This document shows, in pieces, positions 1 through 64,000 of a DNA stretch of 64,000 nucleotides. Where the stretch lies: assembly GCA_009103225.1 (NCBI GenBank), contig RHPI01002699.1, positions 162,578 through 226,577 of the forward strand. Reading direction: 5' to 3'. The notes below the pieces were generated by a model. That model was not told the origin of the DNA. It made no database searches and saw only the letters and a program-made list of their open reading frames with translations. This stretch comes from Chlorokybus atmophyticus. Lineage: Eukaryota > Plantae > Mesostigma and Chlorokybus algae. The translations under genes were made by a program, and so were the position numbers. The stretch's first letter is position 1. Every line of letters starts with the position of its first letter.

Positions 1-46
1 AGCCGAAGAGGCTAACCCGCATCACAAGAAGGCCAAGGCCGATTTT

Positions 47-1084
47 GTGAGAAACAAGCCCACTTTCGCGAAAGCGAAACCCAAGAAGGGAGGGCCTCCG
101 GCAAAGTCAGCCAGCAAGGCGGGGTATGTTAACCTCACCATTTTTGGAGCTGAGAGATTGGCGCTGATGAAGGAAGGGAAGTGCCTCCTCTGCAAGGAAA
201 AGGGGCATTTGATTAAGAACTGCCCTCAGCGCGCCTCCGGCCCCAAATATGATTTATGGGTAGCTGAGCCAGTGAGTAGCACCATAGCTTTTACTTTTGT
301 AAACGGACTTAAGTCAAAATGGTGTAATAAATTGCCTTTTGAATGTGAAGTCTGTTTGGGAAATGCAATGTACCAACTGCCAAGTGTGATAAATTTAGAA
401 CCACATATGCAAAGTGTTCTAATTCATGGGGCTACTTTAAAGCTTAAAGATTCAATACAAGTGTATTGAGATCATAAAATAAAGAACCCCGGAGTAAAGG
501 CAGCTGTGTTAACTCCGACATACAAAGGCAATTAGTTCCTTAAACCAAGCGGTTTCACCAAAGCTGGTACTCTAAGTAAAGAAGATTCCTTCCATGGGAA
601 GTCGCTGGTTATATGGACAGATGAGCTCAGCTATTGAGTGAATGAAGAAATGGTAAGTACCTTGGAAGGTACAGCGCTAGGTCGCGAAATAGGAGTCTTA
701 ATTAACTCAGGATCAACCAAGAATTTAATCGATCGCCGCTTAGTCCGAAGTATAAAGGTAGAAACCACTTCGGCCTTGTATGCGGACATAAGCAGTGTTA
801 AATTACCGAATTTGGGCCAAGTTGATATGAAAGTCCAAATAGACGATTATACCGAAATGATGGTATGCCAAGTTATCAAGATGCAAATACAGAATTTGCA
901 ATGGGTACTTCGTACCGATTGGTTATGTCAAACCAAATCGATAATGGATTTTGAGAAAAGAATATGTTGGGTGAAAAAGGGTGAACATATATTCACTCTA
1001 CCCTTTTCTCAGAAAATAAGAACTCCGAAGATGAGGATTCAAGATTACTTAGTAGCGCAATGTAACCTAGCGCGAGTTACTTAG
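47..1084 (+). pseudogene. Chromovirus gag C-terminus (CCHC knuckle) + extra ~125-aa domain + aspartic protease, one frame with nonsense stops
   Basis: CLLCKEKGHLIKNC fits CX2CX4HX4C. VLINSGSTKNLI is the retropepsin D(S/T)G motif with D>N. ORFs 47 and 638 are in the same frame, separated by stops at 467, ~533 and 635. Confidence 0.85.
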
Positions 1085-1143
1085 TAATTGCAATGGTGAG
1101 TTATTAATAAGAATCATCCTCGGAATTAGAAGGGGAGGTACTG

Positions 1144-3974
1144 TTGCATGCTTTACCTCCGGTGGTACAAAAGAATAGAGACCTTTTCATAGACACACCT
1201 CCCACGTTACCGTCGGAACGAGAGATTTGGCATACCATCCCATTAAAGCATGAGACGCCTCCCCCGACGCGACCACTCTATAGGTTAAGTCCTATAGAAT
1301 TCGCGGAGATGGAAAAGAACCTGAGTGGGTTATTGAAAAAAAAATGAATAGAGCCAAGTATTTCACCGTATGCGGCACCTATTCTCTTTGTTCGAAAGCC
1401 ACATGGTCGAGGGCTACGCATGTGCGTAGACTGTCGTTCGTTAAACACGAAGATGATACAAAACAAGTACCCTATTCCCCGAATTGACAACATGTTTAAT
1501 CAATTGAGAAAGGCGAACGTTTTTAGTGCCCTTGATTTAACAGCGGGGTATCATCAGATTCGGATAACACCGGAGGATGTCCCCAAAACCGGTTTCAAAA
1601 CACCAAAAGGGCACTATCAGTATAAGGTTTTGCCTTTCGGCTTAACAAATGCCCCCGTTACATTCCAAGCGGTTATGAACCGCATACTAGCACCATTTAT
1701 TAACAAGTTTGTGCTAGTATATCTAGATGATATATTGGTCTATAGCGTTAATGAAGAAGAACATGAGTATCACCTACAGTTGGTGTTTGAAACCTTGAGA
1801 AGGCACAAATTGTTTGCGTGCCTTGAGAAGTGCCAATTCTTTAAGAAAGAGGTCCTGTACTTAGAACACATTATCGGCAATGGTTCAGTAAAAGCTGACC
1901 CCGCGAAAGTCGCGATGGTTCGTAATTGGTCAAGACCAAGCAACGCGACTCAGTTGAGGCGTTTCTTGGGACTTACGGGCTTCTTTCGTCGATATATGGT
2001 GGGCTACTCAACCATGGCTTCTCCATTACACAAGTTATTATGTGATGGTGCCAAGTGGAATTGGGACTTAAACTGTGAATCGGCGTTTCAAAGGATTAAG
2101 CAATTTTTGTTAGAAGCGCCAGTACGAACTCTACCGGACTTCAAAAAGCCATTTCAAGTTATTACCGACGTCAGCATAGTAGGTACTAGTGCAGTATTAC
2201 TCCAAGAAGGGAGACCGGTAGCGTTTGATTCACATAAATTTACTGATGCGGAAAGGAACTATACTACTAACGAGCAAGAATTATTAGCGGTAATTCATGC
2301 ACTCACTCGGTGGCGGTGTACTTGGAAGGGGTAATGTTTATGGTCATCACTGATCACAACCCTCTCATATATCTTCCGCAACAACCCAACTTGTCAAGGC
2401 GGCAAGCTAGGTGGGTTGAATTCCTATCGCGATTTGACTTTCAATGGCAATATAGGGCAGGTCGCATGAATGTGGCGGACCCTATAAGTAGGGGGCCCCA
2501 CTTAGTCGCGGTGACCTTTACGAGAAGGTCTAACATATGGTCAGTTCCTTTGGAAGAAAAGATAAAGGAGATATACCAAAGCCACGAATAGTTCGCGAAT
2601 TTGGAAAAGAACACCTTAATTTATGAAAATGAATTATGGTATAACGACAACGCAGTGGTTGTACCTAACGACGCCGAATTAAGGCGCGCATGTCTTTCCA
2701 AATTGCATGACCCGCCTGAGCGCGGGCATTTTGGCGAAAAAAAAACCGTTCAGTTGGCAAAGAGGACCTTTTGGTGGCCTACTGTTTCGAAAGATGTAGA
2801 GAATTATGTGGCAACTTTTCATAACTGCCAGAGAAACAAAACTTCACATAAACATAAGGCCGGCCCTTTGGTTCCTTTGCAAATTCCAGAAGAACCTTGG
2901 TCTTCAGTTGGCATAAATATGATTGAGGGAATGCCAGAGACCAAGAGCGTTTATAATACAATAGTTGTATTTATCGACCGCTTTATCAAGATGGTACACA
3001 TGGCACCTGGTTCTAAGGATACCGGTGCAAAGGAGTTACAACAAATCTTCTTAAGGGAAGTATTTAGGCTACATGGTTGGCCTAAGGAGGTTGGAACCGA
3101 TAGAGACATTCTTTTCACTGCGCCCTAATGGAAACAATATAGTGAGTCAACAGGCATTACTTGGTGTATGTCTACCGCTTACCATTCACAAACGGATGGT
3201 CAAACGGAGCGCATGAATCAAATAGTAGAACAATGCTTAAGACAAAACGCTTTTCGAATTCTCGTGAGTGAGTGGGACCAATACTTAAGCATTGTGGGGT
3301 TCGCAATAAACGACTCTTATCAAAGGTCGTTGAAGAATACACCGTTCATTTGGAATTATGGGAAACATCCCAAGACTCCCCTAGAAAACTTCACAAGGAG
3401 AAAGACTCCAGTATTGGCGGTAGAACAATGTGCGGCCGAAATGCATGAGGTTTGGCAAAATACCAAGACCTTTTTGCAACAAGCCCAAAGCCGTAAAAAG
3501 GCTTACGCCGATAGAAGCCGCCGTAAAGTAGTGTTCAGTATTGGGCAATTTGTTTTGCTTAGTACGTAAAACGTAAGGCTTAGGAAATGGCGTGACCAGA
3601 AAAAGTTGTGGCCGCGATGGCTAGGGCAGATGCAAGTCCTTAAGCGACTAGGGGAAGTCGCTTGTCAACTTAAGCTTCCAGAGAAACCCACTCCGTGGAA
3701 AATACATGATGTGTTCCATGTATCTCTTTTTAAGGAATATAGAACGGAAGGTCGAAGACAACCACCGCCAAGTCCCGAAGTAGAAGGGGAAATTGGGTAC
3801 GAGATGGAAGCGATCTTAGCTCGCTGTTCCCGGGGCCAACAACGCGTTCTCGAGTATCTCATTAAATTGAAGGGATTAAGTGCGGAGCACAACACTCGAG
3901 TATCAGAGAGGTTTCTCCAAAGTCATTATCATAATTTACTTGATCGATGCGTGCGTACGATTGACCAAGTATAG
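1144..3974 (+). pseudogene. Chromovirus pol: reverse transcriptase, RNase H, integrase, chromodomain
   Basis: RT: SPYAAPILFVRK, LDLTAGYHQI, LPFGLTNAP, YLDD. RH: TDVS..G, NYTTNEQELLAV, TDHNPL, NVADPISR. INT: HDPPERGH..HNC, WSSVGIN, TDRD, QTDGQTERMN. GPY/F-like WPRWLG. Chromodomain YEMEAILA..EYLIKLKG..HNTRV. Confidence 0.93.
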
Positions 3975-4142
3975 GGAGACATAATACAGCCAAGGTGTCC
4001 CTTTGATCTTGAATATACCCCGAAACTAAGCTAAGCTTGTTCCAGTAGGGTACCCGAAAAGAGGTATGCCGTCTTAGGGCCTGATTAACTTTAAGTCTTG
4101 CGGCTATCGACTAAGTGAGTTTAACGAGGACGTGAAAGGAAC

Positions 4143-4155
4143 AAGTGGGGAGGTA
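4143..4155 (+). other. Polypurine tract of the chromovirus
   Basis: AAGTGGGGAGGTA directly before TGTGG (4156), preceded by GAGGACG as in chromovirus 3' ends. Confidence 0.75.
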
Positions 4156-6147
4156 TGTGGTACTTGGCTGACGTGACTGCTATGGCTACGACCGTAATCC
4201 AAAGACCTTGGAATCCATTGACCGTTAAGGGTTAATGAGACGAAATCGAGCTACCATGATGAACTAAGAGTCCTTGAAATTAAATGGATTAAAAGGGGTA
4301 TCTTAACGCATCGTTAAGACCACGAAAATGCATTGATCGTTAAGTATTAAGGTAAAGGCGTTAAAGCGACATACGCCAATACACTGAGCATAGAATACTG
4401 GAATAGATGAAGTATTGTCACGAATTGGGATAAATTGTGACAGACCTCACTCATGGTAGTGTCTTTTACTACCATAGCCTAGTGGTCGGGCCCCGATTGT
4501 TACAATGGTTTCGGAGCTTGACGTCTCAGGTTCAATTCCCGTAGGGGACTGAGGCAGATCCAAGGCAAAAACAAAAACATTTGGGGCGGCTTGCCCTAGG
4601 CTGGGCGCGGGATCACGACCTGCGCGCCGAGCCAGTTCAACCTAAGGCCGCGTGAGCGGTCGCGCTGCGATGGCAGGTCGCGCGGTGAGGATGGCCGTTC
4701 GGTCGGTCAGGACCGTTCGTGGGCCGGATCCAACAGGCCGCGGGCAGACCGATTGTGGTACGGCCGCGAAAACGGCGACGTGGGCTAGTGCCTCATTGGA
4801 TTATGAGGAACTCATAGGTTAAATTGGGGAGGAATGTCACGAATTGGGATAAATTGTGACAGACCTCACTCATGGTAGTGTCTTTTACTACCATAGCCTA
4901 GTGGTCGGGCCCCGATTGTTACAATGGTTTCGGAGCTTGACGTCTCAGGTTCAATTCCCGTAGGGGACTGAGGCAGATCCAAGGCAAAAACAAAAACATT
5001 TGGGGCGGCTTGCCCTAGGCTGGGCGCGGGATCACAACCTGCGCGCCGAGCCAGTTCAACCTAAGGCCGCGTGAGCGGTCGCGCTGCGATGGCAGGTCGC
5101 GCGGTGAGGATGGCCGTTCGGTCGGTCAGGACCGTTCGTGGGCCGGATCCAACAGGCCGCGGGCAGACCGATTGTGGTACGGCCGCGAAAACGGCGACGT
5201 GGGCTAGTGCCTCATTGGATTATGAGGAACTCATAGGTTAAATTGGGGAGGAATGTCACGAATTGGGATAAATTGTGACAGACCTCACTCATGGTAGTGT
5301 CTTTTACTACCATAGCCTAGTGGTCGGGCCCCGATTGTTACAAGTACCTAAAAGGTACCTCACTATCGGAGTTACAAGAACGGTAAATACTATCGGGGAC
5401 TCCGACCTAGTACAATTCTCGAGGTTAGGGATTGTCGAACTATGTCGTAAATCAACATAGGAATTTCCGCAATACTAGTTCACTCCTGAGTATGAAGGTT
5501 GAACGAAAGTGATGTCGGCCTAAACTGAAAGTTATGAACATAGGAGAATCGCATTCGGGGTCGAACTTTGGAATAGATTTCCGATGTTCGCCCAAAAGCG
5601 TTGGCACTTTGGAAAATAGTTTTCGAGGGTCCGATCGGGCGTAATGAACTAACAAAGGCACAGGAACCCCGAAGTACAAAAAGAGGCAGTGCCAAGTAGT
5701 CGGCATTCAGTTGTCTTCAGCCGGTTGCAAGCGGAGCTCTACTGGAGTGAAGGCCGGTACTAAGGGTTAGAGTTCTTGGGTGATCGGAGAGAGGCCATTT
5801 AAGGGAACGCCATATCAAAGCCTTTCCAGGTACTAAGTCATTCACATATATACTAAGATGGTATACTTATGGTTCACTTGGTTACAACTTAGTTGTTGTA
5901 GGGAAGCTGATTGGGTAGTAATCCCTTTTATCTGAGATTGGTTGTTCACACGCCTAAGTGGGTCGATGTGAAGAGGGTACATGTTAATATGCACAAGTGG
6001 CGCATATTTCGAAAGCATCCGCGACTGATAGAATTAGTTCACTTGGCTAATTAGTTCACTGAAATAAATAGTTCACGTTGACAGTTCACTTGGGTTAGCT
6101 CACAAGTGAGTCAACTCTTCACTGAATCATTTAATCAGAGCCTCACA
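4156..6147 (+). repeat. Chromovirus LTR (~1.06 kb once the nested TRIM is removed)
   Basis: Starts TGTGG after the PPT and ends CCTCACA before a PBS-like TGGTATCGGAGC (6149-6160). Imperfect terminal inverted repeat TGTGG/TCACA. The partner LTR is not in the window. Confidence 0.7.
4416..5342 (+). mobile_element. Tandem-array TRIM (LTR-int-LTR-int-LTR), non-autonomous LTR retroelement
   Basis: Three identical 89-bp LTRs (4416-4504, 4835-4923, 5254-5342; TGTCAC...GTTACA) at a 419-bp period. PBS-like TGGTTTCGGAGC follows LTRs 1 and 2. PPT AATTGGGGAGGAA precedes LTRs 2 and 3. Flanking 5-mers AGTAT/AGTAC look like a TSD with one mismatch. Confidence 0.92.
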
Positions 6148-6311
6148 TTGGTATCGGAGCTCGTGGAACATGCATGCTCTCTACTTCTGCTTGGCCTCAA
6201 GCCGCCCATGGTCCCGCACAGTAAGTGTGAAGTTAGTCCCTGGGTGGTGGCTATGCATACTTACAAACTCTTGTACTTGCAGAGCTTGACAGATCACGAG
6301 ATACAATAGGC

Positions 6312-8604
6312 ATGGACGCCTGCCAGGACAAACCCTACCATGATCGGTGCACTACCTTGGATGAGAAAGACATTGCCAACATTTACAAGTGCATTCAACG
6401 CAGTCGGTTGATTGATGGCAATGACGCAGCAGCGGTACACAACATGGTACTGATGCATTCCAAAGGCATTGTGCTACATTATAAAGAGGAAGAACAAACA
6501 GCGCGCAAGCGCACGCCTTTTATGTTGGTCCTGCAGACAGCGTTTCAGCGCGATATGCTATCCACATTTGGTACAAACATAGCCTTGATTGATGCGACTG
6601 GCGGCACCAATAGTTGCGGCTATCGGCTGTACACTCTGTTGGTTAAAGACGACTTTGGCAACGGTCAGTACCGCCCTTATAGCTGCTGGACACCTGACAA
6701 TTTGATAAGACTGTCATGCATTAACTGCAAAACCGATGCTCGCACACGCGCAGGTGTGCCAGTTGCATGCATGGTTACCAATGGCGAAGACCATGAGGTC
6801 ATACTCACCTTTCTTCAGAAGATCAAGAAAAGGACAGGCATGTTGCCAGCAAACATGCTGCTGGACAAGTCTCAAGCTGAGCTAAAGGCGTTGCGGGTAC
6901 TCGGCATAGATCCGCTCCTCTGCTACTTCCACATGCTACAGGATGTTGAGCGGATCCTGCGCAAAAGAGACAACAAAGTGCCGTTACATCTACGACCAAA
7001 TATTATGCAAGTAATAAAGCGCTTGAAACAAAGCAAAGACGAGCTGGTGTTTGAGAGCCACTATACTGATTTCAAGCAGACATTTGCACACCTGCCATTG
7101 CTGATAGCCTACATTCACAATGAATGGTACAAGTGCAGAGGTATGCAGCGTGTGCGCACCACTGTTCAAAGCCAAAGAAAGTAGCTAACTGCTTGTTGCA
7201 TGCAGTGCAATGGGCAGACTTTGGGAGGCAGTTTCAACACGAGCGCATTGAAACAAACAACCACCTTGAACGGCTTTTCCATTCCTTGAATTATGGCTAA
7301 AAGGCAAAGTGAATCGCAGAATCTCAGCTTGTTCAGACTATCCTTGATGACATTGTTCCATTGTAATACCGTCAACGGCAACGCAAACTGGATGGCCGCA
7401 TTGGCAACCGAGAAGAGCAGCAGCAAGCTAAGCGTAGGCATGACGTTGCGTACCTGAAGACTAGCAACGCCATCACGCTTGAAGACCATGTGCTTGGAGT
7501 GTGCAGTTGCCCAAGCATGAGTAATAAGGATGGCTTATACGCTGATGGTAGCTGAGCTGCTATGCGAGTGCCCGGCTTCCAATGTGCATGGGCATCTTTC
7601 GAAGCAGCTCTCGCGGCCTGCCCGTTGACGATGAGCATGAGAAGGTATGTCAAGGACTGCATCCTCCTGCCCATCTATGGTACTTACTTTGCTGTTGTCA
7701 TGTAGGTGGCGGCAACGCGCTTGCTTGAGGAGGACCTTGTGCAGCAGCATGCTCACCTGCAAGGCCTGCTTGTAGTCAACAATCTGCTCGGGAGCGACAA
7801 GCAATATGAGTGCAATGTTGTTGCCAAGTTCTGCACATGCATCGACTGTGACACCAACTCAGTATGCTGCCATCTGATGGCGGCGATGACGAACATGCAG
7901 ATGAATGATGTTAGGGAAGGTGCTGGCTCTACATGCAACAGCTCTGCATTGACCGTTCACGTACATACTGATTCACCATGACAACACCTGACTTTCCGTA
8001 CACAGGGTTGGAAGCTTGCGGTGAGATGGCATCAGAGCGTGATGGTGTTGAGGCCACCACAAATACTGAGCCCCTCACCAACGTTGACATCCATGAAGAT
8101 TGTGGACGGCACACTTTGGAAAAGCCCCTCACCAACGAGCCAGTTGCTGGTAATCTGACCCATAGCATGAGTAGTAGATGCCATGCATGCTTGAAGCAAC
8201 ACGAGTACTGCATAATATGCACGCTTCAACTCTGTATTGATATGCAGAGAGCGACGATGTTGCAAACACTATAAGACGTACCTTGCTAGCTATCAAGCGG
8301 CGTGTCAAGTACATAACCGGGATAACAGCACTTGACTTGCAAGACGAGCTTGCTGCCATTGCGGCTCGCATTCAAGCAAGTGTGCCTACGTTTGAAAGCA
8401 CGCAAAGACAGCATTAGAAGCATTGGACCCGCAAGAACAAGGGTAGAGTGGTGCCCCTCCTGTATGCGGTGCGTGCAAGCACACAACGAGCAAGCCAGAC
8501 AAGCACTACGGACTCTAGACCAGCACGCAAGCCACCAGCAGTGCACATACCGCGGTTTGCTAAGTTTCAAGGTTCGGGAAGACCAGCTTTTATCGGCGCG
8601 GTAA
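6312..8604 (+). mobile_element. Mutator-like (MULE) transposase with SWIM finger, spliced, frameshifted
   Basis: IDATGGTN..GY.L, LLDKSQAE, LCYFHMLQ (CxxH), and after an intron ETNNHLE (third acidic residue). SWIM motif CTCIDCDTNSVCCH at ~7830-7875. Introns at 6664-6753 and from 7141. Frameshift near 7295. No TIRs located. Confidence 0.88.
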
Positions 8605-9413
8605 CGTTGGTACCTTGAACAAAGGGCCAAGCAGCACCCAAGCGCCATCCAAGGCAAAAACCAGCAGACCCTACCGCTGGTTTGCATGAAAGCCAGCCCT
8701 CTGCCTCCATGCCAACAGACACAGAGATCGACAATAGTCCCCCATCACATGCGCGGCCATGCTCAGAGCACACAGCATGATTGGCGAACACCTCCGCCAA
8801 AGCTCAACCCATACACGTACGCACACCGCCACCAGCACAGTCCCCGGCATTGAAAATTGCGATAAAATGCCGTGAGAGCTTAGAGGAACAAGCCGTTAAG
8901 TTGATGCAGTAGGAAATGGTGATGATGAATGGACCAACTCATAATGTAAACTGGCATAATTATCTACATACAACCACAACTCAACTATGTTGAGCCAGTG
9001 AGCTACAATCAAACTAACAAAGCCATCGTACTGGTGCTGCCTGGTCTGGTCGTCTAGGCCACTGGCAGCAGGTGCGGCGTTGCTGTCGCTGTAGCGCTGG
9101 TCATGGTCCGCCCTCGCCACTCCACCTGCTATCCGCCCACGCCACGCCGCCTCACCACCGCCGTCGCCGCCGCCGCTGCCAGCCATGTGGGCAACGCGTA
9201 GCGACCAAGGCATTTTGATCCACCGTAGGCGGTGAATCACATCGCGGCGGACGGTGAACTACTACTGCTTTAGTTCACTGCCGACGGTAGTTCACTGTAC
9301 TAATCGCGTCCTCACGGTGGAGGACGCGCTGAGAGGATGCGGGAGTTTGAGCATTGGTGCTGAAGCCTATCAGTGCTGTAGCGAACTGCGCCGCAACCCT
9401 GGTGCGACCCATC

Positions 9414-10680
9414 ATGTTTGTCCCGGCGGCGGCAGGGCCGGCGAGGTCTTCTTCGGAACCGTTAGGCCTAAAGGCCAGCATCATGCTAATCATCTTGGGT
9501 TGGGTGGGTATGTTGGTATGGTTGGTGTGGCTGATTTGGGGCAGGGAAGACACCTACGGTATGACTAGCCGCTGCGTCGTCACCCTGGACAACACCACCA
9601 CCACCACCGCCACCGTCGTCGCCAGCCTCGCCACCGTCACCGCCGCCTTCGGACCGCCGCTGGCCCAGGGCGGCGTCCGTGGCGTGCTGTACCAGCTCAC
9701 GCCAGCAGACGGCTGTAGCCCTGTCGCTCATGCCGACAAGGACGGCGATGCCTGGATCGCCCTCGTTGAGAAGGGCAACTGCGGCTTCCACGACAAGGTG
9801 TTCAATGCACAGCTCGCCGGCGCTGCCGCCGCCGTCGTCTACGACAATGAGGACGCCGAATCGCTTGTGCTCAGTAAGGGTTTCGCTCTAGTAACTGATG
9901 TTGCTTGCATGGTTGTCGTTGCTTTGGTTGTGTGTATGGCATGTCCTTTTTGTGCACATACAGTCTCTGCAACGTTTGCTGAGTTTGACTGAGGCCACAC
10001 GTGCCAGTCTTCCACATCAAAAAACATAGATGTGATTATGCAGGCATGTGGTTGCAATTCATAAGACAATGCAGGTTCTTGCTGCATGACTTATGCGATG
10101 ATGTTGTGTTATTGCACGCATGCATTGTTAACATGGTTGTGTGGACACGCGTCATGGCTTTCTAATTGGCACACAAAAATTTGCTTAAACCAATGCGCTT
10201 TTTGCCCTTGCAGTGACCGCAAAAGATGCGAGTGATATCCACATGTCATCCGTGTTCACAAGCAAGCAGGACGGGCAGCTTCTGCATTTTATCACTGCGA
10301 GCCAACAACAAGGAGAGCGTGTGATGGCGGTGCTCGAGCCCGACATAGATTACGTGGTCCCGGATCGCATCCTAACTTGGATACTGACTCCCATATTTGT
10401 TTTTGGCTTCATTTTTTTCACAGCAATGGGCGCTGTGGGAATTCGTGAGGACCGTCTTCGTCGCATTCCAGTGAACACGCCAGCGGACGAGAAGGATGTG
10501 GAGGATGTTGTTGTTGTCAACTGCGAAGCAGCTGCTCCCCCTCTTGCATCGGCTGTGACAAGTGATGGCCATAGCAAGCTTGAACAGGGACAGAGGGCAA
10601 TGAAGTTGGATACAGCGCCCTTGCTGCAAGATTGTGAGTGCCAACAAAAGGGCGACACCCCACCATTGTACCGTCCTTAG
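9414..10680 (+). CDS. PA-domain single-pass membrane protein (RMR/RNF13-like luminal domain, no RING), copy A; exons 9414-9873, 10214-10680
   Basis: AAFGP..G.L..LTPADGCSP..WIALVEKGNCGFHDKVFNAQLAGAAAAVVYDNE is a typical protease-associated domain. N-terminal hydrophobic segment plus a TM segment in exon 2. GTAAGG...TGCAG intron restores A|TG in frame. Confidence 0.85.
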
Positions 10681-11373
10681 TGTGCTTGGGTGGGTGGTTG
10701 CTACTGTACAGTGTATATGGTTGTTTGGTTTCAGAATCAGTGGGCCGGAGAGGCGGTGCATACTGCAGTAGTAGTAGAAGTGCTGTATAGTTCTGTACAT
10801 CACTTGGTTGGGATTGTACATAATATGCCAGTAAAGCTGTGACACTCACAGGCGTGTTTGTCATAATATTGAGTTGAAGTAGTGGTTTAGGGTTGGTGTG
10901 ATTCAGCAGCGCCAGAATGGGTTGTAGTGGCAATAATTGTGAAGCTCATCTCTGATTGGCCGCCTGCTTCACTGCGCAGATGGGAATTGGGAAATAACCC
11001 AGTGCACGTGCGGCCAACAACAATATGCCAGCCATGCTCCAGAGCAGTAGCAAGGTGACTCGAGCAGCATCAGAAAATAAACAATTTCATCAGGTGTGTG
11101 GCGAACAGCGCACATATCTGGATAGAGCAAATCTGTGCATAGTGCCACACAACACAAATCATGATAATTACACAATCGCAGCCAATGGCCCAATGGCGCG
11201 CGCAATGAAGCCATACTTATACAAACTCTATGGCCCAACTGGCCTGTCTCACAGCAAGTCTGGCCCAAGCAGGCCACAACATGCAGATATGTGTACACAA
11301 ACCCTCTGTAGCACAAAGGAGTAAACACTCCAACGAATGGCAGCCCCCAAAAAGCAGGGAGGTTCACCTGCAC

Positions 11374-13612
<2,239 letters not shown>

Positions 13613-13867
13613 GGACACATGAACATGTATGACACCGACAACACACACTTACAGTTCCACACTCTAGCATGATTGGTGCAAAGCCGCACACAGTGTACCT
13701 GCGTGTGATGGGGAAGAAGTATTGATTTGGCAGCTGGGCGAGATGAGAGGTCGTTGTGTGTGGTTGAGTGTGGCTTGCATACCATAACAATATGACCCCT
13801 CCAACAGTCATCTGGCTGGTTGGAACCAACCGACACAAACTTGACAAACAGTACACGCACACCCGCG

Positions 13868-13914
<47 letters not shown>

Positions 13915-16900
13915 AGAATAGAGTGTGCACATGTGCTCGCAGATGTGTGTGCGTGTAGGCAAGCGCATGTGAGCGTGCGTGCGCACGCGTGCAGCACAAG
14001 CCAGCACCAGACATGCATAGACAGCATGTTGGTAGCTGGCAACAACTTCAAAGAGCATGATATAAGTAGGAAGCAACACTTACAAACTCACATACCTGCA
14101 ATACAATGGAGCCGCTCTGGCCGGCATTCACAATGGTGCGAACACTCGACTCCTTGCTGCAACCCACAAAACATCATTTAGTTAGAAACAAGCACATCTT
14201 ACGTCCTACAAACTCAGACCGATGAGAACCATATTGTTGTTCTTTTCTTGCCGACCGGTTGCCAAGCAGGCGCTGATTAGAGCAATTCTTGTCCGCACAA
14301 CAACTGCCCCATGCGCATGTACTAATCTGTAGCCAACATTCCAACAATGCGGAGGTGACGAGCATGATGTGTGATGGCTGCAACAAACCTTGTGCAAAGT
14401 AAACCAACAGCCCATCGTGTGAGCAGAGCCTAGATGGTGAGGATGAAGATGGTATCCTCCAAGTTGCTATTTGCAAGAAGAGTGTGTTGAAAGACGTCAA
14501 TACAGCGATTATAACATCGTGTGCAACTTGAATACAGCGAAAAAAGTACTTGCATGGTCATGACAAGGTGGCCACTGTTTTGTATGTATTGGCCGAGCGG
14601 ACGGTCACATGTGCAAGTAGATTGGACGGATGCTCCTTGGGGTGTAGGGTGGATGCGAATGGCTTTCGGAGGCATGTTGCTAAATGTTTGTTTACTCTCA
14701 GGCAGATGTTATGGTGGTATCAGAGCTTGGATTGCATGCATTGGTTGTTTATGCCCCATGCAGTTGTTCATCAGCACATACTACATGCTTATTGGTTAGT
14801 GTGACTTAATATGTACAGTACTTAACAGACTGTCAAATACAGAAGAGTACGTGTGCATGTAAATAAGCATTGCGGTTTATACATATACAGATAAGTATAT
14901 ATACATGGTCACCGTGGCAACGATTGCCAACACCGTGTATACATATGCAGGGCTTGATTTGTTGGTATGCAGCACTGAATGCACCTGTGATGTGGGTGTG
15001 ACACGACATTTTGCATTGCTGTATGTGCATATTACTGCATACACATTCCAACAGTGAAACACGCACGTGTACACAGTACTGCGCCCCTTTTTTTGAGCGC
15101 TACGCTTTGCTTGTTCCTGTGCGCGGGTAGATAATTATGGTCGATGATCACATGGTATTGTTAAAGCCAACATGACTAAAGTTTAGGGCATGAGAGCTGA
15201 GGTAAAAAGCATTGGTAACACGCGACTCAAATGAGAGTCATTGTGGAGCTGAGTTTTAAGAACGAATGGTTCGCAACATGCGAACTTTTTGTTAAGCAGC
15301 ACCAGGAGGAGCTAGCCATGACATGCCCTATACGCGTAACTTTTTATTAATGCCGTTAATGCTCTCTTACGATAAGACCCTCACTTTCGTATGGTCTCCT
15401 TTGTGAGAAGTGTTAGCTTAAGCACATCAGCCCAATATATTTTAAATCGCCCAACATGAAGCATGTTACGGCAATGATTGTTGGTGTAGATGATATTCTC
15501 GTACATAAGATAACGATAACGGCTCAAAGGCTTAAAGTCGTTTTGCACATGAGTGTACTGTAAAGACACAAACTGTTCACACACTCCTTGCATTGAGCAA
15601 TTGAATAACTATTTCATCTATTTGCTGCCATATCATCAAGGTTAATGGCATGCAGTGGTTGTCAGGCAGTTTTGGCCTGAAGTATATAATTGAAAATACG
15701 GTTTTAATTGTGCTATCATCCATTTTAAACCAGGCAGCTCGTAGCCATGCAGCAGTTATAATGAGGGAGTAAGTTTTGCAAAATATTAAAGTTAGTTGAA
15801 GTTACTTTATTGTTATTAATAAGAGTAACTTTCATTGCATTGATATGATTCAATATCACGATCATCAACATACATTGTGCTCTTGCAATTAAGGCACAGC
15901 AATGCATTATAATTTTGCAACATCGTAATGCAATATGCATTGCGTTACGTTTTATTATTGTTGGCCGGGTCAGCATCATTGATGTGGCTGAAGTTTTGAA
16001 GCGACAACCCTCACAAACAGCACAGATTCAAACTTCAATTAAACATTATTCGCCGAAGCACCAAGATACGACCGTGTCTCTAAAAAGGCTGCGAATACCT
16101 ACAACCTCAATTCTATTAGCGGAGGCAACTATGAGTCGTGTCTATTGCAAAAATTACTTGCATTTGACATTTGTTTGACACGCGGCATCTCCTGCAGGAA
16201 GCGCCTTTGAAAGCTTTAAACGGGACACAAATCAAAAACCGCCCCTCAACCAACAGCCACACTCGAACAATCATTTCGCACTGTGCCGTGTCGGGTCTAT
16301 TGATTTAGAAGGTGCACTTGAGGCCCCTCAAAGCGCCACCTGTCACATACCATTCGGAAAGTGAAGCGCTTGCAAAAGTTGCGCAAGTGTACATAACAAT
16401 GAAGGTGGTGACGCAATGTGCGTCATCCGATTACGTCCCATGCAGAGTTAGGAACCCACGTGGGGAACAGGAGTACAGTAAGTTACAGTCGGCAACACCA
16501 AAGACCTTGGCAAGGTAGCGGTGCTAGTGAAATGGGCTGAGTTCAGCTGCTTATTTACGTCATCGCAGCTGGCTGGTAACAGACTTCCAACTTGGAAGTG
16601 TTAAGGCAGGAAGGACTAGTAGCCGTAACCGGAATCAACAGACATGTGTCTTGGGTTACTACTCGTACTACTCGCACGCGGGTATCTCGCACATGCGCGA
16701 ACGTGTCAATTACGTCTGGCGGATAAAGTTGTTCAAGCGGGAATGAGACTTTATCGCCATGCAAACGGCTGCTTTGGCAAGTCTTTTGAACTTTGAACCC
16801 CAGCGAGCATCACTAAGCAGGCGTACCAGGCTGGTACTATCAGCGACATCGTCGAGGGGGGCGGCGGCAGCGGCGGCGGGGTTGTCGTCGTTGTCGTCAG

Positions 16901-17181
16901 CTTCGTAGCTGTCCCTACATACAGTTACTTTGACACGACAGGTTGAGCTCAATTCCGGTGATAGGCTCCTGATTGACAGCCGCACACTCAGTGGTGTGGT
17001 TTAGGCTTAGGTGTAAGCTTACCTTTGGGCTTAGTGTTGGACTGAGCGGCGCCGTCGCTGTCATTGTGGTTGTGATCGTCCTCCGCAACGGTCTAGTTGA
17101 TGCCAGTTGAGTACTTAGACTAGCCATTGATCAATTCTAGCTGCTTATCAGCTTAGCAAGCAGCAGCAGCAGCAGTGCATA

Positions 17182-20100
17182 ATGGCTGGCAAGCCAGCTG
17201 TGACGGCTGCGGCGGTGTTTTTGTTGTTGTTGTCGTCGCTGTCGTCGTCGTCGCTGGTGTCCGGATCCTCAACACACAATGCCCGGAAGCTCACCAGCAC
17301 GTCTCGTCACCTGCTGCAAGACACGACAGTGCCGGCGACGATTGTCGAGTCGCTGCAAACGGCGCTCAACATTACATTGACGGTGAGCACACTCTTCTAT
17401 GTGACTATATTGCACGCTCTTTTCTACACATGTATATGTCATAACAGCTTGCAACGCACAGTTCTTGGCAAGTAGCATCGTTCTGGCATCCGTACCATCT
17501 TAGGCTTTTGGTTGCATGATGGCCTGTTAGTTCGCTTTTCACAATAGTAGCTTGTAGTAGCTTGTTACACATGTCACACACCAACTTCATCATGCTTGTT
17601 GCATCCACATTGTTGGAATCTGTCATTGCACTTGGGACAGTTGTTGTGTAGATTCCTGGTTTATTGGGTTGCTGCTTGGCAACTGATCAGCAAGAATTGA
17701 ACATCAACCTGGTTGTTAACGTTAGAGTAAGCGCAGCGTTAGAGTGAGCGCAACGGACCCAGACTGTGATTGTACCTAACCATGATGGTTTGTGGGTTGC
17801 AGCAAGGAGTTGAGCTTGTTGGCGCCATCGTCGATGCCGGCCAGAGCGGCTCCGTTTCATTGCAGGTACCCATTGTGAATTATGTTTCACCTTGTTCACC
17901 ACAGTCACTGTCAAGCTGTTGCCAGCTACCATCATGCTGTCTATGCCTGCCTCGTGCTGACTTGTGCTGCGCGTGTGCGCACGCACACTTGCGCGCAAGT
18001 GCGTGCGCGTGCATGTATGTATTGTTATGTTTCTGATGGTTCCAATACACGATGTCCCTGTTTAAGGCACATGTTCTTGCGATATGCACGTTACAGTCAC
18101 CCTGACACAAGCACAATCTTACCACCTGCAGCTGACATTTTCTGCCATCCCCGCAGTCCATCACTAAGATACTCAACAAGCTGGCCAACTTCACTGAGGC
18201 CGGCGGCACCGAAGCCATCGATCTCCTTGTGAATGCGCTGAACCAGACAGCGGCTTTGGTCGGCATCACCGCCGACCCGTCTGTCGCTGCTGCCTTGGGC
18301 ACCGTCCAGAACCTGGCAGCCTCGGTCGTGGATGCAGCCAACAACCTCACGCGGGTATGCATGTTGGTTTACGCTGATCATGCTCAAGTGTTGAGTGGTA
18401 TGTGTGTGTCTCTTTGGTTCATGCTGTTATGTTGAGAGGTACCTACCTTTGTCACAATATCACCACACTGTATTTACGCTGATCATGCTCAAGTGTTGAG
18501 TGGTATGTGTGTGTCTCTTTGGTTCATGCTGTTATGTTGAGAGGTACCTACCTTTGTCACAATATCACCACACTGTATTGACACAACAGCTGGAACGTGT
18601 GATATTTGGGCTAGGACTGAAGCCTTCAACCTAAAGGTGTAACTGTTGTGTGTGCAGACTGTGCTTGGTGGTGAGACTGGGCAGAACTACTCGAGGCATT
18701 CGGTGGTCCCGCCCCGCGCGGACCCTCTGGACTCTCTTCGGGAGTACCGCGGCGGTTTCAACTACAGCAACGAGCACTACTGGGCGGTAGGTTACATACC
18801 ATTTTCAAGCTTAGATGACCGCTTTGCAACGTTTTGTGCGTGTTATCTTCTGATTGATGTACTTGATGACATGTGTTTATGTTGGCATCTGTGCGCCTTC
18901 GTGCATAAGTGCGCGTGCGTTGGTGTGTGTGCATACATGTGTGCGCACTTGCTTGTAACTCTTCTCAAACACTTGTGCATGCAGTCTACAGCGTGGACGG
19001 GTGCGTGGGGTTACATCATCGGCGCCTTCTTCCTGGCTCTGCTCATCATGTCTGCGATCACTTTCCTCATGTGGGCTTTCTGCCTCTGCTGCTGCTCCTC
19101 AAAGCGCCCGGCCGGCCCGTTCTTGCGCGAGCCCGCACACAGACCACTCATCATCGTTCTGGTGACCGTCTGTGCATGCATCGCACTGTAAGTAATGCTC
19201 TTCACTTGCATGAGCGGAACAGAAAATGCCATAGTGGTAGCGTGTTGTGCGGATCTGTGAGTGTGTGAATGCGTCATGCTGTGTGTATATGAGAGTCGAC
19301 GTCTTTTAGTGTGTCGGTAAGTGAGTTGGTTCAATTCACTGGCGTTTGTTTTGTTGTGCTGTGTTGTGTATACGTGTGTAACATTTTCCCTCTCATCCCT
19401 GCAGGGCTGGTTACATCATGGCGTGGGTTGCATACAGCCGCTACAATGGGCCGCTGAATAAAGCCAATGACGAGGTGCTGCAGTTGGGAGTCAACACTGG
19501 TGCCGACCTGCGTGAGATCAGCAGCGTGCTCACTAACGTGTCCGCAACCATACCATCACTTAAGTCGTCCCTAGCTGCACCCATCGTGTCCATCAACGCC
19601 CAGGCCAACAGCATCGAAACCAAAACAAACGACGCCAATGATAGGTACAGACTTGTATGATGTGCAGCATGGTCACTACTTGAAGTTGGGTTTTGTGTAC
19701 ATGTCTCATATGTGGCATCATCGCACGACAGGTTTGGCAACCTCCTGCTCGCGATCAAGATCGGTCTTTGGATCACAACCGGCGTGGGCGTGTTGACTCT
19801 CATCGTTGGTGTCCTTGGCGCCATCACGCACTGGCGCCCTCTCAACCTGTCTCTCTTTTTCTGGGGCTTGCTGCTCAGCCTCCTCGCGTGGTGGCTCGCG
19901 GGACTCGCGTACTTCCTATGGAAGTTTGCGCAGGACGGGTGCGGATCCATGGAGGATTACCTGAACAACCAACCGGGATCAGACCTGCAGGAACTCATAC
20001 ATTGCACGGACGGGCAGGCCTTCAGCTCTGTCGCTCAGGTATGTCCCTTTCTAAGTTGTGAATTGAAGCGGCGAGTGCATGTTGCTGTACAGGTGTGCGT

Positions 20101-20928
20101 CTCGGCTACTGGCGTGCTTGTGAGTGACCTGGGTGCATGGCATACTGCCATACCAGCCATAATGGATGTTGGGCATGCATCCACCAACATAGTAACTTGT
20201 GTGCGCATGCGTGTGCGTACTCGCATGCGCACGCCTGCATGCAGGTGCAAACATGTCTGTGCGTGCATGTCACTTACGGTCATCACGTGTTGTTTCAGGG
20301 TGCGCAAACGCTGGTGCAGCTGCTGACTCCCGTGAGCAACTTGCTGTCATCTGCTTCAGCTGCTGCGCTCACTCTGCTGGCGCAGCTGGCGTGCCAGACG
20401 AGCGACGCGTCGGCGTGTCTTCTCGGCAGCAGCAGCGTGGCCACGTCTCAGTTCATCACCGTCGGCCAGCAGGTGGCTGACATCCTCCCCCTTGCCAACG
20501 ACCTCCTTCAATGCAAACCCGTGTCGGACTTTTTCACCACGCTCACCACGGACCAGTGCCCCGTCGTGAGGAGGAACATCAAGCTTACGTGGGTGGGATT
20601 CATCCTGCTGGCATCATCACTGTCACTGCTCTCACTCTTGTGGGTGTGGAGCGTGCTGTCTATTCGGGCGCGGCGTGGCCACGTGCGCGGTAGCGGCGGG
20701 AAGTACCTACCACAACAGCATGTGGACTTCAACTCTATGCGCACCGCACCCGCCAGCGCGGTGTATCCAGGATATCCCGTGGAGAGCGATGCGAGCGGTG
20801 GACTCCAACATAATGTGGTCATACAGGAGCTCCCGCGCTCACAGTACGCCAAGTACAGCACCAAACCGCCCGTGTCGGAAGGACACAGCAAAGGGTCGAA
20901 GCTGCCCGCTGGCTCATATGTGGGCTGA
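17182..20928 (+). CDS. Multi-pass membrane protein of the plant tweety/prominin-like family (about 5 TM, signal peptide); 7 exons
   Basis: Exons approx. 17182-17382, 18157-18354, 18658-18786, 18985-19188, 19405-19644, 19730-20038, 20299-20928, all GT-AG. Signal peptide. DPLDSLREYRGGFNYSNEHYWA motif resembles land-plant uncharacterised TM proteins (AT1G71110-like, from memory). CCC after TM1; DGC..M...L...IHC.D extracellular loop. Confidence 0.8.
18368..18577 (+). repeat. Perfect 105-bp tandem duplication inside intron 2
   Basis: TTTACGCTGATCATG...CACCACACTGTA at 18368-18472 is repeated exactly at 18473-18577. Confidence 0.95.
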
Positions 20929-21668
20929 GTGCAGGTGAACTCCCCTTCATTTTTGGGCTGCCACTCGCTGGAGTGTTTACTCCTTTGTGCTATAGCGGTT
21001 TTGCGTACACACAAACCTGCATGTTGTGGCCTGCTTGGGCCAGACTTACTTTAGGACAGGCCAGTCGGGCCATAGAGTCTTGTATAAAATCAGCTTCATT
21101 GCGCGCGCCATTGGCTCGTGAGTTGTTTAACCATGACTGGTAATTTCGTGTTGTGACAATGAGCACAGGTTTTCTCTGCCATATCTGCGCCGCACGCCAT
21201 ACACTTTAATGAGATGAAACTGTGTGCTCTTAGTTGCTAGACTACCTTGCTGCTCCTCAAGCGCCTGGCTAGCAAGAACATGTCGTTGGCCACATCGTCA
21301 CGGGGCTATGTTTGCCAGTTTTTGTTCAGAGAAATGAAGATGGGATGCTTGCAGCAGGCCAATGAGAGAACAAGCTGCACACATCGAGCCATCATAACCA
21401 CAGCCTTTATGCTTCTTGACATATTCTACCGAGATACAGCGACGCACAATACGTAATTACAATAATCGCACCTATGAGTAGCACAGCGTTTCTGACATCG
21501 TGTGTACAACCCCCAGCCAATCAATATACAAAAACAACTAAACAATTCCAATACTACTACGTTGTGAACTACCCCAGCCCGTCCTAACACAACTTGACAA
21601 CTATATACATAATTGTACATTAGCACGCACCGCCCAAGCACATCAAGGACGAGATATCGGCGGCATGT

Positions 21669-22871
21669 TCACTTTCTGTTGATTTCACGACCTTGCAGCA
21701 AGGGAGCTGTCTCCAGTTTGGTCATTGCCCCTTCTCCGTCGTCAAGCTTGCTGAGGCCATCACTCGCACCAACTGATGCAAGCGGGGGGGCAACTTTGCA
21801 GTTGACAACAACAACGACATCCTCCGCGTCCTTCTCATCCGATGGCGTGACAAGCTTAGGAGGAAGACAGAAGAGCAAGCCTATTGCTATGCATGCAATG
21901 CAGAAAAGAGACCATATCAGAGCCCCTATCACATGCACTATGCGATTGGCAACAACGTAATATACGTCGGGCTTGAGCAGCGCTGTCACACGCTCTCTTT
22001 GTTGGTTTCCAGCGACGATTAAGTGCAGAAGCTGCCCGTCCGCCTTGCTCATAAAAACGGTTGACATGCGGATACCGCTCGCATTCTTGGCGGTCACTGT
22101 TTGCGCAACAAGGTTTGGTTAGTGCAGCTTTGTGTGTGCCAACTTTAATCGACCATGACCCGTGTCTACACAGCCGTGTTGATGCACGCATGCACAACAG
22201 ACCCACAACTCATGTTTTTCAATCGCCACCACACATGCTTGGAAGATCACAATTTGCTTGTTTGTATTATCAATATTTGGCACATATGACCTTGGACAAA
22301 CTTAGCAACGTCATATACGCTATATATGTACCAAAGCCACAACCATGCAAGCAACATCAGTAACGACACCCACAACAACCCATGGCGCAGCTCACGCTAG
22401 AGTGAAACCCTTACTGAGCATAGGCGATTGGGCATCCTCATTGTCATAGATGATGGCGGCGGCAGCGCCGGCGAGCTGGGCGTTGAGGACCTTGTCATGG
22501 AAGCCGCAATTGCCCTTGGCAATAAGGGCAATCCAGGCGGCGCCGTCCTTGTCTGCATGAGCGGCTGGGCTGCAGCCGTCTGCTGGCGTGAGCTGAAACA
22601 AGACGCCTTGCACGCCGCCTGGAGGCAGCAACGGGCCGAAGGCGGCGGTGACGGTGGCGAGGGAGGCGACGACGGTGGTGGTGTTGTCCAGGGTGACGAC
22701 GCAGTGACTCGTCATACCATAAGTGCCCCAATCCCGACGCACGCACACCCACAAACCCACCAAACAGAACCAACCCAGGAAGAACATCAAGCGACCGCAG
22801 CATACCGGTTGCCACGGCGACGGCGACGGTGTCGGCGGCGGCGATGTCGCCGCCGACACCTTGCCCGCCAT
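21669..22871 (-). CDS. PA-domain single-pass membrane protein, copy B; exons 22871-22415, 22096-21669
   Basis: Same PA motifs (WIALIAKGNCGFHDKVLNAQLAGAAAAIIYDNE), same intron position (A|TG) and same GACCCATCATG start context as copy A. ORF intact. Confidence 0.85.
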
Positions 22872-23162
22872 GATGGGTCTGTTTGAGCAAGCAGTGCCAA
22901 GCCTGGCCGAGGCCAGAGCGACGTACCGGAGTATCCGTACCGGAATAGTTATGATCCTCACATCTCTACTCCAAGACTTACCTACCGGAGCACATTGTAG
23001 CGCCGCATCAAGAACAGAGGACGGATTTGCCCAATATCGAGGGAGCGTGTAGTCACGCGTTGCCGCGCTGACGCTGTCGGCAACGATGGTGGCGTTATGG
23101 ACGGTTGGATACCGCGTTATTGCATGCACTAACGTGATGGCGTGCTACGTGCGTTCTTTGGT

Positions 23163-25903
23163 ATGTCGGCAGCATGGCTGAGGGTGTGGGCGGTGGCTGC
23201 TGTCGCAGTGGCGATGTCGGCGGTGGCCTTGTCGGTAGCTGCGAGGTGCAGCGTACCGTCTAGCACGGCTTTGCTGTCTAAGAAGTGCCTTTACCGCCGC
23301 CCGTCCTGGTTGCGTAAGAGCAGCTGCGGAGTCTGCCCAGGCTTCTCGTCCTCCTCCTCCTCCTCCTCCACCTCCGCCGCCGCCTCCATGGCGACGTCCG
23401 CAAGCACCGGCACCGCCAAGCTGGAAGTTGAGCTTGTGCCGTGCCTGAAGGACAACTACGCCTACTTGCTGCATGACAAGGAGGCCAATGTGACGGCCAT
23501 TGTGGACCCATCTGAGGTATTTTGAGCTAGTGTCTCCTCTTTGGGGTTTGCCTGCAGCTTGCACACTGTGCTTTTCTGTGTTGTGTGTGTTGCTTTTGCT
23601 GTAGTAAATAATATCGGACACTTGCAGGCAGACTTGTGCACAATGCATGCATGCATGCCTCGTGCGCATGTACACATGCACTTATGTATGCATGGTTGCA
23701 TTTATACGCACTGCGCAAGCACACTTGCAGCTTCAGCTGGTGGCATGTGCAAGCATCTGCATGCATGCATTCATTCATTCATGCATGCATGCATTCATAC
23801 TGCTGCATGTGCTTGCACGCTGCAGAGTCAGCTGGTAACATGTGCGACAAGCGTTGACAAACAGCAACTTCAGCAAGCTATGTGACTGCATAGTACAAGC
23901 TTAGTACAAGCACGCATGCATGCATGCATGCATGCCAATCATTTCATCAAGTTGCAGTACATAGCTACTAAACAAACATCTTTCTTGTCAAAATCTTTGC
24001 CATGTTTCATTCACAGCATCCACTGCATCCCGTGCAGGCCGGACCCGTGCTCGCTGCACTGGAACGGCGCGGCTTGACACTCACGCACGTCCTCAACACG
24101 CACCACCATTGGGACCACACCGGCGGCAACCTGGACCTGAAAAAGGTGCCATGACAACACACTTCTTCGGTATAGTAAGTAGTGGATATGCACAGCATAG
24201 CAACAAGAGTACAAGCAAAGTGGAAGTGGTGCATTAGTGCCCTACACTACATGGCAAAGGAGTATTGCATGTACTAGACGTGCACGATTGGCAGTGCATA
24301 AGTAATGCATGCACTCAATCGCACACACTCGAGTGTAAGTGTAGTATGCACTTTGTGTTGTGGCGTCTGGTCGTCAACTGTTATGCACACCTTGTGTGTA
24401 TGACATGTGCGTGCGTACAGATGTGTGCGTGCAGGCAGCAAACTTGATGTGTGTGCTGACTGTGTGAACACAATAGGCATGCATGCAGTGCCAGTGTGGT
24501 TTTGACAGCAAGCTTGTTTGCTTGCAGAAAGGCGGAGTTCAGATTGTCGGGCCGAAAGCAGATGAGGGGCGCATTCCCGGCATCGATATCGCTCTCGCCG
24601 ATGGTGAAGTCTGGCAGTTTGGGAATCATGCGATGCACGTGTTCGACACGCCAGGGCACACAAAAGGTGCGAGATAGGGAGAACACCGTCACTGTTGTGC
24701 GGGTGTGCGTGTGTGCGCAAGTGTGTGGGTGCTTGTGTGAGAGGGCGGGCACCCGCAGCCATTTACACGTGTGTGCTTGTAGGCCAGCATGCACATGTGT
24801 GCACGCACACGTAACTTACATAAGCGCGCACGCATGCACACATGTGCAAGCACATTCATGCGTCTGCACGCCTGTGTATATATGGCATGCATAGAGAGTA
24901 AGTGCATGCAACCTACCTCATGCGCGCGAGTGCGCGAGCGCATGTGTGCGTGACATCAACCAAACGTTAATGTGATGTGTGCCATTGCTCTCAGGCCATG
25001 TGAGCTTTTACTTCCCTGACCAAGAAGCCGTCTTCACCGGCGACACATTGTTTGCGCTCGGGTGCGGCCGATTGTTTGAAGGCACAGCAGAGCAGGTGAA
25101 CAGCAACACTTGTATCATATTACCCTTGTTGCTTGCTTACTTTACATCGCATTGACTGCCAATCTTCTATGTTAGATGTGGGCTTCATTGTCAAGACTGG
25201 CTGCGCTTCCGCCCAGCACGCGGGTGTTTTGCGGACACGAGTACACTCAGGCAAGAGCCAATGGTTGTTGGTGTGTTGTTGGTGAAGCAATGGTTTGTAT
25301 ATGCATCAGCAAGTGCATGTTTACACGTACATGAGCGGGAGCGTTCACATACAACACATGCACACATAGATCAGTGCCAATTTAACAATGCCCTGCTTGT
25401 GTGTGCATGCGCATACACACCAACAGACCCATGCGCGCACACACACACACACGTGTATATGCAATTGCATACAAACATGCATGCACAAACATAAACAGGT
25501 ACAGGTACAGCTTGCACGCCATTCTGAAGCTGAACCCATATCACAGCCACACACGCATATTGTTTGTTGATGGTTACGTTGTGCTTGGCAGTCCAATGCA
25601 AAGTTCTCCTTGGCGGTTGAGCCCAACAACGCCGAGCTCGTGGCACGCGCGAAGGAGATCGACTCGTTGCGCAAGCAAAACAAGCCTACGGTAAGCCCAC
25701 ATTATTCACCACACTTCGTACACATATGGCTGGTTGCTTATAGATATGATGCGCAGATTCCAAGCACAATCGGCATCGAATTAGCAACAAGCCCCTTTTT
25801 GCGCCCTTCGAGCGAAGAAATCAGACGCAACGTGAACGTGTCCGCGTCGGCCGATGACGTGGCCGTGTTCGCGGCTGTGCGGCGCAAGAAGGACAACTTT
25901 TAG
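23163..25903 (+). CDS. GLX2: Hydroxyacylglutathione hydrolase (glyoxalase II), organellar form with transit peptide; 7 exons
   Basis: [25 protein letters not shown] metal motif, [41 protein letters not shown]. Ser/Ala/Arg-rich N-terminal extension. Confidence 0.96.
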
Positions 25904-26157
25904 AGTGTTGTGTGTAGTTGTATCAACATTGTACACTATCAAATTGAGGTGAGAGAAGGTGAGCAGCATTGAGTGACAAGATTGTTATGTCATCCTAAGA
26001 CAGACAAACAGCTGATTGTAAACACAGTTGAGCCATCACGAACTTGGAGTTGTTACAATGTTGAGCCATCACAAACTTAAGTTACTATGTTATTGCACGA
26101 TGGTGCATTTCTATCCAGACTACACTAGTACTTCTATGATGAGGTGTTGTTGTTGTA

Positions 26158-27372
26158 TCAACTTCTTGCCCCTTGCAAGGCCGGCCACGCGGCGAGCACG
26201 GCCATGCTTCCGTCCGCATCCTTCAGTCTGTGTATGTTGGATTTGCATGCTCGTTTGCTGTTGTTTGGGCTTGTTGGTGTGCTGATGTTGGAAACGCCGT
26301 AACACAACTGCATCAGCACTTGCGCCGCGCTGTCACCCACATCTGCAGCACGAACTAGGCATGAGTTGCATGTGCGTATGAGCGTATGCATGCGCGGGTC
26401 TGTGCATGTGTGGGCGTGTGTAAACGTGCATGTGAGTGCATGCGTGTCTTTGCCTGGAGTAGATTTCTGTGCTTGTGGGCTTCGTCTGCTTTTGATTGAC
26501 GCTTTGCACACGTTCACAAGGGCAGGAATCACCGGCGCGGCTCCTATCTTCTCCAGCAGCGATGAAGATGAAGTGCCTGCATGTGGCGTGTGTGTGTGTA
26601 CGCGTATATTTGTGTGCGTGCCCATGCAATGCAGTGACACGCATCATGAACTCACTGGCTAGGCTGTGAAGTGCTTGTAAGGACGCATCAGCGTGCTCTT
26701 CAAGCAAACCCGCAAGCGTCTGAGTGAACTTGGCCTCAACAAGAGCGCCTCGCTGAGACTCTCCACTCTGACAAGACGCAAAAGGCCACAATGGTTCGCG
26801 TCAGTTCCGTGCAACGTTGGCACGTGTGTGTGTGCGCGCCTTCGCGTGTGCACACTGGATGGGTAACATGGACGAACAAACACCATGTGGCTGAGCGTGC
26901 AGGTTTGTGTGCGTGTGCGTGAGTGTGTTACTTGTGTATTTGTGTGGTAGCAGGTGTAGCAGGTGTATTTGTGTGCTTTTGTGTGTCTCTTGTAGACTTC
27001 AGATTGTTGGCGTAGTACCTGAGCGAGATCCCGGACAGCCTCCAGTATGTGTGTTCGCACAACCGTATCAATCCCCTCACCCACAAGCAGCCTGAGCATC
27101 AGCTCCAGCACTCCTCCCTGCCACAACCAACCCAACATGAGCCGCATGTTGTGTGGGACACACGTATAGAGATGCCAACACAACAACGTGTGGTACTTTG
27201 AGGAAGGTGGCGTTGTGTGATGCGTCGCTGGCGCACGCGCGAAGAGCTGTCACGGCGTGCGCGCGCGTGGCGGGATCGCGCGCCTCCACTGCAAATGCGG
27301 CTATGCGCGGGATGACCTCAACCTGGTATAGTGGCAATGCGGTTGTTGTGGTGGTGGTGGTTGTGTCATCAT

Positions 27373-27416
<44 letters not shown>

Positions 27417-28180
27417 GTGCAAGCGTCCTCACCTTGTAGAGCTCTCGTATGCCTGATGACTTGCCGTGCGTGGACACGCCAGCAAAACACGCGCAACACG
27501 CCCTCACCAACGCCTCCTGTAAACACAATTTGCACCATTAGCATCACCACCGACACAACAACAACAACATCTTCATTATCCCCACCTGTTCTCCCTGCAG
27601 TTCTGTGCCGAGCACGTTGCGCGTGCGCGCCTGCCACGCGGCGGACTTGGCGCACGCGACGAAGTGGGACAGTCCGCCGCGGTAGAGCGTCGTGTGGGCG
27701 GCCTCGCGCGTCGCAGCGCACAGAGAACCCAACGCGCACATCGCCTGCACACGCACCTGAGACTCCACCTGCAGGCAGATGTGTGTGGGTATTAGTGGTT
27801 GGTGAGTTAGGCTGCTGTGTAACTGTGTGTGCGTGTATGTGCACGAGTGTGGATGTGTGCATGTCAAGAGTGACAAGAGTACTCCACACTACTTGTGCTG
27901 AACTGGTAAAGCAATGGTCATGAAAAAGGGTTCAGTGTCGAGGTATGTTGCTGGGCAGTGGTGCAGCATTGTCGTGTGGTTTGTGTGGTTGTGTGTGTAT
28001 GTCCTATGTGTGTCGACACACACCCCAACCTCAGTGGTGGGGTTGGGGTCGGTGGCGAGTATGCGCAGCAGGATGGAGTCAGCGCAGTGCTGCAACAACG
28101 CCGGCAGCATCGCGGGAATCTCCGCCAGCATTGCCATCGACCTCACACCCTACAACGATGGCATACCACAACGTCAGCAC

Positions 28181-28213
<33 letters not shown>

Positions 28214-31200
28214 ACAGCGCCCTCACCAGCAAGCGTATTTCCGGCTCAGATGCGCCCGCCAAACCCATCAGCGCAGCCACAGTGCCCGCGAGCTCCTCCC
28301 CACCCTTCTTCTCCTTGTTCTTGTTGTTGTCATCCTCCTTGCCCTCCTTGCCCTCCTCCTCCTCCTTGTTGTTGTTGTTGTTGTTGTTGTTGTCCTCCTT
28401 GTCCTTGGCCCTCTTTTCCTGCAGCACAGCGAGTCTCGCCAACAGCGCCGGCGTAGCGAGCGCAGCCAACGTCTTTGCCGCGTGTTGTAGCGGCCTCAGC
28501 GGCCACCCCGAATCCACACACACGCTGCTCGCATCCGCTGCAGCCAGTCTCGCCAACACGACGAGTCCCTCATCACTGCTGTTGTTGGAGCTTGTGATGT
28601 TGCTCGAGTGAGAACACAATAGCGTCAGCGCGCGGTGGGCCAGGCGCGTGACGGCGGGGTCGGGAGCGCTGTTGTAGAGGCGGGAGACGGGCTCGACGGC
28701 GCCGGCGGCAACGAGGGCGGGACGACAGTCGTGCACCTCGGCGAGAGTGGCGATGGTGGCGACGGCGGAGGCGTGGAGGTCGTACGTCTTGAGCATCTCG
28801 ACCTGACAGGGAATAGGAGTATGTGGGTATGCGTGTACAGTGCACGGTGTGGTGCACATGCCAGGCTACATGCATTGCTGTGACGAATGGCTCTGAAGGT
28901 ACTAACTTGCTTCACTGCACGGAAGTGGTGCACACGCACACGTATGCAGGCACGCACGCACACACACATACATTCGCGCGTGCGTGCGTGTGTGCCTGCG
29001 TGCATGTGGGTGGGTGGACACATACGCATATATACATGTGTCATTGTGCGCTTGTGCATGTGTGCATGCATTGCCTGCTTGCTCGTGTACCTACAAAGAG
29101 ACACGCGCTTGTGCGCACACTGTACGCGCGCGTGCAGACACTCTACCTCTCTTCCAACTGGCACGACAAGTACTACTACTACACGACGAGTTGGATGGTC
29201 CAGTTGTGCGAACAGTTGTGCAAGTAACAAGTGCCACGCAGTTCACCAAGATTGCCAATCACTGCGTCACAACAACAACAACAACAACCCCCAACTCACC
29301 AGCAGTCTCCCGCATCCCATGCCTGTGATGGCCCTCCTGTCCTCCCCGTCCGTTCCTGATGCGAGCGCCGCGAGGAGTCTGGACTCCAGTGCCAGCTCGC
29401 GGTGCTTGGTGGAGGGGGAGCGGGCGTACGGCTGGGGGGTGGGGGAGAGGAGGGGGAAGGGGGACACCTGGGGGGAGGGGATGGATGTGTGCAGGTGCAC
29501 GTGCACACGCACGTGCGCTCTATATGCACACACGCACGCACACGCACGCACGCACGCACGGTTGCATGCAAGTATGGTGCAACACAGGAGGGCTTAGTAG
29601 TGCAAAACTGCTGTTTACCGGTGTTGAGGTGTTGTTGTCTTGAGGTGCCACCGTGGCTGCAGGGAGGATCTCGATTGCGATGACGGCTGCGACGGCACCG
29701 CAGCTGAGCATGTCCCCACGCAGACTGGAGGGCGATTTGGTCAGTTGAGTGGGGTTGTGACCAACTGAGGTGGGCAAATTGGGTTTTTTTGTTCAAACCT
29801 TGGTTCGGATGCCATTTCGGTTAGTATCCTTAGAAGCAGGACTCGCAGACCCTCGCGACCGCAACTGCCGCCGGCCACCGTCACCACCGCAAGAACCTGG
29901 TTGTCGGTGCGTGTGGGTGCGAGCGGGGTGCTCAGCTACGCATGCATGCGCGTGCGCACGCGCGTGTGTGCATGCTTGACTGTGCATCATGGCAGCAGGG
30001 ATCCGTACCATCTGAGGAGTGCATGTTGTGCTATGCTGTGTGGCTCACCTTGCGTGCGGCTCTGCGGTCGTCTGCCAGGAGGGACCGCAGTGCCAGTGTG
30101 CGCGTTGCAGCTCTCTCCAAAAGCTTGGACAATACTGCATACACAACGCACATGTTTGCTGTGAGTCAAAGTCACCACAACACTCACGCACATGCGCACA
30201 CACAATACGAATACACCCACACGCGCGTGAACACACACACACACACACACCTGTTGCAGCGCATATGCGCGGGTCGCTCGTGGGGTTCTCCAAACTATCC
30301 GGGTTGGGGCTCACGATCGTCGTCTCAGACTCCGTCGGCGTCGTCGATGGCTTGTCCACAAGGTGGTTCGCGAGTCCAATCAACACGTTCGGCGCACACA
30401 GCTGCTGCGGCACATCACTCCTGCGCACACACAAGCCCACTCAGATTCTCAGTCAACTAACCACAGTTAACTAACCACTCTCCAAAATCCCTGTCAACTA
30501 ACCGAGACTTCCCAGTTACTCAAACCAAACCCCAGTCAAACTAAGCAAGAACACTCCAACTCATTCCAACTCAACTCCATCCCCCACCTCGAGCACATAG
30601 CCAAAGCGAGTGGTAACGCAGCCCCAGTCAATCCTCTATCCTTCTCTCTCCCCATCACTGAAGCCACGACGGACGCCACGGCTCCCTGCGACCCCGAGTT
30701 GGACACGAGCGCGCGCCACAGGGAGTCTTCCGTGCGAAGGAGGGCGAGGCAACGCAGGGAGGAGGAGGCGGCGGGGAGGCCGGGACGAGGTGGGGTGTGG
30801 TCTGAGGGATGGGGAGTGGGTATGTCATGCGTGTGGGACAGACATCGTGTTGAAGAGTGACTTTGTTTAACAAAGACATCCACGCATACCTTTGGTTTGG
30901 CCGGCGGTGGCAGCCATTGCGAGCGGGAGGGAAAGAAGTGCCGCCAGCACTGGCGTCTGTGTGAGCACATTGATGAGAGAGAAACGTAGCAAGTACAGCA
31001 TCAAGGGTTCTGATGTCTGTTTGTCAGCAAGGTTGCCGATATAAGCATGCGTGTGCGGGTAGGTGTGCGTGTGTGTGCATGCGTGTGCATGCGTGTGCGC
31101 GCGCACGCGTGCATATGCGTGTCACACCTGTAGCAGAGCTCCTCGCCACTTCTGTGTGGGTGCCACTGTCTCACACAGTTTGGCAGCACTTGCTTGCGTT

Positions 31201-34200
31201 GCTTCATGTAGGCAGCAGAGCCACTACAAAGCACCAAGACATTTTAGATAACAAGTACACAGTACTACTTGATCAAACTGCAGGTGCACATTGCTGAACA
31301 GAGATCCAGCGTATGTATACTCACCGCTGGCAAGCAGGCAACAAGCGCTTCGCTCGAAGCCAACAACTCCGCCAGCTCGACGCTGTGACACAACCGCAGG
31401 CACAAGGCCACCACATCCGCCCTGACTGCCACCAAAGCGGGGCTCGCAGGACTTGACAATGTTGGTGTCGAGGATGTGGGTGAAACAGGAGAACTGCTCT
31501 TGTTGTTGTGTTGTTGTTGTTGTTGCATTGTGCGCAAGAGCGCGAGGAGCCTCTGCACAGCAGCAACTACACCCGCCTGCCACCCAACAGAAGGAAAGTG
31601 AGACAAGGCATGCACTCACACACGCACACGCATGTGCGCAGGTGCCCGTGCGTGCGTATGTGCATAGATGCGCGTGATAGGTGCACGCACGCACGCATGT
31701 ATGCGCACACATCCTACCTCCACCCATGCTTGCGGTATCTCCGTGGCCGTGGCCGCAAGTGCGACGAGTGCGCTCAGCACAGCGCTCTGCATGCGGGTGT
31801 GTTGGGTTTGTTGGGTCCCGGGACCCAAGTCAGTATCACTAATCGCCTGGGTCCCGGGACCTGCATTGGGACCAGGACCGGGATCTTGGGACCCGGCGAT
31901 GCGGCAGAGAGAGGCTAAAGCAGGCGAGCGCGCTATGGACAGCCTTTGAGACTCTGAGAAAGAGAGAAATCGAGGGGTTTCAGTCATTGGCTTAGATAGC
32001 ATTTACTTAGATCTTGTTCTCAACTCTACAGTCAGTGCGTGCATGCGAGCGTGCGTGTGTGTGCGCGCACGCATACTTGTGAGCGCGCACAGATGCATGT
32101 GTAGGTGCACGCCTGCGCACATATGCACGCATACATATGCATGCATGCGCATGTGTCCGCGCGTGTGCATGCGTGCGCATGTGTCCGCGCGTGTGCATGC
32201 GTGCGTGTGCGTGTGTATCACTCACCGTCGTCAGCGAGTTTACGCACGGCTTCAGCAACAGCGATGACGACCTGCGCATGGGCGTGCCAGTCTGCGGCGC
32301 TGTCGCCGGTATCCGCGGGGACGATGTCGGTCAGCGCCGCCGCCACATCCGCCAAGGAAGTCCCCAACGCCACCTGCCAAAGATAGGTGTGTGTGTGTGT
32401 GTGTGTCCATGAGTTACTCGGTGAAATCCCAAGCATGTTGGGATCGTGTCTCACGTACTTGCACTGATGTGTCTGTGGCCATGGAAGCTAATATGTCTGT
32501 TGCCATCACGCGCGCTTTGCTTGCGAGGGCAGTGAGACTCGCGCACTGCCAGCTGGTGATGCATTGATAGATGTGAGTATCAACATTCCAACAGGCTATG
32601 TGTTAGCAGATAGCCATACCGTGTTCGTGCCGCAGGCGTGTCCTCACTATCGGGCAAAGCTGGCTGCTGGACCATCTTCACTAGTGTAGGCAACATGCCA
32701 GCCTCCAGAACTGCACACACGCGTGTCAGAACACATGACGCCCACCTACCCACCCACCCACGCACACACGCGCATAGACGCGAGCGCGCGCAGGCACGCA
32801 TACATCTGGACTGGTCTGCCCACACGTGTAACTCTCGAGTATCGAATAACAGTTCCAACATCAGCTCTGGTCTCACCCCAGTGACGAACAGACGACGCCA
32901 GCGTGCGCTGTGCAGTGTGGCTCTCTGTCTCACTGACAACACCAACAGGCGCCGCAGTCGATGTGGGGCTTCCCGCCGGCGAGCTCACCAACACAACAAC
33001 CACCCTTTCCAGCCCGGGACCCGTGCACAGGTCCTGGACCAGGCTCAGGGCCTCGAGGACGGTCGGTTTGGGGACTTCCTCGGTTGGGTCGGCGCTGCTG
33101 CATGGGTGACTGGTGGTTAGGTGACCGGGGTTGGTTTCAACCTTGTCAGTTAGGTTGTTGGTTAGCTTGGAGGATCAGTTCGATGGTAGCTTACGTAGTT
33201 GTTGAACTGAAGCTGGTTCGGCGTACGCTTAACCGGCGCGGTCTTGGGGTCTTGCTAACACTGGCCTGAAAACACGACTTGATGAGACTTATGTGTATTA
33301 CCACACTATCGTCACACACGCACACATATGTGTACTGTACCTTTGTGATGGGTTCGCATAGTGCAGTGATCAAGCGTGCACCGCCTGCTGATACGAGATT
33401 GGCCCGCACTTCGTCATCGGGTGAGATGGAAGATGGTGGCATTGATGATGAGGGTGGGCCGGAGGACCGTAGAAGGTTCGCCAAGGTGGCCCAGGCCTGT
33501 ACATGTGTACAGGTGAATCCATACATGCAATGGTTGTGTACATGTCAGCACATGCGCATGTACACGTGCACTCTTACTCTCACAAAGCAGCATGCACACG
33601 TGCATGCGTGCGTGCACGTGGACGTGGACGTGCATGTGCGTGTAGGCGCACGTGCGCATACACACTGACGTACGCACGCCATGCACACCTAATCATACAC
33701 GCATACACGCCCCTCCTCACAACAACGCACGCATGCACGCGCGCATACATACACACGCATAGACACGCGGGTGTGCCCGCCTGTGTCTTGGCTTGCATGC
33801 ATGTTTGTGCACACGCGCACACCAGCGGTATGTGCATAGTGCACGTACCGCATTGCGGACCAGGTTGGCATTCTCCAACGCACTGCTCTCATCCGTCATC
33901 ATTGCAAGTGAGGCCAGCGCGGATGCAAAACCCGGCGCGGTTACTCTCAATGCTTGGCGAGACGAAGAAGCAACCAAAGCAGACGCAACAGCCTGAGAAG
34001 AGACCATGTTGATTGACCATGGTTAGTTGATCTCGGTTACTTGACCAGAGTCAGACTGACCTGTTCGCGTAGAGCCGCGTGTGTGACGGAAGTGGACACG
34101 ACAACTAACCGAGAAACCAACATCTCGCGCCCGCGAGAGAGGGCGTCTCGGCCCATGTCGGATCTGACCAATGACGCTACTGCCCTCGCACCTGATGGGA

Positions 34201-34228
34201 GAAGAGTGAGTCAGTTGGTTGGTGCGAC

Positions 34229-34268
<40 letters not shown>

Positions 34269-36780
34269 ACCTGCGAGCATGGCGGGGGCTGGGCGTGAAG
34301 CTTTGCCTGCGACGGGGACGAGTGGGAGCGCGAGGGCCTTGTCGAGGAGGGCACGCAGTGCTGCCACCACACCCTCAGACCTACGAAGCCACATCAATAC
34401 CAACATCATTATGTTGGGCTTGCACTCGACAACTATGGCACCTTAGGGATGTGGCGTGGGTGGCGGGATCGGTAAGGAGGGCCGCCACGTCCGCGAGGTG
34501 CTTCTCAGCGTCGCGGGAAGTGCCAGCGGGAGAAACCGCCAGAGCTGTGAGAAGGTGTGGGTGTGTGGGTGTGTGAGTAAACAGAACATTATGCTGTCAC
34601 ACAGCAAGCCCAACTGACCTGCGATTGCTGCGGTGATGGAGGCGGGGAGGCGTGCGGGCCCAACTTGACTCCTCAGCAGGTTACCCGTAGTAAACATAGA
34701 GGGCTGCAGCGCATATAGCGGAGTGAACCAAGGGAGAGCGTTGAACAACCACAACAACAACAACAACAACAAACACACATACAGCATGGTGTGCGTGTGC
34801 ATGCACCTGCGCACACGCACACGCACACGCACACGCACACGCACAACATACATACACATACACACCTGCACGAATGTCCCGTAACCCGGAGCTCTTTCAA
34901 CTGCCGACATCGGTCCGAATCCTCCTCTCGGCGACGGCAGCGGTCCTGATATCGTCCTCGGCGACGACGGCACAGAGTTAGCGGGTCTCACGCCAGTGCG
35001 AGGAGATGTTGGGTTGGGCGGATATCGGCTACTGGTACTGTTGACGATATCGGCCCCGGGCACCGATAACAACGGCGGCCTGCCTTTGGGAGATATAATC
35101 CCGTTTCCATCCGAGACCGAATTCGACCTCGCTCGCCTTTCAGGTGAGGTTGATATCAGTTGTTGTACAACGTTGATATCGAGTTCGCTCACGGTGGATC
35201 GGCGTTGTCTGCTCAACATCGGCACGGCTGCGTTGATCTCTCTGGACTCAAGTGGAGATATCCGCGGCGGACGGGCGAAGTAGTCCCCATCAGCGGTTGT
35301 GGCGCGTGCACGTGGGGCGGACATCGGCCGCGGGGGCGTGGATGATGCGGATGTCAATGATACCGTCGAGAACGAGTCCACGGAGGATTCAGGGCTCCGT
35401 TGTCTGTCGGTATACGGTGAAACATCGCTTGGGCCTGAACAGTGTTGGTCATGTCATGCACATGAACACACACCAATGCGCATGCGTGAACAAATGCGCA
35501 CGCGCGCACGCGCACTCACGCTCTCACGCAGGCACACCCACGCGTTCAGTGCACATGTCACTCATGTCATGCACGCACGCGCGCGCACACACACACACAC
35601 ACAGACGTATGACTTTGATATCTACCTGCTTGTCCGCGCTGGCGGATGGGACTCGGTGACCTCACGCTTCCACCTGAGGCACACAAGCACAAACCCAGCC
35701 GTTTGCCATGGGTGTGCAGGTGGTATGTGTACACCATGCATGTGTGTGCTTACAACAAATAAGCACACACACATGCATTCCTTACCTGCAATGGGTAGGG
35801 CTTTCACTGATGAGCGTGCGTTCATGGAGCGGCCAAAAGCGACGCGCTGATCCAATCTGCCACTCACGCTGCTCACGCAAAAGTGTGTGTTATCAATATG
35901 TGGGTGAATACGATTGTTACTATTGTTATGGTAGTCAAGCTGACTGCAAAAATAATTCTGCAGGGCTAACAATACAGAGACTAACACACCTAACACACAT
36001 ACATACCGCGTGAAGTGCTACACGAATATCACATCAAGTGCGCGTGTCGGTGTGTGAGCTAGTGGGTGTATGGGTCAGTGGTGGGTGTGGGTGTGGGTGT
36101 GCGTGTGCGTGCGTGCCTGCGCCTATGCGTCTTGCGTACGTGCCCGCGCGTGCGTGCGTATGTGAGTGCGTGTGCGGTGGTAAAGCACGCCACTTTTTTT
36201 TATCATCATCGCAGAGACTCTGCTACTGTTTCACGGGAGACATCATCTAACACCACTCGCGCTAAGACTGTCATTGACATATCAACGACATAGACCCACA
36301 CTCAACCAAGATTCACTCTCTCATTCACTCTCTTTACACAAACCTTCTCATAGGCGACGCCGCCCTCATACGGTTCCCGGACCCAACCCCGTTGTCACTC
36401 CAGCTGGACCCAATCCCAGTCCCGGACCCGGTCTCACTGCCTGGCGACAGCTGCGGAGGGGAATGCGCCTGGGACTTCACTCCATCACCGACGTAGCCAC
36501 CGGTGGCCAGGATGTTGGGCGGGACGTCTGTTAGTGCCACCCTGATGACGGGCCTGCCGCCGCCGCCTGCCAGGCCGGCCTCGCCAGCCAGGCCGGCCAG
36601 GCCAGCGGCGGCGGCGGCGATAACATCGACGTTCTCCATACGAGCCGGCACTCTCAGCAGCCACCGCGTATCGTCCTCCTCGTCATGGTCATCGTCAACA
36701 ATGTCTACGACGTCTACAACCCCAACCTCAACCCCACCACCACCACCGCCGCCGCTGTGGCCAGTGTGGGCCTCGGCTAC
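26158..36780 (-). CDS. Large multi-exon armadillo/HEAT-like helical repeat protein with Ser/Pro-rich disordered N-terminus; boundaries approximate
   Basis: Many short GT-AG exons with ARM-like text (ALVAAGAVEPVSRLYNS, VRANLVSAGGARLITAL, LEAGMLPTLVKMV, ATRAHAVTALRAC, EKIGAAPVIPALVNVC). Last exon ends at stop 26158. 5' end unresolved. Confidence 0.6.
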
Positions 36781-37354
36781 TTGTCTTTGGATTTCAGATC
36801 TATAGTCTTAGCCATAATTAAACCTGAAGCTGAACGTCGGTGGCACGTGACTGAGACTCATCACGGACTCGTCACTTTGAAGAAGTGAAGAAACGATGGT
36901 ACGAAGGAATGGCTATTGCGCCCTATCGGCATACTTTACATTCAGTTATGCGCACATATGCCAATTTGCGAGAGAAAGTGGGACCTACATGGACACATCG
37001 TGTTACAAGCACGTGTGTTCATGTAGGACACGAAGCTTGTAGGAAGTCATACTTTGAAGATGTTGGAAATATCATTTTATTTCAATTGCAAGGCCCCTTT
37101 CAGCAATGATGACATTTGTGGAACCATAATTTATTTACATGTTAAGGTGTGAAGGGCAAATGAACACATGTCGTTAAAAAGTGTCATGAAGTTTACAAGC
37201 TTCAAGATAAATACTCATCCGATTGTGAGGCAGGGTGTGGTTAAACCACATTGATAACATGTATGTTGCTAGCCACAGTATGATGCTTTAACATAATTTG
37301 TTTGTTGGATAACCGCTGTTGGACACAACAGCGCAGCATCGATGACAACGGCAG

Positions 37355-38118
37355 CAGCGTGCTGCATGCCGTGCATGGGACTATATGCGCGCCAACAAGT
37401 GCAAACTCCAACCCTGAGTGCAGCGACGCAGTAGCAGCCAATCGGATGGCATATTGTTAAGATGGCCTGAGGAGGGAGGGTGTGGGGAAGGGAGGAGAGA
37501 GGGGGAGTCCAAGTCCTGCTGCTGTTGTGACCGCTGGTGCTGTTGCAATGGGCTGCTAACTATGATGGCGCCAATGCTGGTAAGCATGACTGTAACGCGT
37601 TCATGCATGACTAACAGGGGGGTGTAGAGATAGGTGTAGGAGTAGAGTATGTAGCCCAGATGTCGTGTATGTAGCAACGAGGTGCAACGAGGTGTTGTGC
37701 ACAGTGTTGCATGCGTGGTGTGGTCTAAATGGGCATACCCCTCTTGCATATTCTATACATACTACGCCTTAGGATGTCGACATGAGACAGTAAATGGCCA
37801 ATGTTGGCCATTTATGGCAAGCCAGGTTGGCACATACTGCGCATGCTGTGCATGGGACTGTATGCTGCGCGCCAATGGGTGCAAACCCCAACCCTGTCTG
37901 CAGCGACGCAGCGGCGGCCTATCAGACTGCAGAGCCTCAAGACGGCGGGAGGAGGGAGGAGGGAGGGGGAGTCCAAGTCCTGCTGCTGTTGTGTGACCGC
38001 TGGTGCTGCTGCAAATGAGCGCTAACCATAATGGCTCTTATGCAAATCATCATGACTGTTATGCGTGCATGCATGACTAACAGGGGGGGCGTAGAGGTTG
38101 GCGTAAGAGTAGAGTAGG
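37355..38118 (+). repeat. Diverged direct repeat, two ~290-bp copies (37355-37650, 37838-38118), with related fragments near 38900-39000 and 40060-40160
   Basis: Shared blocks GTGCATGGGACT, CCAACCCTG..GCAGCGACGCAG, GGGGAGTCCAAGTCCTGCTGCTGTTGT and CATGCATGACTAACAGGGGGG. Confidence 0.75.
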
Positions 38119-41100
38119 TTGTTGGCAGGCTACTAGGCGCAAAAAGCGTTACAGTATGGGCCAACAGATATTTTTATAAATAGTTTATAATTAATCAATC
38201 CTTTTCTCATATAACCTTGCTAAGAGAATATAAACACCATGGTGTTTATGTTCTCTTGTGAACCATATAAATATTTTGTCATATCAACTTTGAAACCACA
38301 ATTACTCTTAAACCATTATGTTCTTTCATTAAGATACGGGGCAACATTTACACATGTGTGGGTTGTGAAGGTTGCTTTGAACGTTTTAGATGCCTTCACC
38401 AGGCATGTGAAGGTCAAATACATGATTATGAACGACCTCTTTTTTGTAACCCGCGACAGATACGCCGCCATGACTCGGTTACACCTTGTCAGAAATCACT
38501 TAACCGCTGCAAGGCAGTGTCTTAACGTTTCCGCCATTAGCATAGCATTTAAAGGCGTTGGTTTCGGTGACTACCTACGGCAAACCACTCACGATTGGAT
38601 GCGTTGAGGTCCGGTAACAGCCATTAGGTCATCATGCAATGCATGAGGTGACTATGTAAAGTTCAAGAGCATGAAAGTGATGCTAGTGCAATGCTGTTAA
38701 TAATATTATATATGAGTATGCATGGATCTTATAAGAAAGGGTGCAAAATGTGTTAACATGCTTTCTTCACAATCATACATAAACGTATGTAAGTTGCCAG
38801 ACTTTCATGGCTTCATATTGTGTGCGTTGCAAAATAGCAATTGAGTGCATTGGGTCGAGTTTTGAGCCTGATAGCGTGCCAACAGCCCGTTGGTAGCATG
38901 GTGGTCGTGTATGTAGCAATGAGGTGAGTGTGGTGTGCAGAGTGTTGCATGCATGGTGCGGACCGGATGGGCATACCCCTCTCGCATTTCCTATACGTAG
39001 TTGTGGTTATCTGGTTACATGTACGCACATGTCCCGTATGCAAGCTCCAAATCGAATTGCATCCAATGCACCATTTAACTCTACTAATGAACGCAACATG
39101 CGCTCCTGTAGGTTGCACAAGAACATAGCGCTATGTTTTTCAGCGCTTAATTGTATTGCCGATTCTAGCAGACCCTGTCACTTCAGCGTGATCGCGCAGT
39201 TTACTTTGTTAATGCAATTCAATGACAAATTTAGCCACACCTCGATGGATAGGGTTGATCGCAAGCAAAATTATTGAACAATACCGTATTGTATTGTCGT
39301 GACGAGTGGCAAAAGACTTAATCAACATATGCTTTTGCATATCATACGTGAAGTAACTTTATATTGTATTGCACATGATTGCAATTGTGCACGTTGTCAT
39401 GTGCGGCCAGAATGTTTCCCATTCATAGCTATTGCAATGCAATATGCTACAACCCGTACATTACATGTTTAAAATTGTGATATGAGTGGTGGCGGCTGTC
39501 TGCAGGTGCTGTTTGTTTCACACCATGCATGTTAATATGTGCTTGACGCCATGCATGTGCTTATTATAGCATGCATGTGCTCGTTATAGCATACCTATGC
39601 TTGCACACATGTACAAGTAGCGTCCTTTTTCACACTCACAACAGCACTTTAGGCTAGCCACCACTCGCGGTTACTCGCACATGTTGCGGCATACGGCTGC
39701 AAGCTTCATATGGCAGTACTGGTATGCATTGTGCAAAAAAAACACAGTGCTTATGCAAGGCTTATGCAAGCTGTGTTACGAAGTGTGTGCAAGTGGTCCT
39801 AGTGGGTGCTCGACCGAGGGCACCGTCTGTGAGTGTGGATGGTTTAGATAGCTAATAGTAGTGCCTGCCTTGTTGGCCATGCATGGCAGTGCTTGAAATG
39901 AGGACAATTAACTGTGACCACATGGGGAACACATTGGTTTGACTGTGCGAGGAACGTGGCGCCCACATCGACAATTCGGTTGGCTAAAGGAGTGTACGAC
40001 ATGTTGTGCGTGCGGGTGCATGACTAGTAACAAGAGAGTAGAGACGGTGAGGTGTATGGGAGGGAGCGGGAGTCCATCCTCCTGCTGCTGTTGTTGTCGC
40101 TGCTGCTATGAATTGGCTGTTGACCATGGCGCTTGTGCAAATGACTGCAATGCTTGCCATGTTGGCTGACTATGATTGTTGTTAATTGCGTTATGACTGC
40201 TTGTGAGCCTTGTACGAAGCTGTGCACTAACTGTGCACTAACTTGTGTGTCGTCTACTCTATCCCAACGACTACTTGTGGGGCTGACTCATGACTCACTA
40301 TGCACTCCAACCACGCGTGCAAAAGGCCTGCCGCCGTTAACAACCCTCCCGAGTGCCAGTGCCATTACATCAGCGGCCGCCACAACAGCCACATTCACAA
40401 GCGCAGCACGCACAGCACTCCCCTCACACCCGCCACCAGCCCTGCCTCTGCTGTTTGCTGCTGCTGCTGTCTTGCTTGCCTCCGCAACTGCCAGTCCTAA
40501 CATCTAGCGCCCTGTGGTACTAGGTCCGCTGCTCTTTGCCCTGTTGCTGTGACCATCTGCTTGCCCTGCTGCTCCATCCCCACCCCGCCACATGCACTTA
40601 GCTAGAACACGTAGGTACCTAGTTAGGCTTGCCCCTGAGCCCGCTTTGATTGATAAGTGCTTGTGGCTGCACTGCTGTGTGTGCGTGCATGTTGCTTGTT
40701 ATTATTTGCATGTGCGGGAAGCCCATATATAAAGTGGGCTGTGCCACACATTCGCAACCATGCTGATGCATTTGTAAATTTAAACCACGCCAGCAAACAA
40801 GCAATGAAATAGATGCATGCATGTCTGACAGGGGGGAAGTAGTTGGTAGGGTTAGGGGCAGTAGGGCGGTAGATAGCATGCAGGCGCATGCCTTAACTCA
40901 GTGGTCAAGTTGGTGAGTGGTGGTTGTGGTTGTGGCTTTCCATGTTCACGCAGATTTGCATGTGCGCGTTCCCTTTGCATCTTTACACATTACGTAAATT
41001 GTTGTCGCCCACCTCGCTCTCACCTCCGTAACCATTGCTAAGTTGCTTGGAAACCCAGGAATTGTTCTGGCGTCCAGCCGTTGTATTGGCCGTGCCTATG

Positions 41101-41472
41101 TACCACTGTAGTATGGTTCGTGTGCGGTGGCAATCACTCACGCTACAAGCATGAGAGTTTGCCACCGCATATGAACCATATGCTGCAAAAATTCCTACAA
41201 GAACTGGTGCGTGCACTTCGCAGCAGAAGACCAGCAACCACACAGCACGTAGCACAAAGTACATCAACATACTGCACGCATCTGGTTACGGATCAAACAT
41301 GTACAAGTTCTCCATGTAGGAGCACGCTACTTCCGATGATGGCAGCTATGCTAGTTGTTTCAAGCGAAACACAACTTGCAAGCAAGGTGTGTTAGGCAAA
41401 AGGCGTATGGACAAGGGCAACGCAGCTACTGTTGACCAGCCGACAAATAAAAACTGCAAGCCACTAAACAGC

Positions 41473-44400
41473 TCAAGTAACCAGCAGCTTGCCGAGGCTA
41501 CTGATATCCAGAATCTTGATATCGAGGTTCTCGTCCAGCTTGACAATGCCATCAGAAGCATCAATACCAATCAGTTTGCCGGTGTGGCCTCGCAGATCAC
41601 CCGCAAGCACCTTAACCTTGTCGTGCTTCTTCGGCGGCACGAGCTCAAGGTCACCGACACTCACTGTTATCTCCTCTGTTTGCTCCTTCTCCCCGAGCGC
41701 TACTGTACAGCTGCCATTGTCTTGGACCGCACGCACCACGCCAGTTTGTCGCTCATGCGATGGCCTGTCCACAATGACAAGGATGCCCGGCATGGGCCGC
41801 AAGTCTGCAGCACCAACCGCTCCACCCATTCCTGAATTGGACCAACACATTGAGTTTCAGCACAGGCCATGTAATGACAGCAACTCACACACACGCGCAC
41901 GTGCGCACACCATCTACGCACACGTTGCAAGTGTGAGCCACATACCAGGTGACATGATGTCGAGTGCGCCTGCACCCGGCGTCGAGGGAGTGGCAGGGTT
42001 GTAACCGACGGTTGTTGCGCTGGTAAAGCCTGGTGTAGACGGCGTAGCCGGGTTGTAATTCGCCGTGCCAGGATTGTAACCACCTGGCGTTGAAGGCATG
42101 CCATAACCGCCGGCTTGCCCGGGATACGGCGATCGCGCTTCTGCCATGCCAGGTGTGGGGGCATTCCAAGGTGTTTGCGCATCATAAGCCCGAGCCCCAG
42201 GTGTTCCTACACAGAAAGAAAAGCACATAAGCACGTTGTCATACAACTCAAGTACACACTGCTTGAGTAAACTCATTACAACGTGAAAGGGACTGAACTG
42301 GCAACAGCCATACCTGGATTGTGGTCCATGCCAGGGGTGCCTACTGGGGCGTGTTCACTCGGCGTGAAGGGCGGGTACATGTTGTAAGGAGTCTCAGCAG
42401 CCTTGTAGCCTGCAATGGGCCCGCCGGGGCTGTTGCCCCAACCGCCGGGCATCTCATAATCCGAGTCACGAACGGGTGTCGTTGGTCTGTAAGGATGATA
42501 CGGCTGATCTATTGTGTGTGTCGGCGTCTCGCGCACCGGAGTCTTCATGTACGACGGCGTGTCGCGAGCGGGAGTGCGGCTGCCCATAGGCGTGTAGTCC
42601 CGAGCCGGCGTCTGCGGGTACTCTCCAAACCTGCCATGCGACGAGCGGCCCCAACCCTGCTGTTGTTGTTGATGTTGCGGCTTCTCATCTCGGGCGGGTG
42701 CTACAGGCAATTGGTCACGCCTCACGCTAACCGTGCGCATCTGCGATTCCAACTCGAGACGCACGGTGGAATCAGTGGCATCCACAACGCGGCCGGTGTA
42801 ACCCTTCCACGGCCCGGACTTGATCTTGAGGGATTTTCCGATGATAGGGTCTGTGTGATGGCCACGCCCCATGCCATTGCCTTGAAAGCCGCCTCCGCGG
42901 CCAAACCCACCTTGCCTTCCCGGCGTGCCGTGTTGTGTAGGGGAAGGCATCGATCCCGCCATGCCCCCCATCATGCGCGACGGCGTCATAAAGCGTGCCG
43001 GCGACTGAGGCACAAACATGCCGTTGCCGTGCGCAGGAAGGGCCGCGTTGGTGGTCTTTTGCCCGCCCAAAGCTCGGCACAACTTGGCACGCACGCACAC
43101 GATGCCTTGGTTCTCTATCACCTCCCTTGATTGCAGAAACAAAAAACCTTTCTGGATGTGCCGCACTGTGCCCTGCACAACAATACAACATCAACTTATC
43201 ATGCTTGTTGATACAAGTAATGACTGAAGCAATCGACCAACAGATAAGCGCTGCATAAAGCTTGCATCCATGTCTGATACACCAGAAGGGGTAAGAGTGA
43301 GCATGAGGCCTTACCGTCTTATTCTTCATAGCGCCATCAACAATCCGTACGACATCGTCTACAGCAATGGTGTTCATGTAAGCGTCCTGCGTGGTGTACT
43401 TCTTTGAGTACAGCTTGCGCTGAATCTCAGGCAGCCTCACTGTTCGGATATCGGGCCGATCAGGTGTTCCATTATTCGTGAGCACCTGCAGAATTGTTAT
43501 GTCACATACCAAGGCTAAGAGAACAAACAAAACAACCACGGGACACAATTTTGCCAAATACACACTTACAAAAGTCCCATTGTGTGCACACACACCTGGC
43601 AGGCTTCTTTTTCAACTTTGATAATCATTCCGAAGGATGAGTTATCCAGAAGGACAAGGTCATGAAGTTGGAAATTGCCAAAGGTATCGAAGCCGCCAGT
43701 CACTTCTGTACACTCGACCACATCCCGGGCAAACACCTCAATATTCTTCATGGATACATCTGACAGGATGACCAGCACGTTGTTGTGCACGTGCACGACC
43801 ATCCCCGTCTCACTTTCATGACGGCCAGCCAGCACCTTCACGTGGTCCCCGGTGTCAAAGTGCTTGCGCAGCTGCTTGGCTGACAATGAAACCGCTTCCT
43901 GTCACGCACACGCGCAGATCAACATTGAGGTACAAGCAACTTACATGCTTTCCAACTGTTGCAGAGCTGGATTACGCACATGTACACACACCTTGAGGCT
44001 GCCGTCTTTCGCAGAGATGGTGACTTCATCACCATCAACTTGCTCCACTTTGGCTTTGAGCGATATGAGGTCGCCCTCAATGACAACCACTGTGTCGCCC
44101 TTGACAAAAGAAACTTTGGACTGCTGGCCAGTGGGAGGCAGCGCCTTGGACATACCTGTTTTGCCAAGTAAGCAAGCATCGCAACAATTGATGCTACCAA
44201 GGATCATATCAAGTGTCACGTACCCGCAAGATCCATCCCTCCGCCCTCACCGTCGGGGCCTTGGAACTTCTGCAGCTCTTCGTAAGTGGGACTGATGTCT
44301 TTGGTATTCTGAACACATGCACGTTGTTCACAAGTATAAGCGCTGGGCGAGCAGTAAAGCAAGCACTGCAGATGGGGTGAAATACAAAGCATGACAACAA

Positions 44401-46537
44401 CTTACACAACTCTTGAGGGACACGATCTTAATGACGTATCCCTTGTTGAAGCGCTGATTGGCAAAGATTTCATGGTAGTCACCCGTAATGTTATCACGGC
44501 GGCGATCAAGTGGTAGACCGAGGTCTCTGCCATTAGCGAAAAAATAAAGGATCAAGGTCTGCAGAATACAAGTGAAATGCAAGCTTTTCACTTGTATTCA
44601 CAACCAAAGTGCTTGTGAAATAACTTACTTTGCATCCTGTGCGTTGAATAGACGCTGAGGAGGCCGAGGCCTTTTGCGGTTTGCATAATCCTTATCATCC
44701 TGAGAAAGTTGCCAGTTTCAGACACTTGTGACTCCATGTCCATTGATTGCGGCTGAGTTCAACTACATACGCAAACACTTACGGCCTTGGCTGCAATTGC
44801 AGCAAAATCCAAGCGTGGCACAAGCTTCACCGTGCAGCGTTGACGCACATAGTCCACATCAAGAACCTGAAACGCGCCAAAGGTGTCAAAGGTGTAAGCT
44901 CCTGTTCTCCCAAACAGTCAAGAGACTTGAAATTGGACACAATAATCTGTGCACACCTGTCCAAGATCACCCTTGTATGTCCCGTTGCGAATGCGAATCC
45001 AAGAGCCTTCCTGCAGGTTCGCGTCTTTCGCATTCACGTTGAGGACGTCCACCATCTCACGAATGGGAACAAGCTTCGGTGGTTTATAGTAAAACATGCG
45101 CAGACCAGTGGTTGCCTGCCAAGCATACCAACTGAGGATCAAAGCCGATGTAAAGTAAAGCTTGGCTCTATAATGACTTACACAACATAGTCACGTGTGA
45201 ACACATAGTTGCGCCTGTGTAGGCATACAAAATGCTGGCGCATGTCCTCACCGATCGCACATGGGACTCTGCGTATGCCTCAACGTAAACGTATCCCTTG
45301 AGGTGGTCCAGTGCAATTGCGGACTTGATGAGGAGCGGCTCCCCAGCCGCAGCTTTGTCAAGAAATTTCTGCATGAGGCAGGCTGCACCCTCTCTTTCAT
45401 GACCAGTCTGTACCGGGACAAGTTTAGTAGGCCCATAACGCAGCATTGCACAACAATCTCACGCACTGCTGCACGGACTGCTGCACGCATGCACATGCAC
45501 ATACACACCACCTGGGCCTGATATCACCTTGCAGCCGACCATCCACAACTTGGGGTCCTTGACGGAAGGAAACAGACCTTGCTGCTCTACTTCAGAGCGC
45601 TCAGCATCGTCCATCTCCTGATACCTTGCTGACCCGTACCTCTCCTCAATAAACTTCTGGATCTCCTCATCATTGTCCTCCTCTCTGTTGCGCATGTCCA
45701 TGCGTTGATGAACACGAGAGACGGGCTCTGCCAGGCTTCCGGGCAAGTCTGCATCGCGATCATCGATGAGATCCTCCGCGTCCTCCTCCTCTTCTTCCTC
45801 ATCGCTTTCTGCAACTGCGGCAGTATCATCAATGAAGGGATTGGCGCGGGCTCGCTTGCGCCTTGTTGTGCCATCCTCCTCATCATCTTCGTCTTCATCG
45901 TCATCTTCCTCTGCGGCCTCATCAAGAAACTCTGACCTGCAGTACGCAAGGCAACCAACTTTCAGGAAAAGTTTGCAAACAACCTTCAAGGCTTGCACTG
46001 TAGGCATGGGAAAACAGCCAGATTGGCAGTCATATCTTGCAACTGAACTACGCCCAACATCCTGCAAGTATGATACTAGCAACGAAAATTTGCAATGTTC
46101 AAGCACACAAGCCAGCTGGCTGGCGTGCTTTGTATAAGCTATGCATACAGTAAGCTGTTGTAGTTACTATGCTTGACATTGTGCATGCATATTGCGGTCG
46201 GCTAGTAATATTCACAATGCGGTTATTGAGAGAATAGAGCTGCCAACTTCAAGATGGTCTACAAGTTGAAGTAAAGCGATTGAAGCAAAGTGCAGCAGAG
46301 AGCTAAAAGACCAGCAAGACTGAGTTACCGTTTGCGGGATTTCTGCGCTTTAGCTGGTTGCTTGCGTTTTGAGGCTTTAGGCGGCGCTTTCGACGCCTTC
46401 GACTTGCTCTTCTTCTTATCATCCTCATCGCTCGCCTCATCCTCGTCGCTGAACTCCTCGTCCTCCTCGTCCTCCTCCTCCTGCTCCGACTCCTCGTCCT
46501 CGTCGTCGTCAAACCGGCCCTTGCCCTTGCGCGCCAT
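41473..46537 (-). CDS. SPT5: Transcription elongation factor SPT5 (acidic N-terminus, NGN, KOW domains, CTR)
   Basis: Acidic N-terminus; PSVKDPKLWMV.CK; LKGYVYVEAY; GSWIRIRNGTYKGDLG; FVKGDTVVVIEGDL; FDTGDHVKVLAGRHE; IKSGPWKGYTGRV; TP-rich CTR (RTPARD, YNPATPSTPG); C-terminal KOW KHDKVKVLAG..GKLIGID. Confidence 0.97.
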
Positions 46538-48383
46538 GTTTGGGCCGGGCGATGGGGGGCGCAGGTGCTACCTCCCAAGCCCAACAACAACGATAATGAC
46601 AGCAACCAGCTCAACAACACCGCCCACCACAGCAACAAAGCAGCGAACCCTAATTTCTGCCCAGTAGGTTGTTGTCCGCCTTCTCCTTGCTAAATACAGA
46701 CAGCTGGCTAACTGGTCAGCTCGCTAGCTATAGACGGCGTGCGCCGCTCCCCGCTGTCAACAAGCAGGCCGCGGCGGCGGCGATGGCGACGTTGAGCTGA
46801 GCGCTACTGTGCCGTCACTGCACGACCCAGGTTATCTTTCTAACCAAGACACGCTTAGGCGCGAGGAGTGCCACTTCCAGTACGCATGCTGTCCACCAAG
46901 TTCGACTGGTTGGCTTCAGCAGGGTCAATAACAGGCTTGACACTCTTAACAAGTTGTCAATGACAAGTTGCTTCACGGGTTAATCGGCTATCACGTCTTT
47001 AAGGGCTGTACGTGAGGTTGCCTGCACTCCAGGTCCGTCTCGTCTAGATACGTAGGCTTTGGAACTCATAGATGTAGCGCAAAAAATATGTCAAATTTTA
47101 AAAAGATTCACCTCATATGCGAGAGGACATACAACACCCCACCTCTATCAAGGTGTTAAATTGGCAGCTTACTCGCAAATTGACACGGTACAAGGGGTGA
47201 GCATAACGACAATAAGATACGGATGTTCGTACACTGTAATGCAGGACAATTTGCTTAGGAGGTACGCAATGATTAAAGAATTAACCATTGTGTACTTCTA
47301 AGCAATTGTTTCATGACAACGGTTGAAGAGCATAACTCGTTAATATTGTGTGTAAGTTTAGAGGCCTATTGCGTCTGCTTTGCATGTTAAAATCAATCCG
47401 AATGCAATATACTAGCTTTCCAAGTGTTGTTGATGTAATGCGCACTTAGCAACAGAGACACTGGGCATTGAAGCATCACAAGCATCACAACAGCAAGTAG
47501 GCAGGCAACGGAATTAAGGCAAGGTCAGAGCAAACTATGTGCTGTGGCTAAGTGCATGGAATGTGGTGTGCGTATGCGCCTGCATTTTACATGTGGTCAT
47601 GTTGTATGTATGGCATGTGTGCATATGCTTATTAAGATGCACTTGGTTGTATTGATTGCAACTACAAAACTACCAATCGAATATGAACTTCGGGCGAACA
47701 CCCGGAGCCAATAAAACAACATCTATGACGGGGAGTTAATATCTACACATTGTACCATATCACTTCCCACCCCTACTTGTCTACGTCTACTGCTACCGTG
47801 CCGCCGCTATCTAACATTCGGCCCTTGTGCTACCGTTGGACTAGCGCTACTGGCTATGCTTATCCTGCCTTGCACGCACATAGGAGCCCTGCAAACTCAT
47901 TTAGCTTAGTTGCATTGCCGCGTGCGAATGTATGCTTGTGCGAGCTGTGCTACATCTGCTTACTGTCTGGATTTTCTATTTGAACCTATGCTTCTCACCT
48001 TCGCATCAGTTCCCTTATATAGGCAAGAATAACACTTCATAAGAGAAGGTTATGGTGCTGTCCGCAAGCAACTTGCTGGACATAAGTCTGGAACTCGCCT
48101 TACCTCAGTCAAGTTGGTTGGCGTGTGCTTATGATGGCGTGTACTGGGTAGGCAGCTATGCTATCATCTCGTGTATGAGTGTGGGTATGCTTTGCACAGG
48201 CAAAACTGATGGAAAGATTGCATGTGACGCCGCTTGTGCACCGCCGCTCAGCCTATGCAAGGGGTGACCCATGACACAATACGACCAATGCATATGGTAA
48301 TATTGAATGTACAAACTTAACCTAATACTACCCACAACTACTGTACCCAACTCCACTTGCAACTGGCAACACCTAACAGATAA

Positions 48384-51300
48384 TCAAGCCATGCTGTAAT
48401 TTACCTCCGCAGCTGGCTCTACATTGTAGGACGACGGTGCAGGCGCCTGGTGAGCAACATCATCTTCTTCGTCTTCTAGTTCCCCAAGCCACCGTGACAC
48501 GCGTGGACTATGCACTGTCGACGCCGGTGCCTGCGGTTGCGGGCCGCGGAATATCAAGTCCTTGCGTGTGATGATGCCGACAACCCTGCACAGGTTGACA
48601 ACCAATGCAACATGGTGAGCCGCAGCTTGTGCACAACATGATGCAGGGAATTACCGTGTTGGCAAAGAAGGTAGCAACAGTACTCACTTGTTGTCAAGGT
48701 CAACAACAGCCAGATGACGCAGGCCTAGGCCTCGAAAAAGCGAGTACACTCGTACAGCTGACACAACCGGATGCACCTGAAAGACCACAACGCCATTGAG
48801 ACAAGGTAAGCAGCTGTCAAAAGGACAAACCCCACAGCAGTATTTCCGCTCACCGTTACAGGCGATATGTGCATATAAGGCCCAATGTCCACCGTCAACG
48901 GCAAGGATGACTGCTGGGTGCGGTGGTCATCAGCGCTTGCATGATCAACATCAGCGTCACTGCTATGCCCCATCTGAGGCTTGTCCTTCAGCACCCAATC
49001 CAGCATAAGCTTGTCGACGGTTTCTGGGCACGACGACAAGTGCCGGCAATGCTTGTTGTGCCGAAAGTGGTAAATGCGCATCTCCTGTTCCAACTCTGCC
49101 TCAGTGGCGGCGGCAGCTGTGGCGGCGGCAGCGAATGCGCCATTGTGGTGGGCAGCTGCAACGGCAGCGAGAAGCTGACTCCTTGTTTGATTGACCGGTG
49201 CTGAGTAAGTGAAAGCCCGGCGCTGTAACAGCACCAGCAGCTGGCTGCGGAGGATGAAGCCGCACAGCTTTCCCGCATGTGGATGGTTGTTATTGTGCAA
49301 AACAGGAAACCCGTTGTGTTCACAACTTCGCAAGGTGCGCAGGATCACTGCCACTTGTTCCACCTGTATACGTTGCTTGATTTATACAATCTGTCTAATC
49401 AATTTGTGGGAATTTACTACCAGCATATGGCCCTGGCAAGTACTGACGTATGATACCAACCAGTGATGAAAGTACCTCACGAAAACAGATGGCATCTTTG
49501 GCCATGATGTCTGCAGCTGATAGGTCACGAAGAGCAGACGGAGGATCCGAGGTGAGAAACGCCAGATTGGCTGTACAACACAATGTCACGACTAAGATAA
49601 TGCGATACCGCACTCGACTCTGCAGCATGCGTTGACAGAGCACATACGAGTTCAGCCATACTGAGCGGAGCCTACCTTCTCTCTCGAGGTCATTTTCGTA
49701 CACTCCAGCATGGTAAAAGTGGTGTGCAACATAATTTGCCACCACAACTGCCGCAATGATTGCAAACAAAAAGTCGATGGCACCTGTTCCTTCCACAACG
49801 ATTACTACCTGCGGGTGTGGTATAGCCACACTCAAGTGTTGACAATCTCACAGCAGTATGCAGCCTTTACGTCTTTACGGCAAGCAGACATTATGTTACA
49901 CATGGCCATAAACTCGAAGATAGTGAACTGAGGTTGCCTACACTACGAAACGCAGCGAGCTCACCAGCGATATGGTTGAGCGAAACACGCCACCCAACAT
50001 GGCAGTTGCGCCCACCTAATGGTACACAAAGGTGTAAGTGACATGTATGCATTGCACGCAGCCCTAGCATGCTGCCAAAGAGCTTACCAGGGCAAACAGT
50101 CCTGGTTCAATACGCAAACTGCCCAATACAACAGCAGATCATCAGTTACATGCTAAAGCAGCGGCAAGTGTGTCCCGTTACAATCCTAGCCCGAGTAACG
50201 TAGTGAAGCAGCAACCATATTGTGTACAAGGACCCAAAAAGCACGCACGAACAAACGCACACGAACCTTGGGAAGTACTGCGCAAAGCCAACTCCAAAGA
50301 CCGCTCCAATGCCTGCACCAGACTGCCGTATGAAGACACTGTTAGGGGCCGCTGATCAGAAGTGGTGAAGTGGCAAACAGCATCTCAAGTGAACAGTGCA
50401 GATTACCCACCGTGATTGAAGGCATGAACAGGCCACCAGGCACTGCAATGCCAAATGCAAGACTAGACAACAAGACATAGCTTGCAGCAAATATGCACAG
50501 GCTTCGGAAGGTGAACGTGATGGGCTTGTTATCCCTCATTTCCAGGAAGCGCTTGACGACCTGCAAATGGATGCATCGACCCTCAGTTCAGCCACCATGT
50601 TATTTGCGTCTGATGTAGCACCCACACCTGTTCTGGCAAAGCAAAGAAGCATGTGGCTAGGTCGTTGTAGTATGGTCGCGACTGCAAGTCCAATTCAGTG
50701 CAAGAAAACTGAAAACCAAAGTCTCCATCCTTGTCCGTATCCCTGCAGCATCACCACCAGTCAACGCACAACAAACACAGTCAACTAACCCGCAAAGCCA
50801 TCCAACAACCCAACCACTCCTGTCCTTACCATGACTCTGGCTGTGGCAAGCAGCGGCCGAAGAAATGAGGAAGTAGAAAAATTGTGATGACACAAATGGT
50901 AACCACCAGCAGCGCCTCAAAATATCTGCAAACAGACCTAGTTGGAATTTGCCAAGTTGGTATGCATCGACACAACGGCAGCATACCTGTACACAGGTTT
51001 GTGCCGTGACGGACGTATCTTTGCCAACCACTCGTGCAGAATGTTGAAAAAAGCCCCAACAACCCCAATCACAGCGGCAGTCAAAATGAACAGTGGCAGC
51101 TCCCAGAATCTAAAGCTCAGCTGAATACACAGTTGCGTCATCAGCGGAACGAAAAAGAAGAGAGGTGGTTTAAAGGCTAACGACCCATCTATGGCCAGAG
51201 GCAACTTGCACACACTGAATGACGACAGAGCCAGGTAAGGACGCTGTAATGCAACCATCCTGACTACAGTACAGTTGCATGCTTACTCGTAGGCTTTTGA

Positions 51301-53306
51301 ATGAAATCAAGCCAGGTATCGTCAGCTGTGTCCATGGCCTGCAGTTGCACACAAGTCGTTAGTATGGTCGAGCTCACAAGTTATTGGTGTAGGATGGCCA
51401 TAGCACGGAACAGCAAGCAACTTACCCATGCAGCAATGCCAGCACAAAGCTAGCGGACGATGCACACAGCAGGCACCGCCACATCACCTGCATGCAGTCA
51501 ACGTTCAAGTGTCTTGCAACAGTTTGCTGTCGGCATTTGATGAACTACATGGCGTTGCTATGCAGTATAGCACCACATACCTTACGCGACCAAAACGAAG
51601 CTGCCTCTTCCAGCGCAAACAACACGCCTCCTATGGGAGCGCCAAAGGCAGCAGCAATACTACAATGAAGTTCGGAGGTTAGACTGCCAGCAACTTTACA
51701 AGTGTTAAAAATACAACAGCAATGCATACCCTGCAGCAGCTCCAGCAGACAAGAATTCCCTTTGATCCTCGTCCTTGTGAAAATCCTGCACACACAAGTC
51801 CAATGCCTCAACAGTACATCTTGTTGTGCACATCTGCACCTAGTTATGTACCGCATGCAAGTGAGAGAGACTGATGGCGATCGGAACGACTCTTTAAGGC
51901 AAAGGTGTTGTGCATGAGCTTACAAAGAGAAAGCTTGGCCTCGTGACTGTTTGCGCCACACTGTGTGTGGCTTGACAGTCTGGACTGCTGCAGTCAATAG
52001 CGTGACCCACTGAGGTATAAGGCACTGTTGTGGTTGCACGGCGTGGAGACCACACAGTGGTGAAGAATGATGCAATGCAGGTGCCAATCTGCACCATCGG
52101 GCCTTCGGGGCCGACCTGCAAGCAGGTGCAGAGAAACATCAACACAGCAATGGATGTGTTACAACATGGGAGAGAAGCAACCAATGTCGCATCGACAGAC
52201 ATGTCCTGGATGGGCGGGCTTACAGGCAAGGAAGAGGTCATGCTGCATATGGTGCCCACAATCTGCACACAGGTGCTTCAGCATTATATACAAACACTGC
52301 TTACGACATTTAGCAACGGCGACCAGTCAACGCTGAACACCTTAACGACTAGGGTGCGTGGCCGTAGAAAATCTGGCACATGCGCCCCATTGAGGTAAGC
52401 CATGACTAGTGTGACCCCACCGCCAGCAGCTGCAGGCGCCACAAACAGCACCTGGGGTGGCAGCACATGAACAAAGCAGCACAGACTACATGCAAACATG
52501 TATCTCGCCAGTTGCTTACCAGGAAACTTGAGAAAGAAACCAGGGCAAAGTCGAAAGCTACAAACGCCACAACTGCTTTCCACAGGCTTTCTTGCATTGC
52601 TACCAATGTCCATGCATTCTGCGTGGTATCCGGTATCAGCAACTCACGCATTGTTAGAGTCCAGCTGGCAGCGGTGTTTGATGTTACCTTCGTGAGCTCA
52701 ACTTGCCGGGCTGTCCACTCTATAACAAAAGCCACCACGCCTGCATACACATGCATCGCTGCAACCATTTGACAAGACACACATAGCACGCCACCCGCAA
52801 CATTGTAGAGAATAGACAACTGCTTACCTGTCAACACTCCAATGAGGAACGTAACACCCCACTTGGCCAGCGTGTTCCCAGTGTAGCTGCGAGGTGCATG
52901 CATGCAATGAGTGGCTATGCAGAAGGAAGGTTCGCGTCAACCCCAACTTTTACAAGTCAACACAATGCTGACGTCAATAGGTGTTACGCTTCGATCACGC
53001 TGGAAGCAGCAGGTAGCAAGTGGAGAACGAAAGCAAGCACGATTACGCTGCGAGAAGCATGTTTACAGCATACAATTGCGTTGCATAACATCTGTCCACT
53101 CACCCATAGAACCGGCGGGGCATCTTGCTGAACTTGTGGGCTGAAAGGGTAACTGAGCCAACAACATTCTGCACCGGTTCATAGTCTAAGCTCTCTATGA
53201 CATTGGTGTGCTCAGTCCGCCTGACGGGCCTCCTGCGTCGCGCAGGGCGCCCGTTCATCAGCAGCGGAGTGTTTAAAATTGCCGCCTCCATGTCCTGTTC
53301 CTCCAT
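48384..53306 (-). CDS. CLC: CLC anion channel/transporter (CLC-d/CLC-6/7-like architecture) with two CBS domains
   Basis: IESLDYE, KWGVTFLIG..TG, GGGVTLVMAYLNG, GPEGPMVQIG, AAFGAPIGGVLFALEE, VPGGLFMPSITVG, CBS1 HNGFPV..GFILRSQL and CBS2 VGIITRKDL. Start at 53306 is inferred. Confidence 0.93.
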
Positions 53307-54251
53307 GTCCTTGCTCCCTGCTAGCAGCACGCCTCCGTCTATGTGGCCCTGTTAGCCTTCTCCTGCTGCTCTTCCTCTTCCTCTTCCGCCTCCTCCATGT
53401 TTACTGCTCCATGCCCAGCGAAGCGCCACCAGCATCAATGCTAGCAGAATTGTGTATAGTTTTGACTTCTACAAGTATAGCCTGCGCCGATTGCCCTGCC
53501 ATTGCGTCAACCATATCGCCGATCACGTCGCTGGCAAGCCCGCCGCCACCGCCGGCGTGGCTGCTGCATGCAAGCTGCATGCCACTTAAGGAAAAATTCG
53601 GAGTTATTTCCCGCATTGCGAGAACGCCGATAATGTGCCGTCCGCAAAATGTGAGAAACATTCTACGAACCAATATGTTGCGTTGCTGGACTGATCATCG
53701 TACACATCGTAGTATTTGCGGCTACGGGGCTTTTGCCATAATGCCAGTACGGTAGGGCTAGAGTCGTAAGTTCACTGGAGACGATTGCCAAGCGCGTCTC
53801 GCATGCGGTCACGGTTTGCCACCACCGGCGGTGGCAGACTGGTGTCCAATTCATTGCACCGGACAAGCGGGTTTCAGCGCTGGTTGTCCGATACACAGGG
53901 ACTACCCGGTAGTCGCGCCCGGCTGTGGAGTTTCGTGCCGGATGACAGGCGGCTTAACGCGGTGTTGGCCGTTTTGGTTGAGAAGGCCGCTCTTTTTGGC
54001 AGTGTACGGGAGCATTGCTCTCACATGCAACGGACCATTCCGCTTCGTTGCACAGCTGGCATGAATTGACCTGCGCTACGTCAATGACCCTGGCTCTGCA
54101 GGGTTTGGCGGAACTGCCGGTCGTTGTACCGGTATCTGTTGCACACAACCGGCTGGGGCACTCAACAGCGATGGGCCATTCACACTTCTCTCACACATCT
54201 GTAGCGATTCTGATAGGTCTTGGGTCACGTACAGGATACCAGTACAGTGTA

Positions 54252-54679
54252 CAGTCCAACCTCAATAAGTGCATATTCGATTAGTGCATATCCGCGTTTA
54301 GTGCATAAATTTGGCCATCACCGACGTCTTCAGGGGGAAGACCTGTGCGTTAAGAGCATTTGCATTTATCGATAAGTGCATACCTTGAGATGCTCAACCT
54401 TTGGTGTGTCTATGCACTCATCGAGGTGAATTGCGCTTAAGTTACAGAATTATTGTTATGACTACAGTGTATCATAGTTGCGGTCGTACACGTTACAACA
54501 TAACTCAGGATTAGGCTTACTTAATAAGTGCATAGGTTATGCATTTATGCCAAGCCTAAGTGCATAATATATGCACGTAAAGCGGGTGCATAACTTATGC
54601 ACTTAACGAGGATGCATAAACGCAATAAGTGCATACATAAGCCCGTTCCCGATGGTATGCACTTATCGAGGTTAGACTG
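54252..54679. mobile_element. Tc1/mariner-pogo type MITE (428 bp)
   Basis: 24-bp TIRs CAGTCCAACCTCAATAAGTGCATA / TATGCACTTATCGAGGTTAGACTG (2 mismatches), TA on both sides, many internal GTGCATA/TATGCAC subrepeats. Confidence 0.88.
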
Positions 54680-55683
54680 TAGTAGACTAGTCTTGCTCTG
54701 TACCATAGTCTGCCCCCTTTCAGAGCATAATGTTTATCCTTCGCTATCTTATGCTTTTGGCGGAGTCGTTCTCTGGCGTTTAAGAGCATAATGTGCTCTT
54801 GACACGGACTTTCGCAAGATTTGCGTAAATGCTTACCATTGCACAATCATGAGCTTGAGCATGTGTGTTTCATCGTCTATGCGTTAATAATCTTGCATGT
54901 GTATGCACACATGCTTGGTTTGCTGATGGTTGCATACATTAAGATGCTTGCGATATCACGGGCAATGTGCATAACCACATGTACACAACTGAGGCAAGGA
55001 ACATAATAGAAGCAGCACCCACATCTAGTACACAAGTCAACAACGCATAATCTACATCAATCATCAACCATTGAAGGGTCCTCGACAATCGCACAAATGC
55101 TGTGAGCGATGTCGAAGCATCATTACCCGAAGCATGAAAGAACTCGGGCAAATGAGTCCGATGTGAGGAGCCGAACAACTGATGACGAGTCACAACATCA
55201 CGCATCTGCCGCAATGCCATCTGCAAATGCTCTGACACAAAGCACTCACTACTGGTAATGAAGGCTTCAACACCACTCGACTGCTGAAGACATCCAAATG
55301 TCGTCACTGTCGGTGGTGCGAACTCATCATCATTTAGCATATCATCAAGTATAGTATAAGTAATAAGCAACAGCAATTGCACATATGTCATGCTTAGTGC
55401 CCACGCATACAAGCCTTCATCGGGCATGCCTACATCAAAACCATCGCCCTGCCTACCAGCGCGCGCGCGTCACTGACCAGCTAGGTCAAAACTCCAGAGT
55501 AGCTCACGACCATAGCCTACATAGGCACCGCGCATGGCTGTTCAATTGTGAGTTCAGTAATAAGTTGTGTGTTATATCGAGAAGCGATTGCTGTAGAAAT
55601 AGCCTCGATATGATCGTTAGCTTATATTTTGAACAGTCATGATTTGACTTGTATAAGTAGTCACAGTGTTCACTGGATCAGCT

Positions 55684-56037
55684 GGTGACACTGTGAGTGA
55701 GAAAGCTAAGAGCTTGTGAAACGACTTGAACTGCGAACACGCCATCCCGGTTACCAAGAACCCCCTCATTGTGTGAGAGCGTGTGCATGCTCGTGTGTGC
55801 ATCATACTCGTCATTGCTGTGAGCTTGGTGTGCCTGGTTGCAGTGTGTTGGCATCGGTTGGGGCATAATATCCACGTGTTGCTTGCTCATTCAAAAAAGG
55901 GAAAAAAAATTACTTATTAAAATCAAATTATATATTTAAAAAAAAAGACTTAACTGTGTAACACATTTTTCGCTCATGCAAAGAACTGTGTAAACAGCAC
56001 TACCTATAGTAGTGGCTTGTTGACTCACAGTGTCACC
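55684..56037. mobile_element. Possible small MITE
   Basis: Perfect 15-bp inverted termini GGTGACACTGTGAGT / ACTCACAGTGTCACC enclosing an AT-rich core; only a 2-bp CT direct repeat outside. Confidence 0.4.
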
Positions 56038-56744
56038 CTCTTTGCTCAAGTGAGTGCGTTGCATTCTACATCAGATAGTCCAGTCTGTATCTGGGGACAC
56101 ATCCATGTGCATTCGTTGTTACTGTCATTACATAGTGCGCACACAAGCAGACTAGTGCGGTGAGTGGTAGCGGCATCGAGACAGGTAGTAGAGCACAAAC
56201 ACTCTACCCTGCATACACTTTCACCTGTGGACTAGCTGTATGAGCAGGCCCAATAGACGAGGGTGACCTCAGCAGCTGGAGCCCAGCCTCCAACCTCACC
56301 TACGAGCGGACCAGCGACGGGAGCAACGATCGTAGCAACAGAGGCTCGCGCCCTGTTTCCGACTTCACTCTGTTCCTGTCCACTCCTCGGCATCGAGCTT
56401 TCCCACTCTCGTTCGACAGTGACGACTACGAGACGAAGTCTTCAAGCTCAACCACATCCCTGCGCTTTTTCGGACGTGCTGGCACTACCTCACTGGACGA
56501 ATTCATCATTAAGTTCCATTTCAAGCTGCGACAGCAGGCTCTGCAGAACAAAGACTGGTCAGATGAGATTTTTTTTCACATTGCTGCTCAGTATCTGGAC
56601 CATGAAGCACATGATGTCTGGAAGTCTGTTGCTCAACTGCATCGAATTGATAGCTATGGCGAGCTCGCTAGTACCATAGCATCTGCATCACTACACATTC
56701 CAGCAACCGTCTTTTCACCTGCCCCTCCCGCTGCAGTCACCGGG

Positions 56745-57815
56745 TTGTTTATAGCGGCAGCCATTGACAGAGCAGAGGAGGAGGAAACTGAGTCGGTGAT
56801 TGTCAACCTGACCCTTGCAGAGATTGAGATCAAGACGGCTGCGCGACGGGCCCGGATCCTGGATTGTTCTGCTGGCATCCCTGAGGAACAACGAGCTGCA
56901 GCCGTCGAGGTGGGCACACCCCTACCTTTGGCAACACCTGGCTCTCGTGCGGGAGGCAGTGCTTTCACCCTCGGGTCAGTCGCACTGCGCGCACCAGCCA
57001 TCACTGTAGGTGCTGCCATCTCTGACTCTCCACTCAAGGACCTATACGCTGCACTTCGTTGCACCTTCCCACCACAGACCACTAGTATAGTGGAGGAGTT
57101 GAGGCGGTCCCGACGCAAACCCAACAAGGACCCCCTACGCCTATACTTCAGACTGCAAGGGCTGTTGAAGGACACTGACCACAAGATTGTCAGTGACGAG
57201 GCTGCTGCAGTGGTATATGTCAATAAGTTGGATGCCACCCTGAGCGAGTCGACGCGGTTGACCCTGAGCTACAGCAGGCCCCTTGGCTACATGCTCAAGG
57301 AAGCTTGTGAGACTGCACAAGCCATCCATAAGCGCTTGGTGTATGAGAAGGCAGTGCTGGACACCAACCGCAGCGCCTCACGGCCTGTAGCCAGCACAAC
57401 TGCTGAGCCTCCTCACCGCGAATGTGGTCGGGACGCTCCACCTGCTCGCGACAAAGGGAAACAGTCAGCGCATACGGCTTTGCCTGCCCCTGTGCTGTGT
57501 CATCGCTGTAGACGGCATGAGCACTGCCAAAAGGAGTGCACCGAAGAGTACTCAACTCTGGTCTGGTGCAACTATTGTCACAAGACAGGCCATTTGGAGT
57601 CAGTCTGCTGGCTCAAGTTCCCTGAGTTGAGACCCGCCAACAGCTACAACGGCAACAGCTCTGGTAGCTACAACAGCAACAACACTGGAGGCCACAACGG
57701 CAACAACTCTGATGGCTACAACAGCACCCACATTGGAGGCCATAACAACACCAACAACCACGCCAACGCTCGCAAGGAAGAGCAAGGCTACAGGGGGAAG
57801 AGTCGCCCTCTTTAG
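56745..57815 (+). pseudogene. Gag (capsid-like region and two zinc knuckles) of the second gypsy element
   Basis: CHRCRRHEHCQKEC and CNYCHKTGHLESVC; an upstream frameshifted gag part lies at ~56420-56660. Confidence 0.8.
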
Positions 57816-58449
57816 CGCAAGGGACTGGAAGGACGACCGCGCGCTGCTGCTGTTGCCGCCAAAGCTACAGTTAACCCGCCAGCTGATGACCATATGGCTG
57901 CCCTCATGGTGCGTATGGCACGCTTGGAGGAAGACAAGGAGCAGGACAACCGCGCCTGCTACTCTGCCCGATGGGCACTAACGGCTCCGAAACGCACGAG
58001 AGACACCAGCACTCCGTCACGTATTCAACCATCCCGACGGGTTCGAAGGGAAGCCGCAACATCGTCAGCAGCTACCTTCTCTGAAGCCACCAGTGGTGCT
58101 GCACCAGCAGCAACAGCTACACCGGCTACGACGTCGACTCCGTCAATGTCAGCAGCAACTGCTTCAATTTCACCAGAGGTTGGTATACCAGTGAGCACCG
58201 CAACGCCAACACTGGTGAGCACGCTGGCGACAGCCACTGCTGTCACCGACCCTGCAAGAGTAGGTCGTACCGGTCCCGCCCCAACTGCAGGACCACCTGT
58301 GTCATCAAGTGTTGAAACCACACTCGCGCCATTGAGCGGCACTCTCGCCCACACCGGCAGTGCCATCGTCGAGCCTGCTGCCACTGCAGCGGGGCGCGCA
58401 GCTACATTACCGGCCCTCGACGTCACTCAAGCTGTCCCGCAAGGTTTTT

Positions 58450-58930
58450 TATTGGGACACCCTCTCAAAATCAACGCAGCGCGTCATGGCTCCCGTGCTC
58501 ACCGCGTCCGCGCCAAGTGGATCAACCTGGCTACAGTTGAGGATCTCTTTGCTGCTAAATAATTGCACAGCAGCTGTCCACGCATTCTCACCGTCGACGC
58601 TATCATGGACCCCGGGCGCACAGCATAATCAGTCACCCGACACAATCACCAGCACTTCTACCAGTGCAACCAGCCTGGTCAACCACGTCGTGCGCCCCAC
58701 TCTGATGTCTGACTCAGCATCATACGCCTTCCATAATTACGGCGAAGGCATGGTGTTAGATTCAAACACAGGCCAACTAGAGGAACCCAACGCACGTGAG
58801 CGCGCCATCGGATTCTCTTCAGGCAGTATCACAGGCTCCACGCTGACCGACAGTCAGCAATGTCAGCTGTTGGGACGCGCCATGGACCAGATCAGCATGG
58901 TATGGTTATTAGAAATATGCTTTGCTCTCC
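58450..58930 (+). pseudogene. C-terminal half of a C5-cytosine DNA methyltransferase domain (motifs VIII, TRD, IX, X) embedded in pol
   Basis: INAARHGSRAHRVRAKWINL (58470-58529, motif VIII-like), EEPNARERAIGF (58780-58815, motif IX-like), QLLGRAMD..SMVWL (58864-, motif X-like). Motifs I-VI not found. Confidence 0.72.
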
Positions 58931-59259
58931 AAGACCGCCATGTGTCCTTCCAGGAGCTCAAAAACCTGGCGGGGGGGTGGGCCGATCACGTGCAAGAGAC
59001 CAAAGCAGCACACACCGCCCTCGAAATCGCCCATATGGAGGAGCAGGCAGCAGTCACTATGGAGGACATCCCAATAGTCGCCAATGCTACCTTTTGGTCC
59101 CATGCCATTGGTCCATTGGCTACAGGCCAGACGCGAGAACAACATGAGGCTCTCCTCAACAAGTGGAGGAGTCAGTTCAGCTTCAGCGTGAAGGACGTTT
59201 GCTTAGTTTACCAGATGGACATCGAGTTGGTGTTTCAACGACAGTATTGACTCTCCAAG

Positions 59260-60960
59260 TTGGAAGAAGACTTGGTGGTGCAGAGGTGCAAGGCTCTCCT
59301 ATATGCAGGCCTGACTGAGGAGTTCACATCGTACTTTACGGCCGCGACCGTCATGCCTCTAAAGAAGGATTCAGCAGGCAACTGGACAGACCTGCGTATG
59401 TGCGGCGACTATTGCCCCCTCAACAACAAGACCAACCAAGACAGGTATTCAATGCCTATTGCAGAGGGTATCTTTGATGATGTAGGAGACTGTGGTGTCT
59501 TCAGCATCCTGGACATGCGACAAGGGTACAACCAGATCGCCATCAAGGAGGAGGACAAGCAAAAGACCTCTTTTTAGGGCAACCGGCAGCTGTACCAGTG
59601 GAAGGTCATGCCCTTCGGACTGAAGAATGCTCCTGCCAAGTTGCAGCGCGTCATGGACAATGCCTTGAAGGGGCTTGACTTCGCGCGATGCTATATTGAC
59701 GACATTCTCATCAACAGCCGCAGCAACGAAGAGCACCTACAGCACATTGAGGAAGTGCTGAAGACTCAAAGGGGTAGGGATGACGGTGCACCCCGACAAG
59801 TGCACCTTCTTCACTCGCAAGGTACCCTACCTAGGACACATGATTGTGCCCCACGGTGTGTACGTACAGCCGGCAAATGTGGAGGCCTTGAAGGCTATCC
59901 GTGCTCCAACAAACCTTACGCGCCTGCGCGCCTTTCTGGGTCTTGCCAACTACTATCTCCGGTTCGTGAAAGACTTCGCAAAGATCGCGCGACCCCTCAA
60001 TGAGCTTTTGAAGAAGGAAGTGGAGTTTGAGTGGAAGGAGCCACAACAGCAGGCGTTTGAGGAGCTAAAGGGCAGGCTCACCACCGCTCCCATTCTGCAA
60101 CGCCCTGACTACAACAAGCCCTTCATCCTCCACACCGACTGGAGCAAGCTTGGGATGGGGGCTGTGCTGGTACAGCACGATGAGAACAAGAAGGAGCGGG
60201 TGGTGTCGTACGTCAGCCGGAGCAACAACAGCGTGTTGAGGATATTCTTGTATCCGGTCAGCTTGCCCTGTGGATAAGAATAGCCGCGAGAAGATTCAGG
60301 CGCGAGAAGGTTTCAGTCGAGAAAGGTCCAGGCGAGGACTTCAGTCGAGAAGGCTCCAAGCGCGGAGTCGAGTCCGGAGTCTGGAGACTTCCAGGCGCTG
60401 TAGAAGAAACGTTGTAGCTCGGTGGTTACGTCATTGTATGGCGCGTGTTATAGCTTGTTGAAAAGCTCTTGAAAGTAGCTACGTGTTGCAACTTAGAGCG
60501 CAAGAATTGGTTGAGTGTAGAAGTCGTGGTGGCTTCTAGAGTAGACAGGTGCAGAACTGGCGGGTATAAAAGCCCGCGGTTTGACTTTGTTGTAATCCTT
60601 AGAAAGCCTTTTGGATCAGCCTTGTGTGTATGCTCTGGTAGAGTGTGTACTTGTGCTTGCACCTACTCCATGCATGGTCAGTAGTGTCCGAATCTCAACA
60701 CAGCGCTCAGGCCAACCACAGCAGCTACGAGGGGGAGTGCCTCGCTGCAGTGTGGGCTATCTCCTTCTTCAGACCTTTCCTCTTTGGTTGGCAATTTCAG
60801 CTGATCATCGATTATCAGCCACTCAAGTGGTTGATGATTAATTCATATTTGACAAGGAAACTTGCTCGCTGAGCCCTGTTGTTGCAGCAGTATGACTTCG
60901 AGATCGACCACCGTGCCGGCCTCATCAACCAGAGCGCGGATGGCCTCAGTCGCAACCCTT
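59260..60960 (+). pseudogene. Reverse transcriptase and RNase H of the second gypsy element (RNase H split by a solo LTR)
   Basis: RMCGDY..LN, LDMRQGYNQI, MPFGLKNAP, YIDDILI, LRAFLGLANYY, LHTDWSKLGMGAVL; SRSNNS|AQANHSSYEGECLAAVWAI rejoins across the insertion. Confidence 0.93.
60234..60700 (+). mobile_element. Solo LTR (467 bp) of an unrelated retrotransposon
   Basis: TGTTGAG...CTCAACA termini, perfect 5-bp TSD CAGCG (60229-60233, 60701-60705), TATA-like GGGTATAAAAG near 60563. Removing it restores the RNase H frame. Confidence 0.93.
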
Positions 60961-61389
60961 ACCGCAGTACCAGCGATGCAACCGGAGCTCGGCACCAGCT
61001 CGGCCCTGCAGCAGCAGCTCCCACCGTGGTGGCCATGTTTGCTGTTGCCGCGTTATGATCAGGGCGCCAGATTATCACCACCGCCACCTCAACGGCAGAG
61101 GAGGTTTCTGCCCTTGAGTCTACCGGCCCCACAGTGACCACACCCCTAGGAGACGCCCACGCGGTCGATATTGAAGTTGACGACACCGAGCTGGCACCCA
61201 CGGACACCAGGCCTCACATATGGCTGGACCAGTCATCACTCTCCTTCCTTTAAAGTGGCCAGCTTCCCTCCAGCATGAGTGCACGAGAGAAATATCGTGT
61301 CAGTCAATGCACCCGCCACTATTGGTGAGCGGATGACAAGGTGTACCGCCGCGTCCATGACGAAGACAAGGAGGTGCCGACACCAGCCA

Positions 61390-62450
61390 CACGCGAGGGC
61401 ATCATTGCTGCCCTCCACACTGAGCTTGGACACTTCGGTGTCAAGCGTACCGTCAGCGTAGTAAGGGCGCAGTATTGGTAGTATGGGCTTTCCAAACAGG
61501 TGAAGGGGTTCGTCAGTCGTTGCCAATAGTGTGACATGGTACGCGCCAGCCTCAACACACGCAGCGCCACCTTGCACCCTCTCCGCATCTCCGGTCTATC
61601 GCTGGGGACTCGACATATTGGGGGACTTGGCACCCTCGGCACGTGGCAACCGCTACATCCTAGTCATGATCGAGCACTTCTCCAAATGGGTGGAGCTGGT
61701 GCCATTACCCGACAAGAGCAGCAGGGGGGTGTCTCAAGCCTTCCTCTCCCATGTCCTCAGCCGGTTTGGCAGCTGCGCTGAGGTCATCACCGATCAGGGC
61801 ACTGAGTTCAGAGGGGAGTTCAACACCCTGCTGGACAGATGCTACATCGATCATCGCAGCACTTCGCGTGACCACCCTTAAGCCGACGGTCTTACCGAGC
61901 GGACAGTACAGACCATCAAGAAGGCACTCCGCAAGTACGTGCTGGAGTATGCGAAGAACACCTAGGACGACCACCTTCTGTGGGTGGCTCTTGGATATCG
62001 ATTGTTAAAGCAGGCGGCTCTGCGCAAGTACAGCTTATACTACCTGCTGTTCGAGCGTCCGCTATTGCTTCCCTTTCGTGCACAGCAGGAAGTAGACCGT
62101 GTGGTGAGCAACCTCGACAATCCCGACTGGATGCACTACGACATTACCACACACGCCACGCAATTTAAGCACACCGTTCTGGTGGCCTTCAACAACCTGC
62201 GCATCGCACAGCACCTTGACACCCTGCGCTACGAGCGCGTGCGGAGCGGCTTCTACAAAGAGCGCCAACGACGGTTTCAAGCAGGGGACTTCGCCTACCG
62301 CATGGCAGCCACCAAGGACACGCTCGACACCTCCGTGGGCCGCACCGTCTACAAGGTACTCAACGTGTACCACACAGGAGTGCTGGACCTCCTCGGTAAA
62401 AACGGCGAGAGGAAAAGACAACATGTAGAACTGCGCGCCATGTTACCTTC
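61390..62450 (+). pseudogene. Integrase of the second gypsy element
   Basis: Zinc finger LHTELGHFG...C..C; core RWGLDILG, IEHFSKW, VITDQGTEF, ADGLTER; C-terminal RFQAGDF..., NCAPC.LP. In-frame stops present. Confidence 0.92.
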
Positions 62451-62506
62451 CTTACATAGCGGGCTTTGCGCGCATCCAGCACTCTCGCCCCGCCCGCAGC
62501 ACATGC

Positions 62507-63178
62507 TGTGAACGCTACGGCAGCGCCGGCGACGACGCACTCATAATGCTTTGCGATGGCTGCAACAAGGGCCTGCATTGCTACTGTCACAGCGCACTCG
62601 ACCACAAAGGACTTGGTGCTTTTATGGTCGATTTGTGGTGATTTAATGTACCTTCCCGGTACGTTCCCCCCACTTAACAACGCTGACGTCCTCGGCAGCT
62701 GGCGCCCATCAGCTGAGGAATCATCCCAGGGGTCTGATTTAGGGTCGGTCACCGGCCCCACCACCCAAGGACCGGCCAATTTAGGCCCATACCGGTCAAC
62801 GCGCGCACATCGCGCCGCTGCCGGCCCCACAGGTTGCGTCGCCGCGATAGGCAGGTCGCGCCCTACCGCGCCGACTGAACTGGTCAGTGCGGCTGACTGC
62901 TATTAGGCAAGTCGCGACCCATCGATGATGGCACTTATAAAGTGACCATTTACGATGTTATTGGATCGAGATTCAACGACCGCGGAATTCGTGTGCAAGG
63001 CAAGAATCGAACTCAAGTCTCAAGCTCCGATGATCAATGTCACAGCCCACTCGACCACAAAAGACTTGGTGCTTTTATGGTCGATTTGTGGTAATTTTAT
63101 GTACCATCCCGTTACAGCTACTGTCTGGAGCCCCCATTGGACGCAATACCCATGGAGGAGTACTGGTGCGACGATTGC
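62507..63178 (+). pseudogene. PHD finger at the integrase C-terminus, split by TRIM insertion
   Basis: After removing 62585-63121 the frame reads CERYGSAGDDALIMLCDGCNKGLHCYCLEPPLDAIPMEEYWCDDC (C4HC3; second Cys mutated to Tyr). Confidence 0.9.
62585..63116 (-). mobile_element. TRIM (532 bp) with 79-bp LTRs
   Basis: LTRs 62585-62663 and 63038-63116 (about 7 differences), perfect 5-bp TSD GCTAC (62580-62584, 63117-63121). On the minus strand: PBS-like TGATCATCGGAGC (63036-63024) and PPT AAGTGGGGGGAA (62675-62664). Confidence 0.93.
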
Positions 63179-63299
63179 CGCACCAACGGTCCTTTTCACC
63201 TGCGTTAACAACTGAGCTCTAGAGCTGGAACCTTCCCACAAACTAATGGGGGGTGGCTTGTTGACTGTGTGCCCTACAGCACAGCCTGTACACTAAAGA

Positions 63300-64000
63300 G
63301 GTCACCGCCTCCACATGTCCGTGTGATTCAGCAACAGCGGAGCAGCTCCATCAAGCACTCCTCGCCATACGAGCGGAATGATCTTCTACTTCTGCTACAT
63401 GTTATAACATTTTGCAGCGACAGGGCTAGCAAGCATGTCTTTCCCTGCAGCGGCTCGAGACAGTGTGACCCTCGACTCTCCTCGACCCGACACATACAAC
63501 AGCAATTGTGTACATACCGTTTGCGGCAGGGTCAACAGTGTCATTTTCCGGGGAAGGCAATGCCCGAACACTCATCAAGATGTCTTCATTACTCTGGCTT
63601 GCTTCCGTAGGCAGGTGATCATCCACCTCAACGAACTCATCAACAGATAGCATATCAGCGCGGGGAATGGGCAAATGCTGCATCATTTCGCCCATGTCGC
63701 GTATTACGGCGTGAATGACGCGGTTGCAGTCGGCAGGACTAGTGGCGTACCACTCTGGTGGGGTGATGCTAGTCTTCCTCCAACAATTGGAGATGGTGGT
63801 GGCATTCAACTCATCTCATGCCTCGTAATTCGACACAATGGCATCGCGCATTTGGACCTTTACTTTACTCAAGTCGGGGGTGGGATCGACATCATATTGT
63901 TAAAAAAGGTGCTGCTCCAGCTTTCTTTTGTACCTGCCCATACAAAGCAACAACAGCAACATCAGCATTACAATTTTTACAAATGTGGGGGGCCAGAGGC
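63300..64000 (-). mobile_element. Pogo/Tigger (DDE_1, CENP-B-like) transposase C-terminal fragment, degenerate, runs off the window
   Basis: YKRKLEQHL...ELNATTISNCWRKTSI...LSVDEFVEVDDHLPTEASQSNEDIL matches the pogo/Tigger post-catalytic pattern; in-frame stops upstream. Confidence 0.75.

What the first reader, a model, noticed from the sequence alone, without database searches (positions are those of the whole stretch)
251..622. Extra domain between gag and protease of the chromovirus resembles a decayed N6-adenine (Dam-like) methyltransferase
Seen: a ~125-aa segment, in frame with both gag and protease, reads DLWVAEPV..TI...PFECEVCLGNAMYQ...QSVLIHGA..LKDSIQVY*DHKIKNPGVKAAVLTPTYKGN*F...F..AGTL..EDSF..KSLVIWTD. 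Ordinary chromoviruses have no globular domain here. Inference from remembered patterns: it follows the layout of retroelement-borne N6-MTase domains (DW.l...F..D.c..G.Na; vw.NPP(F); Y..K...P..a..lvP.W..W; pv.vw.D), with the catalytic NPPF replaced by IHGA. If right, both gypsy elements in this window carry methyltransferase-like modules of two different classes.
Basis: inference. Interest (0 to 1): 0.7.

Follow-up and report, generated by a model that had tools for sequence, protein, structure and literature searches.

The report
Eroded adenine-methyltransferase domain in dead chromovirus
A broken copy of a gypsy-type jumping gene likely carries, just before its protease, a worn-down adenine-methyltransferase-shaped domain; this class of element was described in 2026, but most relatives sampled here have also lost the catalytic motif, so the domain likely no longer works as an enzyme.

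Summary
The segment is real. Bases 251-637 read in frame between the gag zinc knuckle and the protease of a dead chromovirus, with three stops. On its own it matches nothing (Pfam, PHROGs, PDB, 1.84 billion representatives). Of 120 listed RT relatives, 50 have over 100 residues before the protease, and 39 of these share one domain there. A profile of that domain scores the segment at P=1.4e-5, above 2000 of 2000 shuffles; the match covers only the 40-residue core. An intact relative's domain folds well (pLDDT 87) and matches phage Dam-type methyltransferases and PCIF1/CAPAM (Z 10.3). The catalytic motif is eroded across the sample: NPP in 2 of 39, full NPP(Y/F/W) in none, also in full-length multi-member families. 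So IHGA likely predates this copy's death. DAM-carrying chromoviruses are in a May 2026 preprint, and this scan found them on other genomes before. The extra here is a large motif-eroded population that Pfam misses. The claimed methyltransferase in the second element was not confirmed.

The parts
2..250 (+). 3' end of gag with CCHC zinc knuckle (179-229); the element's 5' part lies outside the window
   Evidence: Pfam zf-CCHC_2 E 1.8e-5; GC 0.54 against 0.385 in the next segment
251..637 (+). Eroded N6-adenine methyltransferase-fold (Dam/PCIF1-like) domain, in frame with gag and protease, three stops
   Evidence: fold taken from an intact relative
410..529 (+). Core that aligns with significance to the family profile (motif-IV strand, helix, next strand)
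   Evidence: hmmsearch residues 54-93, 11.0 bits; hhalign residues 48-114, E 1.4e-4, probability 52.5
425..436 (+). HGAT in the columns of the catalytic NPP(Y/F/W) motif
650..1000 (+). Aspartic protease; Asn in place of the catalytic Asp at 704-706 in this copy
   Evidence: Pfam RVP_2 E 7.4e-6; related contigs differ from this copy at 704
1162..2531 (+). Reverse transcriptase and RNase H, with one stop and a frame change near 2316-2331
2547..3944 (+). Integrase, SH3 and chromodomain (3798-3944), three stops
4143..4415 (+). Purine run and likely start of the 3' LTR, interrupted at 4416 by a nested repeat
   Evidence: Read from the sequence; boundaries inferred

Best explanation
The segment is likely the dead remnant of an adenine-methyltransferase-fold domain that this chromovirus clade carries at the front of Pol, just before the protease, and that had likely lost catalysis before this copy broke. 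Shown: this copy is broken, the segment matches the clade domain, an intact relative is predicted to have the Dam/PCIF1 fold, and the catalytic motif is eroded across the sample. Inferred: in active elements the domain is made with Pol, packaged into the particle and cut off by the protease. It would act there as a non-catalytic binder of the element's own RNA or cDNA, the role Iyer et al. proposed for inactive DIRS1 methyltransferases. Odds: identity about 0.85, non-catalytic parent family about 0.7, nucleic-acid-binding role about 0.3.
For: 39 of 50 informative relatives share the domain at this position. The segment scores P=1.4e-5, and 8.5-12.4 bits across 10 leave-group-out profiles; the most divergent true members score 12-15 when left out. 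The window's RT falls inside the domain-bearing clade (99 SH-aLRT), in a set of 18 rows with 4 domain bearers and 1 non-bearer (96). The P0091 domain folds at pLDDT 86.8. Top Foldseek hits are CAPAM/PCIF1 (E 5.8e-4) and phage DNA N6-adenine methyltransferases (named best E 3.8e-5, TM 0.68). VIA-align gives Z 10.3, rmsd 3.3, 136 aligned to CAPAM. PHROG 111 DNA methyltransferase hits 1 of 36 members at E 9e-6. Asn is at the catalytic column in 11 of 39, NPP in 2 of 39, an aromatic at +3 in 1 of 39. Eroded motifs are shared within clusters: HAPP 5 of 5, IDS 7 of 9, NVQ 7 of 8. HGA needs at least 4 changes in 9 bases from NPP, while related contigs differ from this copy by about 3-10%.
Against: The segment alone has no hit anywhere and its single-sequence model is poor (pLDDT 40). 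hhalign probability is only 52.5 local and 7.7 global. Smaller profiles of tree neighbours are weaker: 5 and 6 of 5000 shuffles reach the score. Best pairwise identity to a member is 21%. Motif-to-protease spacing is 93 residues, below the members' 99-179. The fold was predicted for a relative, not the segment. The window's RT is a long branch on a quick tree. The domain changes faster than the protease (0.56 against 0.63 identity in 13 close pairs; 0.18 against 0.29 in 429 distant pairs). No function was tested, and intact frames in relatives are partly a result of searching called proteins.
Confidence: 0.6

Rival explanations
1. The parent family had an active DNA adenine methyltransferase that marks new copies with 6mA, as the 2026 preprint proposes, and the motif was lost only as this copy decayed.
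For: The copy is clearly damaged, even at the protease's catalytic residue. Some relatives keep NPP or NAP. The preprint reports conserved NPP and more 6mA on DAM-LTRs in ichthyosporeans and Euglena.
Against: At least 4 changes in 9 bases are needed against 3-10% divergence from related contigs. Full-length relatives carry IHAP, close to the window's IHGA. The preprint's own E. coli assay found no added 6mA.
Confidence: 0.12
2. The domain is of methyltransferase origin but is now only a folded spacer or relic ahead of the protease, drifting under weak constraint with no binding role.
For: Median identity among members is 17% and no column is invariant. It evolves faster than the protease. Some elements inside the clade lack it.
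Against: Non-catalytic positions stay conserved (S 82%, C 79%, T 77%, P 72% of 39). The domain persists at near full length across lineages whose RTs are only 60-65% identical.
Confidence: 0.18
3. The segment is unrelated sequence whose short match to the family is chance.
For: No direct database hit; only 40 residues align with significance; low global hhalign probability.
Against: 0 of 2000 shuffles reach the score; it is the best tile in the window and lies exactly where relatives carry the domain; 10 of 11 non-member upstream regions score below 1 bit. A related contig covers 587-740 with 4 differences.
Confidence: 0.1

Closest known systems
Chlorophyta DAM-chromovirus-like clade of DAM-LTR retrotransposons (Fernandez-Moreno et al., bioRxiv 10.64898/2026.05.21.726589; whole main text read, figures and supplements not visible)
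   Same: Ty3/gypsy element with chromodomain and a Dam-fold domain in the polyprotein; nearest named RT relatives are green algae.
   Different: The preprint found its elements by a DAM profile at E 1e-5 and reports a conserved NPP. Here no Pfam Dam hit appears in 36 scanned domains and NPP is kept in 2 of 39. Its text does not state the domain's position in this clade (the word protease does not occur).
DIRS1-type retrotransposon methyltransferase domains of the PCIF1 clade (Iyer et al., PMC4738411; passages read)
   Same: Polyprotein-embedded N6-adenine methyltransferase related to PCIF1, described as likely inactive and perhaps binding the element's transcripts. The best solved match here is PCIF1/CAPAM.
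   Different: Those sit in tyrosine-recombinase DIRS elements; this one is in an integrase-chromodomain gypsy element, before the protease.
Phage Dam-type DNA N6-adenine methyltransferases (PHROG 111) and PCIF1/CAPAM
   Same: Predicted fold of the relative P0091: TM 0.6-0.7 to phage Dams, Z 10.3 to CAPAM.
   Different: These are stand-alone or WW-fused enzymes; the canonical catalytic tetrapeptide (established knowledge) is missing from the window copy and incomplete in all 39 relatives.

Membership tests
Chromovirus (Ty3/gypsy with chromodomain) | Order gag, protease, RT, RNase H, integrase, chromodomain | tested here: met
   (Chromo E 4e-5, just under Pfam's cut-off)
DAM-LTR / Chlorophyta DAM-chromovirus | DAM profile hit at E 1e-5 or better | tested here: not met
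   No Pfam Dam hit for the segment or 36 relatives' domains at E up to 1; 1 of 36 hits PHROG 111. The preprint's exact profile is not named in its text.
DAM-LTR / Chlorophyta DAM-chromovirus | Conserved Asn-Pro-Pro catalytic triplet followed by an aromatic | tested here: not met
   Window HGAT; NPP in 2 of 39, none with a following aromatic
DAM-LTR / Chlorophyta DAM-chromovirus | Dam-type fold within the polyprotein | tested here: met
   Met for the relative P0091; carried to the window by profile homology only
DAM-LTR / Chlorophyta DAM-chromovirus | Placement in the preprint's chlorophyte DAM clade on DAM and RT trees | not testable with these tools
DAM-LTR / Chlorophyta DAM-chromovirus | Chlorophyte host with AMT1 and 6mA on the copies | not testable with these tools
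   No genome held; host lineage not settled
Active N6-adenine methyltransferase | Acidic SAM-binding residue after strand 1 | tested here: inconclusive
   D or E in 6 of 39 relatives; the window has FECEVC by eye, but this part does not align with significance
DIRS1-type elements | Tyrosine recombinase instead of DDE integrase | tested here: not met
   Integrase zinc finger, SH3 and chromodomain found

The most novel reading that the evidence does not exclude
A large radiation of algal chromoviruses has turned a captured Dam/PCIF1-type methyltransferase into a conserved pseudo-enzyme, invisible to Pfam screens, that binds the element's capped RNA or cDNA in the particle. DAM-derived LTR elements would then be far commoner than reported, mostly non-catalytic, and possibly present in streptophyte algae, since Closterium RTs nest inside the domain-bearing clade.
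Probability: 0.25. Interest if true: 0.6.

Novelty: new variant of a known kind. Interest (0 to 1): 0.3.

Why it matters
The copy itself is dead and ordinary. The family pattern bears on a fresh claim: the 2026 preprint says retrotransposon DAM domains keep their catalytic pocket and help copies gain 6mA, yet its enzyme assay was negative. Here most sampled relatives keep the domain without the motif and escape Pfam. That suggests undercounting and a non-catalytic role, which dN/dS, binding and deletion tests can address.

Tried and rejected
Direct searches with the read-through segment or the gag-segment-protease protein found no relative of the segment: word-index searches, 1.84 billion representatives (13 hits, all knuckle or protease), PDB sequences, Pfam, PHROGs, metagenome contigs. 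The family profile found nothing in PDB sequences, and tblastn of P0091 against phages gave one RT-region hit. The single-sequence model was too poor to search with. The Atlas gave no usable hit for the relative P0152. No host genome is held, so copies could not be aligned. No RNA holder was listed. Contigs of two runs cover the flanks but not 256-586; a hole proves nothing. Seventeen Closterium proteins do not reach the protease, so they could not be tested for the domain. Host lineage could not be fixed from window genes. No complex was predicted, as no binding partner is claimed. Four paper searches listed no paper describing a motif-eroded gypsy DAM population; the preprint's closed supplements may show one.

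Full report
Observation. Pfam gives a CCHC knuckle, protease, RT, RNase H, integrase zinc finger, SH3 and chromodomain in order, so the element is a chromovirus. It is dead: RT and integrase carry further stops and a frame change, and the protease has Asn at its catalytic position, where related contigs differ. The element's 5' part lies outside the window and no host genome is held.

Direct tests failed. The segment alone matched nothing in Pfam, PHROGs, PDB sequences, two word-index searches, 1.84 billion representatives or metagenome contigs. Its single-sequence model had pLDDT 40.

Relatives. A search with the RT listed the best 120 of 5985 hits, most at 53-59% identity near the top; the named close ones are from Haematococcus, Closterium and Chromochloris, and most are unnamed environmental records. 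A protease was found in 71 of 120; 50 have over 100 residues before it; 39 of these 50 share one domain there, 10 do not and 1 is borderline. The 70 others were uninformative and were dropped. The four land-plant proteins among the 50 lack it. A profile of the 39, built without the window, scores the segment 11.1 bits (P=1.4e-5) against -1.4 reversed and at most 7.7 in 2000 shuffles. It is the best six-frame tile of the window, and stays at 8.5-12.4 bits in 10 leave-group-out profiles. hhalign gives E 1.4e-4 but probability only 52.5, and 7.7 in global mode; profiles of 4 and 11 tree neighbours are reached by 6 and 5 of 5000 shuffles, and a 15-member profile by none. Only the core at 410-529 aligns with significance. 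On a quick tree of 109 RT rows the window lies, on a long branch, inside the domain-bearing clade.

Fold. An alignment of 36 of the 39 domains gave a model of P0091 at pLDDT 86.8. Foldseek's top solved hits are CAPAM/PCIF1 (E 5.8e-4). Its top viral hits include several DNA N6-adenine methyltransferases (best named E 3.8e-5, TM 0.68). VIA-align ranks CAPAM first (Z 10.3, rmsd 3.3, 136 aligned), with KsgA, E. coli Dam and T4 Dam below. One of 36 members hits PHROG 111, DNA methyltransferase, at E 9e-6; none hits Pfam Dam.

Catalytic state. The window's HGA falls in the NPP columns. Among the 39, Asn is kept in 11, NPP in 2, and none has NPP followed by an aromatic. The best-kept columns are structural, around P-x-T-S-A-C. 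Eroded motifs are shared within multi-member clusters that include full-length Pol proteins. Turning NPP into the window's codons takes at least 4 changes in 9 bases, while related contigs differ from this copy by about 3-10%, and relatives with IHAP exist. The erosion thus likely predates this copy's death. The domain evolves faster than the protease, which leaves a relic reading open. None of 71 domain-bearing proteins has a knuckle in the same frame upstream, so the in-frame gag fusion here may be family-specific or a result of damage.

Mechanism. Inferred, not tested: active elements make the domain at the front of Pol, package it, release it by the protease, and use it as a non-catalytic nucleic-acid binder. 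This follows the proposal of Iyer et al. for inactive DIRS1 domains of the PCIF1 clade (PMC4738411, passages read) and fits CAPAM as the best solved match.

What is known. The preprint 10.64898/2026.05.21.726589 (whole main text read; figures and supplements not visible) describes a chlorophyte DAM-chromovirus clade, conserved NPP, a negative E. coli assay and absence from Streptophyta. Earlier notes of this scan report the same design on other genomes, two between gag and protease and one with an eroded motif; these are unchecked leads. The window's element fails the profile-hit and NPP criteria, so I file it as a variant, not a member.

Second element. Its stretch at about 58460-58900 recalls the last motifs of a cytosine methyltransferase, from my memory only; no database confirmed it. 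De Mendoza et al. describe gypsy elements with Dnmt3 in Klebsormidium (PMC5890265, passages read).

Verdict. A real, correctly guessed but mostly known feature in a dead copy. Interest 0.3, carried by the family-wide motif erosion.

Noticed in passing
window 4416-5342: Three 89-bp TG..CA repeats with two identical internal parts, a primer-site-like and a purine-run sequence, and nearly identical 5-bp flanks: likely a tandem miniature LTR element (TRIM) nested in the 3' LTR. A contig in run X2 reads on at 4414 like window 5348 onward, as an empty site would.
   Followed up: partly
window 56244-62600: A second, broken gypsy-type element with a long gag-like frame, RT, RNase H and integrase, a stretch at about 58460-58900 recalling a cytosine methyltransferase (recall only, no hit), a Cys-rich PHD-like end near 62500 (by eye), and an insertion at about 60230-60700 splitting RNase H.
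   Followed up: partly
P0035, P0052, P0057, P0065, P0079 (tree): Closterium (streptophyte alga) RTs are sister, at 97 SH-aLRT, to five elements with the eroded domain. Their proteins do not reach the protease, so the domain could not be tested. The preprint reports no DAM-LTRs in Streptophyta.
   Followed up: partly
window 246-251: GC content drops from 0.54 in gag to 0.385 at the start of the segment, marking the gag-pol junction.
   Followed up: no
P0102: A related element carries a NUDIX domain between RNase H and integrase (E 1e-11).
   Followed up: no
window 6237-7184: MULE/SWIM-type transposase fragment.
   Followed up: no
window 9351-9992, 22392-23144, 25571-25903, 41473-46163, 51545-52277: Host genes: two PA-domain genes in opposite orientation, a hydroxyacylglutathione hydrolase, SPT5 and a CLC channel; a (GA)n run of about 630 bases at 11560-12190.
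   Followed up: no

Follow-up and report, generated by a model that had tools for sequence, protein, structure and literature searches.

A dead Ty3/gypsy copy in Chlorokybus with a DNMT3-like domain before the reverse transcriptase, a PHD finger after the integrase and unusual, probably self-priming ends

Introduction

A Gypsy-borne Dnmt3 has already been published as KnitGypsy-Dnmt3 of Klebsormidium nitens (de Mendoza et al. 2018, PMC5890265), and the accessible literature ties Gypsy-borne DNMT3 to Klebsormidium and to streptophytes generally. The Klebsormidium domain gave no DNA methylation in yeast, a result called inconclusive (PMC5890265). In its available portions the text of that paper has 0 mentions of PHD and no priming or integration mechanism; the supplementary figures may show domain order, a PHD or the junctions. 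A PHD finger in a green-algal Ty3 polyprotein is described for Chlamydomonas Gypsy-7a_cRei (PMC9940879), and REM1 is a PHD-bearing Chlamydomonas Gypsy element, going by a title cited in PMC6673714. The layout A1-internal-B1-A2-B2 is found in PAT/Ngaro/TOC-type DIRS elements (PMC4157794, PMC8969392), a primer site complementary to the element's own 5' repeat, without tRNA, in Tf1/sushi and plant Tcn1 chromoviruses (PMC6317226), and a cytosine methyltransferase together with a chromatin reader in the EpiLTR elements of Cymbomonas and Euglena (bioRxiv 10.64898/2026.05.21.726589).

The element described here lies in a 64-kb stretch of Chlorokybus atmophyticus DNA (64,000 nt, hereafter the window) and resembles each of these systems in part. 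Like KnitGypsy-Dnmt3 (as far as PMC5890265 describes it), it has Dnmt3 in the RT/RNase H ORF and a streptophyte algal host; the host is another one, however, and the Chlorokybus copy is dead. The KnitGypsy-Dnmt3 repeats are described as DIRS-like, a trait that the Chlorokybus family may share. The initial annotation of the window had likened it to the Klebsormidium elements, and this likeness holds: in both, the Dnmt3 domain of the Gypsy pol is unpermuted and free of introns; for the present family it was seen in full in relatives and as a C-terminal half in the window. PAT/Ngaro/TOC-type DIRS elements use a tyrosine recombinase according to the sources above, whereas the DNMT-bearing Ty3 elements have a DDE integrase, TG...CA ends and 4-bp duplications. 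Tf1/sushi and Tcn1, alike in their predicted priming, are described as having ordinary LTRs and chromodomains, whereas the present elements have split repeats, a PHD finger and a DNMT. The Chlamydomonas PHD elements differ in LTR structure, and the available description of them names no DNMT. The EpiLTR DNMT is sister to DNMT4 and is accompanied by a DAM domain and a chromodomain, and its authors, in the portion available, separate EpiLTR from streptophyte Gypsy-DNMT3; an EpiLTR identity was rejected, the present domain being of the DNMT3 class and none of these three traits being found.

Results

Extent, domains and state of the copy

The annotated span of 56420..63260 proved too narrow. Read depth drops beyond the edges of 55386-63492, and sister contigs run from 63492 into 55386 across a 2-nt spacer. 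The following coding and nested features were assigned.

55386-63492, + strand: whole element copy; TG...CA ends, flanking 4-bp CATA duplication, A-internal-B form without long terminal repeats
56244-57815, + strand: gag frame, two zinc-knuckle-like motifs at 57498-57608; sister contigs read its closing TAG differently
57816-58445, + strand: Ala/Thr/Pro-rich linker in the gag frame
58446-58448, + strand: internal-deletion junction with loss of the protease and DNMT motifs I-VI, placed by loose contig ends in sequencing runs X1 and X2 and by spacing
58449-58932, + strand: C-terminal half of a DNMT3-like C5-methyltransferase (motif VIII, TRD, IX, X), with two stops and a frameshift at 58694
59251-59845, + strand: reverse transcriptase (PF00078, E 6.5e-14), with stops and a frameshift near 59760
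60030-60990, + strand: RNase H (PF17919, E 2.9e-22; PF17917, E 1.4e-11), split by a solo LTR
60234-60700, unstranded: nested 467-bp solo LTR of another family; TG...CA, 5-bp CAGCG duplication, absent from sister contigs
61218-62410, + strand: broken integrase (zinc domain, D,D(35)E core, C-terminal part; PF00665, E 5e-10)
62495-63205, + strand: C4HC3 PHD finger in halves 62495-62584 and 63117-63205; ORF stop at 63206-63208
62585-63116, unstranded: nested 532-bp TRIM; 79-bp terminal repeats (92% alike), 5-bp GCTAC duplication, absent from sister contigs

The region 55386-63492 is a dead Ty3/gypsy copy. Its pol order of RT, RNase H and DDE integrase is that of Ty3/gypsy, and the dead state reported initially holds; the copy has an internal deletion, stops and frameshifts in the DNMT piece and RT, and a broken integrase. 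A tyrosine-recombinase element was rejected, since the rve core is present in the integrase; ORFs of at least 200 aa in six elements all lay on the + strand within gag-pol. The gag frame had no match in the Pfam search and a weak tblastn match to the gag of P0011 (E 0.002). The PHD finger said to close the integrase is a real C4HC3 finger, but it is split by the TRIM and its second Cys is Tyr; its first half matched PF00628 at E 0.0012, below cut-off. A chromodomain after the integrase was matched neither in the window nor in relatives, and the PHD finger stands there instead. A neighbouring SPT5 gene at 100% identity places the copy in Chlorokybus. Chlorokybus sister copies are known as contig pieces only, chiefly from X1 and X2; runs X3 and X5 contribute little further sister sequence.

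Internal deletion and methyltransferase domain

The deletion that had been placed near 58440 was confirmed, because in two runs the sister contigs part from the window copy at 58446-58448 and continue into methyltransferase sequence: those of X1 and X2 depart from the window sequence after 58438/58445 and rejoin it before 58449/58453. Comparison with four relatives gave a deletion size of about 370-650 aa. The sister contigs also read open at the gag stop and at the DNMT frameshift, and run on into the helix preceding motif VIII; with loose ends of 30 nt, motifs I, IV and VI are beyond their reach. The expectation of sister copies with an upstream methyltransferase was realized in part, the sisters extending into the domain and motifs I, IV and VI being seen in intact relatives rather than in Chlorokybus sisters. 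The catalytic residues, deleted in the window copy, are kept in relatives.

All protein blocks quoted in the initial annotation were found in the window translation. INAARHGSRAHRVRAKWINL and ILTVDAIMDPGR..FYQCNQPGQP lie in the gag frame (58449-58694, two stops), and PTLM, EEPNARERAIGF and QLLGRAMD in the RT frame (58696-58932); as had been stated, the last blocks share the frame of RT, which is common to the stop-to-stop frames 58336-59250, 59251-59577 and 59578-60003. The DNMT, RT and RNase H thus share the pol ORF, motifs IX-X being in the RT frame and the relative P0096 having one ORF.

The reading of these blocks as motif VIII-TRD-IX-X was supported by the profile of relatives, which matched 58449-58932 at E 1e-15 and 2e-19. 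A phmmer search with 58699-59247 gave 60 relatives at E<=0.001, and PF00145 matched 14 of the 60 at E<=0.01, 12 of them exceeding the curated cut-off. When the profile of 46 long relatives was run against six frames of the 64-kb window, only two places reached E<1, with 45.9 and 58.4 bits against 4.4 bits for the best of 200 shuffles; this test is not wholly independent, because its relatives were found through the window piece. The proposed PF00145 check succeeded on relatives of the window piece and failed on the window pieces themselves, none of four matching the Pfam methylase models. Searches with the window DNMT piece returned nothing from PDB sequences at E<=10 and no relative among 969 candidates in a word-based search of proteins of 322-2000 aa, and none of 27 IMG/VR pattern matches was a relative. 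In an atlas search, one matching set has PF00145 on 12% of its members, which is a lead only. DNMT3A was the top match of the profile of relatives (E 1e-20, motifs VIII, IX and X aligned), and the predicted fold of relative P0042 matched DNMT3B/3A best (E 3e-12). A host DNMT3 pseudogene lying beside a Ty3 was rejected; the sister contigs are multicopy across the DNMT. The 37 listed C-to-T differences, a small and biased sample, comprised 6 CG, 8 CHG and 23 CHH against a background of 21/22/57%, and no CG bias was found among them.

Ends and priming site

The following terminal features were assigned.

55386-56022, + strand: 5' terminal segment A, the predicted promoter-R-U5 part of a split LTR; its end is set by the putative self-priming site
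55652-55657, + strand: TATA-like box, 32 nt before the primer arm and at equal distance in relatives
55684-55698, + strand: predicted transcript 5' end and self-primer, 15 nt, perfect complement of 56023-56037
56023-56037, + strand: predicted self-priming primer-binding site, complementary to 55684-55698
63245-63256, + strand: polypurine-tract-like G run; a G run also precedes B1 in relatives
63254-63492, + strand: 3' terminal segment B, ending CGACA; its putative start is set by the G run

The copy has canonical LTR traits in its TG...CA ends, 4-bp duplication and purine tract, yet neither two direct LTRs at the ends nor long repeats were found in 55386-63492. Segments A and B occur once each, and A opens with TGTCATG, like A1 of relatives. 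In sister contigs (one in X1, two in X2) the end is joined to the start as B-GC-A (CA-GC-TG), a junction that tandem copies or a collapsed assembly could produce; the full split form A1-internal-B1-NN-A2-B2 was not seen in the Chlorokybus contig pieces. It was found in six distinct related insertions (L013, L019, L032/35, L038, L046 and L050/52/54), with 4-bp duplications at four of the five complete ones, L013 being without a matching duplication. The short A-internal-B form was found at six distinct loci plus the window. TGTCATG starts all 16 distinct 5' ends, and the GACA-NN-TGTC junction is conserved. A2 extends 0-3 nt into the primer site, and B2 begins at the purine-tract boundary; the A2/B2 seam shifts by a few nt, and L038 has lost it.

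The 15-nt duplex of the window was reached in 0/200 shuffles (RNA fold z -3.8). Of 23 regions, 12 held a perfect duplex of at least 13 nt, which none of 200 shuffles equalled in any of them; three unrelated sequences (the window, L011 and the L013 group) are among these, and the other 11 regions had no such duplex. The spacing of 32 nt from TATA to the start of the duplex recurs in unrelated sequences. A tRNA scan of the 64-kb window and an Rfam search of 54000-64000 gave no match. Complementarity of the primer site to the element's own 5' repeat is, at the level of sequence, a self-priming signature. What is new here is the ends: no ordinary LTRs, split repeats, a conserved junction and a predicted self-priming duplex. 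The earlier reading had overlooked the split non-LTR ends and this duplex.

Relatives and distribution

Relative P0096 is an intact protein of the same order (protease-DNMT-RT-RH-IN-PHD). Motifs I, IV and VI do stand upstream in intact relatives, nearly all of which keep the catalytic Cys and EN motif; G[WF][PE]CQ is kept in 8/8 scored DNMT-before-RT proteins, and variants of motifs I and IV, PFGGLC and GWEC among them, are common. Protease-DNMT or DNMT-RT order was found in 66 of 80 loci and PHD in 40 of 50 long relatives. The DNMT-bearing Ty3 module occurs in Chlorokybus, Spirogloea, two liverworts and three chlorophytes. Streptophyte-type elements, with a Marchantia piece among them, have the DNMT ahead of RT; in Haematococcus, Chromochloris and Cymbomonas it sits between RNase H and the integrase. 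Of 11 loci with this other order, 7 have the CGACAGCTGTC junction behind the ORF; the remaining four lack it, two of them ending early. Initially suggested to be perhaps new for its lineage, the family is far wider than one lineage, and the kind was published in Klebsormidium.

In the RT-RH-IN tree and in the DNMT tree alike (one outgroup; no relative named as K. nitens among those listed), the two domain orders fall on opposite sides of one branch, which argues for long conservation and hence for a real role in the cycle.

Discussion

The window holds a dead, deleted Ty3/gypsy copy with a DNMT3-like domain before RT and a PHD finger after the integrase, and we consider it fairly probable that the family is self-primed and inserted by an integrase cutting an internal palindrome. 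The unusual ends suggest self-primed copying, with insertion likely by cutting inside the terminal repeat rather than at its ends. Transcription would start about 32 nt past the TATA-like box in A1, and the RNA 5' end would pair with the site just behind A and prime reverse transcription, as in Tf1/sushi. Ordinary LTR-type copying would then give a cDNA with the repeat B-NN-A, bounded by purine tract and primer site, and joining of its two ends would create the A2|B2 seam. Finally, the DDE integrase would cut GACA-NN-TGTC, drop 2 nt and insert the element with a 4-bp duplication, giving A-internal-B-NN-A-B or, as in the window copy, A-internal-B; the latter may stem from a one-repeat intermediate, from B1/B2 recombination or from assembly collapse. 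In function, the DNMT would most likely methylate newly made cDNA in cis, and the PHD finger would probably tether the integrase to H3 tails; the initial annotation had proposed self-methylation of new copies or steered integration.

Cutting of a palindromic circle junction by integrase has precedent in the sources available (PMC1905944, PMC4372172). A symmetric two-repeat circle should, however, also yield A-B-A-internal-B, a form seen at 0/16 5' ends, so that the last two steps need an unexplained bias. That only the two observed forms arise, and that the short one is common (six loci and the window vs six full insertions), would follow if no circle existed and integrase trimmed linear cDNA at internal palindromes, B2 being supplied either when RT jumps from template end to template end or when the cut-off B piece is ligated on. 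We regard this as unlikely; no precedent was found in the literature available, and a seam that shifts by a few nt and is lost in L038 is expected from end joining.

That the methyltransferase does not write on cDNA and serves instead as a DNA- or RNA-binding module (e.g. for a conserved CG by the attachment site) or as a decoy appears improbable. Inactivity of the Klebsormidium domain in yeast, the common motif I/IV variants and the lack of CG-biased decay in the window copy speak for it; the retained catalytic Cys and EN motif speak against it, and SymbioDIRS-Dnmt3 domains are reported to methylate CG (PMC5890265, in the portion available). An ordinary LTR element now missing its 5' LTR, or a chimera formed by chance from a Ty3 and a piece of a host DNMT3, is very improbable and already largely refuted: the lack of long repeats and of a PF00145 match in the window copy would fit, but the exact TG start with its matching duplication, the identical terminal motifs in distant relatives, the multicopy sisters across the DNMT and the domain order at 66/80 loci do not.

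On a wider scale, and with confidence somewhat short of even, the relatives may form an old green-lineage Ty3 clade that arose by a single DNMT3 capture before the chlorophyte/streptophyte split, later moved the domain within pol and survives in land plants, using a route so far undescribed for LTR elements, with self-priming, cDNA-end joining and obligate integrase cleavage at an internal CA-NN-TG palindrome. The split ends offer a testable explanation for the DIRS-like repeats in one 2018 figure legend, and the intact relatives are ready substrates for testing the role of a transposon's own methyltransferase. These elements would be a natural case in which a DDE integrase uses an internal palindromic junction, known, as far as the available sources go, for HIV-1 only as a side route; if true, the retroviral 'dead-end' circle junction would be a normal substrate in DNMT-Ty3 elements.

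Identity of the element and its DNMT domain

The element at window 55386-63492 (+) is a real, dead and new member of a published kind of retrotransposon, the KnitGypsy-Dnmt3 elements of Klebsormidium nitens, which in the accessible part of PMC5890265 carry Dnmt3 within pol and DIRS-like repeats; both have the Dnmt3 domain in a Gypsy pol. The SPT5 exon match listed below shows that the window comes from Chlorokybus. All sequence blocks quoted in the initial annotation were found in the window, and the RT, RNase H and integrase core were confirmed in the element.

Features of the window
1-3600: another Ty3 element, unrelated and lacking a DNMT, with zinc knuckle, RT, RNase H and integrase
6237-7181, 9351-9989, 22395-23144, 41700-46200: MULE-like transposase piece, two oppositely oriented PA-domain exons, SPT5 gene
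42519-43175, minus strand: SPT5 exon, 100% identical to Chlorokybus gene model Chlat1 Chrsp234S03564
54250-54681: MITE-like cluster of short inverted repeats based on ATAAGTGCATA, 26-nt outer arms 380 nt apart
58449-58694: DNMT motif VIII and target-recognition region, gag frame, two stops
58696-58932: DNMT motifs IX and X, RT frame
60234-60700: solo LTR of another family, 467 bp, inside RNase H, 5-bp duplication
62585-63116: TRIM, 532 bp, terminal repeats of 79 bp, deeply covered by contigs of sequencing runs X1 and X2

A joint from 63116 to 62666 in a third run (X3) hints at tandem forms of the TRIM.

The proposed C5-methyltransferase identity stood through the relatives: no Pfam methylase model was matched by the window pieces, but 14 of the 60 relatives recovered by HMMER search with the 58699-59247 translation matched PF00145 (E<=0.01), and tblastn matches of relatives spanned both DNMT halves. 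A profile from 46 long relatives, themselves reached via the window DNMT piece, gave the two halves E-values of 1.2e-15 and 1.9e-19; no other part of the window reached E<1, and the best of 200 shuffles reached 4.4 bits. The window DNMT piece had no direct match among solved structures; a profile of 20 relatives ranked DNMT3A first in PDB (E 1e-20; HhaI, 2e-8), with motifs VIII, IX and X aligned, and the predicted fold of one relative, P0042 (pLDDT 75), was closest to DNMT3B/3A. The C4HC3 PHD finger annotated after integrase is present but split by the TRIM, and its second Cys reads Tyr. A PHD occurs in 40 of 50 long relatives; it is a putative histone reader, its sequences resembling the class that binds unmethylated H3K4.

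Internal deletion and sister copies

Sister contigs from two runs of two studies (1464 and 760 contigs placed on the window) covered the element and almost nothing beyond its bounds. In both runs, contigs followed the window as far as 58438/58445 and then diverged, others entered it before 58449/58453, and the joining letters (30 per loose end) translated to a helix resembling the pre-motif-VIII helix of the family profile. The break is placed at 58446-58448 because contigs diverge before and rejoin after it and the helix continues upstream, which bears out the internal deletion annotated near 58440. The second zinc knuckle lies 310 aa from motif VIII in the window versus 676-960 aa in four relatives. 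Sister contigs differ from the window at the gag stop, both DNMT stops and the frameshift, and the family therefore has a single gag-pol ORF. The initial annotation of this copy as dead holds.

Relatives and trees

Two placements of the domain were distinguished, order A (after RNase H or just before integrase) and order B (after protease or before RT). Among 71 relatives of at least 500 aa, 57 had order A, 9 order B and 5 were unclear; for the best 80 of 272 metagenome loci, the counts were 11 A, 66 B or probably B and 3 unclear. The window element has order B, as does the intact protein P0096 (protease-DNMT-RT-RH-IN-PHD). Named order-A members come from Haematococcus, Chromochloris and Cymbomonas, and the B side includes a gag-protease-DNMT piece from Marchantia (Mp8g17980, P0097), as well as short Spirogloea and Calypogeia pieces assigned by tree or best identity. 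UniRef labels P0097 a DNA cytosine methyltransferase, though it is a piece of the retrotransposon clade, and this annotation may inflate host DNMT counts. Some order-A elements have a G-patch between DNMT and integrase (P0018, P0054) or additional long ORFs downstream of pol (metagenome loci L002 7959-10250, L003 4790-7462, L007 5577-6869).

In quick trees with SH-aLRT support only and rows anchored to one reference, the two orders fell on opposite sides of one branch for RT-RH-IN (support 100; 45 of 77 rows retained once near-copies were removed) and for DNMT (support 91; 59 of 145 rows), and the window grouped with order B. A single ancient DNMT capture for the clade is only inferred, because the root, set by one distant outgroup (the element at 1-3600), is unsure and the sampled relatives were all DNMT-bearing.

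Ends and putative self-priming duplex

No long repeats were found in the window copy, which begins TG at 55386, finishes CA at 63492 and is flanked by two CATA copies; in sister contigs (one in X1, two in X2) 63492 is linked to 55386 via GC. With A and B denoting the 5′ and 3′ terminal segments (55386-56022 and 63254-63492, the inner limits being predicted), six distinct insertions of B-type relatives with long flanks had the layout A1-internal-purine tract-B1-NN-A2-B2 (NN being GC, AC, GT or AT), and six others stopped after B1, as the window does. A opens TGTCATG and B closes GACA in both the alga and AT-rich related elements, and 4-bp duplications occurred at 4 of 5 complete insertions. At 7 of the 11 A-type loci, CGACAGCTGTC, though not the full split form, also follows the ORF. 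The target site (55366-55385, 63493-63515) is a short imperfect tandem repeat with CAACAGCAATTG on both sides.

No tRNA-type primer site was evident in the element. The stretch 55684-55698, which lies 32 nt downstream of a TATA box, is instead perfectly complementary to 56023-56037 over 15 nt, the kind of signature by which self-priming is recognised in PMC6317226. In the L013 group of loci, a duplex of 15 nt but unrelated sequence sits equally far from the TATA box, and its second arm starts where A1 stops; L011 has a third sequence. Perfect duplexes of at least 13 nt were present in 12 of 23 regions, none equalled in 200 shuffles, and absent from 11; in a separate count, 10 of 20 regions had a 15/15 duplex. 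A2 overlaps the primer site by 0-3 nt, and the start of B2 coincides with the purine-tract boundary, so the seam unites the two primer-defined cDNA ends.

Proposed mechanism and host range

In the simplest reading, the real LTR would be B-NN-A, copied in the usual manner following self-priming; the two cDNA ends would be joined together, and integrase would cleave the internal palindrome and then insert. HIV-1 integrase can cut a palindromic 2-LTR junction, and such circles can feed integration, according to the accessible text of PMC1905944 and PMC4372172. A freely symmetric circle is counted against by the lack of B before A1 (0 of 16 distinct 5′ ends).

The DNMT, in the same polyprotein as RT, is predicted to methylate cDNA in cis, as proposed in the part of PMC5890265 available. 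Against this, the Klebsormidium domain is described there as inactive in yeast, and no CG bias was found among 37 listed C-to-T differences. A CG adjoining the attachment site (CGACA) is kept across lineages at the B end, in L003, L004, L008, L011, L012, L013, L018 and L063 and in the window (63488-63492), whereas the equivalent A-side position varies; this CG is possibly a target of the element's own DNMT, and possibly a source of cutting bias.

The literature searched, outside Repbase and most subscription journals, yielded nothing on a Chlorokybus DNMT3 retrotransposon, Mp8g17980 or a split-LTR gypsy and, among the papers listed, none on the clade beyond those cited. Later papers, in their accessible parts, tie Gypsy-DNMT3 only to streptophytes (PMC12344493; bioRxiv 10.64898/2026.05.21.726589), of which Chlorokybus is an early-branching alga. 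The host range of this kind is wider than in print, and the end features suggest an unusual, testable integration route.
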